Shown: positions 1 through 64,000 of the stretch, piece by piece
Layout: every line of letters starts with the position of its first letter
How positions within the stretch are numbered: position 1 is the stretch's first letter
Origin: Pristiophorus japonicus
Taxonomy: Eukaryota
Assembly: GCF_044704955.1 (NCBI RefSeq)
Contig: NC_091994.1
Span: 48,732,001 to 48,796,000 of the forward strand
Reading direction: 5' to 3'
Length of the DNA stretch: 64,000 nucleotides
Translations under genes and position numbers: made by a program
The notes under the pieces: generated by a model
What the model was told of the DNA's origin: nothing
Seen by the model: the letters and a program-made list of their open reading frames with translations, nothing else
The model's database searches: none

Positions 1-209
1 AATCTGAGCTTCCCTAGGGAGGGGCAGTGTGCGATCCCCCTGTGGATGGAGTATGTTTAATGTTTGACCCTGAGCTTCCCAACGAGGGGGCAGTGTGTGA
101 TGACCCTGTGGGGCGCAATATGTTCAGAGTCTGACCCTGAGCTTCTCCAGGGAGGTGCAGTGTGTGATGTCCCTGGGAAGTACAGTATGTTCAGTACCTG
201 GCCATGAGC
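1..209 (-). repeat. ~64-bp minisatellite (CACAGGGACATCACACACTGCCCCTC family), about 3 degenerate units
   Basis: Recurring GGCAGTGTGTGATG-CCCTG and GACCCTGAGCT motifs; reverse complement of the array at 55680-56150. Confidence 0.85.
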
Positions 210-349
210 TGTCTATCTCTGTCTTAAATTTATTCAATGACCCAGCTTCCACAGCGCTCTGAGGCAGCGAATTCTACAGATTTACAACCCTCTGAGAGGA
301 GAAATTCCCCCTCATCTCAGTTTTAAATGGGCCCCTTATTCTAAGATTT
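210..349 (-). mobile_element. CR1 LINE 3' fragment inserted in the ZNF pseudogene
   Basis: Encodes the CR1 ORF2 C-terminus (RVVNL-NSLP region) on the minus strand; same ZNF junction as 54794-55088. Confidence 0.85.
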
Positions 350-860
350 AACTGGTTTCTCTCCACTGTGAACCCACTAGTGTTCTATGGTGTTCATAGA
401 CTGAGCGAATCCCTTCGCACGCTCGTGGCAGGTAAACAATCTCTCTCCAGTGTGAACTCTTTGGTGTGTCAGCAGGTGGAATGAGTGCCTAAACCCCTTT
501 CCGCAGTAAGAGCCTCCAAGCGGTATTTCTCGTCAGTGTGAACTATCGCGTGCTTCTGCAGGATGGATATTATTCATTGATTCGCTTCCCACACACGGCA
601 CAGAAGAACAACCTCCCTACGGTGTGAATGCGCTGATTATTTTTCAACTGGGATGGGGAAGGAAATTGCTTCCCACAGTCCCCACAGTTGCCCCGTCTCT
701 CCTTGGAAAGATTGCATTTGTGTCTTGACATTTCAGATGATGGGCTGAAGCGTCGTCCATACACAGAGCACATGTAATCCCCCCCCTTCCCCTGCACCCC
801 CCCCACCGCCCCCGTGATTGGTCCTGATGATACCAGTGACTCTGTCATCACTGTAAGTGC
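350..860 (-). pseudogene. C2H2 zinc-finger array pseudogene (left-arm copy)
   Basis: ORF 570-851 has degenerate fingers (CGDCGKQF...HTVGR, CAVCGK); further HQRVHTGER linker; stops and indels. Confidence 0.85.
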
Positions 861-1044
861 GATAGAATCATAGAATCATAGAAATTTACAGAATGGAAGG
901 AAGCCATTTCGGCCCATCGTGTCCGTGCTGGCCGACAAGAGGCTATCCAGACTAATCCCACTTTCCAGCTCTCGGTCCGTAGCCCTGTAGGTTATGGCAC
1001 TTCAAGTGCACATCCAAGCGCTTCTTAAATGTGGTAATGGTTTC
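861..1044 (-). mobile_element. CR1 LINE 3' end; continues at 16761-17840
   Basis: (ATAGAATC)n tail; collinear with the reverse complement of 54120-54310. Confidence 0.85.
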
Positions 1045-2760
1045 TGTTCTGTCTTCAGATGCTCGAATAATGACGCCACGAGACAATGTGTTGCTTGAAC
1101 TGTAGTGATCTTAATCCATTTAATGTAACTCCAGAGTGAGGATCACACATGGTGGCCTGCCTTTTATACTAGGCCTAGCACACCTGTACAGGTAACCTAC
1201 AAGTCTCCCACTGCAGTCCCCTCCGGTGACACACCTTGTAATTGTACAAGCAGTAACCATGTAGGATACATGACATCACTCTCCCCCAAGTCCTTAGTGC
1301 AAATCGCCTTTGCGTTGACTATGCTCTGGGCTTAGCTCTATGTGGTTGACCCTTGGAGGGTCGTTTCTATCTTGGGTGAGTAGATGGTGTTTCGTTGGCA
1401 TTGAAGTTGCTGGTGGTTTCTGTTTGTGCGTCCATGATCACTCCATTCTCTTCCCCCGCTCTCCCCCACCCCCCCTTCCAGATTGTGCCGTTGGCTCATT
1501 ACATTCATATACATTCAAGTCCAAAAAAAAATTGCATTTACAGTATTGCATTCGTGGTACCGTGGTGAGGTAAGTACAGTTGAATGGTGAGGTACATACT
1601 TGGAATATACTTGGAGTCAGTGCTGAGGTCAGCACCGGTGCCTGAGGACAAACTGGTGCCAGAACGGCTGGATGGTGTCCAGGTAGTCTGGTGGTGGCAT
1701 GGTGCCCAGTGCTGGCAGTGGGAACCCGGTTGGCTCAAGTTGCCTGCTCTCTGGGCCTTTGCCATTGCTTCTAGCATTGGGCAGTTTCACAGATGCCTGT
1801 GACCTCCCTGTCCTCTCCTTGCACCCCAGGTCACTGCTGCTCCCTGAGGAGCAGTCGTCTACAGTGCATAGGGAACTGCTGACTCTCTTGCCTGGGCATT
1901 ATTTGGTTTGGGATCCTGGCTGGTCCCAGTCCCATTTGGGAGAACCGTTGTGGGTGACCCTTCGCTCCTGGGTGTAGCATTGGTGGCGATAGGGTCTGGG
2001 GGCTGTGCCTTAACGCAGTTTGCTCTTTCTGGCTTGTGGTGGTTGGTGCCATCGGGTGTCTGAGAGGTGGAGCTGACTGGGGGCAGGGTGTCGATACTGG
2101 TGCCGTTGCCCTCCTGAGATCGCTTGCTCTGCGGCCTTTATATATTAGCTGCTTGTGGCCATGCTCTGTGGTGCATCACTCTGGTCCCAGGGATGCAGGC
2201 TACAGCATTGGGTAGCTCGCTGGACCTGTGTGCTCCCGATGGGTGTTTGCCCGCTGCATTGACTGTATGCAGTTGAAATCCTACATCGCACAACGTTTCA
2301 TTACTTAATGTAAATAACCTGTAGCTCCGATCGCAATCGTGAGACTTTTCTTTGCTTATTGCATGTACACAACTCTGATCATCAATTACAAATGTTACAT
2401 ATAACTCACAGTCGCTGTTACATTGCTTGAGAGTGTGGAACTGTCCCTTTAAGTGTGGTGAGTTGAGGGCCTCCTTTAAGAGCGCCTTGATATCTTTACC
2501 CTAATCCTCTTCTTCGCTTGGTGCCACATGTTGCTCCATCAGCGCTGCACTTCGTGGTCCAGCCACTGCCATCTTTTTCTTCAGCACCTCACCTCATGGT
2601 TTGGGCATCATCTTTCTTCCATCCATGATGTCGACTGCTGTGATCCTCTTCTCCCTGGGTTCTGCCACTGAAGCTGGGAAGTCACCTCTGGGTCCGATTT
2701 TCTTCCTCCGGAGTCCTGCCACTGGAGCCTGGAAGGTGCGTTCAGGTCGTCTCAGCTGGA

Positions 2761-4143
2761 TCATCTCCACGCAGTCATGCTGAGCGGTCTGTGCCTCAGT
2801 GCTGTGCTGGCCTGCTCTCTGGTGCTGGATCCAACCTCAGGTGGGGGTTTGCTTTGCCTCTGAGCGTGAAGGATGTCGATCGCTGGAGGGATGAAATCTT
2901 CCCAGCTCCAATGAATCTTCTCCATCCACCTTCTTCCAAGTAGCGTTGGTCCATCACCTGCAACAATCCACAGGGGTAATTTGTGCACCGCGCCATCATG
3001 GAGTACCTTTACATCTGCACTACCAACGACTAGGATAAGTTCATTGGTGCAGGTGCACAGCTTTGCCTGAACTGGGACCAACTTGGGTCGTTCATCCTGA
3101 TTGTCCCATAGCCTCTCAAAGGCTTCTTGATTCATTACTGACTGGCTCGCCCCCGTGTTCACTTCCATGAAGACTGGAATGCCATTTATCTCTACTTCCA
3201 TCCTCAATGGAGAACATTTGGTGGTGCAGGTAAACATGCTATATACCTCATCGTGGGGCTGAGCTGCATCTCTGACTATCATTTCATAATCTGCGCTGGA
3301 TTCACGGCCTTGTGCAGACTCTTCATCAACACAGTGAGTCATCGTTCTTTTACACATTCACTGGAGGTGGCCCTTTGTGCTGCAGCCTTTATATAAATAG
3401 TCTTTAAAGTGGCACTAGTGAGCCCTGTGATTCCCTCTGCAACGCCAGCATGGTGCTACTCGATTAGCCCCCCCTTGGTGGACTCTGAGTTAAGGGACTC
3501 GGGGGCCTGTTCTCTCTCCCCGAGAAGATTCATGTTCTACAATCCAGCCTCTAAAAGGTGCCATTCTGTGCACAGTACTTGCTGGGTTTGAGTCCTGAGG
3601 ATGAGTCATCCGCCTAGAGCCACAGGTCGAGGTCATGAATGCTTGGCTCACGGAGATGGCCTTCTGCAGTGTGACTGTGGTATCAGCAGATAGTAGCTTA
3701 TGAAGAAGGCCCTCATGGCTGATTCCGATGACAAAGATATCCCGCAGCGCTTCGCTGAGGTGATCGCTGAAATCACACGGTGCCGCCAGCCTCCTGAGGT
3801 CTGCAGCAAATTTCGCGATCTCCTGGTCTTCAGGCCGTCAGTATGTATAAAACCGGTGTCTGGCTGTTAGGATGCTCTCTTTGGGCTTGAGTTGTTCTTG
3901 GATCAGCATTACAAACTCCTCGTATGTCTTGGTCGTTGTCTTCACTGGTGCCAGCAAATCCCTGATGAAGCCATTGACGGTGGGCCCATAACTGGTTAGC
4001 AGGATAGCTCTGCGCTTATCAGCCAGTGTGGCCGGATTGTCATCTGCCAGGTCATTTGCTGTGAAGAAATAGTCGAGCCTCTCCACAAAGGCTTCTCAAT
4101 CATCACCATCGGTGAACTGCTGCAACGTACCAAAGCTAGCCAT
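2761..4143 (-). pseudogene. Element A gag-protease remnant
   Basis: MASFGTLQQF..ERLDYFF..HRFY gag, zinc-knuckle remnants, protease MEVNTGAS (DTG-like) ..LLGRRW; stops and frameshifts; no RT, RNase H or IN downstream. Confidence 0.85.
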
Positions 4144-6808
4144 TTTCGTGTGAAGGTCTGTAATCTTGTCGCCAATTGTTATGTCTTCAGATGCTCTAAT
4201 AATGACTCCATGAGTCAATGTGTTGTACTTGAACTGTAGTGACCTTAGTCCATTTAATGTAACTCCAGAGTGAGGATCACACATGGTGGCCTGCCTTTTA
4301 TACTAGGCCTGGCTAACTGTTATGTATGCATGCCTGTTTACTGTGTGATGTCTGTAACACTGTTATAGAAAAATAGGTGCAGGAGTAGGCCATTCAGCCC
4401 TTCGAGCCTGCACCGCCATTCAATGAGTTCATGGCTGAACATGCAACTTCAGTACCCCATTCCTGCTTTCTCGCCATACCCCTTAATTCCCCTAGTAGTA
4501 AGGACTACATCTAACTCCTTTTTGAATATATTTAGTGAATTGGCCTCAACTTTCTGTGGTAGAGAATTCCACAGGTTCACCACTCTCTGGGTGAAGAAGT
4601 TTCTCCGCATCTCGGTCCTTAGGCTGTGACCCCTGGTTCTGGACTTCCCCAACATTGGGAACATTCTTCCTGCATCTAACCTGTCTAAGCCCGTCAGAAT
4701 TTTAAATGTTTCTATGAGATCCCCTCTCATTCTTCTGAACTCCAGTGAATACAAGCCCAGTTGATCCAGTCTTTCTTGATATGTCAGTCCTGCCATCCCG
4801 GGAATCAGTCTTGTGAACCTTCGCTGCACTCCCTCAATAGCAAGAATGTCCCTCCTCAAGTTGGGAGACCAAAACTGCACACAACACTCCAGGTGTGGCC
4901 TCACCAATGCCCTGTACAACTGTAGTAACACCTCCTTGCCCCTGTACTCATATCCCCTCGCTATGAAGGCCAACATGCCATTTGCTTTCTTAACCGCCTG
5001 CTGTACCTGCATGCCAACCTTCAATGACTGATGTACCATGACACCCAGGTCTCTTTGCACCTCCCCTTTTCCTAATCTGTCACCATTCAGATAATAGTCT
5101 GTCTCTGTTTTTACCACCAAAGTGGATAACCTCACATTTATCCACATTATACTTCATCTGCCATGCATTTGCCCACTTATTTAACCTATCCAAGTCACTC
5201 TGCAGCCTCATAGCATCCTCCTCGCAGCTCACACTGCCACGCAACTTAGTGGCATCTGCAAATTTGGAGATACTACATTTAATCCCCTCGTCTAAATCAT
5301 TAATGTACAATGTAAACAGCTGGGGCCCCAGCACAGAACCTTGCGATATCCCACTAGTCACTGCCTGACATTCTGAAAAGTACCCATTTACTCCTACTCT
5401 TTGCTTCCTGTCTGCCAACCAGTTCTCAATCCACGTCAGCACACTACCCCCAATCCCATGTGCTTTAACTTTGCACATTAATCTCTTGTGTGGGACCTTG
5501 TTCAAAGCCTTCTGAAAGTCCAAATACACCACATCAACTGGTTTGCCCTTGTCCACTCTACTGGAATCATCCTCAAAAAATTCCAGAAGATTTGTCAAGC
5601 ATGATTTCCCTTTCACAAATCCATGCTGACTTGTTACCTCTTTCCAAATGCACTGCTATGACATCCTTAATAATTGATTCCATTATTTTACCCACTACCG
5701 ATATCAGGCTGACCGGTCTATAATTCCCTGTTTTCCCTCTCCCTCAATTTTTAAAAAGTGGGGCTACGTTGGCTACCCTCCACTCCATAGGAACTGATTC
5801 AGAATCTATGGAATGTTGGAAAATGACTGTCAATGCATCCGCTATTTCCAAGGCCACCTCCTTAAGTACTCTGGGATGCAGACCATCAGGCCCTGGGGAT
5901 TTATCGACCTTCAATCCCATCAATTTCCCCAACATAATTTCCCGACTAATAAAGGATTTCCCTCAGTTCCTCCTTCTTACTAGACCCTCTGACCCCTTTT
6001 ATATCCGGAAGGTTGTTTGCGTCCTCCTTAGTGAATACCGAACCAAAGTACTTGTTCAATTGGTCTGACATTTCTTTGTTTCCTGTTATGACTTCCCCTG
6101 ATTCTGACTGCAGGGGACCTACGTTTGTCTTTACTAACCTTTTTCTCTTTACATATCTATTGAAGCTTTTGCAGTCCGTCTTAATGTTCCCTGCAAGCTT
6201 CCTCTCGTACTCTATTTTCCCTACCCTAATCAAACCCTTTGTCCTCCTCTGCTGAGTTCTAAATTTCTCCAAGTCCCCAGGTTCGCTGCTATTTCTGGCC
6301 AATTTGTATGCCACTTCCTTGGCTTTAATACTATCCCTGATTTCCTTTGATAGCCACGGTTGAGCCACCTTCCCTTTTTTATTTTTACGCCAGACAGGGA
6401 TGTACAATTGTTGTAGTTCATCCATGCGATCTCTAAATGTCTGCCATTGCCCATCCACTGTCAACCCCTTAAGTATCATTCGCCAATCTATCCTAGCCAA
6501 TTCACGCCTCATACCTTCAAAGTTACCCTTCTTTAAGTTCTGGACCATGGTCTCTGAATTAACTGTTTCATTCTCCATCCTAATGTAGAATTCAACCATA
6601 TTATGGTCACTCTTCCCCAAGGGGCCTCGCACAACGAAATGGCTAATTAATCCTCTCTCATTACACAACACCCAGTCTAAGATGGCCACTCCCCTAGTTG
6701 GTTCCTCGATATATTGGTCTAGAAAAACATCCCTTATGCACTCCAAGAAATCCTCCTGCACCGTATTGCTTCCAGTTTGGTTAGCCCAATCTATATGCAT
6801 ATTAAAGT

Positions 6809-7358
6809 TGTTAATTCCTGGATTCTTTTACTTCAATCTGGTTCAGTAAAATTACTGAGTCGAATACCTCTTGTGCTTTGAACAAAGCAGTCTTTATTAC
6901 CGGCCAGTAAGACCTATCAGACAGAAGATATACTCTCTGGATAGAGCGTACACACTCCCTACGGATAGGTGAAGTTACATCGTAAAGCGTTAACAGTTAT
7001 ACAGTTTTGAAATCAGATAACAAAATACAAATGGATTGACAGTCTAACTCAGCCACTCATTCGTCAATCTATATGAGATGTTCTTCTTGAAAGCTCAAGT
7101 ATTGCCTCTAAATGTTTCAATCTAATGGTGTGACTATTTACTGAGACCTTGCAATTCTGCAGATGTATTTCATGTTACAATTATATATTATTGGCAGGAT
7201 TAGTGACTTGAAACCTTGAGACAGATTGTTAGCTATGCTGATGTTGCACTATTTGCAATCTGACATTCTCCCAGCTATTCTTCCATGGCTTATACATTTT
7301 CATATATCCCGTTTACTTTACTATCCTTAATTCCATATATTCCGTTCAGATATCCACA
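6809..7358 (-). repeat. ERV 3' LTR
   Basis: 550 bp; AATAAA on minus strand at 6893-6898; adjacent PPT AAAAGGGGGGA (7359-7369). Confidence 0.97.
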
Positions 7359-7393
7359 TCCCCCCTTTTATCATTCTATGATAACATTTAGGA

Positions 7394-7927
7394 TCATTCT
7401 ATGAGTATTGCATTGTTGAGTAGTTCTCTAGTTTGTTGGATCATAACCCGGGAACCCTTGACCACAAGAGGGTCTGCTAACCTTGTCCTTACTTTACAGC
7501 AGAGGTTAAGGCAACCAACAATCAAACAGCAGGTAATTATCATGATGAGAACAATTGCCCCATGTATTAGATAGGATCTCCAAGATCCACCCAGAAACCA
7601 ATCAAACCTGCTAAGTTCTTTTGCTGGTGTGGATAACTTTTTCACCTCCCTCCTTATGTGATCGGCAAGGTGGGTTATGTTTCCTGAACTATCAGGAATG
7701 TAAGTGCAACATTCAGATCCTATCAGGGCACACGTTCCCCCTTTAGAATGTATAGGGATATGTGAACACACCCAGCATCTAGTGAAGTGCCCTTTTTCCG
7801 CATAAACGTAAGACATATACAAAAAGGTGTTTACATGGAGCTCTCGCCTTTGTCTTCCTTCCCGTGCACCAAAACTGTCATATATCAACACTATTATGCA
7901 GACAGTAGCATACAGACACAGTCTCAT
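7394..7927 (-). CDS. env: Internally deleted (mini) gamma-type Env, 177 aa, open frame
   Basis: Signal peptide, RQRR, CWVC (CXXC), fused at KGG to CALIGSECC (CX6CC), TM helix and cytoplasmic tail; upstream splice acceptor at 8079. Confidence 0.85.
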   Translation of the reverse strand: MRLCLYATVCIIVLIYDSFGAREGRQRRELHVNTFLYMSYVYAEKGHFTRCWVCSHIPIHSKGGTCALIGSECCTYIPDSSGNITHLADHIRREVKKLSTPAKELSRFDWFLGGSWRSYLIHGAIVLIMIITCCLIVGCLNLCCKVRTRLADPLVVKGSRVMIQQTRELLNNAILIE

Positions 7928-8078
7928 CTTATAAATAGTCCAATTATTTAGCTGATAAAAAGAGTTCTGTTTTCACGTTTCCCTTCAGGTCTCCGTCAGT
8001 GTATTTGGCTGTCTGACAGGTAAGAGTTCAAACTGATCCTCCTTCAACTGCCTTGTTCAGCTATAGGGAGGAGGAGAT

Positions 8079-8100
8079 CTGGAACAGAAACAGGAATTAG
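8079..8100 (-). promoter_or_regulatory. env splice acceptor
   Basis: Minus strand CTAATTCCTGTTTCTGTTCCAG|AT: branch point-like CTAAT, pyrimidine tract, CAG; first downstream AUG is the env start (A at -3). Confidence 0.7.
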
Positions 8101-8109
8101 ACTAACCAG

Positions 8110-9450
8110 CAAAATTTGTTTAAATGGTGATGAGCTTGCAGTGGTGCAGGTGAACCCAGGCACTTTTCCCCTCAACCTTGGCTGCAGTGGGGGTAGTGAG
8201 TGACACCTAAAAAGGCCCCTCCCATTGTGGCTCTAATCCCTTCCGAATCCATACTTCCCTGGTGCCACGAGGGACAATTCGGGTAAAACTGGGAGGTCGA
8301 GGTGAGCATCTTGAACCTGGTTGTGAACTAGTCGCAGAGCCTGAGTCAGAGAAAGAACATAGGTGGTCATCAGTCTAGCTGAGATCTCATATCTAGGAAC
8401 AATTTCCCTCATTAACACCTTAACAACAGTCTGAGTCTTATCGTCCAGGTTAGGGTAGGCTTCAATCCATCTGCTAAACACATCTACTATTACTAACACA
8501 TATCTGTAACACTGAACTTTTTGCAACTCAATGTAGTTCAACTGAAATGTCTCAAAGGGACCTTCGGGTAGGGGCGTTTTACCCCAATCACAGGGGACTC
8601 CCTTCCCTGGATTATGTTGCTGGCCAACCAGGCAACGACTACTGATGTTCTGGGTGAGCGCCTGGAGTTTAGGGTGCCACCAAGTAGCCAAAAGTGTGTC
8701 ACTCGTGGTCCTTGCTCCACAATGAGTAGCAATATGCAGACATTCTATAACCCATGAGGCCAACTCGTCAGACATGCAAGTCTGTTCCGCGGGAGTGGTC
8801 CAGAGTTTAGAAACATTGTCATAAGTACATGCATAATATTTCCACAACAGTTTATCTTTTTCAGGAGCGTCCCCCTGTGCTTTTATAACATCTTGGATGG
8901 TTGGCATTGGTTTTTCCGAGGCTAACTTATCCTTCGCAGGATTTTTAGTCTGACTCATAATTTTGGGCACTACCATCTGTTGGTCACGAGAGGCCTGTTT
9001 GGCCTCTTGGTACAATGGCAATGCGTTTGGGGAACATGAGGGCTTGCAACAAATCAGATACTAACTGTTTATGAGATATCTCATTCCCCTGTGAGGTTAG
9101 GAATCCCCTATTTTTCCATAATTGTCCGAAATCATGCGCCACCCCAAAGGCATACCTAGAGTCGGTATAGATATTGACTTTGAGATCTTTGGCCAAGATA
9201 CAGGCTTGGGTGAGGGCGAATAGTTCAGCTTGTTGAGCAGAATAGGCGGTTTCAAAGCAGCAGATTCCAAGACCTGATTCTCCTGGTTTACTATGGCGTA
9301 TCCTGAGATTCGTGTATCTTCTGGATTAATAGAAGTACTTCCGTTGACTGGGTTCTTCCTCATCTTGGGGTGGCTCAGTAAGAAAACAGGCCGGATTAAT
9401 TGCAGTATAGTGCCAAAAAGTCAGTTTAGGATTGCCTGTGATTTCAGTGG
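8110..9450 (-). pseudogene. pol: ERV pol remnant: end of RT connection, RNase H, partial integrase
   Basis: INPACFL; SAQQAEL; VNIYTDSRYAFG; HHCC-like LHIATH..CLVG; VIVDVFSRWIEAYP; IN core truncated; frameshifts. Confidence 0.9.
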
Positions 9451-9496
9451 GTTCTGTCGGATAGAGGGCCAGTCCACATTGCCCTGCACTGGGATC

Positions 9497-10345
9497 TCAA
9501 TTAATGGGAGTATAACCCACATCGGAGGGGTCCTCTGCCCACACATGAGGATCCACATAGTCAGGTATGTCCGAGCCAGTATGATGCTGTAGAGTCGTTA
9601 ATACTTTCTCGGGGTCCCCATTAAATTGGACTGTTCGGCCATGTTTTACAATTTGCACATCCCGGCTGGTAGGGTCAGCCTCATCTATGGCCTTACGTAC
9701 CATAACTCCCAAATCTTTAGCATGGTGAGGGGCTAATACTTCACGAGCAATATGCGGTGCCATTGTTAGGGGCTGTTTCCACAGATTCTTATCCACTTCC
9801 ACAAAATCTGCCTCTCTTTCCAGTCCAGTCACTCTAGCCCTTAATAGAATTCCCTTCATTTCCCCTTCGTGATCCTGATAAAAGTTCTGCAGGTCCTGAT
9901 TCTTTCCACTGGGATCGTATGCTAGGGTCACGTGACAGAGTGCCTGCGGCAGGTCCAGAGACCACCACTGAGGGGTTCTAGTGGTATAATACTGCCGCTT
10001 AAGGGTTTCCTGTTTTACAATAATCCCATCATCTCCACACTCCAAATGCAACTGGAATTTGCAAAGGAGGTCTCTAGCCATCAAGTTACAGTCCAGATTG
10101 GTTGTGATAACAACTCGATGTTCCACCGATTCTTCCTGGTAACCCATTTTAACCGGTTCTGACACTGGGAATGTCAAGATTTGTCCCAGGAATCCTGAAA
10201 GTTCCTGTGTTTCAGTAGAAGCAGGGAGTTTAAGCTTTGATTGTACAGAAGACATGAAGGCTCCCGTATCTATCAAAAAGGGTTGCCACTCATTCAGAAT
10301 GGGTTCGTCGTCCGGGGAGGATCCCTGCACAATCAAGCTGCGTAG
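9497..10345 (-). CDS. pro: ERV protease + putative 2H-phosphoesterase domain + first residues of RT
   Basis: FLIDTGA and NLMARDLL protease motifs; HVTLAY (9926-9934) and PHIA (9746-9754) 60 aa apart; VDPHVWAEDPSDVG resembles a class I RT start; in frame with gag across TGA 10346-10348. Confidence 0.8.
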   Translation of the reverse strand, partial: LRSLIVQGSSPDDEPILNEWQPFLIDTGAFMSSVQSKLKLPASTETQELSGFLGQILTFPVSEPVKMGYQEESVEHRVVITTNLDCNLMARDLLCKFQLHLECGDDGIIVKQETLKRQYYTTRTPQWWSLDLPQALCHVTLAYDPSGKNQDLQNFYQDHEGEMKGILLRARVTGLEREADFVEVDKNLWKQPLTMAPHIAREVLAPHHAKDLGVMVRKAIDEADPTSRDVQIVKHGRTVQFNGDPEKVLTTLQHHTGSDIPDYVDPHVWAEDPSDVGYTPIN

Positions 10346-11783
10346 TCAATCGGGGGACAATTGACCAAAGGGGTTGTTCTGGGAGAAGTTAGTGTAAGAT
10401 CCTCCTCTCCCCCCTTGCCCCCCTCCTCTTCCTCCTCTTCCTTTTCCATGCTGATGGTAGGGGCAATTTTTATTCCAATGTCCTTCCTGCCCACAATTAA
10501 AACAGTCAATTCCTCTTACCCAGTCCCGGCCTCTTCCCATACCATGCCGGGGACAATAGGGAGGTTTATTAGCAGGGCTCGGGCCGTTTGGTTGTTTAGT
10601 ATAACCGTATCCTTGCTTATCCATCCAATCCTGTATGCAACACTGCGGTTCTATTGATCCTTCCTCCCGAGATGGCTCTTCCTTTCTAGTCACGTATTCA
10701 GTCTTGACCCGGGTTGGGGGCGCACCTCCCCCCTCCCCTTTCTTTTTCTGCCAATAATATCTAACTGCCCTTTCCATCTGTCCGGATAGCGTGAGCAATC
10801 AAATAGTTGTTTGAAGATCACAGACATCTATAGAGAGGTGGTCTGCAGCTTGTTGTGCATCAGGGTTTGGCATTGGTCTGACAGGGAATTGGTGTCGGGA
10901 CTTTGGGATCTTGGAAATCATTTCTAGGCCGGTGGATGTTTCAGAGCTGTCTGACTGCTTGACAGTTCTGCGTCTCGATCGGCGGGGGTGTTTGCTATGT
11001 CTTTCACAACTTGGACTGGTAGGTTGACTAGAAGATTTACGGGACTGTTTGTGATGTTGAGATATAGTTCTGCCCTTTCGAGTGTGAGATCTGGTCCTTT
11101 CGGCTGTATTGCTTGTAAACTGGGGATCCGAATCGCTATCAGAGGATGAGGAGTCAGTTTGGGTTTGTTGCTTTGGTGATATGTGGTTGTTCCTAACTCT
11201 TTTTACCGGAGTGTTAGGTGGAGGGTGTTGGGAAGAGGACTGGAGCAAGAGGCCAGGGGGTGCGGGAGGCGCCGTTGGGCGCTGAGTCAGTGGCCACTCA
11301 TCAATTTCATCATCAGCCTCGGTTAACACAAAGCCAGCCATTTTAACTTGTAGTTGATCAATACTTTTCTCAGAGGTCCCAGAGGATCTCTTAGCAAGTT
11401 TCTCGTGCGCACATTCATTCTTTTTTTTTAAAGACGTCTACAGTTTTAACATGTGTTCCCTCTGTCAATGCAAGTCCTAATTTAATAGCATTGTTTGCCA
11501 ACTCGATAGAAGTGATGCATCTTTTAATTTCTGACAATAATGTCGCCAGGTTGCAATTAAATTTTTTTATCCCCTTTTCCTCGTCCCCTTCTCCAAATTA
11601 ATCCCTGTGCTTTTTTTTTACCTCTACGCTTCTAGTGTCACTTAGAGGCCACTGGTCATCCCCTAATAATTTGTTCAGGGCTCCTGATAATTTTCTAAAG
11701 TCTTCAGCTCTTTCAGGGAATTCCTCACATAGCTTTTGTAGCGGATTATCCGCATCCGTGGTTTTATCTAACTGATTACCCAT
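10346..11783 (-). pseudogene. gag: ERV gag remnant (MA, PTAP late domain, NC; capsid deleted)
   Basis: MGNQ myristoylation-type start at 11783; RPTAPP; single knuckle CFNCGQEGHWNKNC with RGG repeats; disruption after MA and an in-frame stop at 10799-10801. Confidence 0.85.
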
Positions 11784-11919
11784 TTTCACACTGCCCCTCG
11801 TATTACTGTGTCGCTACGCGTTCGTGTCGTCGTGCAATTTAAACAAACTTACAAATAGACACAGACTTTACAGAACTAACACGGACTTTAACTAACTCCA
11901 AATAACCAAACTTTACTAA

Positions 11920-12500
11920 TGCTAACACTTACCCGCATCGCCGCACGGTCCGCGTCGCCGCGCGATCTCAATACTAAACTACCACGTCGCCTCGCAGTTC
12001 ACGTCGCCGCGCAATCCGCGTTGCCTCGCAGTTCACGTCGCCGCGCAATCCGCGTCGACCCGTTGCTCGCGTCGCCGCGCGAGTTAAGATACTTTAACTT
12101 TACTTCAAACACTTACCCGCATCGCCGCACGGTCCGCATAGCCGCGCGATCTACAAAATAGACAAAGACTTCTAACACTTACCCGCATCGCCGCACGGTC
12201 CGCATAGCCGCGCGATCTACAAAATTACCCGCATCGCCGCACGGTCCGCATAGCCGCGCGATCTTAAAACTTTACTTAAAACTCTAAACACTTTAAGACT
12301 TACAGACTTACTGCCATTAGCACTGACTTTCGCGATTCGCGTTGCTGCGCCTCTGCGTCACTACGCGTCGGCGTCACTGCGCGTTTACGTCACCGCGCGT
12401 TGACGTCACTGCGCGTTCGCTTCACTGCGCGTTTACGTCACTGCGCGTTCGCTTCGGCCCTTCTCCTCTCGGCCGCGCGTTCGCGTCGGCCCTACCTTCC
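11920..12500 (-). repeat. CpG-rich tandem repeats in the ERV 5' leader
   Basis: 4x TTACCCGCATCGCCGCACGGTCCGC..CCGCGCGATCT, 2x CCTCGCAGTTCACGTCGCCGCGCAATCCGCGT, several CGTCACTGCGCGTT. Confidence 0.9.
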
Positions 12501-13644
12501 GAGTTGCTGTGGGTTTTTTTTTAAATTCAATCAGAGCCTAGACGGGCCAAGTGATATTCAAGGTCCCTTCGTCGTACCTGAGTTGAACACCTATCCTCTA
12601 TTTAAATCCCCATTTTATTCCCTGTGAGCCTAATTTTCTAATTTTGATTTCTTATGAGCCTCAATTAATTTCTTTTAGTCTCCAAATTTCCCTATCCTTT
12701 CGCGTTACTGCGCAATTTAAATTCAATCAGTCAATGAAAGCCCTAATTTAATGGAGTTTTTTTGCCAATTGGACAGGAGTGATTTTATATTTTTCATAAT
12801 TTAAAATCTCAGAACATCTTTTTCTTTCGGCACCTATTTAGTACGTTACTTTTTTTTTATAACTAGAGAGAAGTCTGGCACGTAGGCTGTGGACTGCTTT
12901 TCGTTATCTCAATTGTTCCAGCCTCAAGGTCGTGTTATTTAATATAATTTTTTTTAAAAATCCTTTTGAATCCATCTCAGTTGTTTTGCTGTGCCTTCTC
13001 TGAATGTTTGCTTTCAACAAGTTTTACTTTTTTTTTTTAAAACCACCGGGACCATGTAATTTTTTCTTTTTTAACAAATCTATCCTTTGGGCATTTCCTG
13101 GCTCCGCAACTTATCATCCGAATATACGTAATTCAATAAGGTTCACACTCTTAAACTTCCCACATACAGGACAACACTACGAAGGGTTAAAACAAACTTT
13201 CATTCTGTTTGAGATAAAACAAACCACAACTCCCCGGCTTTTTTTTTTACAGTAAAAGTCACAGAAGCATTTCTCATTTAAACAGACATTCACAAGAGTC
13301 TCTTTTCTTTCCTATTAATTTTTTTTTTTTTGGATCCATGATTGATCATCTATCCCTATCTAGCTCTAACTATCTTTCCAAGTCGCCGCTTGGTTTGCGT
13401 CATCGCACAATTTCCCTATCTCTATCCCTATTCTAAGTTTGAAAGGTATTCACCAGATTGTCTTGGATCTCGTTCAGACACTACCTGAGAACCAGCGAGT
13501 GGCTAAACTTTCCTCAGACTTTTGAAACCGGGGGAAACTGGAGCAGTATTGAAATCATACTCACTCCAGTGGCCATTTTCCCCTCGTCTCGTCCAAGGCT
13601 AGTCTGGCTCTTAATTCGCAAGTTTTCGGCAGTCGTCCGTTGAG

Positions 13645-13662
13645 ATCCCACTTCTGACACCA
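13645..13662 (-). promoter_or_regulatory. ERV primer-binding site, tRNA-Leu (CAG/CAA)
   Basis: TGGTGTCAGAAGTGGGAT is complementary over 18 nt to the vertebrate tRNA-Leu 3' end ATCCCACTTCTGACACCA (tRNA sequence recalled, not searched). Confidence 0.9.
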
Positions 13663-13664
13663 AA

Positions 13665-14214
13665 TGTTAATTCCTGGATTCTTTTACTTCAATCTGGTTC
13701 AGTAAAATTACTGAGTCGAATACCTCTTGTGCTTTGAACAAAGCAGTCTTTATTACCGGCCAGTAAGACCTATCAGACAGAAGATATACTCTCTGGATAG
13801 AGCGTACACACTCCCTACGGATAGGTGAAGTTACATCGTAAAGCGTTAACAGTTATACAGTTTTGAAATCAGATAACAAAATACAAATGGATTGACAGTC
13901 TAACTCAGCCACTCATTCGTCAATCTATATGAGATGTTCTTCTTGAAAGCTCAAGTATTGCCTCTAAATGTTTCAATCTAATGGTGTGACTATTTACTGA
14001 GACCTTGCAATTCTGCAGATGTATTTCATGTTACAATTATATATTATTGGCAGGATTAGTGACTTGAAACCTTGAGACAGATTGTTAGCTATGCTGATGT
14101 TGCACTATTTGCAATCTGACATTCTCCCAGCTATTCTTCCATGGCTTATACATTTTCATATATCCCGTTTACTTTACTATCCTTAATTCCATATATTCCG
14201 TTCAGATATCCACA
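13665..14214 (-). repeat. ERV 5' LTR
   Basis: No difference from 6809-7358 found on reading through. Confidence 0.97.
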
Positions 14215-16760
14215 AAGTCACCCATGATAACTGCTGCACCTTTATTGCATGCACCCCTAATTTCCTGTTTGATGCCCTCCCCAACATCACTACTACTGTT
14301 TGGAGGTTTGTACACAACTCCCACTAACGTTTTTTGCCCTTTGGTGTTCTGCAGCTCTACCCATATAGATTCCACATCATCCAAGCTAATGTCCTTCCTA
14401 ACTATTGCATTAATCTCCTCTTTAACCAGCAATGCTACCCCACCTCCTTTTCCTTTTATTCTTATCCTTCCTGAATGTTGAATACCCTTGGATGTATAGT
14501 TCCCAGCCCTGATCATCCTGCAGCCACGTCTCTGTAATCCCAATCTCATCATATCTGTTAACATCTATTTGCACAGTTAATTCATCCACCTTATTACGGA
14601 TACTCCTTGCATTAAGATACAAAGCCTTCAGGCTTGTCTTTTTAACACTCTTTGTCCTTTGAAAGTACTCTTGTACTGTACATACCTTACCTGTACACCA
14701 GAGGGTGCTGCTGCTGGAGACCTAAGGAACTCACAGCTTGTTGTCCTCACTAAGGAGCTGCAAATAAAGGACTACGGGTCTACACAGTTTAAGTATCTAA
14801 CACTGCCTCATGGAGTCATTGCTAAAGGTCCCTACATACATTACAACTGGCGACGGGAATACGAGGTCACGAACTACATGCTCAGCATGTCGAATCGCAG
14901 CATCTTTCAGCAATTTACCGATGAGAAAGATTGGGATGCTTTAGTAGAAAGATTGGAACACTTTAGGAGACTGGCTGCACCGTGCGACTTTGACGACCTC
15001 GTAAATGAAGCATTAAGGGACTCTAAGCCGACGAGAGCAGTGCACCGCATTGATACTTCTAAGGGCAGAAACGCTGCCTCAAGTCCCGCAACTCTAAGTC
15101 CGCCATATGGGGCAAACCGGCTAGCCCCATGCTGGCGCTATGGAGGAAACCACAGGGCCCACCAGTGCCGCTAAAAGGACTATGCATGCAAAGAGAAAAG
15201 GCACCTTCAAAGGATGTGCAGAAAAAGCTTTACTCACCGCGTCTCTGATGAGTTCGCTGATCACTGGGGCTCCGACACAGAGGAAGGTGAAGTTGCTCAA
15301 CCCGTGGAAGAAGAGTATGGAACTCATACCTGCTCCACTGAAAGTTCTCCGTGGACGATGAAAGTAGACGTCGACGAGGTCCCAGTTTCTATGGAGATCG
15401 ACACAGGGGTGAGCCAGTCTGTGATGAGCCAAATGACCTTTGAAAATATTTGGATAAATCCTGCCAATCGACCAAAACTGTCTCCTGTCCAGGCGAAGCT
15501 GCTCACCGATACCAAAGGTAAAATCCAAATCGTTGGCAGCGTAGAAGTCCAGGTCTCCCAGGGCGGCGTGCTGAACAAACTTCCCCTGTGGGACCGTGAC
15601 GGTCCTATGATGCTGGGCAGGAATTGGATAAACCCGATGCACATCAGGTGAAGTGACCCTGTGGAAGAAAAGACCACCACAGCCCACATGCAGGAAAGCC
15701 AGGAAATGGCTGCAAAACCAGCACCACGAGGAAAAGAACTTGTAATCAAAGTGGCCGCGGCCATACCACGAGTGAGCATGGAGGAGCATCACGTGACACC
15801 GAGCGGCCAATCAGATTTGAAGGCTCCCTTAAAGGAGACCAGTAACCAAACAAATTTAAAGGGGAAGTTTCAACTATTTGAGTACATCGACTTTAAAGCT
15901 AAAGATGCAATTAAAGGGTGCAAGTATCAAAATGTATGCAATGTAACCATGAATTGTGATGCTGGTTGAACTAATGTGACTAATGAGATGAATGCAGGTG
16001 TCAGTAAGGTTAAGAACAAGTTTATTATGGTTAACAATAATAATAGAGAATGTGAAATGCCTAATGTAACCTTGTCTGTTGAAACCAGGACACCCAAAAG
16101 TGATGCAAATGCTAGAATGTATAATGCAGGCTCGACTATGTGTGATCAGAACCAAGGTGTCATGTATACCGGTAGGACACTGCCAAAGGACATTGGATCT
16201 ACAGGGACCATGCTGATGCCAATGGAATCCCCCTGTAGGAGACCCCCAGGTCTAGCAGGCTACCTGACCATGTAGCCTGGACCTTTGGAACGAATGTGAT
16301 GCCCCTTGCAGGACACACTCACAGCCTGTGGGAGTAGACCCACTACAGGGACAGTGGTCAATGGGCAGCCCAGCCACCTCTAATGGCAACCAGCACCAGA
16401 CCAGCCCTACAACCCCTGGCCACCAGGGCCAACACCAGGAGCATGAGGCCAATACCCTCCAGCTTTCCTGGCAAACCCTGGGATGACCTGACCCTCATCC
16501 CAATTGGTAGACAGTCTTGTGGTCCTGCCCACCACACCAGGTAACCCTTATAAAAAGGAACTCACAGCTTGTTGTCCTCACTCAAGAGCTGCAAATAAAG
16601 GACTACAGGTCTACACAGTTTAAGTATCATACCCTGCTTCGTGGCGTCATTACTAAAGGTGCCTACATACACTACAGTAACATACACGCCTCCCACTGCA
16701 GTGCCCTCTAGTGGCACACCTTGTAATAGTACAAGCAGTAACCATGTAGGATACATGACA

Positions 16761-17840
16761 GGTTCTGCCTCTACCACTCTTTCAGGCGTGCAGAAATTTC
16801 CCCACAAATCCCCTCGAAACCTTGTACCAATTACTTTAAATGTATGCCCCTGGTTGTTGACCACTCTGCTAAGGGAAATAGGCCCTTTCTATCTACTATA
16901 TCCAGGCCCCTCATAAGTTTATACACCTCAATGATGTCTCCCCTTCAGCCTTCTCTGTTCCAAGGAAAACAAAACCAGCCTGTCCAATCTGTCTTAACAG
17001 CTAAGATTCTCCATTCCTGGCAACATCCTCATATATCTCCTCTGTACCCTCTCCAGTACAATCACATCTTTCCTGTAATGTGGTGACCAGAACTGCACGC
17101 AGCACTCCAGCTGTGGCCTACCTAGTGTTTGATACTGTTGAAACATAAACTCTCTGCACTTGTATTCTATGCCTCAGCTAATAAAGGCAAGCATTCCGTA
17201 TGCTTTTTTAACCACCTTATCCACCTGGCCTGCTACCTTCAGTCACAGGCACTCCAAGGTCCCTTTTTTCCTCTACACTTTTCAGTGTCTTACCATTTAA
17301 TGTTTATTCCCTATCCTTGTTAACCTTCCCCAAATGCATTGCATCATACTTCTCTGGATTAAATTCCATTTGCCACTGTTCTGCAGACCAGTTGATTGAT
17401 ATCTTCCTGCAGTCTGCAGTTTTCTTCTTCATTATCAACCACACAGCCTATTTTAGTATCATCTGCAAACTTCTTAATCATACCCCCCATATTCAAGTCA
17501 GGATCATTGATGTATATCACAAAAAGCAAGGGATCTAGTACTGAGCCCTGCGAAACTCCACTGGAAACATCCTTCCAGTCGCAAAAATACCCATCAACCA
17601 TTACCCTTTGCTTCCTGCCTCTGAGACAATCTTGGATCCAATTTGCCACTTTACACTGGATCCCATGGGCTTTTACTTTTGTGACCAGTCTGCCATGTGG
17701 GACCTTATCAAAAGCTTTGCTAAACTCCATATATACTGCATCATAGGCTTTGCCTTCATCGACAGTCCTGGTTACCTCCTTGAAAATTTCAATCAAGTTT
17801 GTCAGACATGACCTTACCTTAACAAATCCGTGCTGACCCA
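16761..17840 (-). mobile_element. CR1 LINE RT region (left arm)
   Basis: FSKAFDKVPH, QGSVLDP, FADD motifs; paralog of 53075-54120. Confidence 0.9.
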
Positions 17841-17937
17841 TGATCAACACAGACAAATACAGCACAGAGAGAAGCACAAATATACAATCAGGCAGACACA
17901 GACAGACACACATACATAAACACAGACAGCACAGAGT

Positions 17938-18403
17938 CATCATAGGCAGTCCCTCGAATGAGGATGACTTTCTTCCATGAGTTCACAGACATTTCAATGA
18001 AGGATCCGATGTTCCAGTCCTGAACTCCAATTGAGGGTGCGAAAAATGCCTGTGCGTGAATTTTTTTTAACGTGTGATGACCGTTGCACACCAGCCACCA
18101 CACGGGCTTGACAGAGCTAGGCCTTTATCCAGTGGCAAGGGTTAACCAGGACGACTGGAGACCTGCTCTGCTGCACGGATCTAGTGCGCACACATATTGC
18201 AGTGTGGGCTGGCCCGTGCTGCCCCTGGGCCCTCCGCTCTTCTGGGCCCCATACCCTCATTCGTCGCACATCTGCTATGATCTCTCGCCGCTCCTCCGCC
18301 AAACATTCGCCTCACCTCTGCCGCGATCTCTCGCCGCTCTTCCGCCACAAAAACAATTACTGCACCTCTGCCACATACTCTTGCCGTACCTACGCCACAT
18401 GGA
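17938..18403 (-). mobile_element. Non-coding SINE-like element with RTE-type 3' tail
   Basis: Tail GAGGGACTGCCTATGATG on minus strand; flanked by ACAGAGT direct repeats; absent from the right arm; homologous to 42788-43323. Confidence 0.75.
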
Positions 18404-18409
18404 ACAGAG

Positions 18410-18560
18410 TGACACACACAACAGCACAGACAGACACAGAGAGACGAAAACATGTACAAAGAGCGAAAGAGAGATACACACATAACCACAGACATGCACA
18501 GAGACATACATACAGATACACAAACACAAAGATACACACACATACACACACGCACAAAAC
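18410..18560. repeat. Degenerate (CA/GA)n low-complexity tract
   Basis: ACAC/AGAC-rich; mirrored as TG-rich 52750-53070. Confidence 0.85.
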
Positions 18561-18807
18561 CAAAAATATACGTCCACCAACAGATATGCACAGATTGCCT
18601 TAGGCATATAGAGGGATAGACAGGCAGAATCATTTGGCTGATTTTTGCTCTATTTCTATCCCTATGTATCGTGAAAATTGCAGTTTAATGAAAATGAGAA
18701 ACAAAAATGGCAGTATTGAAAGGCGTGGGATGTTAGTTTGCCTATCTCAGCTTCAGTTTTGCAGGGACCTGGTTATATTGTCAAACAGAATCAAAAATGC
18801 TGAGAAC

Positions 18808-18889
18808 AGTAGTCGGCAGGATTGGAACCTGCGCGGGGAAACCCCAGTGGATTTTTAGTGTATTGCCTTAACCACTCGACCACGGCTAC
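18808..18889 (-). pseudogene. tRNA-Ser(AGA)-derived pseudogene (anticodon now AAA)
   Basis: GTAGCCGTGGTCGAGTGGTTAAGGC..CT-AAA-AATCC..GGGGTTTCCCC..GCAGGTTCCAATCCTGCCGACTAC aligns to canonical tRNA-Ser; anticodon stem broken, B box TTCC. Confidence 0.9.
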
Positions 18890-18954
18890 TGGGTCTCTGC
18901 CTCTTTAAATGTTACTCAGATAAAACTCAATTTTCCATATCTCTGCAGCAGATG

Positions 18955-21900
18955 AACATAAGAACATAAGAACATAATAAATAGGAGCAGGAGTAGGTAA
19001 TTTGGCATCTCGAGCCTGCTCCGCCATTCAATAAGATCATGGCTGATCCGATCATGGATTCAGCTCCACTTCCCTGCCCGCTGCCCATAGCCCTTTCTGC
19101 CCATATCGTTCAAAAATCTGTCTATCTCCAGCTTAAGTATATTGAATGATCCAGCCTCCACATTCTCGGGGGCAGAGAATTCCACCGATTTACAATCATC
19201 TGAGAGAAGACTTTCCTCCTCATCTCAGTTTTAAATGTGCAACCCCTTATTCTGAGACTATGTCCCCTAGTTTTAATTTCCCCTGTGAGTGGAAGTATCC
19301 TCCCTGCATCCACCTTGTCAAGTCCCCTCATTATCTTATATGTTTCAATAAGATCACCTCTCATTCTTCTGAACCCCAATGCTTAAAGCCCAACCTACTC
19401 AACCGATCTTCATAATTCAACCCCTTCACCTCCGGAATCAACCTAGTGAACCTTCTCTGAACAGCCTCCAATGCAAGATATCCTTCCTTAAATAAGGAGA
19501 ACAAAACTGCACGCAGTACTCCAGGTATGGCCTCACCAATACCCTGTACAGTTGTAGCAGGACTTCTCTGTTTTTATACTCTATCCCCCTTGCAATAAAG
19601 GCCAACATTCCATTTGCCTTCCTGATTACTTGCTGTACCTGCATACTAACATTTTGTGTTTCATGTACAAGGACCCCAGGTCTCTCTATACTGCAGCACT
19701 TAGCACTTTTTTTCAATTTAAATTATAATTTGCTTTTCTATTCTTTCTGCCAAAGTGGATAACCTCACATTTTCCCACATTATATTACATCTGCCAAACT
19801 TTTGCCCACTCACTTAGCCTGTCTATATCCCTTTGCATATTTTTTGTGTCCTCCTCACAATTTGCTTTCCCACCCATCTTTGTATCATCAGCAAACTTGG
19901 CAAAATGACATTTTGGTCCCTATATCCAAGTCATTAATATAGATTGTAAATAGTTGAGGACCCAGCATTAATCCCTGCGGCACCCCTGTTTACGAACCGG
20001 AAAATGACCAATTTATCCCGACTCTCTGTTTTCTGTTAGTTAGCCAATCCTCCATCAGTGTTAATATATTACCCCCAACAACGTGAACTTTATTTTGTGC
20101 AGTAACCTTTTATGTGTCACGTTATCAAATGACTTCTGGGTATCCAAATACACCAAATCCACTGGTTCATCCTTATCCACCCTGCTCATTACCATTGGGT
20201 TCCTAAGAGATGAAACTGCACAAAGGGAGGTTAAAGTAACAGTGATCTCAGTCTTTATTAAGACACTCCAGAGTGAGGAACAGGCCTTTGGGGCCAGCTT
20301 ATATACAGTGCTCCCAAGGGATGCTGGGATCTCTTCGGACTTCAGGGGATGCGCTCCCTATGGTCTGGAGGGCCAGGACCACAAATTTAGTGGTGCCTCT
20401 CTGGGCGCGTTGCTCAACTGAGCACACACACGGCATTGTCGTACACAGGACTCTAAGTCAGAGTTGATACCGGGCCACCACACGTGGGATCTGGCTATCG
20501 CTTTCATCATTACTATACCCGGGTGTGTGCTGTGGAGATCCGAGATGAACGTCTCCCTGCCCCTTTTGGGTAGCACTATGCGGTTACTCCACAACAGGCA
20601 GTCTGCCTGAATGGACAGCTCGTCGTTTCGCCGCTGGAACGGCTTGATTAGCTCTTGCATTTCAACGGGGATGCTGGCCCAGCTCCCATGCAGTACAGAG
20701 TTTTTTACTAGGGACAGCAGAGGATCTTGGCTGGTCAGGGTCATAAATTGGTGGGCCGTGACAGGTGATTTATCATTTTCAAATGCTTCCATGACCATCA
20801 ACAAGTCTGCGGGCTGTGCCACCATCAACAAGTTTTCAGGCTGCGCCATTTCCCCCTATGTGGTGGGCAATGGTAGCCGACTGAGAGCATCCGCACAGTT
20901 CTCGGTGCCTGGCCTGTGGCGGATGGTTTAGTTATACACTGATAGCGCGAGTGCTCACCTTTGTATGAGGGCTGAGGCATTAGTATTTATCCCATTGTTT
21001 TCAGCGAACAGGGATATGAGGGGCTTGTGATCGGTTTCCAGCTCAAATTTGAGGCCAAACAGGTACAGATGCATTTTCTTTACCCCGAACACACACGTTA
21101 ATGGCTCTTTCTCAATCATGCTGTAGGCCCTCTCAGCCTTAGACAAGTTCCTGGAGGCATAGGCGACAGGTTGCAACTTCCCCGCAACATTAGCTTGTTA
21201 TAATACACACCCGACTCCGTACGACGACGCATCACATGCTAACACAAGTCTTTTACACGGGTTATATAATACAAGCAGCTTGTTGGAGCATAAAATGTTT
21301 CTGGCTTTCTCAAAAGCAATTACTTTGTTTTTTTACCCATACCCAGTTCTCACCTTTACGCAATAACACATGTAGGGGCTAGAAGAGGGTGCTTAACTCC
21401 GGTAGGAAGTTACCAAAATAGTTGAGGAGTCCCAGGAACGACCGCAGCTCCGTGATATTCTGTGGCCTGGGCGTGTTCCTGATAGCCTCTGTCTTGGCGT
21501 CTGTGGGCCGAATGCCGTCCGCCGCAACCTTTCTCTCCAAGCAGTGTGGGGCCATCGCCCAGGACAATCCAGAGTGGCAGTTCATGCACCGTGCCCTCAT
21601 AGGTGACCTTGACCATGGCGCTGCCCAGGACAATGATGAGCTCTTTGGTGTATGTTCTCCATTTTGTGTGGATGGGGCTCAGGGCTGGTCTGAGTACCTT
21701 GTTGCACCACAGTCTCTAAACATCTTTTTACTCATGATGGATTGGCTAGCGCCAGTGTCCAGTTCCATGGCTATGGGTAAGCCATTCAATTTTACGTTTA
21801 GCATTATAGGTGGACATTTCGTTGAAAATGTGTGCACCCCGTGTACTTCAGCATCTGCCTCCTCTCTCTGAGGCTCGAAATTGCTTTGATCCACCATGGA

Positions 21901-23162
21901 CCGATCTTCCTCTGCCACATGTAGGTGCAGAGGTTGCAGCAAGAAGGTGTGAATTGCTTTGCATTCACCTTTGTTGCGGACTCTGAGTCATCTGGGTCAC
22001 CTGAGGCCTGCTGGTAGTTGCAGACTCATGGTTTCTGCCCTGTACATTTCTGCTCGCAAACACAGTTCCAGTTAATTTATGAACATTGCTAGCACTTGTG
22101 TGCTGAGAGATTTGTTTGGTGCTATCACTGTTGGACATAAACGCCTGTGCTATCGCAATGGCCTTACTGCGGGTCGGTGTCTCTACAGTCAAAAGTTTTC
22201 GTAGGTTGGTCTTGTGGCCAATGCCCATTACAAAAAAGTGTCTGAGCATCTGCTCCAGGTAGCCATCAAACTCACATTGTCCTGCAAGTTGCCTTAGCTC
22301 GGTGACGTAGCTCGCCACTTCCTGACCTTCAGATCGCTGGCACGTGTAGAACCGATACCTTGCCATCAGCACGCTCTCCCTCGGGTTAAGATGCTCCCGA
22401 ACCAGTGTACACAGCTCCTCATATGATTTATCTGTGGGCTTCACCGGAGCCAGAAGATTCTTCATGAGGCTGTAGATCGGTGCGCTGCAGACCGTGAGGA
22501 GGACCGCTCTCCTTTTTGCAGCGCTTCCTTCTCCGTCCAGCTCGTTGGCTACAAAGTACTGGTCTAGCCGTTCGACATAGACTTCCCAGTCCTCACCCTC
22601 CGAGAACTTCTCCAGGATGCTGCATCTTTGCGTTGGATTCGTATACTCGCCGCCAGTTATTGTGTGCCTAACACAAATGAGACTGCACACAGGGAGATTA
22701 AAGTAACAGTGACCTCAGTCTTTATTAAGACACTCCAGAGTGAGGAACAGGCCTTAGGGGCCGGCTTATGTACAGTGCTCTCAAGGGATGCTGGGATCCC
22801 TTGGGACTTCAGGGGATGCGCTCCCTGGTGGTGGAATATGGGAGTGCATGCTTTACAGATACAAAACAGTTCCATCCTCAAAGAACTCCAGCAAATTTGT
22901 CAAACATGATTTCCCTTTCATAAAACCATGCTGACTCTGTTTGATTTAATTATTCTTTTCCAAATCTCTTTCTACTGCTTCCTTAACAATGAACTCCAGC
23001 ATTTTACCAACGACAGATGTTAGGCTAACCGGTCTATAATTTCCTGCTTTCTGTCAGCCTCCTTTTTTAAATAGGGGCATTACATTTGCAGTTTTACAAT
23101 CCGCTGGGACCTCCCCAGAATCCAATTAATTTTGATAGATTACAACCTATGCACCCATTATC
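18955..23162 (-). mobile_element. CR1 LINE (older family), split by Gypsy B1
   Basis: (AACATAAG)n tail; RT fragments; paralog of 50885-52355. Confidence 0.9.
20193..22868 (-). mobile_element. Gypsy/Mag-like LTR element B, copy 1 (RT and most of IN deleted)
   Basis: 5' LTR 22658-22868, truncated 3' LTR from 20193; PBS TGGCGGCGAG; gag 21965-22620, protease LDTGAS, RNase H TDHKPL, HHCC; TSD ATTAC/GTTCC with empty site GTTAC in the right arm. Confidence 0.92.
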
Positions 23163-23325
23163 AAACAGTTCCATGGCAGGTACAGCACAGTTTAGATAAA
23201 GAGTAAAGCTCCCGCTACACTGTCTCATCAAGCACTCCCAGGGCAGGTACAGCACAGGTTAGATACAGAATAAAGCTCACTCTGCACTGTCCCATCAAAC
23301 ACCCCCAGGACAGGGGCAGCACAGG
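23163..23325 (+). repeat. ~64-bp satellite (GCAGGTACAGCAC.GGTTAGATACAGAGTAAAGCTCCCTCTACACTGTCCCATCAAACACTCCCAGG)
   Basis: About 2.5 tandem units. Confidence 0.85.
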
Positions 23326-23399
23326 GATGCCATAGCATCATGGTTATGTTATCAGGACTCGTAATCCAGTTGCCTGGACTAATGATCCAGAGACATAAC

Positions 23400-25965
23400 T
23401 GAAAAAGGGAAGAGACGATTAGAGACCATGAGGGTAATCTCTGTGTGGAGGCGGAAAATGTTGGTATGGTTCGTGATTAATACTATGCATCTGTTTTCAC
23501 AAAGGAAAGGACCAATGCAGATACTGCTATCGAGGAGGAGTGTGAAATTCTGGATGAAATAAACATAGTGAGAGAAGAGGTATTAAGGGGTTTAGCAGCT
23601 TTGAAAGTGGATAAGTCCCCAGGCCCGGATGAGATTCATCCCAGGCTTTTGAGTGAAGCAAAAGAAGAAATAGCAGAAGCCTTGACCATCATTTTACAGT
23701 CCTCTTTGGATTTAGGCATGGTGCCGGAGGACTGCAGGACTGCAAATGTGGTACCCTTGTTTAAGAAGGGAGAAAGGAATAGGCCAAGTAATTACAGGCC
23801 TGTCAGCCTAACATCAGTGGTGGGAAAATTATTGGAAAAAATCCTGAAGGATAGGATAAATCTACATTTAGAAAGGCAAGGATGAATCAGGAACATTCAG
23901 CATAGATTTGCTAAGCGAAGATCGTGTTTGACTAAACTGATTGAATTTTTCGAGGAAGTAACCAGAAGGGTCAATGAGGGTGTTGTGTACGATGTAGTGT
24001 ATATGGACTTTAGCAAAGCTTTTGATAAGGTTCCAAATGGCAGACTAGTCATGAAGGTAAAAGCTCATGGGATCCAGGGAAAAGAGGCAAGTTGGATCCA
24101 AAATTCGCTTAGCGGTAGGAAGCAAAGGATAATGGTTGATGGATGCTTTTGTGACAGGAAATATGCTTCCAGTGGGGTTCCGCGGTGCTCAGTACTGGGT
24201 CCCTTGCTTTTTGTGGTATACATCAATGATCTAGATTTGAATGTAGGGAGTAGGATTAAGAAGTTTTCAGATGACACTAAAACTGGCTGTGTGGTTAATA
24301 ATGAAGAGGAAAGTCATGGACTGTAGAAGGATATCAATATGTTGGGGTTAAAAAGGAGGCTTCTCTCCTTCAAGGTGGACTAACTGATATAGTTAATCAA
24401 CACCTCGCCCCTATTCCACCGTATAATGACCACGGAAGTAAACAAATGAAATCCCAGGTTCAACCGGCTTTTATTACGAGCAATGCACAGGAAGGTTCAA
24501 TAGTGGAACCTCCGAAATACAAGAGGTTTCAAGTAAAATTTATAGAGGTTTTGGAGAGGAGCACCCTCCTACAAAATCCTCAATAGGTCTAATTCTATCA
24601 GCGAAGTTATATTGATCAAACTGTCTCTGAGTGGTATATGCAATTGCCTATGTTGTTCCATGACTTGCTCTTTGCCACAGTATACTAGACGCCTAAACTG
24701 GCTTCCTTATCTCTTCCTCAGAGACTTCTGATCAACAACTGCTGATTTTGCTGTTTAAGTATTACAGAGGTTACGGATTCAGTTTAATGTGTTATACATT
24801 TGTGCTATACCTACATTTGCAAGTGTTACATACATAGGCAATTATACAGACCTTCCTAATACTGATAAGTTCACTACCTTCAGCATAATTCTGACCACCT
24901 ATTTGCAACTCTTACAATTTATCCCTTACAAATCTACTGGTCATGTGGGCAGCACAGTGGCAAATGCAATTTAATTCGGAGAAGTGTGAGGTAATGCACT
25001 TGGGGAGGGCTAATAAGGAAAGGGAATACACATGAAACGATAGGCCACTTAAAAGTGTAGTGGAACTAAGGGACCTTGGGGTGCTTGTTCACGGATCCCT
25101 GCGAGTAGCAGACCAGGTGGATAAGGTAGTTTAGACGGCATAGGGAATGCTTGCCTTTATTGGCTGAGGCATAAAAAAAGAGCAGCGAGGTTATGCTTAA
25201 ATTGTATAATACTCTGGTTAGGCCACAGCTGGAGTAATGCGTGCAGTTCTGGTCACCGTATTATAGGAATGACATGATTGCACTGGAGAGGGTGCAGAGG
25301 AGATCTACGAGGATGCCACCTGGAATGGAGAATCTTAGCTATGAGGACAGATTAGATAGCTGGGTGTGTTCTCCTTGGAACAGAGGAGGCTGAGAGGAGG
25401 CTTAGGGGCCTGGATACATTGGATAACAAGGGCCTATTTCCCTTGGTGGAGGGGTCAATTACAAGGGGGCATAGATTTAAGATGGTTGGTGAAAGGTACA
25501 GCTGACTTGAGGGGGGGCTTCTTCACACAGAGGGCTATGGGGATCTGGAACTCACTGCCTGGAAGGGTGGTGGATGCAGAAACCCTCACCACATTTAAAC
25601 GGTGCTTGGTTGGGCACTTAAAGTGCCGCAATCTGCAGGGTTACGGACCTAGAGCTGGTAAGTGGGATTAGACTGGATAACCTCTCGTTGGCCGGCGCAG
25701 ATACGACGGTCAGTACTTCAGGGTATGGAATACGGCCAGGGTGATCTCCTGGACTAGTTTCGATGTAAGGGATGTCGCAATTGTGTGGGTGGACTGGTTG
25801 GGCCGGATGCTCTTTACCTGTCCGCCATTGTTCATTGTTCACAGGTTTATATGTAACCTTCAGGGCTGCTGACCGAGGGCCGTGCAGCTCTTTGTTGGCC
25901 GGCGCAGACACGATGAGCTGAAATGGCCTCCTTTTGCGCTGTAGATTTCTATGTTTCTATGTTTC
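23400..25965 (+). mobile_element. CR1 LINE 3' half, interrupted by a solo LTR
   Basis: KSPGPD, NYRPVSL, FSKAFD, FSDD motifs; (TTTCTATG)n tail. Confidence 0.9.
24340..24930 (-). mobile_element. Solo LTR, probably ERV-type (591 bp)
   Basis: TG..CA; 4-bp TSD AATA/AATC; AATAAA and TATAAA on minus strand; interrupts a continuous CR1. Confidence 0.75.
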
Positions 25966-26357
25966 CCTCTTTGTTCTGTAAATTCCTGTGGGCCCTTTGA
26001 GCCGTTAATGATCCTTTGACACAATATGCTTTAATACTGGGTGTGATCTCAGATGTTTTAATTCCAGTAATAGCTCAGAGCTGAGGTGTTGACAATGAAA
26101 CAGATGCTTCTTGATGGATGGTCAATAGAGTTGTTCCAGGAAGAAAGTGGATTAATGTAAATACAGTGGGCGACAGAAGGAAGAATTGAAATCTCGGCAC
26201 GGATCACATGGAGAGACTGCAGCAAAGCAGCCCAGGGAGGCGACTCACTGAGAGAGGGGAGGTAGTGATCATTGGGAAAATCCATTACTTAATCCCGGCC
26301 GTTACTGAGTTAGGCTGATCTCACACCCGGTGTGGGTCTGAGCCCCCCCACACACAG

Positions 26358-26618
26358 AATGGGACAGTGTAGAGAGAGATTTACTCTGTGTCTAACCCTG
26401 TGCTGTACCTGCCCTGGGAGTGTTTGATGGGACAGTGTAGAATGAGCTTTAATCTGTATCTAACCCTGTGCTGTACCTGCCCTGCGAGTGTTTGATGGGA
26501 CAGTGTAGAGGGAGCTTTGATCTGTATCTAACCCCATGCGGTACCTGCCCTGGGAGTGTTTGATGGGACAGTATAGAAGGAGCATTATTCTGTAGCTAAC
26601 CGTGCTGTACCTGCTGGG
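26358..26618 (-). repeat. ~64-bp satellite, about 4 units, opposite orientation to 23163-23325
   Basis: Repeated GCTGTACCTGCCCTGGGAGTGTTTGATGGGACAGTGTAG. Confidence 0.9.
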
Positions 26619-27682
26619 GGAGAAATTTAAATTAAAATGGTTGTCATTTCCCACGCCTTGCATTCCTGAGCATTAGACGTAGAGACAGCGTTTTTGTTGG
26701 TCAGTCCTATTATTACAAAACTCATTCTGTTCACCCAGAAGGTTCTGTCTCTTGCTGGGGTTCGGGTTCCTCAGGCAGTACCTTCACGGGCCAGCGCTGA
26801 GGGTTGCTATTGAAGCATTGGTGACACCATTTTCAGTCTCCATCGTGATTTCCACCTTGATAACTTTGCCCATCTGCCCTCCTGCCTGAACTTCTCTTCT
26901 GCTGAAACCCTCATCTATGATTTGGTTACCTCTAGCCACGATATCCTTAGAAGAAATAGATACAAATAATGTAATAGGAATAAGAGCAATGATTTTTAAT
27001 TCATCGATTGAATCCCATTGAGGCTGTGATCAGAGCAGGGCGTCATGCTCAGCTACAAATGACATAGCATGTACAGCACACAAACCAGACATTCGGACCA
27101 ACTGCTCCATGCTGGCATTTATGCTCCACACAAGCTAGCTCTTCATCTCACCCTTTAGCATAACCTTCTATTCCTTTCGCCCTCATTTGTTTATCTTGCT
27201 TCCCCTTAAATGGATCTGTACTATTCACTTCAATTACTCCCTGTGGTAGCGGGTTCCACATTCTCACCACCCTGGGTACAGAGGCTTCTCCTGAAATCCT
27301 TATTGGATTTATTGCTGACTACCTTATCATTATGGTCCCTATTTTTGGTCTCATAATTATTTCATGATTTCAGTTTTTTAAAATTCTATTTTAAACTGTG
27401 TTTGCTTTTCCGCTGTCGCCTTTATCAGTGTACTAATAACAATTATAATCTGGCTCAAAAACAGCAGAGCCTTAATTCTACACATGAGACAAGGACTCAA
27501 TGGCTTCTGTTATCACAGAGTCACAGATTCATAGAGCACAGATTGAGGCCATTCGGTCCATCATGCTCGTACCGGCTCTGTTATCGAGCTATTGAATCAG
27601 CCCCACTCCCCTGGTCTGTTCACAGATCCCTTCAAATCCCCCACTTCCAGTATTGATACCAATTCCCTTTTGAAAGTTACTG

Positions 27683-27960
27683 TTGAAATGCAACATCCCC
27701 ACTGACACCCGGGAATCCCTGGCCAGAGACCACCCCAGGTGGAGGAAGAGCATCCGTGAGGGCATTGAGCACCTCGAGTCTTGTCGCCGAGAGTATGCAG
27801 AAAACAAATGCGGCAAACCAGACTCCCCACCCACCCCTTTCCTTCAACCACTGTCTGTCCCACCTGTGACAGAGACAATAATTTCCACATTGGGCTGTCA
27901 GTCACCTGAGAACTCACTTTTAGAGTGGAAGCGATTTCGAGGGACTGCCTATGACGATGA
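27683..27960 (+). mobile_element. RTE-clade LINE 3' end
   Basis: CNIPTDTRESLARDHPRWRKSIREG C-terminus; (GAT)n-like tail. Confidence 0.8.
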
Positions 27961-28064
27961 GTAAATCTCTTCCACACCTTCTCCAAGGCCTTCCTAATGT
28001 GTGCTGCCGAATAGTCAAGCTGGGATTAACCAGTGTTTCTTATAGATTTTACTGTACCTTCCTT

Positions 28065-28435
28065 ATGTGGGAATCGGTGGTGAGGGCTGCATTTATTGTC
28101 CATCTCTAATTGCCACCGAGAAGGTGGTGCTGAATACATCTAGAGGACTATTTAGAGTCAACCACATTGCTGTGGGACTGGTGTCATATATATGCTAGAC
28201 TAGGTAAAGATGGGAGATTTACTTCCCTAAAGGATGTTAGTGAACAAGATGGGTAGTTACGACAATCCTGGATCTACACGGTCACCATTACTGATAAATA
28301 TTTTAATCCCAGGTTTATTTAATTGAATTTAAATTGCACAGCTGCCATGTTGGAATCTGAACTCATGTCCTCGGATCATTAGTCCAGGTCCCTGGTTCAC
28401 TAGTTCAGCACCACAATAACTATACAACCATACCC
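28065..28435 (-). mobile_element. tRNA-derived SINE (old)
   Basis: tRNA-like head (CTGGACTAATGATCC.AG.ACATGAGTTC), head also at 23326-23396 (+); 3' CAATAAATGC..CCCACAT. Confidence 0.6.
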
Positions 28436-29612
28436 AATGATTTATAAAGTCAAAGACCCGGCCTGTGTTTTAACAGTTTTATCAACATGTCCTGCCACCT
28501 TCAACAATTTGTGCACATCGACTCTCAGGTGTCTCTGCACCCACACTCCATTTAAAAATGTACTCTTTAGTTTATATTGCCTCTCCTCATGTTTCCTCCC
28601 AAAGTGTATCACTTCACACTTGTTAAATTTTATCTGCCATGTATCTGCCCATTTAACCAGACTGTCAACGTGCTCCTGAATTCTGCTACACTCCTCACTG
28701 TTTACTACATTTCTGAGTTTCATGTCATCTGCAAATTTGAAATTATGCCTTTAGACTTATGTCCTAGCTATTAATCTTGGTCAGAAAGAGCACTGGGATT
28801 AATATCAAACCCAAGAGGTCACCACTGTATACTTCCCTTCTGTAAAGTCCTGTCCCCTCAGTACAGATTCACACGAGGCATGTCGTGAAGTCAAGGTCAC
28901 TCTGGACCTGCACCTTTATTTCACAGCTCTGGAATGCTGCACTTGCCTGAGACCTGTCCTTATATACCTGTCTCTTGCAAGTCCACCCCTGTTGGTAAGG
29001 TATGCTGGTGGTTACAGGTCATATCTTATTACAGTCATGTATAGCATGTTAGGATACAGTTATATATAATAATGTAAGATACATGACACCTTCCGTCTGA
29101 AAGACAACGGTTCACCACCACTCTCTGTTATTTGTTTCTTGTATCCACACAGCCACTGCCCCTTTAGTCCCATGAGTTTCAGTTTCCCTATCAAGTCGAC
29201 GAAGTGCCATTTTATCAAACGCATTTTGAAAGTAGAAATACACAACATAAACTGCAGTACGCTCCTTAACCTTCTAAGTTTTTACATCAAAGAACTCGGT
29301 CAAGTTTTTCAGACACACTTTGACTTTAACACAATCTGTGCTGGTTGTCATTTATTAATCCATGTTTTTCCAAGTGACAGTTAATTTTGTCCCAGATTAT
29401 GGCCTTTAGAAGTTTCCACACCACAGACGATAGGCTGACTGGCCTGTAGCTACAGGTTTTATCCCTCTGCTTTTTTGAACAGGTGCAACATTTGCAAACC
29501 TCCAGTCCTCTGGCACCACTCCCATATCCAAGGAGGATTAAAAGATTCTGGCCTGAGCTATTTCCATCATTCCTTCCTGCAGCAACACTTAAACATCCCA
29601 TTCGGACCAGGT
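28436..29612 (-). mobile_element. Old CR1 LINE fragment, split by a solo LTR
   Basis: YRPVSL, WQIKFNKCEVIHFG motifs. Confidence 0.8.
28841..29088 (-). mobile_element. Gypsy-type solo LTR (248 bp)
   Basis: TG..CA; perfect 5-bp TSD CCTTC; terminus GATACATGACA as in element A LTR. Confidence 0.9.
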
Positions 29613-29975
29613 ACATAGAAACATAGAAACACAGAAATTTACAGCGCAGAAGGAGGCCATTTCAGCCCATCGTGTCCATGCCGGCTGACGAAGAGCCGCA
29701 CAGCCATTGGTCAGCAGTCCTGAAGATTACATGTAAACCTTTGAACAATGAACAATGGCGGAAAGGTAAAGAGCACCCAGCCCGACCAGTCTGCCCCACC
29801 CAACTGCAACACCCCTTACACTGACACATTCTACACTCCACCCCAACCAGAGCCACATGATCTCCTGGGAGAGGCAAAAACCAGATAAAAACCCAAGCCA
29901 ATTTAGGGGAAAAAAAATATGAGAAGCATCCTCTCCAACCCATCCAGCCGATCAAAACTAGTCCAAGAGATTTAC
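29613..29975 (-). mobile_element. CR1 3' UTR fragment
   Basis: (CATAGAAA)n tail; homologous to 25740-25960. Confidence 0.75.
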
Positions 29976-30228
29976 TTTATTGTGTTACATAAAGTGTTGG
30001 ATTGAAAGGGGTTAATTGAAAATGTTTGTTCAGTGACTGTAATTAATATCAGTCTCCATTGACCGAATTGTGTCACTGGATGTATTCCCTCTCATATTAA
30101 TAAGGCACTCTTTTCAATGTGTTACTCCATAATGTAAGTGAGAGCATCGCCTCCGGCATTAACAGCGATCAGCATGCTGCTTCACAGAGAGGGAGTCAGA
30201 ATCTGAGAACAGTAGATTGGAACGTTAC

Positions 30229-33200
30229 TATTGTGTTCCGAACACAGATGAGGCTGCACACAGGGAGGTTAAAGTAACAGTGATCTCAGTCTTTAATAAG
30301 ACACTCCAGAGTGAGGAACAGGTCTTAGGGGCCGGCTTATATACAGTGCTCCCAAGGGATGCTGGGATCCCTTCGGACTTCAGGGGATGAGCTCCCTGGT
30401 GGCGGAACATGGGAATGCTTGCTTTACAGATACACAACATCACTCCCCCCCCGCAAAGTCAAAGTGAAAACTATTTACAAGGTGAGGCAGTCGGGAGCCT
30501 TTCTTTCCCTGGTGGACCGCCTCGGTACAAATGTCTGTTCTGGTGTGTTGGCTGTGCCCTCGCTGGACTGGCGTGTTGTTGGCCCTGCAGGGTTGCTGGG
30601 TGAGCCTGGCCTTGCTGGGCTGTTGGGCGTGATGGGTTCAATTTCCTGGTCCGCTGTGGTGTCATTGATCCTTTGGGTGTGTGTTGTGGGCTCGAAAAAG
30701 GTGGTGTCTGCTGTGGGTTGTTCAGGGCAGTCTGTGAACAACAGCCTCGTTTGGTCCAGCTGCTTTCTGCAAATTTGTCCATTGTCTAGTTTGACTACAA
30801 ACACCCTGTTCCCTTCTTTAGCTATCACCTTCCCCCGATCCACTTGGTACCATGTCCATAGTTTAGCACATACACAGGGTCATTCAGATCAATTTCCCGT
30901 GACACAGTGGCGCGACCATCGTTTACATTTTGTTGCTGCCGCCTGCTCTCTACCTGATCATGCAGGTTGGGCTGAACCAACGAGAATCTGGTTTTAAGTG
31001 TCCTTTTTATGAGTAGCTCAGCCGGGGACACCCCTGTGAGTGAGTGGGGTCTCGTGCGGTGTGTGCTGTGGAGATCCGAGATGAACGTCTCCCTGCCCCT
31101 TTTGGGTAGCACTATGCGGTTACTCCTCAACAGGCAGTCTGCCTGAATGGACAGCTTGTCGTTTTGCCGCTGGAACGACTTGATTAGCTCTTGCATTTCA
31201 ATGGGGATGCTGGCCCAGCTCCCATGCAGTACACAGTTTTTTACTAGGGACAGCAGAGGATCTTGGCTGGTCCAAGTCCTAATTTGGCGGGCCGTGACTG
31301 GTGATTTATCATTTTCAAACGCTTCCATGACTATCAACAAGTCTGCGGGCTGCGCCACCATCAACAAGTTTTCAGGCTGCGCCATTTCCACCCCCGTGGT
31401 GGGCAATGGTAGCCGACTGAGAGCATCCACACAGTTCTCGGTGCCTGGCCTGTGGCGGATGGTATAGTTATACGCTGATAGCGTGAGTGCCCACCTTTGT
31501 ATGCGGGCTGAGGCATTAGTATTTATCCCCTTGTTTTCAGCGAACAGGGATGTGAGGGGCTTATGATCAGTTTCCAGCTCAAATTTGAGGTCAAACAGGT
31601 ACAGATGTATTTTCTTTACCCCGAACACACACGCTAATGCCTCTTTCTCAATTATGCTGTACGCCCTCTCGGCCTTAGACAAGCTCCTGGAAGCATAGGT
31701 GACAGGTTGCAACTTCCCCGCAACATTAGCTTGTTATAATACATACCCGACTCCATATGACGACGCGTCACATGCTAGCACAAGTCTTTTACACGGGTTA
31801 TACAATACAAGCAGCTTGTTGGCGCATAAAATGTTTCTGGCTTTCTCAAAAGCAATTACTTGTTTTTTTTTCCGCATACCCAGTTCTTACCTTTGTGCAA
31901 TAACACATGTAGGGGCTCTAAAAGGGTGCTTAACTCCGGTAGGAAGTTACCAAAATAGTTGAGGAGTCCCAGGAATGACTGCAGCTCCATGACGATCTGT
32001 GGCCTGGGTGTGTTCCTGATAGCCTTTGTCTTGGTGTCTGTGGGCCGAATGCCATCCGCCGCGATCTTTCTCCCAAAAACTTCACTTCTGTTGCCATGAA
32101 GACGCATTTCGACCTCTTCAGCTGCAGCCTTAGCAATCCAATCGCTGGAGGACATCCTCCAGGGTTTGTAGGTGCTCGGCGGTGTCCCAACCCATGACCA
32201 CTATGTCGTCCTGAAAGACTACCGTGTGCGGTACCGACTTGAGTAGGCTCTCCATGTTTCTCTGAAAGATCGCTGCAGCCGACCTAATTCCAAACGGGCA
32301 TCTGTTGTAGATGAACAGTCCCTTGTGCGTGTTGATGCAGGTGAGGCCCTTCGAAGATTCCTCCAGCTCCTGCATCATGTAGGTCAAAGTCAGGTTGAGC
32401 TTGGTGAACGTCTTGCCTCCTGTCAGCGTCGCAAATAGGTCGTCTGCCTTCGGTAGCAGCTATTGGTCCTGTAGCGAGAAACGATTAATAGTTACTTTAT
32501 AATTGCTGAATTCCACTGGGGAGATGATGCCCTCGCGTTGCAGCCTGTCCAGCTCGATTTCCACTCTGTCCCTCACCATGTGAGGTACCGCTCGCGCCAT
32601 GTGGTGAATGGGTTGTGACTCTGGGACCAAGTGGATCCGCACCTTCGCCCTGGAAAAGTTTCCAATGCCTGGCTCAAAAAGGGAAGGAAATTTGTTAAGA
32701 ACCTGGGTACATGAGGCCTCATCGACATGTAATAGTGCTCGGATATCATCCCAGTTCCAGCGGATTTTTCCCAGCCAGCTCCTTCCAAGCAGTGTGGGGC
32801 CATCGCCCGGGACAATCCAGAGTGGCAGTTCATGCACCATTCCCTCATAGGTGACTTTGACCATGGCGCTGCCCAGGACAATGATAAGCTCTTTCGTGTA
32901 TGTTCTCAGTTTCGTGTGGATTTGGCTCAGGGCTGGTCTCAGTGCCTTGTTGCACCACAGTCTCTCAAACATTTTTTTCCTCATGATGGATTGGCTAGCG
33001 CCAGTGTCCAGTTCCATGGCTATGGGTAAGCCATTCAATTTTATGTTTCACATTATAGGTGGACATTTCATCGAAAATGTGTGCATCCCATGTACTTCAG
33101 CATCTGCCTCCTCTCTCTGAGGCTCAAAATTGCTTTGCTCCACCATGGACCGATCTTCCTCTGCCACGTGATGATTATCAGGTTTTGCAGAGCTTGCAGC

Positions 33201-34241
33201 ACCAGTTGCATGCTCGTTGGAGGTGCCCCATTGTTCCACAGCTCTTGCAAACATACCCTTTGAAGCGGCATGAATAGGCTGAATGGAAGCCTCCACAATG
33301 CCAGCAAGGTGTAAATTGTCTTGCATTTATCCTTTGTTGGGGACTCTGAGTCATCTGGGTCACCTGAGGCCTGCTGGCAATTGCAGACTCGTGGGTTCTG
33401 CCCTGTACATTTCTGCTCACAAACACAGTTCCAGTAAATTTATGAACATTGCTAGCACTTGTGTGCTGAGAGATTTGTTTGATGTTATCACGGTGGAAAT
33501 AAACGCCTGTGCTATCGCAATGGCCTTACTGAGGGTCAGTGTCTCTACAGTCATAAGTTTTCATAGGATGGTCTCGTGGCCAATGCCCAGTATAAAAAAG
33601 TCTCTGAGCATTAGCTCCAGGTAGTCATCAAACTCACATTGTCCTGCAAGTCGCCTTAGCTCGGTAATGTAGCTCGCCACTTCCTGACCTTCAGATCGCT
33701 GGCACGTGTAGAACCGATACCTTGCCATCAACATGCTCTCCCTCAGGTTAAGATGCTCCCGAACCAGTGTACACAGCTCCTCATATGACTTATCTGTGGG
33801 TTTCACTGGAGCCAGAAGATTCTTCATGAGGCTGTAGGTCGGTGCCCCGCAGACTGTGAGGGGGACCGCTCTCCTTTTTGCAGCGCTTCCTTCTCTGTCC
33901 AGCTCATTGGCTACAAAGTACTGGTCTAGCCATTCGACATAGGCTTCCCAGTCCTCACCCTCCGAGAACTTCTCCAGAATGCCCACAGTTTGCTGCATCT
34001 TTGCGTTGGATTCGTATTCTCGCCGCCAGTTATTGTGTTCTGAACACAGATGAGGCTGCACACAGGGAGGTTAATGTAACAGTGACCTCAGTCTTTAATA
34101 TGACACTCCAGAGTGAGGAACAGGCCTTTGGGGCCGGCTTATATACAGTGCTCCCAAGGGATGCTGGGATCCCATCGGACTTCAGGGGATGAGCTCCCTG
34201 GTGGTGGAATATGGGAGTGCATGCTTTACAGATACACAACC
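30229..34241 (-). mobile_element. Gypsy/Mag-like LTR element B, copy 2 (near full length, defective)
   Basis: 211-bp LTRs 30229-30439 and 34031-34241; perfect TSD GTTAC; PPT; gag with two knuckles, LDTGAS, RT with FQDD, RNase H, IN core deleted. Confidence 0.95.
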
Positions 34242-35805
34242 GTTACAACAATGGATCAGAATCTGAAGACAGTGACTTGGAATGTTACAACAAATGGCAG
34301 GAGTTTCAACTAGTATTTTAACTATCTTGTTGCAAATTATGAGGAACTATCATTAGTATTTCAGATCCGTTTCGCATTTCGGGTTATTCAATACATTTGC
34401 TATCCCATCCTTGCTGCTGTTGGTTTTGCCGGTAAGTCTGTCTATCCAGTTATTCTTGTAACCATGGGTTAATGTATTACTGATCTTGTTTTTTACTCTC
34501 GCCTCCTTGCTGCACTTGTTGTTCCTGGTAGTCTCTGTATCCAACTATTAATTCTGCAAACCAGGTTTAACTTTATTACTAGTCTCGTAAGTTGCTCTCT
34601 CATCTTTGCTGCAGTTGTTGTTCCTGCGAAATCTCTGTGTTCAGATATTAACTCTGCATATATTTTTAATTGTACTAATGTTCTTGTAATTTACTCCACA
34701 CTCTTTGCTGCTGTTGGTATTCCTGGAAAGTCCCTACATCTAGCAATTATAACTGTAATCCATATCTCACTCTATTATTGAGTATGCCATTTAAATCTTT
34801 GGAAGTCCTCATCACATTATCTATCTACTGACTCAATCCCCCTCCATAGCCGGTGTCTGAGGCTGAACCAAACTGTTCGCAAACTCAGGGTTCAGTTCTG
34901 ACCTCATCCTCTGAACCACTGGTTCTGCCTACTATCATCTCCATAATATCACACACCTCATCCATTCTCTTCAATACACCCTCTTCTGTGAATTTGTTAA
35001 ACCAGAATCGACCATTACAATGCTTTCCTTGCCCACCTCCCAGTTACAGTCCACCATAAATTAGAGCTCATCTAAAAAATTTGCTAACCATATCCTAACT
35101 CATGCCAAGTCTTGTTTACGCATCAACCATCTGCTCTCTGACCAACATTGGCTCCCGATTATGGAACGCCTCATTCTTAATACTCTCATCCATGTGTTCA
35201 AATTTCACCATGGCCTCTCCCCTCCAATTAATCCCATTCCCCTGCTCTATTCCCATATTCTGGCAAATTATTCCCGTTCAAGTATTTATCCAATTGCCCA
35301 TTTAATGTTAATTTATTTCCCTCTGTACTTCCCCCAGTCTTTCTGTCTCTATTTTCTTTCTCCCTATCTCTCTGTCTCTCTGTCAGTCTCTCTCTGTCTC
35401 TTCACATTTCTCCTCCTTTTAAAAATGTTAGATTGATACAGCAAAGAAAGAGCCCTCTCATTCCATCGTGTCCATGCCGTCTCTTTGATAGAACTATCTA
35501 AGGTGTCCAACTCTTTAGCCAGAGTCCTGTAAATATTTCCCCTTCAACTATTAAAGCAATTCCCTTTCAAAAATAACTATTGAATCTACTTCCATCGTGT
35601 TCTCACAGCGCATTCCATATCACAACTCACTGCATAAAGAAAACTCTTCTCATCTATCTTATGGTTCTTTTGTCAATCACCTTAAATCTGTGTCCTCTGG
35701 TTACCTACCATTCTGCAACTGGAAACATTTTCAACTTACTCAGTCTATCAAAACCCATCATAATTTTGAACATCTATATTAAATGTTAAATCTTTGCTAA
35801 TGATA

Positions 35806-36045
35806 CATCATGATCGTCATAGGCAGTCGCTTGAAGTTGAGGAAGACTTGCTTCCACTCTAAAAGTGAGTTTTCAGGTGACTGAACAGTCCAATACAGGA
35901 ATTACAGTCTCTGTCACAGGTGGGACAGACAGTGGTTCAAGGAAATGGGTGGGTGGGGAGTCTAGTTTGCCGTACGCTCCTTCCGCTGCCTGCGCTTGCT
36001 TTCTGCATGCTCTCAGCGACGAGACTCGAGGTGCTCAGCGTCTGG
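35806..36045 (-). mobile_element. RTE-clade LINE 3' end
   Basis: Reverse complement of the 41340-41570 type sequence with (GAT)n-like tail. Confidence 0.8.
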
Positions 36046-36914
36046 ATGGTATGTGACTTGAAGGAGGTGGTGGTGTTTTGAGCCGAATTCTAATCCCTCC
36101 CATGTGCCTTGTCCCCTTGATAGCAATTGAAGGAATCCAACTGCTGCCCTGGGGGTGAAGAGTACATATGGTAAAATATTGAACACCAACATATTATCGT
36201 TTAGCATTTTAGGGCTGAAAATCCTTTACTGGACACTTGGAAATGAGTTGGGGCTGAACATGAGGATTACAATTTTAAAATAGAAGCATTGCCGGACCGG
36301 AACCCAATGTAGTTCAGCGAGCACAGGAATGAAAGGTGAACAAGATTTGGTGCCAGTTAAGACACCAACAGCAGAGTTTTTGATGAGACAGAAATGCTTG
36401 TAATTAATTTTAGATATAACTCTTATTCTGCCCCCCCCCCCCCGCCTACACCTGGAGCAATCGGTCTCGGAAAATAACAACTTACTCTGAATGAGTTCAA
36501 GCTGAGCCTTTGAGAGGCAATGTCTTTGCACAATTTGTCAACAAGCTGTGACCTTTGATAGCTGCCCATGTGTGCGGACAAAGACCGATAACTTCATCTT
36601 GGGCGGTGGCGTTAAAGGGGCGGTATTGGATCAGGTGTCCGTTCTACACAACACCTGATATTCAGTTCCACTGCAGTCAGTGATGGATTTCTAGGCCTAG
36701 CTCTTCAATTCTAAGCACTAATTTTCCAGCAAAGGTTTCCCCATAACTCTGTGAAGTCAATGAACTCTTTCAGTAATCCTACTCCATCGATACCCCTGTA
36801 CTCCCAAAATCCATTGCTCCCTGTTTTAAAAAAAAATCCATTCTGGCTCCTCTTGAGAGCCTCAGGGGTTAATTGTATAACATGCAATGAACACCTAAAC
36901 AAGAGGGCGGAGTC

Positions 36915-39900
36915 ACAGCCAGTGACACAGAAACATTTACACAGGCTACGTAAAGAGACAAAACCAGTTACATAGGCTATATAAAGAGACAGGACCAGTA
37001 ACACAGGATTTTTAAAGAGACAGGACCCATCAGCCAGGCTTTTTAAAGAAACAAGAAAATTCATGCAGGCTTCTCTTCTAACAGAGACAGGACCAGTCGC
37101 ACAGGTTTTGAAAAGAGATACGAACAGTTACAAAGGCTATTTAAAGGGACAGGACCAGTCACAAATGCTTTTAAAAGAGACACAAACAGTCACACGGGCT
37201 TTTTAATGAGACAAGATAAGGGACAAAGGTTTTTAAATGAGCCAGCTCTGGTCACATGGGCATTTTAAGGAGACAGGACCAGTTAAACAGGCTTTTTAAA
37301 GAAATAGGACCAGTTACACAGGCATTTTAAAGAGACAGAACCAGTTACACAGGCTTTGTAAGGAGACAGACCCAATTTCAGAGGTTATTTAAAGAGACAG
37401 GACCAGTTATAGAGGTTATTTAAAGAGACAGGACCAGTTGGACAGGCTTTTTAAAAAGACAAAATCAGTCACATGCTTTGCAAATAGTCCGGCCAGTCAC
37501 AATGGCTTTTTAAGTGATATATATTATGACTAGCTGAGGTCTAAGCACTGATCCTTGCGATATCCCGCAAGTTACTGCCTGCCAACTCAAAAATGACCTG
37601 TTTATTCCTTCTCTGTTTCCTGTCCGTTAACCAACCCTCAATCTACGCTAGTTTAATACCCACAATCCCATGAACCCTAATTTTGATTATTAACCTCTTG
37701 TGTGGCACCTTATCGAATGCATTCTGAAAATCCAAATATAGCTCATCCACTAGTTCCCTCTTATTTATTCTGCTAGTTATCTCAATAAACATCAAACATG
37801 ATTTCCCTTTCATGAAACCGTGTTGACTCTGCTCAATCAGATTATTATTTTCTAAGTGCCCTGCTACCACATCTTTAATAATAGATCCTAGTATTTTCCC
37901 TAATACTGATGTAAGGATAACTGTTCTGTTGTTCCACATTTTCCCTCCTCCTCCTTTCTTAAATAGCGGAGTTACATTAGCTAACTTCCAAGCCGTGGGA
38001 ACCATTCTACAATCTATTGAATTTTGAAAGATGACAAATAATGTATCTCCGTAGCCACCTCGTTCACAACCCTAGGATGGAGGCAATCAGGTCCAGGGGA
38101 TTTATCGGCTTTCAGTCCCATTAACTTCTCCGTGAAGACACAAGGTATTTACTTAATTTCTCTGCTATTTCCTTATTCCTCTTTATCACGTATCCTGTCT
38201 CAGCCTGCAAGGGACCCACATTTGCTTTCGCTAATCTTTTCAATTTTACATAACTATAGAAGCTTTTAACAGTCTGTTTTTATGTCTCTCACTAGTTCAC
38301 TCTCATATTCTAATTTCCTTTTCTTTACCAATTTCTTGGTCCTCCTTTGCTGAATTCTAAAATGCTCCCAATCCTCAGGCTCGCTACTATTTTTGGCAAC
38401 ATTATAAGCCTCTTCCGTTGATCTAATACTATCTTTAACTTCTTTTGTAGGCATGATTGAACCTGTGGGGGTTTTGTGCTTAAAGGAATGTATATTTGTT
38501 GCAAATTATGTATTAAGTCTTTAACTGCTAGCCATTGCTTGTCAATGGTCATACCTTTTAACATAGTTTCCCAATCTACCTCAGCCAACCCGCCCATATA
38601 CCTACTTAGTTTGCCTTGTTTAGCTTTAAGACCCCAGTTTCAGATTTAACGAAATCACTTTCAAACTTAATATAAAATTCTACCATATTATGGTCACTCT
38701 TCCCTAAAGGCTTGTTCACTACAGGGTTATTAATTAACCCTTTTTCATTTCACAATACTAGATCTAAAATAGCCTGTTCCCTAGTTGGGTTCTCAACATA
38801 TTAATCTAGAAAACTTTCTTCCTTGAATTCGTCCTCCACACTATCACTGCAAATTTGGTTTGCCCAGTCTATATGTAGATTAAAGACCCCCATGATTATT
38901 GTATTATCCCTGTTACATGCACCTCTAATTTCCTGATTTATTTTCTGCCCTACATTACATCTACTATTTGGGGGCCTATAAACAACTCCCACCAATGTTT
39001 TCTGCTCCTTGCTCTTCCTTTGCTCCGCCCAAACTGATTCTACCTCTTGATTTTCGGAGCTAAGATCCTTTTTCTCTACTGTCTTTATGCCATCCTTCAT
39101 TATCAGGGGTACCCCTCTTCATTTTCCATGTTGCCTATCTCTTCTAAAAGTTATGTATATTGGAATGTTTCGTACCCAACCTTGGTAATTTTTTAACCAT
39201 GTCTCCGCAATAGCTATTGGATCAATATTTGCTATTTGTGCTATTAATTCTCCTATCTTGTTGCGAATGCTTCAGGACCAGGCACAGGACCAGTCACAAA
39301 GGCTTTTTAAAGAGACAAGACCAGTCACACAGTTTTCTTATAGAGACACGGCCAGCAACACAGGCTTTATAAAGAGAACGGTACAGTCACACAATCTTCT
39401 TAAAGAAACAATATCTGCCACATGAGTTTTTTTAAAAGGAAGGGACCAGTGAAACAGGCTTTTTAAATAGACAGGACGGGTCACACAGGCTTTTTAATGT
39501 TGCAGGGCCCGTCACAATGGTTATTAAATCAGGCAGGACCAGGCGCACATGATTTTTAAGGAGACAGGAACGTCATAGTGGCTTCTTAAAGAGCCAAGTC
39601 AAGAAACACAGGCTTTTTTAGGAGACAGGATCTGTCACACATGTGCTTTAAAGAGACAGGACCAGTCACATAGGCCTTTTAAAGAAAAAGGTCCAGTAAT
39701 ACATGATATATAGAGATTGTACCAGTCACACATGCTTTATAAAGAAACACGACCACTCATACAGGTTTTTAAGGATTCAGGACAAGTCATACAGGCTTTT
39801 TAGAGAGACAGTACCTCTCTAATTCTTAAAGCAACAGGGCCACACACACAGGCATTTTAAAGAGATAAGACCAACCACTTAGGCTTTTTAAAGAGGCAGG

Positions 39901-40000
39901 ACCAGTCACACAGACTTTTTAAAGAGACAGGACCAATCATCTGGCTTTTAAAGAGATAGTACCAGAAACTCAGGCTTTTTAAAGAGTCTGATCCAGTCAC
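36915..40000. repeat. ~35-bp minisatellite (TTTTAAAGAGACAGGACCAGTCACACAGGC), blocks 36915-37515 and 39274-40000
   Basis: Dozens of degenerate units; split by a CR1 fragment. Confidence 0.92.
37530..39273 (-). mobile_element. Old CR1 ORF2 fragment (endonuclease to RT)
   Basis: VGVVYRPP, ANVTPLFKKG, LDFQNAFDKVPH. Confidence 0.9.
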
Positions 40001-40001
40001 A

Positions 40002-40166
40002 GAGGCGGGAGCGGTGTAATCTATTTGGCCGTAGGAATGAAATCCCTGGACCGAGGCGGGAGCAGAGGAAATTAGGCGAACCTGGGAATGAACTTCCTGG
40101 ACTGAGGCGGGAGCAATGAAATGTAGGCGAATCTGGGAATTAAATGTCGGGACCGAGGCGGGAGCC
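40002..40166 (+). repeat. Four ~50-bp units containing GACCGAGGCGGGAGC
   Basis: GAGGCGGGAGC recurs four times with GGAATGAA spacers. Confidence 0.75.
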
Positions 40167-40684
40167 CCATCTGAGAAGTCCCATCATCGAATCACTGGGA
40201 TTATCACTCAGATCCTGAGGTTTATGAACATTTATTTATTGTGAATGCTTTACCCTAATGGTCTGGGATGGAAGAATCAGAAATCAATTTTGAGGCAATC
40301 CTTTTTTTATCTTATTTTATTCCTTCCTTTTTTCTGTCAATTTCTCGTTTTTTGTTCTCAGTTTGAGGAGGAGAACCGCTGTTCGCTTTGTTCTGTCCAC
40401 ACTATATTATGGACGGGTAAATGTCCGCTGATCATTCAGTTCCAGTCAGTGTCTCCTTTGCCACCAACTCCAGTTCTGCATTAATGGCACTGCTTCTGAT
40501 GGTTGGTACAGGATTACAGGATTACAATGATAATTAACATTCCCACAAAATCTTCATTCAGCCAGATCTCACTCATTTATTTCCAATCTTTGTTTTGAAT
40601 TTACAATTGGATCCCGTGCCCATCTGTCACAGTTCATTGGGTCTCTCAGCGAGACACAGAGTGAATACATCTGTTGCCTCCGGC

Positions 40685-41070
40685 TGTACGCTCCTGACCT
40701 TTGGGCACCTTGTGCGGAAGTGAGTGGGCAGGTCAGAAGGCTTCCTCGTAGGATTGTTCGTGGTCATGGCCAAGGTGGCCATTAACCGGTCCAGACAGCG
40801 GGCGGTCGAGGGGGTCGTTCAGCCCGACTTACTGCCTCTCGTCCACGGATATATTCGAACCAGGGTGTCCCTGGAGATGGAGCACGCTGTGTCGATCAGT
40901 ATGCTCGCGGCCTTCTGTGAGAGGTGGGCGCCAGAGGGAATGGAATGCATCATCACCCCCGGCAACCAGATTTTAATTTGCTTCTGCATTGTTAAAAGTT
41001 TGTTTACATTTGTCAGTTTTATTGCCCCTTAAATAAGGGGGCACTTGATTTATACTTTAAAACAAAAATA
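40685..41070 (+). mobile_element. Tx1/L1-like LINE ORF2 3' end
   Basis: AKVAINRSRQRAVEG..GYIRTRVSLE..AAFCERWAP resembles Tx1-type C-termini; T-rich 3' UTR and short A tail. Confidence 0.65.
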
Positions 41071-41227
41071 GTTATACTTCATGATAAACAATCCCAGCTG
41101 ATTGTAACTGTGGTGCCGAGAATAAGAACATGCTTTCATATTTTCTCGTCTAATATTCTCTGCACAAGTGGAAACCAACAGGTGACAAGTTCATCAATCT
41201 CTTCCATTTGTGTTCAAATACTTTACA

Positions 41228-41570
41228 TAAGCGTTTCAAAGACACCCTCAAAGCCTCCTTGATAAAATGTAACATCCCCACCGACACCAGGGAGTCCCTG
41301 GTCAAAGACTGCCCTAAGTGGAGAAAGAGCATCCCGGAGGGCGCTGAGCACCTCAAGTCTCGGCGCCGAGAGCATGCAGAAAACAAGCGCAGGCAGCAGA
41401 AGGAGCGTGTGGCAAACCAGACTCCCCACCCACCCTTTCTTTCAACCACTGTCTGTCCCACTGTGACAGAGACTGTAATTCCCATATTGGACTGTTCAGT
41501 CACCTGAGAACTCACTTTTAGAGTGGAAGCAAGTCTTCCTCGATTTCTAGGGACGGCCTTTGATTATGAA
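41228..41570 (+). mobile_element. RTE-clade LINE 3' end
   Basis: KRFKDTLKASLIKCNIPTD..; C-terminal CPTC..H..H finger (frameshifted); tail. Confidence 0.85.
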
Positions 41571-42787
41571 TTTACATAAGCGTCTGACGGCTCTTTGCCT
41601 GAGGGATACATCGTCCGATTAAATGCTGATAAATGCATTTAGTGGGAGATTACCTGGTCAATGATAACTACTTATTTTAGTTTAGTGTCTACTCTTTGCT
41701 GCCAACCTGATGTTTAATTTCCCTGTTATTTCCCTGCCTCACAGTTAACATACTGATGGTTGTGATCCTGCCTCGGGGAAAGTGCGGTCTCTCCAGATGT
41801 GTCACTCGCTACCTGATGGTCATGGCAGCGGCGGACCTACTGATCATTATCCTCGACCTGATACTGAGGCACATTCCAATTCTTTATCAGAAACAGTTTT
41901 GGTCCGTGCGGTGCCTCCGCATGTGTAATATCCACGCCGTCCTTCTTCACGCAGCCACAGACTGTTCTGTCTGGTTCACCGTCACTTTCACCTTTGATCG
42001 ATTCGTGGCCATTTGTTGCCAGAAGCTGAAAACTAAATATTGCACTGAGAGAACGGCGGCTGTGGTTCTGGGAAAAGTGATATGCTGAGCAGTTTAATGA
42101 ACATTTTCTAGTATTTTATGTTGAAAGGTTCGTATGTGCTTGCGAACATGCCCTGGTTTTGCAATATAACAGACAATGTTCTGTATTCACTGGTCTGGGC
42201 AGCAATCGTGTTCCTTCATTATATTCTCACCCCATGTGTCCCATTTTCTCTGATTCTGCTGCTCAATGCTGTCACCGCTAGCCATATTTTATTGGCCAGC
42301 AGAGCCTGCAGGCGACTTCGGGGTCCCAGCAATGGGGAGAGTCCCAGTGACCCAGAGATGGCGAGCCGCAGGAATTCCATAATTTTACTATTTTTTATCT
42401 CCGGCAATTTCATCCTCTTATGGGCAGTGTTTATGGTGAATTCTATATGGACCCAGATGTACTTTTTGGGGTATGATTCTGCACATATACCTGGGAATAA
42501 TGCTGCAGCTGCTGAGTTGCTGCACAAACACAGGAATTTATGCCATGACCCAGACTAAGTTCAGACAGCAGTTGAAGAATGTGGGGTAATATCCCTTCAC
42601 CCTGATTTTGAAATTGATTAAACGATGAGAAGACGCAGAAATGTTCCCTCATCAGACTCCTTGTGTACTGATATTGTGAGTGAGCTGCTCTCCCCCGCGC
42701 GGCCAGTGATCTGCGCGAATAATAACACACTCACTCACACACTATCTACAATAGGCTCCCTTTGAGGGGCCTGTGATCGGCGTGAAT

Positions 42788-43323
42788 CATCATCATCATA
42801 CGCAGCCCCTCGAAACGAGGATGACTTGCTTTCATGCCGACAAAGGATGCGTTCACTGGTGTTTCAATGAAGGATCGAATATTCCAGATCCCGAACTACA
42901 TCTTGAAGGGTGGAAGATGCCTGTGCGTGGAGTTTTTTTTAACGTGTGGTGGCCGTTGCACCTCGGCCACGACATGGGCTTGACAGAGTTAGGTCTTGGT
43001 CCAGTGGCAAGGGTTAACCAAGACGACTGGGGAACAGCTCTGCTGCACGGGCCTTGTGCGCATACATATCACAGTGTGGGCTGGCCCGTGCTGCCCCTGG
43101 GCCCTCGCCTCTTCTGGGCCCCGATCATATCCCTCTACGAACTCTTGCCACTCCTTCATCCTGATCTCGCCACTCCTGCCCGCACTGCAATCAGCCGTCG
43201 CCCTTCTACAGCAGCATGCGCTGCTCCCTGCAGAGGCATGCCTACGCATGCTGCTCTCTCCAATGGCCCCGGTCCGCTGATGGTCTTGCAGGCCGGGATC
43301 ACGCCGATTTCCGGGCTGGACGG
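42788..43323 (-). mobile_element. Non-coding SINE-like element with RTE-type 3' tail
   Basis: (GAT)n tail; TSD GTGAAT (42782-42787, 43324-43329). Confidence 0.8.
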
Positions 43324-43429
43324 GTGAATATTAACATACTCACTCACACACTATCTACCATGTGAGGGGCTGGTGTCCATTTACCCATAATGCCCGAGCT
43401 CAGTGATTCTTTACTCGTAATGGCTAAGT

Positions 43430-43900
43430 CAGTGTCAGCATCGAGCACTCCCAGAGCAGGTCCAATACAGTGCTCCCTCTACATTACCCTGACAATGTAC
43501 CCCACTTTACTCCCAGTGTCAGCATTGAGCACTCCCAGAGCAGGTGCAATGCAGAGCACCCTCTACATTACCCTAACAATGTATCTCCACTTTATTCCTA
43601 CTGTCAGCATCGAGCACTCCCAGAGCAGATACAAGAGAGAGCTGCATTTCTACATTAAACAGACAGTGCACCTACAATTGATACCCAATGTCCACATTGA
43701 GCACTCCCTGAGCAGGTACAATAAAGAGCTCCCTGTACATTACCCTGACAGTGTACCTCTACTTTACAACAAGTGTTAGAATAGAGCAATACTGGGCCAG
43801 GTCCAATACATAGCTCCCTCCATATTACCATGACAATGTTTCCCCACTTTATTCCCAGTGTCAGCATCGAGCACTCCCAGAGCAGGTACAATACAGAGCT
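43430..43900 (+). repeat. Diverged ~84-bp tandem repeat related to the 64-bp satellite
   Basis: Repeated GTCAGCATCGAGCACTCCCAGAGCAGGTACAATACAGAGCTCCCTCTACATTACCC. Confidence 0.8.
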
Positions 43901-44483
43901 TGGGCTGTAGAGAGGGCTTTAAACCAATTAGGGGGACATTTCAGGTGAACGAAAATTTAAAAAGTCAAGGAAAAAGGAGAAGGCAATAGAACAGTTTAGC
44001 ACTGTGGGAAATCAAAACCAGAGTGTTCCAGGAAGGGACAGAATGTATAAACATAAAAGTGCATCAGAAAGTGTGGTCAAATCAAGAAAAAATGGTAAAA
44101 AAAAATTAAAAGCTCTTTATCTGAATGCATGCAGCATTCGTAACAAAATAGATGAGTTGACTGCACACATAGATACAAATGTCTATGATCTGATAGACAT
44201 TAAAGAGACGTGGTATGAAGGTGACCAAGGCTGGGAACTGAATATTCAGGGGTATTTGACAATTTGGAAGGATAGACAGTGCTGTTAATAAACAACGAGA
44301 TCAGTGTAGTAGTGAAAAATGATATTGGCTCAGAGGATCAAGATGTTGAATCAGTTTGGGTGGAGATAAGGAAAAATAAGGGGGAAAAGTCACTGGTGGG
44401 CATAGTCCATAGGCCCCCAAACAATAGCTACACTTCTGGACGGAGTATAAATCAAGAAATAATGGAGGCTTGTAAAAAAGTAA

Positions 44484-47400
44484 TGTCATGTATTCAACTA
44501 TCATTATAACCCATGTATAAGCTGGCCTAAGTTGTACACCTTGAGAACATTGACCACAAGGGGGTGAACTTGTGGGAGACACTCCTAACTTGGACTTTCA
44601 GATATAAAAGGGGAAGCTCCACCACCTTCATCACTTGAGGTCTTGGTAATAAAGATAGCTGGTCACAGAGTGACCTTCTCTCAAGTATGGGCCTCGTGTG
44701 CATTTATACTGTATAGTAAGTACATATCATTGGCGACGAGAAACTGGGATTTAAACCATGCGAGCATGGCCACTAGCAGCACAGAAGAGAGGTACTGTGT
44801 TGGTGATGATTGGGATGACTTTATTGAGAGACTACAGCAAAGTTTTGTCACAAAGGAATGGTTGGGACAGGATTTGGCCGACAAACGCAGGGTTCATCTC
44901 CTGACAGTTTGTGGATCAGAACGTACTCCCTGATGAAGGACTTTCTAGCGCCAGAGAAGCCAGCGGACAAGACGTTCGAAGAGCTCAGTAGGTTGATCGG
45001 GGAACACCTTAAACCGGCGAGCAGCATGCACATGGCGAGACACCGGTTTTACACGCACCGGCGGCGAGAAGGGCAAAGCGTTCCAGACTTCGTGGCAGAT
45101 CTCCGGCGACTGGCGAGCTTATGTAAGTTCCCAGATGCATGCAGAGCGGAGATGCTGCGAGACTTTTTTATTGAGGGCATCGGGCACGCTGGGGTTTTCA
45201 GGAAACTGATTGAGACCAAAGACTTGACCTTGGAAGCGGCAGCTCTGATAGCCCAGACATTTATCTCAGGGGAGGAAAAGACCAGATGATGTATTACAAA
45301 AATCTCGGCTCAAATGCGGAAACGACCAGGGAGTCAACATTGTTAATGCGGCACACAGTTCTCTAGGCAAACAAGGGAAATTGGACATGCCCCAGCATGT
45401 AGTCGAATCCAAAGGGGGAATTCAACAGAGACAATGGCTAGCTGAACGGCGATTCATGCCATCGCAATGGACAATGTGGCCAGTAATGGGGCCATCAACA
45501 CCTGTTAATGGTGCGCTTAAGGACAGTTACAGAGACAGTCAGAGACGATCGACTGGTAATGGACCTTTTGTTTCCAACAGCAGAGCCTCCAGCTCATGCT
45601 GGAGGAGTGGAGTCAAACACCCAGCCAGAGCTTGCAGGTATCAGCAGAATATACCTGCTGAAACTGCAACGTCAGTGGTCACTTGGCGCGTATGTGCAGG
45701 AAGCCTGCAGCCAGATTGATATACGAGGAGGATGGGCCCGATGTAAGCCTTACGAGGCCAAATGAATACTGGGGGAAATCGCTGGAAGCTGAAATTCAGC
45801 GAGTTCATGTGGAGCACATCTACAGTTCATATATGAGGAGGCCACGGATAATGATGAAAGTCCTCCTCAATGACATCCCAGTATTAATGGAGCTAGACAA
45901 AGGGGCCAGCCAGTCCCTGATGGGTATCAAACAGTTTGAAAGGTGGTGGGTGTCCAAGGCCAGGAGGCCAAAATTATTGCCGATTGACGCACAGCTGCGG
46001 ACATATACAAAGGAGGTAATTCCGGTGCTAGGCAGTGCCACGGTAGTCGTGACCCACAAAGATTCGGAGAACAGGTTGCCACTCTGGATTATTCCGGGGG
46101 ACGGTCCCGCACTACTGGGGAGGAGTTGGCTTGCTGTCATGAACTGGAAATGGGACGATGTCAATGCAATTTCCTCTGTGGAGCGAGTATCATGCTCACA
46201 GGTCCTGGACAAATTTGACTCATTATTTCAACCCGGCATCGGCACTTTCATGGGGTCCAAGGTAGTGATTCACATAAACCCCCACCCAAGTCCAGTACAC
46301 CACAAGGCCAGAGCGGTGCCGTACGTGATGCGGGAAAAGATAGAATGTGAATTGGACCGCCTGCTGAGGGAAGGCATCATCTCGCCAGTCAAATTCAGTG
46401 ATTGGGAAAGCCCGATCATGTCGGTGCTCAAGGCGGATGGGTCGGTCAGGATATGTGGCGATTACAAGGCCACCATCAATCGGGTGTCACTCCAAGACCA
46501 GTACCCGCTACCGAGAGCGGATGATCTCTTTGCGATGCTATCCGGTGGCAAACTTTTTTCAAAATTGGACCTGACCTCAGCTTACATGACCCAGGAGCTG
46601 GCGAGTGAGTCGAAGAAGCTGACCACCATCACGACACACAATATAAAAGATGTCCGTTCGGAATTCGGTCGGCTGCCGCGATCTTTCACCGAAATATGGA
46701 AAGCCTCCTCAAGTCGATTCCAAGGACGGTGGTTTTTCAAGACTACATCCTCATCACGGGTCGTGATACTGAAGAACACCTCCACAACCTGGAGGAGGTG
46801 CTACGCAGACTGGATCGGGTAGGGCTGCGACTGAAAAAGGCGAAGTGCATCTTCTTAGCTCCAGAGGTAGAATTCCTGGGGATGAAGGTAGCAGCAGATG
46901 GGATCAGACCTACTGCGTCCAAAACAGAAGCGATCCAGAGAGCACCCAGACCCTGTAACACGACAGAGCTGCGTTCGTTCCTCGGGCTCCTGAACTATTT
47001 TGGTAACTTTCTTCCCAAATTGAGCCCGCTGTTAGAACCGCTACATGTGCTCCTATGCAAAGGTCATGATTGGGTGTGCGGGGACAGCCAGGAAAGGGCT
47101 TTTGATAGAGCACGCGATTTGTTATGCTCCAACAAACTGTTAACGTTATATGACCCATGTAAGAAACTTGTTTTAACATGCAATGCATCGTCCTATGGTG
47201 TCGGGTGTGTGTTGCAGCATGTGAATGCCAATGGTCAGTTACAGCCGGTAGCTTATGCCTCCAGAAGTCTGTCCCAGGCAGAAAGGGGCTACGGAAAAGG
47301 AAGCGCTAGCATTTTTATATGCAGTAAAAAAAATGCACCAGTACCTGTTTGGCAGGAAATTTGAGCTGGAGACAGATGACAAATCCCTAACGTCCCTTTT

Positions 47401-49208
47401 GGCCAACAACAAGGCCATAAATGTGAATGCATTGGCCCGCATACAGAGGTGGGCACTCACGTTAGCCGCCTATGACTGCACAATTCGGCACAGATCGGGC
47501 ACTGAAAACTGCGCCGATGCACTCAGCAGGCTCCCACTAGCCACCATTGAGGGGACAACTGAGCATGATGCTGAGATGGTCATGGCTATTGAAGCTTTTG
47601 AAAGCGAAGGCTCACCTGTGACAGCCCGTCAGATTAAAGTCTGGACAAATAAAGACCCGCTACTGTCTTTAGTTAAGAAATGTGTCCTGAATGGGGACTG
47701 GATAGCTACATACGGGGCATGCCCTGAGGAATTTAAACCATTTCATAGGCGCAAGGCTGAACTCTCGATTCAGGCCAATTGCATACTGTGGGGAAACCGA
47801 GTAGTCATGCCCCAGATGGGCAGAGAGGTGTTTATCAGAGAACTTCACAAAGAGCACCCGGGCATTGTCATGATGAAGGCAATTGCCAGGTCACACATTT
47901 GGTGGCCAGGGATAGATGCAGACCTGGAACTTTGTGTTCGCAGGTGCAACACGTGTGCTCAGCTGGGCAATGCACCCAGGGAAGCCCCCCTTAACCCCTG
48001 GTCCTGGCCCGCCAAGCCATGGTCATGCATCCATGTGGACTAAGCAGGTCCTTTCATGGGAAAAATGTTTTTGGTTGCAGTAGACGCCTACTCCAAATGG
48101 ATTGAGTGTGCCATTTTAAATTCAAGCGCATCCTCTGCCACGGTAGAAAGTCTATGGGCAATGTTTGCCACCCATGGTTTACCTGACATCTTGGTCAGCG
48201 ACAATGGCCCGTGCTTTACAAGCACTGAATTCCAGGACTTCATTGCCGGCAATGAAATCAACCATGTCAGAACGGCACCGTTAAAGCCAGCCTCAAACGG
48301 CCAGGCGGAATGAGCAGTGCAGATAATCAAACAGTGCATGCTCAAAATCCAAGGGGGTTCCCTACAAGGCCACTTATCACGCCTCCTGTTGGCCAATAGA
48401 TCCCGACCACACTCACTCACAGGGTTCCACTCGCAGAGCTGCTAATGAAAAGGACGCTCAAAACCGTGTTATCCCTTATATACCCTACTATGAAAGAAAT
48501 TGTTGAGAGCAGGCGTCAGTCACAATGTGACTACCATGACAGGAATGCGAGGGCGTGATGTATTGATGTCAATTACCCTGTTTTTGTCCTTAATTACGCT
48601 GCAGGGCCCAAATGGCTTGCAGGCACTGTGATTGCCAAAGAGGGGAATAGGGTTTTGGTAGTTAAACTTATCAATGGACAAATCTGCCGCAAAAACGTGG
48701 ATCAAACTAAAAGGAGGTTCAGCAACCCCATAGAAGAAGCAGAGGAAGAACACGACGTAGAGTTTACTCTACCACAGGTGACCGAACACCGGAACCAAGT
48801 GGGCACTGTGGGCAGTCCAGACAGGCCTGAGGCACCGCAAACAGCAGACACTCAGGCCAGCGCCCAACAACCGGAGCCCCAACTCAGGCGCTCTACAAGG
48901 GAGCGTAAACCACCAGAGAGACTTAACCTGTGATCCCAGTAAGACTTTGCGGGGGAGGTCATGTCATGTATTCAATTATCATTGTAACCCATGTATAAGC
49001 TGACCTAAGTTGTACACCTTGAGAACATTGACCACAAGGGGGTGAACTTATGGGAGACACTCCTAGCCTGGACTTTCGGCTATAAAAGGGGAAGCTCCAC
49101 CCACCTTCATCACTTGAGGTCTTGGTAATAAAGGTAATTGGTCACAGAGTGACCTTCTCTCAAGTATGGGCCTCATGTGCATTTATACTGTATAGTAAGG
49201 ACATATCA
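44484..49208 (+). mobile_element. Gypsy/Mag-like LTR element D, full length, frameshifted
   Basis: LTRs 44484-44729 and 48962-49208; perfect TSD AGTAA; PBS TGGCGACGAG (tRNA-Ser GCT-like); PPT GGGGGAGG; gag, PR, RT, RNase H, IN (VSDNG..SNGQAE) in order. Confidence 0.96.
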
Positions 49209-49301
49209 AGTAACGGCAATAATTATGGCCGATTTTAACCTTCATATTGATTGGACCAAGAGTTTATAGAGTGTATCTGGGCTAATTTCCTTGGACAGTG
49301 C

Positions 49302-49988
49302 GGTAGAACTTTTATGGGTTATTTGACAAGATAATACCAATTAGGCAGCAGTCAGTATGGTTTGTGCAATTGATTAGATTTATTAAGCTTACAGCAATAC
49401 TATACTTTACAAAAAAGCGATAGTTGATGAAAGCTCGCAGGCCCAGGTTCGTGCACAGCTGGATGTTGTCCTAAATCAGTACATTGCTGTTCCAGCCATC
49501 TCTGTGCAAAGGTATTCTTTGAGTATCGATGTTTTAACCAATTTTCATTTGGTCAAAAGTTTATTTGGTCAGTGTCCATATATGGTCTTTAACACAATCA
49601 CCTTGTTTAATTGGATCTAATGGTCAAAATGCCATTGTCACTCAAATCAGAGCAAGCTTCCTGGCCACTTGTATCTCCAGTAATTTCACATCATTCCCTG
49701 CTTATCCAGTTTATCGTGTTTACAAATTCCTCCGTCTTCTTGGAACCACTTATTTTTGCCACTGTCTTCTAACTGTTAGTTTTGATTAAGCTGACTCCAA
49801 TTGCTACTATGTTATTATAATAATGCGACCTTGGCTAGCAGCTCGACTTAATTTGTTATTTTTGACTGCCTTTGCGTACATTCGAGCAACTAATAACATT
49901 CCCATGCCCACAGAGAATCATGGGTAAGATTAGTTGGTTAATGACGACAAATTGAATACATGAATCTCTAATATCAATCTTTATTACA
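49302..49988 (-). mobile_element. Probable solo LTR (~690 bp)
   Basis: Interrupts CR1 at GACA|GTATGTTG; ends TACA; AATAAA on minus strand; TSD imperfect (GTGC/GTAT). Confidence 0.6.
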
Positions 49989-52426
49989 GTATGTTGCGGA
50001 ACCAACCAGTAAGCAGGCTATCTTAGATCTGGTACCGTGTAATGAGGCAGAATTAATAAACGATCTCCGAGCAAAGGATCCTCTAAGGATGAGTGAATAT
50101 AACATGGTTGAAATTCAAATTCAGTTGGAGCATGAGAAAGCTGGATCTTAAACCAGTGTCCTCAGCATAAATAAAGGATACTACAAAGGTATGAAGGCAG
50201 AGTTGGCAGAAGTGGACTAGGAAAATAAATTAAAGTGTGTGATGGTTGATGAGAAGTGGCAGACATTTAAGGAGAGATTTCATAACTCGCAATAAAAATA
50301 TATCCCATTGAGATGGAAAGATTGTAAGAGAAGGGATAACCATCCATAGCTAACTAAGGAAATAAGGGATGATATCAAATTAAAAACAAGGGCATACAAT
50401 GTGGCCAAGACTTTTGGAAGGCCAGAGGATTGGTAAACATTTAAAAGCCAGCAAAGAACGACTAAAAAAATGAAGAGAGGGAAGATAGATTATGAAAGTA
50501 AGCTATTTGAAATATAAAAATGGAGTTTTGACAGGTACATAAAAAGGAAAAGAATGGCTAAAGTAAATGTTGGTCCCCCAGAGGATGAGATTGGGGAATA
50601 AATAATGGCGAACAGGGAAATGGCAGAGACGTTGAACAAATATTTTGTATCAGTCTTCAAGGTAGATGACACTAGAAACGTCCCAATAGTGGATAATCAA
50701 GGAGGTATAGGGAGGGAGGAACGTAATACAAACACTATCACTAAACAAAAGGTACTTGTAAAATATTAATTCTGTGTCATTACACAGAACCCGATCTAAG
50801 ATAGACTGCTCTCTGGTTGGTTCCGCAACATACTGTAATAAAGATCTTATGGCTTACATCCAAGGGTCTTAAAAAAGTGGTTGCAGAGATAGTGGATGAA
50901 TTGGTTGTAATCTATCAAAATTCCCTGGAATCTGGGGCAGTCCCTGCGGATTGGAAACCCGCAAATATAATGCCCCATTTAAAAAAGGAGGCAGACAAAA
51001 AGCAGGAAACGATAGACTAATTAGCTTAACATCTGTCGTTGCGAAAATGCTGGAGTTCATTATTAAAGAAGCAGTAGCAGGAGGTTTGGAAAAGAATAAT
51101 TAAATCCAGCAGAGTCAGCATAGCTTTTGTGAAAGGAAAATCATGTTTGACAGATTTGCTGGAGTTCTTTGAGGATGTAACGAGCAAGGTGGAAAAGGGT
51201 GAACCAGTGGATGTGGTATATTTGGATTTCCAGAAGGCACATAAAAGGTTACTGCACAAAATAAAATGTCACTGGGTTGGGGATAATATATGAGCATTGA
51301 TGGAAGATTGGCTAACTAACGGAAAACAGAGAGTTGGGATAAATGGGTCATTTTCCGGTTGGCAAACTAACTAGTGGGGTGCCGCAGGAATTGGTGCTGG
51401 GGCCTCAAATATTTGCAATCTATATTAGTGATTGGATGAAGGGACCGAGTGTAAAGTTGCAAAGTTTGCTGATGATACAAAGATGGGTGGGAAAGCAAAT
51501 TGTGAGGAGGACATAAAAAATATGCAAAGGGATATAGAGAGGCTCATTTAGTGGGCAAAAAATTGGCAGATGTACTATAATGTTGGAAAATGTGAGGTTA
51601 TCCATGTTGGCAGAAAAAATAGAAAAGCAAATTATAATTTAAATTGAGAAAAAGTGCAAAAGGCTGCAGTATAGAGGGACCTGGGGGTCCTTGTGTATGA
51701 AATGCAGAAGTCTAGTAGGCAGGTACAGCAATTAATCAGGAAAGCAAATGGAATATTGTCCTTTATTGCAAGGGGAAATAGAGTATACAAGCAGAGAAGT
51801 CTTGTTAGAACTGTACAGGTTATTGGGCCACACCTGGAGTACTGCGTGAAGTTTTGGTCTCTGTATTTAAGGAAGGATATACTTGCATTGGAGGATGTTC
51901 AGAGAAGGTTCAGTAGGTTGATTCAGGATGATGAGGGGGTTGACTTATGAAGATAGATTGTGTAGGTTGGGCCTATACTCATTGGAGTTCAGAAGAATGA
52001 GAGGTGATCTTATTGAAACATAGAAGATAATGAGGGGGCTTGACAAGGTGGATGCAGAGAGGATACTAAAATTAGGGGACATCGTCTTAGAATAAGGGGC
52101 CACCCATTTAAAACTGAGATGAGGAGGAATTGCTTCTCACAGGGTCGTGAATATATGGAATTCCCCGCCCCAGACAGCTGTGGAGGCTGAGTCATTCAAT
52201 ATATTTAGACCGATTTTTGAGCAATAAGGGAGTAAAGGGTTACAGGGAAGTGGAGCTGAGTCCATGATCGGATCAGCCATGATCTTATTGAATGGCGGAG
52301 CAGGCTCTATGGGCCAAATGGCCAACTCCAGCTCCTATTTCTTATGTTCTTATGTTCATCTGCTGCAGAGAGATGGATGATTTATCTGAGTTTTATCTGA
52401 GCAACATTTAAAGAGTCAGAAGCCCA

Positions 52427-52505
52427 GTAGTGGTCAAGTGGTTAAGGCAATGCACTAAAAATCCATTGGGGTTTCCCCGTGCAGGTTCCAATCCTGTCGA
52501 CTACT
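52427..52505 (+). pseudogene. tRNA-Ser(AGA)-derived pseudogene (right-arm copy, anticodon AAA)
   Basis: Same lesions as 18808-18889 plus a 3-nt acceptor-stem deletion. Confidence 0.9.
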
Positions 52506-53074
52506 GTTCTCAGCATTTTTTATTCCATTTGACAATTTAACCAGGTCCCTGCAAAAGTGATCCTGAGACAGGTGGAATAACGTCCCACACCTTTCAATAC
52601 TGCCATTTTTTTTTCTCATTTTCATTAAACTGCAATTTTCACGATACATACCGATAGAAAAAAAGCAAAAATCAGCCAAATGATTCTGCCTGTCTATCCA
52701 TCTATATGCCTAAGGCAATCTGTGCATGTCTGTTGGTGGGTGTATATTTTTGGTTTTGTGTGTGTATGTATGTGTGTATATCTCTGTGTTTGTGTATCTG
52801 TATGTATGTCTCTGTGCATGTACATCTGTCTGTGGTTACGTGTGTATCTCTGTTTCGCTCTGTGTTCATGTTTGTGTCTCCCTGTGTCTGTCTCTGTTTA
52901 CGTGTATGTCTCTCTTTCAGTGTCTGGTTATGTTCGTCTCTCTCTGTGTCTGTGTTTATATGTGTGTATCTCTGTGCTGTCTGTGATTATTTATTTCGTG
53001 TCTGTCCGTGTCTGTCTGATTGTATATTTGTGCTTCTCTCTGTGCTGTAGGTGTGTGTGTCTGTCTGTGTTGAT

Positions 53075-54308
53075 TTGTTAAGGGAAGGTTGTGTCTGACT
53101 AACATGATTGAAATTTTCGAGGAGGTAACCAGGAGTGTCGATGAAGGCAAAGCGTATAATGTAGTGTATATGGATTTTAGCAAAGCTTTTGATAAGGTCC
53201 CACATGGCAGACTGGTCACAAAAGTAATAGCCCATGGGATCCAGGGCAAAGTGGCAAATTGGATCCAAAATTGGCTCAGACGTGTTTTTGCGACTGGAAA
53301 TGTGGTTCCAAGGGATCAGTACTAGGTCCATTGCTTTTTGTGATAGACTTGAGTGTGGGGGGTATGATTAAGATGTTTGCAGGTGATACTAAAATCGGCT
53401 GTGTGGTTGATCATGAAGAAGAAAGCTGCGGACTGCAGGAAGATATCAATCAACTGGTCAGGTGGACAGAACAGTGCCAAATGGAATTTAATCCAGAGAA
53501 GTGTGATGTAATGCATTTGGAGAGGGTTAACAAGAAAAGGGAATACACATTAAATGGTAGGGTACTGAGAAGTGTAGAGGAACAATGAGACGTTGGAGAG
53601 CATGTCCACATATACCTGAAAATAGCAGGCCAGGTAGATAAGGTGGTTAAGAAGACATACGGAATGCTTGCCTTTATTAGCTGAGGGATAGAATACAAGA
53701 GCAGGGGTGTTATGCTTGAACTATATAAAGCACTGGTCTGGCCACAGCTGAAGTACTGTTTGCAGTTCTGGTCACCACATTACAGAAAGGACGTGATTGC
53801 ACTGGAGAGGGTACAGAGGAGATTTATGAGGATGTTGCTGGGAGTGGAGAATCTAAGCTATGAGGACAGATTGGATAGCCTGGTTTTGTTTTCCATGGAA
53901 CAGAGGAGGCTGAAAGGAGACTTCATTGAGGTGTATAAAATTATGAGAGGCCTGGGTATAGTAGATGGAAAAGGCCTATTTCCCTTAGCAGAGGGATCAA
54001 CACCTAGGGTGAATAAATTTAAAGTAATTAGTAGAAGGTTTATAGGGGATTTGTGATGAAATTTCTGCACCCAGAGGGTGGTGGGGGTCTGAGAACTCAC
54101 TGCCTGAAAGGGCGGGAGAGGCAGAAACCATCATCACATTTAAAAAGTACTTGGATGGGCACTTGAAGTGCCGTAACCTGCAGGGCTACGGACCGAGAAC
54201 TGGAAAGTGTGATTAGTCTGGATAGCCTCTTGTTGGCTGGCGCAGACACGATGGGCCGAAATGGCCTCCTTCCATGCTGTAAATTTCTATTATTCTATGA
54301 TTCTACGG
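53075..54308 (+). mobile_element. CR1 LINE 3' portion (right arm, uninterrupted)
   Basis: RT motifs and tail; carries the empty site for element A. Confidence 0.9.
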
Positions 54309-55330
54309 CACTTACAGTGATGACAGAGTCACTGGTATCATCAGGACCAATCACGGAGGGGGAGGGGGGGGAGGATTACATGTGCTCTGTGTATGGACGA
54401 GGCTTCAGCCCATCATCTGAAATGTCAAGACACAAATGCAGTCTTTCCAGGGAGAAACGGGCTAACTGTGGGGACTGTGGGAAGCAATTTCCTTCCCCAA
54501 CCCAGTTGTAAAATAATCAGCACGTTCACACCGTAGGGAGGTTGTTCTCGGGTGCCGTGTATGGGAACTGAATCAATAATTTATCCATCCTGCAGAAGCA
54601 CGCGATAGTTCACATTGACGTGAAATACCACTCAGGGGCTCTTACTGCGGAAAGGGGTTTAGGCACTCATTCCACCTGCTGACACACCAAAGAATTCACA
54701 CTGGAGAGAGATTGTTTACCTGCCACGGTCGTGCGAAGGGATTTGTTCAGTCTATGAACCCGATGGAACATAGCGGAGAGAAACCAGTTAAATCTTAGAA
54801 TAAAGGGCTGCCCATTTAAAACTGAGATGAGGAGGAATTTCTTCTCTCAGAGGGTTGTAAATCTGTGGAATTCGCTGCCTCAGAGTGCTGTTGAAGCTGG
54901 GTCATTGAATAATTTAAGACAGAGATGGACAGTTTCTTAACCGATAGGGGAATAAGGGGAGCGGGCAGGAAAGTGGACCTGAGCCCATGATCGGATCAGC
55001 CATGATCATATTAAATGGCGGAGCAGTCTCGAGGGGCCATATGGCCTACTCCTGCTTCAATTTCTTATGTTCTTATCTTCTTATGTTCTTAAATGTCCCG
55101 TGTGTGGCAAGGGATTCACCCATCCTTCCCACTTGATAGTGCATTAGCAAGTTCACACTAGGGAGCGTCTGTTCAACTGCTCTGAGTGTGGGAAAGGATT
55201 CATTTGAACATCCCACCTGCTGAAACACCAGCGAGTTCACACTGGGGAGAGGCCGTTTACCTGCTCCCAATGTGGAAAGGGAGTCACTTATTGGAGCTAT
55301 CTGCTGAAACACCCCCCGGGCAGTTCACAA
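54309..55330 (+). pseudogene. C2H2 zinc-finger array pseudogene (right-arm copy), with CR1 fragment 54794-55088
   Basis: [49 protein letters not shown]; stops; CR1 fragment flanked by TSD TTAAAT. Confidence 0.9.
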
Positions 55331-55679
55331 GTGACTCCCGGTGTTCAATTCTGCTGTTAGTGCTGCTGTTAATCACATCCAGGTCTGAACTGTACCTTGG
55401 CTGGGTTAATATTCTGGATATATATCAAATAAAGGAAAGGGTGATGGGCTTTTTAAATGACTTACTTCCAATACTGTAAACTACCAAGTATGTGGTCCAT
55501 ACAATCGAAAATATGATTAATGCTTCTGGCTGGACATTGCAATTGGGTTACACTGAGAAAAAGCTGAGACAAACACGATGGGTTCAGCAGTACCGCCTGG
55601 GCCCAGCAGATGGGGATATCCCACAATTTAATTCCACCTGAGAGGAGCGTAACTGCCTCCGAGAACAGGATGTGTGAGG

Positions 55680-56150
55680 AGAGCTCAGGGTCAGACTCTG
55701 AGCATACAGCTCCCCACAGGGACATCACACAGTGCCCCTCCCTGGGGCAGCTCAGGGTTAGACTCTGAACATACTGCACCGCACAGGGACATCACACACT
55801 TGCCCCTCCCTGGGGCAGCTGAAGGTTAGACAATGAACATACTGCTCCCCACAGGGACATCACACACTGCCCTCTCTCTGGTGCAGCCCAGGGTCATACT
55901 CTGTATATATTGCACCACTCAGGGACATCACACACTCCCTCCTCCCCAAAGCAGCTCAGGATCAGACTCTGAACATACTGCACTTCACAGGGACATCACA
56001 CACTGCCCCATCTCTGGTGTAGCCCAGAGTCAGACTCACCTCTTACTGCAGCCCACAGCGACATCACCGACAGCCCAATCCATGGGGCAGCTCAGGGTCA
56101 TGATCTGAACAAACTGCACCTCACAGAGACATCACAAACTGCATCTACCT
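55680..56150 (+). repeat. ~64-bp minisatellite, about 7 units
   Basis: CAGCTCAGGGTCAGACTCTGAACATACTGC..CACAGGGACATCACACACTGCCCCTC. Confidence 0.9.
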
Positions 56151-57285
56151 GTAAGAATACAGGCTTTGGAGAGTATTTTGAGGGATTAGGCATTGCGAGT
56201 GCAAAATGAACCAAAGACTTTCAATGAAAAGCTTGATCTACAAAGACAAACAGACTGCTTTGGATTTCCTGCTGAGACAAGGTTCTGGTTCAGTCACCTG
56301 TAGCTGTGGTGTTACAATCACACATTTTATCACTGGGAAACACACGTATTATCGCTGGGAAACACACGTATCATCACTGGGAAACGCACGTATTATCACT
56401 GGGAAATAACTCTGGGGAGCTCAGAGTTGTCTTCGTTTATTTGCTCATCTATCTTCTCTGAAGGTATAAGCACACAGAGCATTTGCAAACTGTTGAAACA
56501 TAGAAACATAGAAAATAGGTGCAGGAGTCGGCCATTCGGCCATTCGAGCCTGCACCACCATTCAATAAGGTCATGGCTGATCATTCACCTCAGTACCCCT
56601 TTCTTGCTTTCTCTCCATACCCCTTGATCCCCTTAGCCCTAAGGGCCATATCAAACTCGCTCTTGAATATATCCAATGAACTGGCACCAACAACTCTCTG
56701 CGGCAGGAAATTCCACAGGTTAACAACTCTCTGAGTGAAGAAGTTTCTCTTCATCTCAGTCCTAAATGGCCTACCCCTTATCCTAAGATTATGTCCCCTG
56801 GTTCTGGACTTCCCCAAAATCGGGAACATTCTTCCTGCATCTAACCTGTCCAATCCCGTCAGAATCTTATACGTTTCTATGAGATCCCCTCTCATCCTTC
56901 TAACCTCCAGTGAATAAAGGCCCAGTTGATCCAGTCTCTCCTCACATGACAGTCCAGCCATCCCTGGAATCAGTCTGGTGAACCTTCGCTGCACTCCCTC
57001 AAGAGGCGGGAGCTCGGAGCAGCGCGAGTCCAGGGTCGGCGAGAGGCCTATAAAGGCCAGCGGGAGTCGAGCAGTCAGTCGAGGAGGCGGGAGCTCGGAG
57101 CAGCTCGAGTCCGGGGTCGGCGAGAGGCGTACCGGTGCAGCTACAGGGAGAAGGCAAAAAAACAAAGGTGACGTCACAGCCTAGGGGGTAAGTGATTGGT
57201 GAGTAGTTTTTCCTTTTTCTTCTTATATTGGTCAGTAACTTTTAACATTGTTATTACCAGTTTAAGTGTATCTAAGGGTTAAGAC

Positions 57286-58233
57286 ATGGCAGGAGAGCTC
57301 GGTCGGGTGTTATGCTCCTCCTGTACCATGTGGGAACTCAGGGACGCTTCCGGTGTCCCTGACGACTACGTGTGTGAGAAGTGTATCCGCCTCCAGCTCC
57401 TGACGGTCCGCGTTGCGGAATTGGAGCTGAGGGTGGATTCACTCTGGAGCATCCACGATGCTGAGAATGACGTGAGTATCACGTGTAGTGAGTTGGTCTT
57501 ACCGCAGGGAAAGGGTCCACAGCCAGATAGGGAATGGAAGACCAACAGGAAGAGTAGAGCAAGGAAGGTAGTGCAGGGGTCCCCTGCGGTCATCCCCCTG
57601 CAAAACAGATACACCGCTTTGGGTACTGTTGAGGGGAATGACTCATCAGGGGAGGGCAGCAGCAGCCAAGTTCATGGCACCGTGGCTGGCTCTGCTGCAC
57701 AGGAGGGCAAGAAAAAGAGTGGGAGAGCGATAGTGATAGGGGATTCAATTGTGAGGGGAATAGATAGGCGTTTCTGCGGCCGCAACCGAGACTCCAGGAT
57801 GGTATGTTGCCTCCCTGGTGCAAGGGTCAAGGATGTCTCGGAGCGGGTGCAGGACATTCTGAAATGGGAGGGAGAACAGCCAGTTGTCGTGGTGCACATT
57901 GGTACCAACGACATAGGCAAAAAAAGGGATGAGGTCCTACGAAACGAATTTAAGGAGCTAGGAGCTAAATTAAAAAGTAGGACCTCAAAAGTAGTAATCT
58001 CGGGATTGCTACCAGTGCCACGTGATAGTCAGAGTAGGAATCGCAGGATAGCGCAGATGAATACGTGGCTTGAGCAGTGGTGCAGCAGGGAGGGATTCAA
58101 ATTCCTGGGGCATTGGGACCGGTTCTGGGGGAGGTGGGACCAGTACAAACCGGACGGTCTGCACCTGGGCAGGACTGGAACCAATGTCCTAGGGGGAGTG
58201 TTTGCTAGTGCTGTTGGGGAGGATTTAAACTAA
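57286..58233 (+). CDS. CR1 ORF1p (zinc finger/leucine zipper + SGNH esterase), intact
   Basis: CxxC..CxxC, heptad leucines, GDS, GTND and DGLH blocks. Confidence 0.95.
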   Translation: MAGELGRVLCSSCTMWELRDASGVPDDYVCEKCIRLQLLTVRVAELELRVDSLWSIHDAENDVSITCSELVLPQGKGPQPDREWKTNRKSRARKVVQGSPAVIPLQNRYTALGTVEGNDSSGEGSSSQVHGTVAGSAAQEGKKKSGRAIVIGDSIVRGIDRRFCGRNRDSRMVCCLPGARVKDVSERVQDILKWEGEQPVVVVHIGTNDIGKKRDEVLRNEFKELGAKLKSRTSKVVISGLLPVPRDSQSRNRRIAQMNTWLEQWCSREGFKFLGHWDRFWGRWDQYKPDGLHLGRTGTNVLGGVFASAVGEDLN

Positions 58234-61217
58234 TATGGCAGGGGGATGGGAACCAATGCAGGGAGACAGAGGGAAACAAAAAGGAGCCAAAAGCAAAAGA
58301 CAGAAAGGAGATGAGGAAAAGTGTAGGGCAGAGAAACCCAAGGCAAAGAACAAAAAGGGCCACTGTACAGCAAAATTCTAAAAGGACAAAGGGTGTTAAT
58401 AAAACAAGCCTGAAGGCTTTGTGTCTTAATGCAAGGAGTATCCGCAATAAGGTGGATGAATTAATTGTGCAAATAGATGTTAACAAATATGATGTGATTG
58501 GGATTACGGAGACGTGGCTCCAGGATGATCAGGGCTGGGAACTCAACATTCAGGGGTATTCAACATTCAGGAAGGATAGAATAAAAGGAAAAGGAGGTGG
58601 GGTAGCATTGCTGGTTAAAGAGGAGATTAATGCAATAGTTAGGAAAGACATTAGCTTGGATGATGTGGAATCTATATGGGTAGAGCTGCAGAACACCAAA
58701 GGGCAAAAAACGTTAGTAGGAGTTGTGTACAGACCTCCAAACAGTAGTAGGGATGTTGGGGAGGGCATCAAACAGGAAATTAGGGGTGCATGCAATAAAG
58801 GTGTAGCAGTTATAATGGGTGACTTTAATATGCACATAGATTGGGCTAGCCAAACTGGAAGCAATACGGTGGAGGAGGATTTCCTGGAGTGCATAAGGGA
58901 TGGTTTTCTAGACCAATATGTTGAGGAACCAACTAGGGGGGAGGCCATCTTAGACTGGGTGTTGTGTAATGAGAGAGGATTAATTAGCAATCTCATTGTG
59001 CGAGGCCCCTTGGGGAAGAGTGACCATAATATGGTGGAATTCTGCATTAGGATGGAGAATGAAACAGTAATTTCAGAGACCATGGTCCAGAACTTAAAGA
59101 AGGGTAACTTTGAAGGTATGAGGCGTGAATTGGCTAGGATAGATTGGCGAATGATACTTAGGGGGTTGACTGTGGATGGGCAATGGCAGACATTTAGAGA
59201 CCGCATGGATGAAGTACAACAATTGTACATTCCTGTCTGGCGTAAAAATAAAAAGGGGAAGGTGGCTCAACCGTGGCTATCTAGGGAAATCAGGGATAGT
59301 ATTAAAGCCAAGGAAGTGGCATACAAATTGGCCAGAAATAGCAGCGAACCTGGGGACTGGGAGAAATTTAGAACTCAGCAGAGGAGGACAAAGGGTTTGA
59401 TTAGGACAGGGAAAATGGAGTACGAGAAGAAGCTTGCAGGGAACATTAAGGCGGATTGCAAAAGTTTCTATAGGTATGTAAAGAGAAAAAGGTTGGTGAA
59501 GACAAACGTAGGTCCCCTGCAGTCAGAATCAGGGGAAGTCATAACGGGGAACAAAGAAATGGCGGATCAATTGAACAAGTACTTTGGTTCGGTATTCACT
59601 AAGGAGGATACAAACAACCTTCCGGATATAAAAGGGGTCAGAGGGTCTAGTAAGGAAGAGGAACTGAGGGAAATCTTTATTAGTCGGGAAATTGTGTTGG
59701 GGAAATTGATGGGATTGAAGGCCGATAAATCCCCAGGGCCTGATGGCCTGCATCCTAGAGTACTTAAGGAGGTGGCCTTGGAAATAGCGGATGCATTGAC
59801 AGTCATTTTCCAACATTCCATTGACTCTGGATCAGTTCCTATGGAGTGGAGGGTAGCCAATGTAACCCCACTTTTTAAAAAATGAGGGAGAGAGAAAACA
59901 GGGAATTATAGACCGGTCAGCCTGACCTCAGTAGTGGGTAAAATGATGGAATCAATTATTAAGGATGTCATAGCAGTGCATCTGGAAAATGGTGACATGA
60001 TAGGTCGAAGTCAGCATGGATTTGTGAAAGGGAAATCATGCTTGACAAATCTTCTGGAATTTTTTGAGGATGTTTCCAGTAAAGTGGACAAAGGAGAACC
60101 AGTTGATGTGGTATATTTGGACTTTCAGAAGGCTTTCGACAAGGTCCCACACAAGAGATTAATGTGCAAAGTTAAAGCACATGGGATTGGGGGTAGTGTG
60201 CTGACGTGGATTGAGAACTGGTTGTCAGACAGGAAGCAAAGAGTAGGAGTAAACGGGTACTTTTCAGAATGGCAGGCAGTGACTAGTGGAGTGCCGCAAG
60301 GTTCTGTGCTGGGGCCCCAGCTGTTTACATTGTACATTAATGATTTAGACGAGGGGATTAAATGCAGTATCTCCAAATTTGCGGATGATACTAAGTTGGG
60401 TGGCAGTGTGAGCTGCGAGGAGGATGCTATTAGGCTGCAGAGTGACTTGGATAGGTTAGGTGAGTGGGCAAATGCATGGCAGATGAAGTATAATGTGGAT
60501 AAATGTGAGGTTATCCACTTTGGTGGTAAAAACAGAGAGACAGACTATTATCTGAATGGTGACAGATTAGGAAAAGGGAAGGTGCAACGAGACCTGGGTG
60601 TCATGGTACATCAGTCATTGAAGGTTGGCATGCAGGTACAGCAGGCGGTTAAGAAAGCAAATGGCATGTTGGCCTTCATAGCGAGGGGATTTGAATACAG
60701 GGGCAGGGAGGTGTTGCTACAGTTGTACAGGGCCTTGGTGAGGCCACACCTGGAGTATTGTGTACAGTTTTGGTCTCCTAACTTGAGGAAGGACATTCTT
60801 GCTATTGAGGGAGTGCAGCGAAGGTTCACCAGACTGATTCCCGGGATGGCGGGACTGACCTATCAAGAAAGATTGGATCAATTGGGCTTGTATTCACTGG
60901 AGTTCAGAAGAATGAGAGGGGACCTCATAGAAACGTTTAAAATTCTGACGGGTTTAGACAGGTTAGATGCAGAAAGAATGTTCCCAATGTTGGGGAGGTC
61001 CAGAACCAGGGGTCACAGTCTGAGGATAAGGGGTAAGCCATTTAGGACCGAGATGAGGAGAAACTTCTTCACCCAGAGAGTGGTGAACCTGTGGAATTCT
61101 CTACCACAGAAAGTAGTTGAGGCCAATTCACTAAATATATTCAAAAGGGAGTTAGATGAAGTCCTTACTACTCGGGGGATCAAGGGTTATGGCGAGAAAG
61201 CAGGAAGGGGGTACTGA
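58224..61217 (+). CDS. CR1 ORF2p (APE endonuclease + RT) with one in-frame stop at 59883-59885
   Basis: ORFs 58311-59885 and 59934-61217 are in the same frame (offset 1623); KK-TGA-GRE where KKGG is expected; GDFN, SDH, PQGSVLGP, FADD; frame is open back to 58224. Confidence 0.95.
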
Positions 61218-62625
61218 AGTTTCATGTTCAGCCATGAACTCATTGAATGGCGGTGCAGGCTAGAAGGGCTGAATGGCCTGCTCCTGCACCTATTTTCTAT
61301 GTTTCTATGTTAATAGCAAGAATGTCCTTCCTCAGATTCGGAGACCAAAACTGAACACAATATTCCAGGTGAGGCCTCACTAAAGCCATGTACAACTGCA
61401 GTAAGACCTCCCTGCTCCTATACTCAAATCCTGTAGCTATGAAGGCCAACATACCAGTTGCCTTCTTCACCGCCTGCCGTACCTGCATGCCAACTTTCAA
61501 TGACTGATGTACCATGACACCCAGGTCTTGTTGCACCTCCTCTTTTCCTAATCTGCCACGATTCAGATAATATTCTGCCTTCGTGTTTTTCCCCCAAAAT
61601 GGATAACCTCACATTTATCCACATTATACTGCATCTGCCATGCATTTGCCCACTCACCTAACCTGTCCAAGTCATCCTATAGCCTCTTAGTGTCCTCCTC
61701 ACAGCTCACACTGCCACCCAGTTTAGTGTCATCTGCAAACGTGGAGATATTACACTCAATTCCTTCATCTAAATCGTTAATGTATATTGTAAAGAGCTGG
61801 GGTCCCAGCACTGAGCCCTGCAGCACTCCACTAGTCACTGCCTGCCATTCTGAAAAGGACCCGTTTATCCCGACTCTCTGCTTCCTGTCTACCAACCAGT
61901 TCTCTATCCACGTCAGTACCTTACCCCCAATACCATGCGCTTTGATTTTGCACACCAATCTCTTGTGCAGGACCTTGTCAAAAGCCTTTTGAAAGTCCAA
62001 ATACACCACATCCACTGGTTCTCCATTGTCCAATCGGCAAGTTACATCCTCAAAAAATTCCAGAAGATTCGTCAAGCATGATTTCCCAAATAATCAATTA
62101 TAAATCGTTTTTACTAATTGTAATGCACTTAGTTAGGACTCATTATATTCAAAATCCCGTGTTGCATCATCAGCATAGAAACTGAAAAAAATAACAGAAA
62201 AGGCTTGTGCTGAGGCTGGAGATAATATTTCCCAAGACCCGTGCCAGGAGACAGAGGGTCACAGGCTCATGGTTGGGTGGAATTGGATGTGTAGGATAAA
62301 CACAATTGGACGGATTTTTCATTGGCTCCGTTCGTGGGGCGTATCTTAGTGAATTTGGGTCATTCTCATCGTGGTAGGGTCAGGAAAGGCATCGATCGGG
62401 ACAGGGGCAGATGGTATGCCAGTAACAGGGATGAGGAATTGTCCTCCCTACTACCCAAATCACTGTAATGGGTAATATAATTCTCATTTGTAATTTGACA
62501 ACTTCTGCTCAACTACTGAGTGTATCAATTCTCACTTATCGTTAAATAAAATCATAATTGTTCGCACTGTGGTGTCAGCTTCAGTCCATTGAACAGACAG
62601 TCCAAAGAGACTTCCAATGTAATCT

Positions 62626-63152
62626 TACACAGGGACATCACACATTGCCCCCTCCCCGGGGCAGCTCACGGTCATTCACTGCACAAAGTCCCCCCCCCAC
62701 TCCCGACACACACACACACAGACATCACACACTGCCCCCTCCCCGGGGCAGCTCATGGTCATTCATTGCACAAACATTCACTGCACAAACTCCCCCCCTC
62801 CCCACCCCTCCCGACACACACACAGAGACATCCCACACTGCCCCCCTCCCCGGGGCAGCTCACGGTCATTCACTGCACAAAGTCCGTCCCCGCCCCCCCA
62901 CCCCACTCCCGACACACACACACAGGGACATCCCACACTGCCCCCTCCCCGGGGCAGCTCACGGTCACTCACTGCACGAAGTGCCCCCCGCCCCCCCCAC
63001 AGGGACATCACACACTGCCCCCTCCCTGGGACAACTCACAGTCACTCACTGGCCCCACAGGGAAATCACAGGATGTCCATCCCTGGGGGAAATTCACGGT
63101 TATAAACTGCACATACACCAACCCACATTGACATCAAAACATCCCCCTCCCT
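62626..63152 (+). repeat. C-rich variant of the 64-bp minisatellite with (CA)n and C-runs
   Basis: Repeated ACATCACACACTGCCCCCTCCCCGGGGCAGCTCACGGTCATTCACTGCAC. Confidence 0.9.
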
Positions 63153-64000
63153 GAGGTAGCTAGGGGTCATAAAGTGCATAGGCTGCATCCTTTCGGCAAT
63201 GTGTAAACCGCCCCCACCCTGGGCAAGTCAGTGTTGGAGGAATTGCAGCCAGAAGGGCATCTGCTCCACACCTTCTTGATAAGAATCCTGAATCAGACTC
63301 ATGCTGAATCCAGCCGTTCCCGGCTGCAGTCTGGGAAGCCACAGACGCCACGGGGCAGCACATGGACCTTGCAGAAAATCACACTCGCTCCCACCGCAGA
63401 CCCCACAGATTAGGGCAATCGACCTGGGACAGTAGAAACATTGTCTCCCCAAGGGATTATCAGCTCCATCCTCTCCCAGAACCCAAAGCTTTGGCCAACA
63501 GACCTGGGACATTGGGTCTCCAAACGGGAGAAGCAATCTTTCCCCCATCCTAGACCACACAGGTTAGCAGCACTGTTACGGTGAACTCCAGGGAGAGTGA
63601 CATTGCTCCACAGCAGCTGTCCTCCCTTGAAGATGCTGACCGTGCCTAGGGGCAGAATTAATCAGCAATCATCTTCGATTGTCACAACAATTCATAAAAT
63701 TGATATCTCTCATAAACACATAAGAAATAGGAGCCTTTCCTGGTCAGAACCAGACGGAACCAGAGATCTTTCACCAGGCCCTGTTTCCAACTAAAACAGA
63801 ATGAACAACATCCCCAATAACGTCCCAGATTCAACCAGAGACCCTGAGCAGTCACTGACCAAGTCTGAACCAGTCTGAACCTGACCTCTCTCACTAGCCA
63901 TTGTCCTAATCTAAAGCAGACTCAAGCAGCCCCTGTCCTAGACTGAACCACACCATCCCTCACCACCCACTATCCCAGACTGAATCAGACCCTCCCTCAC

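Follow-up and report, generated by a model that had tools for sequence, protein, structure and literature searches.

A probable non-autonomous class I endogenous retrovirus lineage in Pristiophorus japonicus, represented by a defective provirus with identical LTRs

Mouse VL30, which in its proper sense is a rodent element packaged by MLV-type particles, is a non-autonomous endogenous retrovirus (ERV) mobilised in trans. Other trans-mobilised, non-autonomous ERVs are the D-type ERVK[2-1-LTR] of cattle, mouse ETn/MusD, IAP I-delta-1 and koala RecKoRV (PMC10924933). The provirus analysed here lies in a 64,000-nucleotide stretch of Pristiophorus japonicus DNA (the window) and resembles those elements in its intact cis elements, lack of functional genes, length of about 7 kb, common internal structure and transcription. 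Unlike them, it belongs to class I and carries nested deletions of its own genes, with no foreign segment swapped in. Its named close relatives are all chondrichthyan, which excludes it from VL30 proper and agrees with the cartilaginous-fish host that an earlier note on this DNA had claimed.

Among chondrichthyan ERVs, CmiERV lineages II and III of the elephant shark are described as epsilon-like (clade Mu) (PMC4422223). With the epsilon-like chondrichthyan ERVs the sawshark element shares a class I Pol (judged from a skate relative), gamma-type Env motifs and a cartilaginous host, and unnamed Pol models akin to it were found in Leucoraja, Scyliorhinus, Heptranchias and Heterodontus. CmiERV LTRs are 2.4-3.3% diverged (PMC4422223), against 0% in the sawshark copy. 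Walleye dermal sarcoma virus and the 2H fish retroviruses (PMC9503650) likewise have a protease-RT insert with two His motifs and an in-frame gag-pol stop; unlike walleye dermal sarcoma virus, the sawshark element is defective and endogenous, and its 2H fold is a lead only. [quoted passage not shown] The host orders named in that survey number 37, none of them chondrichthyan, with 13 cartilaginous genomes screened; since the screen demanded an unbroken RT match, it would miss the sawshark element (PMC10435555).

Proviral ends and insertion site

The provirus, class I (epsilon-like), occupies 7,406 bp on the minus strand (6809..14214). Both its 3' LTR (6809..7358) and its 5' LTR (13665..14214; AATAAA at 13754) measure 550 bp, lie on the minus strand and have TG...CA ends; alignment of the pair gave 0 mismatches in 550, exactly as had been claimed. 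The target-site duplication (TSD), 18-nt primer-binding site (PBS) and polypurine tract called perfect in the earlier note were also recovered: the same 4 bases stand at 6805..6808 and 14215..14218, a minus-strand PBS of tRNA-Leu type (13645..13662) lies 2 nt from the 5' LTR, and a run of 11 purines (7359..7369, minus strand) adjoins the 3' LTR. A 20-nt pattern containing the PBS complement coincided with the end of an ARAGORN-predicted tRNA-Leu in 12 of 20 scanned loci (20 of 126 matches); the tRNA pattern had no match in viral contigs, and an Rfam search returned 0 matches. The insertion splits a minus-strand LINE, presumably of CR1 type (4370..6808, resuming at 14215-14660), that is 95% identical to an uninterrupted paralogue at 58.4-61.3 kb, in which the duplicated 4 bases occur once only.

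The TG...CA LTR pair, short TSD, PBS, polypurine tract and gag-pro-pol-env order are those of a retroviral provirus, and LINE-mediated retroposition of the HERV-W type was ruled out by the complete LTR pair, the 4-bp TSD and the absence of poly(A). Class I is marked by a gamma-type Env (SU CXXC, TM CX6CC) and the in-frame gag-pol stop; the Env of relatives matches Pfam TLV_coat, and the best RT match of a skate relative (P0003) is XMRV/MLV (E 5e-136), RT being deleted in the window's own element.

Assembly or polishing might have collapsed two slightly different LTRs into one sequence. This is a high-copy family (34,802 X1 contigs align, flank included), and the best run contains just 0.79 of the sampled words. 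However, one rare base occurs in both LTRs (7062/13918) and is missing from nearly all aligned contigs (X1 depth, 21.5 of 221,204), as expected if one parental U3 was copied to both ends, whereas collapse onto the family would yield the common base. Because the TSD and both LINE flanks are moreover coherent, and because a collapse would leave the shared deletions discussed below unexplained, we consider this origin of the LTR identity very unlikely.

Coding remnants

All coding features lie on the minus strand. The 5' part of gag (10799..11783) comprises an ATG at 11783, matrix, a proline-rich region and the start of capsid. It is broken near 11600 by a stop and near 11420 by a frame shift, and has the capsid deletion near 10800-10860; it is followed by the end of capsid and a nucleocapsid with one CCHC knuckle (10349..10798). 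Most of capsid is deleted relative to full-length shark and skate relatives. The frame breaks in gag fall within homopolymer runs, which are variable from contig to contig; these breaks may be peculiar to this copy or may be artefacts of assembly. At the gag-pol boundary, a TGA (10346..10348) is the sole in-frame stop; given class I architecture, it is most likely a natural readthrough codon and no lesion.

An open retroviral aspartyl protease (10043..10279; Pfam RVP, E 4e-4) shares a single 282-codon frame with a protease-RT insert (9503..10003) bearing two His motifs 60 residues apart. A PDB search with the protease frame gave no match. As a lead, the insert may be 2H-phosphoesterase-like: an atlas search pointed to 2H (score, 0.87), and the first His is kept in 11 of the 12 relatives aligning there and the second in 14 of 15. 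Its predicted structure has a mean pLDDT of 39.9 and no Foldseek match at E 0.001, a Pfam search of the insert gave no 2H match, and the skate copy yielded no usable atlas match.

The remainder of pol is heavily reduced. RT consists of stubs (9349..9502) representing the first ~25 codons and the end of the connection domain, on either side of a gap at about 9435, where about 388 codons are deleted and the frame is shifted (P0002 residue 95 to 483). RNase H (9011..9348) has a frame shift near 9265 and two deletions, one at about 9345 that reaches the first catalytic residue and one of ~60 nt at 9011/9012; since the first RNase H Asp falls on a deletion junction, it was not scored as a point mutation. 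The N-terminal part and core start of integrase (8371..9010), with substitutions at one zinc-finger Cys and at the first catalytic Asp, are followed by an in-frame deletion of 112 core residues at 8370/8371 and by a C-terminal remnant (8129..8370) that changes frame near 8251 and later runs into a stop. The sole PDB match of the integrase piece was foamy virus integrase, and it was weak. A second acceptor-like site (8340/8341) lies within the C-terminal remnant.

Env persists as an open frame of 177 codons (7394..7927), with a signal-peptide-like start, the SU CXXC joined in frame to the TM CX6CC, a membrane anchor and a tail. Compared with relatives P0046-P0049, of which P0046 has a longer env, about 284 residues are absent at a junction near 7744 that shows 3-residue microhomology. 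Alignment to full-length shark and skate relatives thus upheld the losses of capsid, RT, integrase core and env asserted earlier; the stops and frame shifts ascribed to the remnants do not apply to env, which is uninterrupted. Judged from its sequence, the provirus has lost the ability to produce capsid, RT, RNase H and integrase, as well as a fusogenic Env.

Retention as a co-opted gene cassette, for a mini-Env or protease-2H product, might be read from the open env frame downstream of a used splice acceptor and from the unbroken 282-codon frame. An in-frame env join has a one-in-three chance, though, and falls at microhomology; neither the receptor-binding region nor the fusion peptide nor the immunosuppressive domain remains; the protease frame lies behind a broken gag and a stop; and the identical LTRs suggest a young, unselected insertion. 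Co-option therefore seems to us scarcely credible.

Deletions shared with other copies

Other copies carry four of the junctions (those of integrase, RT and capsid and one of those in RNase H), the outcome of a check that the earlier note had proposed. The integrase deletion occurs in four P. japonicus gene models, 85-96% identical, and in a contig from a second species. Junction spacing is 11 residues in four of the five close P. japonicus models (P0001, P0006, P0013 and P0023), the fifth, P0014, stopping just short of it; the anchors are 123 residues apart in all nine skate, catshark and Logan proteins that have both. The second-species contig (X8, organism B, whose share of words is 0.07) spans the junction at 8313-8511 with 10 differences and 0 gaps, and other X8 contigs retain RNase H pieces and continue past 9431. 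A tree retaining 15 of 17 rows unites the window with the integrase-deleted models in a single clade (100/99), within which it is nested as sister to P0023 (100/97). P0023 matches the window at 203/211 and 40/40 positions and has residues missing from the window DNA, so it represents another locus.

The remaining three junctions are each bridged by one listed contig: RT by an X1 contig (9372-9496; 9 differences, 0 gaps), capsid by an X5 contig (647 nt, 2 differences) and the RNase H junction at 9011/9012 by an X5 contig (353 nt, 0 differences). Copies without the deletion in question surface in X1 as loose ends at 9012 (21) and 9345 (19); together with a loose end at 7744 and with P0046, these indicate that fuller relatives exist. 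The env junction, the deletion at 9345 and the gag breaks were seen in the window only. X1 is possibly the window's own sample. A Myb/SANT gene model appears to have one isoform that is capped by a sister copy.

Had an old provirus decayed in place and its LTRs been homogenised later by gene conversion, private junctions would be expected; instead, four deletions are shared with other copies, among them contigs with as few as 0-2 differences per several hundred bases and models 85-96% identical. In-place decay would fit the several lesions seen in the window copy only, the background CpG level of gag-pol and a shark clock slow enough to permit millions of years without LTR change, but overall we judge it improbable. 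Segmental duplication, or other DNA-level copying of one dead provirus, could also spread deletions, and the sister copies are known from protein models and short contigs only, their flanks unseen. Yet the window copy has its own TSD in the LINE and identical LTRs, its sister copies show 4-15% protein divergence as well as nested deletions, and duplicated DNA would keep whatever LTR differences it had, which makes such copying very improbable as well.

The four common deletions and the single clade in which the window is nested support the proposal that the lesions predate integration and that the genome was copied in trans. Most likely, the nested lesions reflect a non-autonomous lineage eroding stepwise while being copied in this way. 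Intact cis signals, lost coding capacity for replication and a defective structure in several copies characterise it as a non-autonomous ERV, and we hold it highly probable that the provirus is young and belongs to a non-autonomous class I (epsilon-like) lineage in a sawshark-like host, mobilised by the Gag-Pol of a competent relative. It entered the LINE by the retroviral route; its LTR, its tRNA-Leu PBS, the long leader (which would include a packaging signal) and the polypurine tract would allow RNA packaging, reverse transcription and integration with Gag-Pol from that relative. Template switches between short homologies in successive rounds of copying would have produced the deletions, which were then passed on. 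Their order is nested, the integrase core being lost first (its loss is common even to the second species label) and RT, capsid and RNase H later.

Transcription, age and significance

The 1.9-kb leader (11784..13644, minus strand) contains CpG-rich short tandem repeats (11800-12520) and GT donors at 11933, 12304 and 12312. CpG observed/expected in the repeats is 2.0 (maximum of 0.79 across 158 windows outside the element) and at background elsewhere in the element (gag-pol, 0.47; env, 0.29; LTR, 0.51). The leader, whose CpGs had been called undecayed, is not an independent clock: CpG richness was rejected as a measure of age because it is restricted to the repeats.

GT-AG joints from 12304, 12312 and 11933 to the env acceptor at 8078 (8078..8079, minus strand), each with a short side of 22-30 letters, were found in public runs X2 and X5 and in neither X1 nor X8; the env start is the first ATG downstream. 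Near-identical transcripts likewise come from these two runs. From the joints we infer that X2 and X5 are RNA runs, which their records do not state. The sequence evidence indicates that the family is transcribed and spliced from leader to env, the transcripts belonging to the family and not being assigned to the window locus. At ~13 of the 40 sites listed (381 further rows), the window does not have the base of the X2 majority, so the transcribed copies are mostly other loci. Depth in X5 steps near the env acceptor, a hint only; summed contig depth was not taken as copy number or expression level.

At a shark rate of 2.2e-10 per site per year (PMC4422223), 0/550 LTR differences formally bound the age only to less than about 12 My. 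The window copy is probably among the youngest, under a few My old. The recent or ongoing activity proposed earlier has partial support: LTR identity allows up to about 12 My, and transcription of the sub-lineage keeps the idea plausible; present-day jumping is possible. A search for longer proteins gave five matches, none an RT-bearing P. japonicus model, which is weak evidence regarding a helper, and no relatives were found in viral contigs. Loose ends at 6808 were rejected as a sign of an empty site or of insertional polymorphism: they stem from LINE paralogues and, the flanks being a high-copy LINE, are not locus-specific. We regard as doubtful, if conceivable, the bolder scenario of a defective sub-lineage mobilising now in the living shark germ line through a still-competent helper, with a spliced mini-Env, forming a minority of family DNA copies and a majority of family transcripts in one tissue, and having survived a species split in trans as its genes were lost one by one.

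Mouse, cattle and koala already provide well-known examples of the mechanism, and the element is of a known type (VL30/ETn/bovine D-type) that is apparently unreported so far in sharks. Published shark ERVs are dated at tens of millions of years, and the shark germ-line mutation rate is among the lowest measured (7e-10 per site per generation; PMC10587355). If true, the bolder scenario would give cartilaginous fishes their first case of retroviral mobilisation in progress. With a lineage that is young, transcribed and dependent on a helper, ERV insertion would still be generating variation in a slow-mutating shark genome, and the lineage's nested deletion series would offer a way to study how defective ERVs outlast their helpers.

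Integration site and cis signals

The provirus occupies 7,406 bp on the minus strand (6809-14214), and its two LTRs (3', 6809-7358; 5', 13665-14214) are identical at 550 of 550 bases, with identity ending exactly at the LTR boundaries. A 4-base target-site duplication is present, one copy in each flank, and the flanks themselves are high-copy LINE sequence. Since a LINE paralogue elsewhere in the window, 95% identical to both flanks, is uninterrupted at the site and carries the 4 bases once, this represents a true integration into a LINE. The primer-binding site (PBS) of 18 nt starts 2 nt from the 5' LTR, and an 11-purine polypurine tract directly adjoins the 3' LTR. All of these signals, like the absence of LTR mismatches, agree with the earlier note. 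A pattern containing the PBS complement had 126 matches; in 12 of the 20 loci scanned it formed the end of a tRNA-Leu gene, the other 8 having no call there. No second copy of the element was found within the window. One contig from public sequencing run X1 joins 13664 to 6821, linking PBS to LTR with ten other letters, and hints at a second type of LTR end.

The LTR identity might reflect a collapsed assembly, but this is very improbable, as both LTRs share a rare U3 base (7062/13918) unlike the family sequence. That base had a depth of 21.5 of 221,204 in X1, possibly the same sample as the window, and was absent from runs X2 and X5; its presence in both LTRs is what copying of a single parental U3 to each end would give.

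Elsewhere, the window holds several retrotransposon remnants (20500-33800 and 45600-48040; repeats 93-95% identical, ~10.5-11.4 kb apart), which from their motifs we take to be Gypsy-like; a near-intact plus-strand LINE with long open frames (57283-61300), 95% identical to the interrupted one; degenerate tandem arrays of 31-bp (36905-39956), 85-bp (43430-43925), 68-bp (55669-56144) and ~87- to 100-bp units (62603-63135); and a short C2H2 zinc-finger-like remnant with a stop (356-523, minus strand).

Coding losses and their sharing among copies

Scored against full-length skate and catshark Pol models, the protease frame is open, reverse transcriptase (RT) retains ~25 codons before a frame-shifting deletion of ~388 codons (~9435), and RNase H has two small deletions (~9345 and 9011/9012) and one frame shift. 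The integrase has lost 112 residues in frame (8370/8371), with a zinc-finger Cys and the first catalytic Asp replaced and the tail frame-shifted. Only the ends of capsid remain (junction ~10800-10860) in comparison with P0011, a model that is itself a weak Gag_p30 match, and ~284 residues of env are missing (~7744). The earlier description of capsid, RT, integrase core and env as largely missing stands, with two corrections. The stop at 10346-10348 separates nucleocapsid from protease within one reading frame, as is usual for readthrough in class I elements, and what remains of env forms a single open frame of 177 codons; co-option of this mini-Env is nevertheless extremely unlikely. The env junction falls at a 3-residue homology occurring in both SU and TM of the related model P0047, and a junction at short homology is the signature expected of RT template switching.

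The integrase junction recurs in four of the five closest P. japonicus models (P0001, P0006, P0013 and P0023), the fifth (P0014) stopping just short of it, and is absent from all nine other proteins holding both anchor motifs. A tree of the uninterrupted N-terminal integrase segment, with 15 of the 17 rows left after removal of two with <110 columns, joins the junction-bearing models and the window in one clade (support 100/99), and the window groups next to P0023 (100/97). P0023 matches the window at 203/211 and 40/40 residues and has the zinc-finger change and shifted tail in common with it, but its RNase H is open; P0001 and P0006 (85-87%) retain RT-connection residues that the window lost.

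Contigs from four public runs were aligned to 6650-13664. One from X8, labeled as a second species, runs across the integrase junction for 199 nt with 10 differences and 0 gaps; others from X8 retain RNase H pieces and extend past the RT junction. In X1, one contig spans the RT junction at 93% identity, and X5 contig sequences span the capsid (647 nt, 2 differences) and 9011/9012 (353 nt, 0 differences) junctions. Among the eight X5 pieces listed, six together have 11 differences in 2,160 bases, the remaining two (LTR and leader) being far more divergent. Loose contig ends at 9012, 9345 and 7744 represent copies without those deletions. At 7394-7430, other copies in X2 and X5 diverge behind 7414, so copies differ in the tail of env as well.

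The earlier claim that the lesions predate integration is supported for the integrase, RT, capsid and 9011/9012 junctions; among the models and contigs compared, the env and 9345 deletions and the gag breaks were seen in no other copy. Decay of the provirus in place, with gene conversion equalizing its LTRs, would suit lesions private to this copy but not the shared ones, and is very unlikely; that segmental duplication spread the shared deletions has only a slight chance of being correct. Given the loose ends and the partial sharing of junctions, the lesions are nested, with integrase loss first and the rest later. A genome without integrase is unable to insert itself, and each later copy thus needed proteins in trans. 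We consider it quite probable that the element is non-autonomous, copied in trans by the Gag-Pol of a competent relative and losing genes stepwise. Whereas the anatomy, the shared junctions and the splicing are observed, we infer the packaging, the helper and the timing: the 5' LTR would drive transcripts carrying leader packaging signals, the relative's Gag-Pol would encapsidate them, and the RNA, primed with tRNA-Leu, would yield the product that integrates; template switching at microhomologies could strip genes stepwise at no cost.

Transcription and age

In X2 and X5, but in neither X1 nor X8, contigs join 12304, 12312 and 11933 to 8078; every one of these joints is GT-AG on the minus strand, and the env start is the first ATG past acceptor 8078. 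Because of these splice-type joints, and because depth in the two runs is low over the LINE flanks compared with the element, we take X2 and X5 to be RNA runs. The leader block (11800-12520), CpG-island-like with tandem repeats of 16-66 bp, also holds the three donors. Letters other than the window's make up 97% in X1 versus 4.5% in X2 at 8504, 97% versus 16% at 9207, and 98% versus 20% at 8873, which suggests that the window's sub-lineage dominates X2 transcripts, contig depth being a poor measure. As X2 carries a letter other than the window's at ~13 of 40 displayed sites (381 further sites are not displayed), its transcripts derive mostly from sister loci rather than the window locus.

Two P. 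japonicus gene models contain related sequence. The last 35 residues of P0022 (Myb/SANT domain, isoform X3) are identical to the window's integrase tail (8236-8340), beginning at an acceptor-like site (8340/8341); isoforms X1 and X4 of that gene part at the same exon boundary, and its host exons are absent from the window. The element or a sister copy may capture this gene's splicing. P0020, guanylate-binding-protein-like, has at its N-terminus ~70 residues of the family's RNase H-integrase linker (79% identity; 8737-8961) and is possibly another ERV-host chimera.

With no difference in 550 bases, the 95% bound on age is 12.4 My at the rate assumed in PMC4422223 (2.2e-10 per site per year) and 1.2 My at a mammalian rate; the rate measured in epaulette shark is 7e-10 per generation (PMC10587355). 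The undecayed leader CpGs of the earlier note are no independent clock, because the CpG excess is confined to the leader repeats. The proposed recent or ongoing activity is supported in part: the LTRs are identical, but the bound reaches 12.4 My at the shark rate and no competent helper was seen among the longer related proteins retrieved or in viral contigs; ongoing mobilization of the lineage is conceivable but less likely than not.

Retroviral class and host group

All named close relatives are chondrichthyan, P. japonicus models being the closest. The best match of the skate Pol model P0003 is XMRV/MLV RT (E 5e-136), and Env carries gamma-type motifs; by sequence, these place the element in class I, the RT evidence coming from that skate relative. 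A ~150-residue insert between protease and RT (9503-10003), open even in this defective copy, is found in 11 relatives among cluster representatives (those named being catshark, skate and devil ray). Its first His is conserved in 11 of 12 relatives aligning there and its second in 14 of 15, and its language-model neighbors are 2H phosphoesterases (scores 0.85-0.87). Predicted structure, Pfam search and a second neighbor search did not confirm the fold, and we treat a 2H-phosphoesterase-like domain as a candidate, a lead only. The insert points to the epsilon-like group and would not be new, since PMC9503650 already describes 2H domains in a fish retrovirus and in walleye dermal sarcoma virus; epsilon-like ERVs occur in nearly all jawed vertebrates (PMC6001957).

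VL30 proper was rejected as an identity, the named close relatives all being chondrichthyan, and ERVi membership likewise, the element's genes not being intact. Among the 37 host orders listed by the ERVi survey, which included 13 cartilaginous genomes in its screen, none is chondrichthyan, and no Pristiophorus row occurs in the 12 files searched of its 14 supplement files (PMC10435555). No report of a young non-autonomous shark ERV appeared in the titles and abstract openings searched, which covered few subscription journals. In the way it works, the element resembles the bovine ERVK D-type, ETn and IAP I-delta-1 elements outlined in PMC10924933. It is a well-supported case of a known kind of ERV, in a host group from which there seems to be no earlier report.

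Follow-up and report, generated by a model that had tools for sequence, protein, structure and literature searches.

A conserved slippery heptamer at the ORF1 stop of esterase-bearing CR1 elements points to programmed -1 frameshifting into ORF2

Based on the sequence of the junction between its two frames and on the conservation of that junction, we propose that a CR1-type LINE in the genome of Pristiophorus japonicus very probably uses programmed -1 ribosomal frameshifting to make an ORF1p-ORF2p fusion. In the window (the whole 64,000-nucleotide stretch of DNA analysed), a slippery heptamer lies in the ORF1 register directly before the ORF1 stop (Table 1), ORF2 is in -1 phase, the heptamer is conserved at the nucleotide level and a G-run follows at fixed spacing. 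A first-pass annotation of this DNA had read the ORF1 end as GAT TTA AAC TAA, with TTTAAAC in the X_XXY_YYZ register at 58224-58230, and had located G-runs at 58241-45, 58248-50, 58261-63 and 58271-73, the first of them 10 nt past the heptamer; all of these positions are exact. Comparative evidence strongly backs its reading of a frameshift and a fusion, whereas its four-run G-quadruplex finds no support as a general stimulator.

Table 1. Features of the CR1 element and its ORF1/ORF2 junction in the window
Feature	Position	Strand	Evidence or remark
CR1-type LINE, almost full length, from the youngest subfamily of a highly abundant family	57003..61311	+	99% identity to copy L230 across 57003-61311
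ORF1, 315 aa: Cys-rich N-terminus, C-terminal SGNH/GDSL esterase, Asp-Leu-Asn-stop end	57286..58233	+	PF13472, E 3.7e-14
11-nt exact complement of 58238-58248, within ORF1; candidate long-range stimulatory duplex	57591..57601	+	this lineage only
ORF2 frame (endonuclease and reverse transcriptase)	58209..61217	+	PF03372, PF00078
Slippery heptamer U_UUA_AAC, ORF1 register; predicted -1 shift site	58224..58230	+	sequence, codon conservation, covariation
ORF1 stop TAA, immediately 3' of heptamer	58231..58233	+	sequence
Segment from heptamer end to base before Asn of N-A-R-S	58231..58427	+	
Short +1-frame ORF, 48 aa; AUG (58235) one base past ORF1 stop; out of ORF2 frame	58235..58381	+	lineage-limited
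First G-run, 10 nt past heptamer; candidate stimulator core	58241..58245	+	sole downstream element common to lineages
Four G3+ runs, possible three-tier G-quadruplex	58241..58273	+	lineage-limited; predicted -8.2 vs -7.8 kcal/mol without G4
3' tail of 8-nt repeats	61290..61311	+	period 8, 2.9 copies

Results

The element and its copies

Elements of the CR1 group end in short (8-nt) tandem repeats instead of poly(A). Judged by its 3' repeats and its domains (SGNH esterase, APE endonuclease and reverse transcriptase), the element is a CR1-group LINE with an esterase ORF1. Copies were collected from its own genome by protein and pattern searches; about 49,000 carry ORF1, and the esterase was 100% identical in 150 of 150 scored matches. 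Homologues bear the names of sharks, rays, turtles and birds, and scans of viral and prokaryote contigs returned no relatives. The ORF1 esterase is homologous to the SGNH esterase of zebrafish ZfL2-1 ORF1p (PDB 4c1b, E 3.5e-30; PMC3905857) in an alignment that ends before the ORF1 terminus, and the term 'frameshift' is absent from that paper. The window copy has a premature ORF2 stop at 59883-59885, so that its frame is open over 58209-59885.

Conservation of the heptamer

Codon usage was counted in 22 sequence clusters drawn from the Pristiophorus japonicus genome and from metagenome records. The Leu codon of the heptamer is TTA in 21 of the 22, against 11% among nearby Leu codons, and the Asn codon is AAC in all 22, compared with 24/64 among Asn codons nearby; the binomial p-values overstate the effect, since the clusters, like the proteins, are related by descent. 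The codon before the Leu ends in T in 19 clusters and in G in the other 3, with nine amino acids represented. As a control, the Leu of the DxxHL motif is encoded by all six codons (TTA in 3/29). The commonest ORF1 stop was TAA in 9 clusters, TAG in 13 and TGA in none. Genome-wide, T/G_TTA_AAC is present in 46,075 of 49,227 DGLHL..LN-stop copies, and the commonest variant is the imperfect G_TTA_AAC (31,382/49,227, ~64%). The first base of the heptamer went from T to G and back to T in the window's lineage, always through shift-competent letters, and the youngest clade regained U_UUA_AAC. Conservation of the heptamer thus goes far beyond Leu-Asn coding, the check that the first-pass annotation had suggested: the synonymous freedom of both codons is absent.

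Phase, linkers and start codons

The ORF2 frame is -1 relative to ORF1 and in the window stays open between the heptamer and the endonuclease, which confirms an earlier claim that a -1 slip enters it freely. The first ATG of this frame is at 58311, and the N-A-R-S motif has its Asn at 58428. Random ORF1/ORF2 phase had been named as an outcome that would count against frameshifting; of 72 dispersed young loci, 65 keep the -1 phase. Among clusters, the commonest linker is in -1 phase in 14/20, with in-phase lengths of 110, 116, 125, 143, 152, 164, 197, 203 and 278 nt and, in one case, a duplicated linker of 419 nt, and each of the six out-of-phase clusters is one decayed-looking copy. In an old decayed family the -1 phase is found in 10 of 27 copies. 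What looked like +1-phase 'subfamilies' proved to be segmental duplicates.

Upstream of the heptamer the -1 frame runs into a stop at most 6 codons away in 16/22 clusters. Downstream, the first Met lies between linker codons 3 and 29, or there is none; no Met precedes the first motif of the endonuclease in L064-L066 and in any of the 7 in-phase copies from the 164-nt family. An AUG beside or overlapping the ORF1 stop in the ORF2 frame is the commonest state in 4/24 clusters and is absent in the window, and hence a conserved AUG at the ORF1 stop, as in SART1, was not observed.

ORF1 protein ends and alternative shift sites

From sharks to birds, 80 of 92 ORF1 homologues bearing the DxxH motif end in LN, and the last Asn is invariant in a 52-row alignment. 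In a set of 88 distinct tails taken from 50%-cluster representatives, the residue before the terminal Asn is L, G or K in 50 of the 53 tails that end in Asn (L/G/K/P background 22%). Gln precedes GN in 9/10 tails and Ser precedes KN in 2/2, and such Gln-Gly-Asn and Ser-Lys-Asn ends fit the alternative shift sites G_GGA_AAC and A_AAA_AAC, which distant ORF1s would use to judge from their protein ends alone. Residues with pyrimidine-only and purine-only codings stand at 14:1 before LN and at 0:9 before GN/KN. According to clade assignments from a quick tree, one clade has x-K-N followed by tails of varying length, so that the motif is uncoupled from the stop, and nine esterases of a well-supported sister clade have no fixed end.

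The two variant heptamers were not seen in DNA in searches of viral and prokaryote contigs, the own genome and ORF2 N-termini. The Gln-Gly-Asn family was not found in the Pristiophorus japonicus genome, where the best matches (37-43%) were all of LN type. Of 76 ORF2 proteins with long N-termini, 19 have F-K-L starts, mostly in one lineage and in 15 cases with no Met before the Asn; G-K-L or K-K-L starts were absent from the same set. Longer fused proteins were also looked for in a weak search, which yielded two proteins, both unrelated. Exclusion of Glu, Lys, Gln, Met and Trp at position -3 (2/87) was discarded as a weak signal, because buried helix positions show the same pattern.

The downstream stimulator

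GGGG starts 10 nt past the heptamer in 13 of 22 clusters and 7-12 nt past it in 21. Contigs from four other organisms align to ~58254, where depth drops, and the conserved block reaches ~21 nt beyond the ORF1 stop. The four-run pattern occurs at 89/104 loci in the window's lineage and 14/28 in an older family, but at 0/15 in a sister family and in no metagenome cluster, and is confined to two shark clusters and one singleton. G-quadruplexes stimulated best with a 6-8 nt spacer and short loops (PMC3919603), whereas the window offers a 10-nt spacer and loops of 2+10+7 (19 nt in total). The four-run G-quadruplex put forward by the first-pass annotation is therefore unsupported as a general feature.

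The long-range duplex within ORF1 RNA, whose 58238-58248 side starts 7 nt past the heptamer, was found post hoc; its 11 bp were reached by 7 of 2000 synonymous shuffles, and with no covariation elsewhere it is unsupported as a general stimulator beyond the window's lineage. A local hairpin or pseudoknot was rejected (z = 0.2; -1.2 to 1.5 across 16 loci). The leading candidate, though at less than even odds, is the lone G-run in the role of a linear motif that a protein binds or that touches the ribosome. G-quadruplexes are a weaker candidate, and the long-range duplex on the one hand, the adjacent stop or something else on the other, appear equally doubtful as stimulators.

Discussion

A model for ORF2 expression

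How would this junction work? With the heptamer placed directly before the stop and ORF2 accessible in the -1 frame, a minority of the ribosomes would shift back by one base, presumably by tandem tRNA slippage, and continue into an esterase-linker-endonuclease-RT fusion of about 1310 aa. Most ribosomes would stop and release ORF1p, resulting in a low ORF2p:ORF1p ratio. Retroviruses obtain their fused protein, Gag-Pol, through a ribosomal slip. We speculate, with no great confidence, that the esterase-ORF1 branch of CR1 makes a Gag-Pol-like -1 fusion animal-wide, swapping heptamers that are among the strongest known (U_UUA_AAC, G_UUA_AAC, G_GGA_AAC, A_AAA_AAC and perhaps U-runs) and using as stimulator a bare G-run 10 nt downstream that is bound by a protein, possibly its own ORF1p, with no folded RNA. 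Such a LINE would autoregulate its reverse transcriptase and tether it to a membrane-binding esterase.

Alternative explanations

Termination-reinitiation, in which ribosomes stop at the ORF1 end and begin again on ORF2, with or without a nearby AUG, to yield a separate ORF2p, is unlikely. It would suit the stop that directly follows the motif in all DNA seen, the in-frame AUG lying 2 nt (TAATG; L092, L116, L129) or 5 nt (L068, L069, L081) from the start of the stop, and the AUG at 58311 that precedes the endonuclease in the window. The position of the AUG is unconserved and several lineages have none, which also speaks against the dependence of ORF2 on AUG 58311 that the first-pass annotation had listed as a possible refutation. 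On C1, a post-stop AUG in the ORF2 frame occurs in nine of the first 30 copies, but eight of these arose by segmental duplication from two decayed insertions (flanks 93-99% identical, frame breaks or stops in common) and the remaining one is itself broken. Moreover, reinitiation leaves the fixed TTA and AAC codons, the preceding T or G and the L/G/K switch unexplained. PMC3894237 and PMC3708506 describe this route for SART1 (UAAUG), and mammalian L1 is described as using it too. Like CR1, these elements have a bicistronic LINE RNA, and their ORF2 output is low (PMC3894237, PMC3708506, PMC5009743); there a stop-start or a spacer gives free ORF2p, whereas in CR1 a slippery site spans the overlap of the two frames and the AUG is unconserved.

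We consider very unlikely some other nucleotide-level signal (transcriptional slippage, a splice acceptor, an internal promoter or an RNA packaging element), with ORF2 made from processed RNA. The X_XXY_YYZ register kept with the ORF1 codons and a motif that seems to switch from one known ribosomal shift site to another argue against it, even if conservation does continue past the ORF1 stop and poly-G runs expand in old copies, a sign of slippage there. As the stop is TAA in 9/22 clusters, a shared AG acceptor is lacking; joints in contigs from four other organisms each occurred in one contig and revealed no common skip at the junction, in material that cannot show absence. Least probable of all is that the protein end alone matters, ORF1p needing a C-terminal Leu-Asn and the heptamer being a by-product: the invariant last Asn would be expected, yet synonymous codons are excluded, Gly-Asn and Lys-Asn substitute for Leu-Asn, and the nine esterases of the sister clade lack a constant terminus.

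Relation to known frameshift systems

The U_UUA_AAC of the window is the heptamer of the coronavirus shift site. The viral -1 heptamers listed in PMC5009743 include X_XXA_AAC sites, G_UUA_AAC being that of equine arteritis virus. These viral sites share with CR1 the heptamers, the register, a short upstream product and a polymerase in the -1 frame; CR1 differs in being a LINE of a host genome, with a predicted site and no local pseudoknot or hairpin found. Among APE-type non-LTR elements, Dictyostelium TRE5-A and TRE3-A require a -1 frameshift for ORF2 according to a figure legend of a review (PMC5911963); they belong to another clade and have another ORF1 than CR1, and the part of the review available describes no heptamer covariation. 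A search that stopped short of the older CR1 papers returned no earlier report of -1 frameshifting in CR1. The arterivirus nsp2 -1/-2 frameshift is stimulated by nsp1-beta and poly(C)-binding protein through an unstructured short motif with a 10-nt spacer (efficient at 9-11 nt; PMC4937337). This matches the spacing of the CR1 G-run by analogy only, as the arterivirus motif is C-rich with known binding proteins, whereas that of CR1 is G-rich and no binding protein is known for it.

Implications

The translation of LINE ORF2 is described as an open question in PMC3894237, and in the chicken genome CR1 is more abundant than any other interspersed repeat (PMC11835228). As the shift site is conserved, a test of the frameshift would be precise and cheap. 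If true, the model would explain how the CR1 group of LINEs makes its copying enzyme, and CR1 ORF2p would be redefined as a fusion with ORF1p, which would change both annotation and the design of retrotransposition assays. Animal genomes would then hold a large natural set of frameshift sites, which may reveal a class of stimulator based on a short G-run rather than on a pseudoknot.

RESULTS

The element and its family

The ORF1/ORF2 junction lies within a near full-length CR1 LINE (see table), and every coordinate in the first-pass annotation for the junction, the heptamer T_TTA_AAC (58224-58230, directly before the ORF1 stop) and the G-runs proved correct on re-reading. ORF2 of the window copy has a premature stop (59883-59885), and an 8-nt repeat forms the element 3′ end. 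The names on homologous proteins indicate a cartilaginous fish as host. This is a large, young family: the esterase is identical in 150 of 150 scored hits and the DGLHL..LN-stop pattern occurs at 49,227 places genome-wide.

Copy L230 has several more 5′ units than the window copy; the 5′ UTR thus has a variable monomer array. Nested CR1 fragments flank many of the other copies examined. Numerous copies in the first 2.3 Mb of contig C1 of the same genome (L211-L229) have flanks 93-100% identical; this is a region of recent segmental duplication, and copy counts from the contig start are therefore not independent. Some elements are chimeric, with the ORF1 and junction of the window lineage fused to another endonuclease/RT; the linker (ORF1 stop to endonuclease) is duplicated in some of them, and the pattern is suggestive of recombination or template switching close to the junction. 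P0009, an ORF1 with 62% identity to that of the window, carries the label Pseudomonas aeruginosa; its probable source is fish DNA in a contaminated bacterial record.

Features of the window and of chimeric copies (window positions)
Feature	Position	Strand	Description
Near full-length LINE	57003-61311	+	contains the ORF1/ORF2 junction
ORF1	57286-58233	+	SGNH esterase, related to solved LINE ORF1 esterase 4c1b
ORF2		+	-1 frame relative to ORF1; endonuclease and RT
Repeated 5′ unit	57000-57130		~80-90 nt
11-nt exact complement of 58238-58248	57591-57601		helix would start 7 nt after heptamer
Older CR1 copy	56500-57000, 61312-62100	-	young element inside its 3′ part, by eye
Second older CR1 copy	43900-44494	+	5′-truncated, starts just ahead of own junction
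TTTAAAC of second copy	43918-43924		then decayed stop, G-run, linker, endonuclease
Degenerate tandem array	39260-40000	-	adjoins truncated CR1; unit roughly 34 nt, by eye
Degenerate tandem array	43400-43900	+	adjoins truncated CR1; unit roughly 60 nt, by eye
Chimeric copies L157, L163, L179, L153, L176			linkers 419-439 nt
Chimeric copies L115, L116, L120			linker 209 nt

Conservation of the heptamer

Stops were located without reference to the heptamer. An ORF1 C-terminal match was found at 193 loci, 171 with a stop near the expected end; these formed 24 clusters at 80% identity, and leaving out two without a copy ending in Leu-Asn gave 22. They take in several families of the window genome, metagenome records with an ORF2 that reaches 87-90% identity to bird-labelled proteins, and distant records at 33-40%. 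The heptamer is kept beyond what Leu-Asn coding requires. TTA is the most frequent Leu codon in 21/22 clusters, against a background of 11% among nearby Leu codons and 3/29 in the DxxHL motif. AAC encodes Asn in 22/22, compared with 24 of 64 nearby Asn codons. The preceding codon has T as its last base in 19 clusters and G in three, although it encodes nine amino acids.

Among the 49,227 genomic copies, which are not independent, T_TTA_AAC accounts for 14,693, G_TTA_AAC for 31,382 and other forms for 3,152, so that the perfect heptamer of the window is a minority state. G_UU(A) is a recognised exception, seen in equine arteritis virus (PMC5009743, in excerpt). The endonuclease and RT halves are unbroken in G-type copies L220 and L227, duplicates of one insertion. 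In a FastTree tree the youngest clade is T-type (support 0.993, median tip 0.0009) and nested within G-type subfamilies (0.017), with a T-type outgroup; the first base thus went from T to G to T, a history that is approximate because of recombination between subfamilies. A divergent esterase-CR1 family of the same genome (L162, L170, L183) has an ORF1 that ends in His-Leu-Asn and an ORF2 with about 34% identity to named CR1 proteins; it too retains T_TTA_AAC, followed 11 nt later by a G-run.

Covariation of ORF1 ends

Leu-Asn ends 80 of the 92 ORF1 homologues having the DxxH motif (121 examined), labelled chimaera, sharks, rays, coelacanth, bony fish, frogs, turtles, squamates and birds. From 150 cluster representatives came 96 usable tails, 88 distinct: 53 end in Asn and 35 do not. 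The residue before the final Asn is Leu in 38, Gly in 10, Lys in two, Ser in two and Glu in one; X_XXA_AAC permits only Leu, Gly, Lys or Pro there. Gln precedes Gly-Asn in 9/10 and Ser precedes Lys-Asn in 2/2, and residues with pyrimidine-ending codons only stand before Leu-Asn 14 times, never before Gly-Asn or Lys-Asn. The three heptamers that PMC5009743 ranks as most prone to shifting correspond to these three ends, and we infer from protein ends alone that the heptamer may have switched among shift-prone sites. In one clade of seven members, tails of differing length come after x-Lys-Asn; a nine-member sister clade has no fixed ORF1 end. Three predicted proteins running past the site (P0042, P0076, P0141) read F-K-L there, as expected of the -1 frame. 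ORF1 ends such as Phe-Phe-Arg/His and Gly-Phe-Leu-Gly-Arg (P0119, P0160, P0199, P0228, P0216) could encode U-run shift sites of the HIV-1 type.

The candidate downstream stimulator

The four-run G-quadruplex, first put forward as the stimulator, was not borne out as a general feature: it is present in 89/104 window-lineage loci, 14/28 old-family loci and one related singleton, and absent from all remaining loci and clusters compared. Stimulation is best with 6-8 nt spacers and short loops (PMC3919603, in excerpt), whereas the window has a 10-nt spacer and loops of 2, 10 and 7 nt. The common element is a single G-run, which begins 7-12 nt past the heptamer in 21/22 clusters (10 nt in 13); its Gly is coded GGG and neighbouring residues vary. 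The 10-nt spacing equals, by analogy only, the spacer of the protein-bound PRRSV motif in the available text of PMC4937337. Alignments to contigs of four other organisms extend to about 58254 and thin beyond it. Local folding of the 120 nt from the heptamer was no better than in shuffles (z 0.2). The 11-nt complement, found post hoc, arose in 7/2000 synonymous shuffles, and 2/159 element blocks have such a partner; the duplex showed no covariation across other families.

DISCUSSION

What mechanism would connect the two reading frames? Very probably, judging from sequence comparison, tRNA-Leu and tRNA-Asn would slip in tandem at the last two ORF1 codons, yielding a minor predicted ORF1p-ORF2p fusion of about 1310 aa. 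The -1 phase of ORF2 is conserved rather than random, as this reading had anticipated: 65/72 dispersed young loci have their endonuclease in the -1 frame, and the commonest linker is in phase in 14/20 clusters, with linkers of 110 to 278 nt and a single duplicated one of 419 nt. The six out-of-phase clusters are single copies, decayed in appearance; in the old family with unstable poly-G, 10/27 copies are in phase. Over the first 30 codons past the ORF1 stop, the -1 frame is interrupted by a stop in most copies in 6/21 clusters, and each other frame in 17/21. Upstream of the heptamer, 16/22 clusters have the -1 frame closed within six codons, and in two it holds a Met.

The alternatives fit worse. 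Reinitiation at ORF2 after the ORF1 stop, an unlikely explanation, would draw on the in-frame AUG beside the stop in six loci and on a post-stop AUG in frame with ORF2 in nine of the first 30 copies on contig C1; eight of these arose by segmental duplication of two broken insertions and the remaining one is broken too, so they give no sign of an active reinitiating lineage. The first Met lies at codon 3, 4, 16, 17, 19, 22, 28 or 29 of the linker, and is absent in 7/85 stop-free linkers and in 7/7 in-phase copies of the 164-nt family. Another nucleotide-level signal behind the codon conservation is very improbable, and a constraint on the ORF1 end acting only through the protein slightly more so.

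The junction pattern is real, and the predicted frameshifting at the CR1 junction is well supported by comparative evidence. Our full-text literature search found no paper proposing it for CR1, although the original CR1 papers, outside that search, may have remarked on the overlap; CR1 goes unmentioned in the accessible portion of PMC5009743. A -1 frameshift is described as a requirement of TRE5-A and TRE3-A in Dictyostelium (PMC5911963, in excerpt), and frameshifting in LINEs is therefore not categorically new. What would be new is the use of -1 frameshifting, an already known mechanism, in a major animal LINE group.
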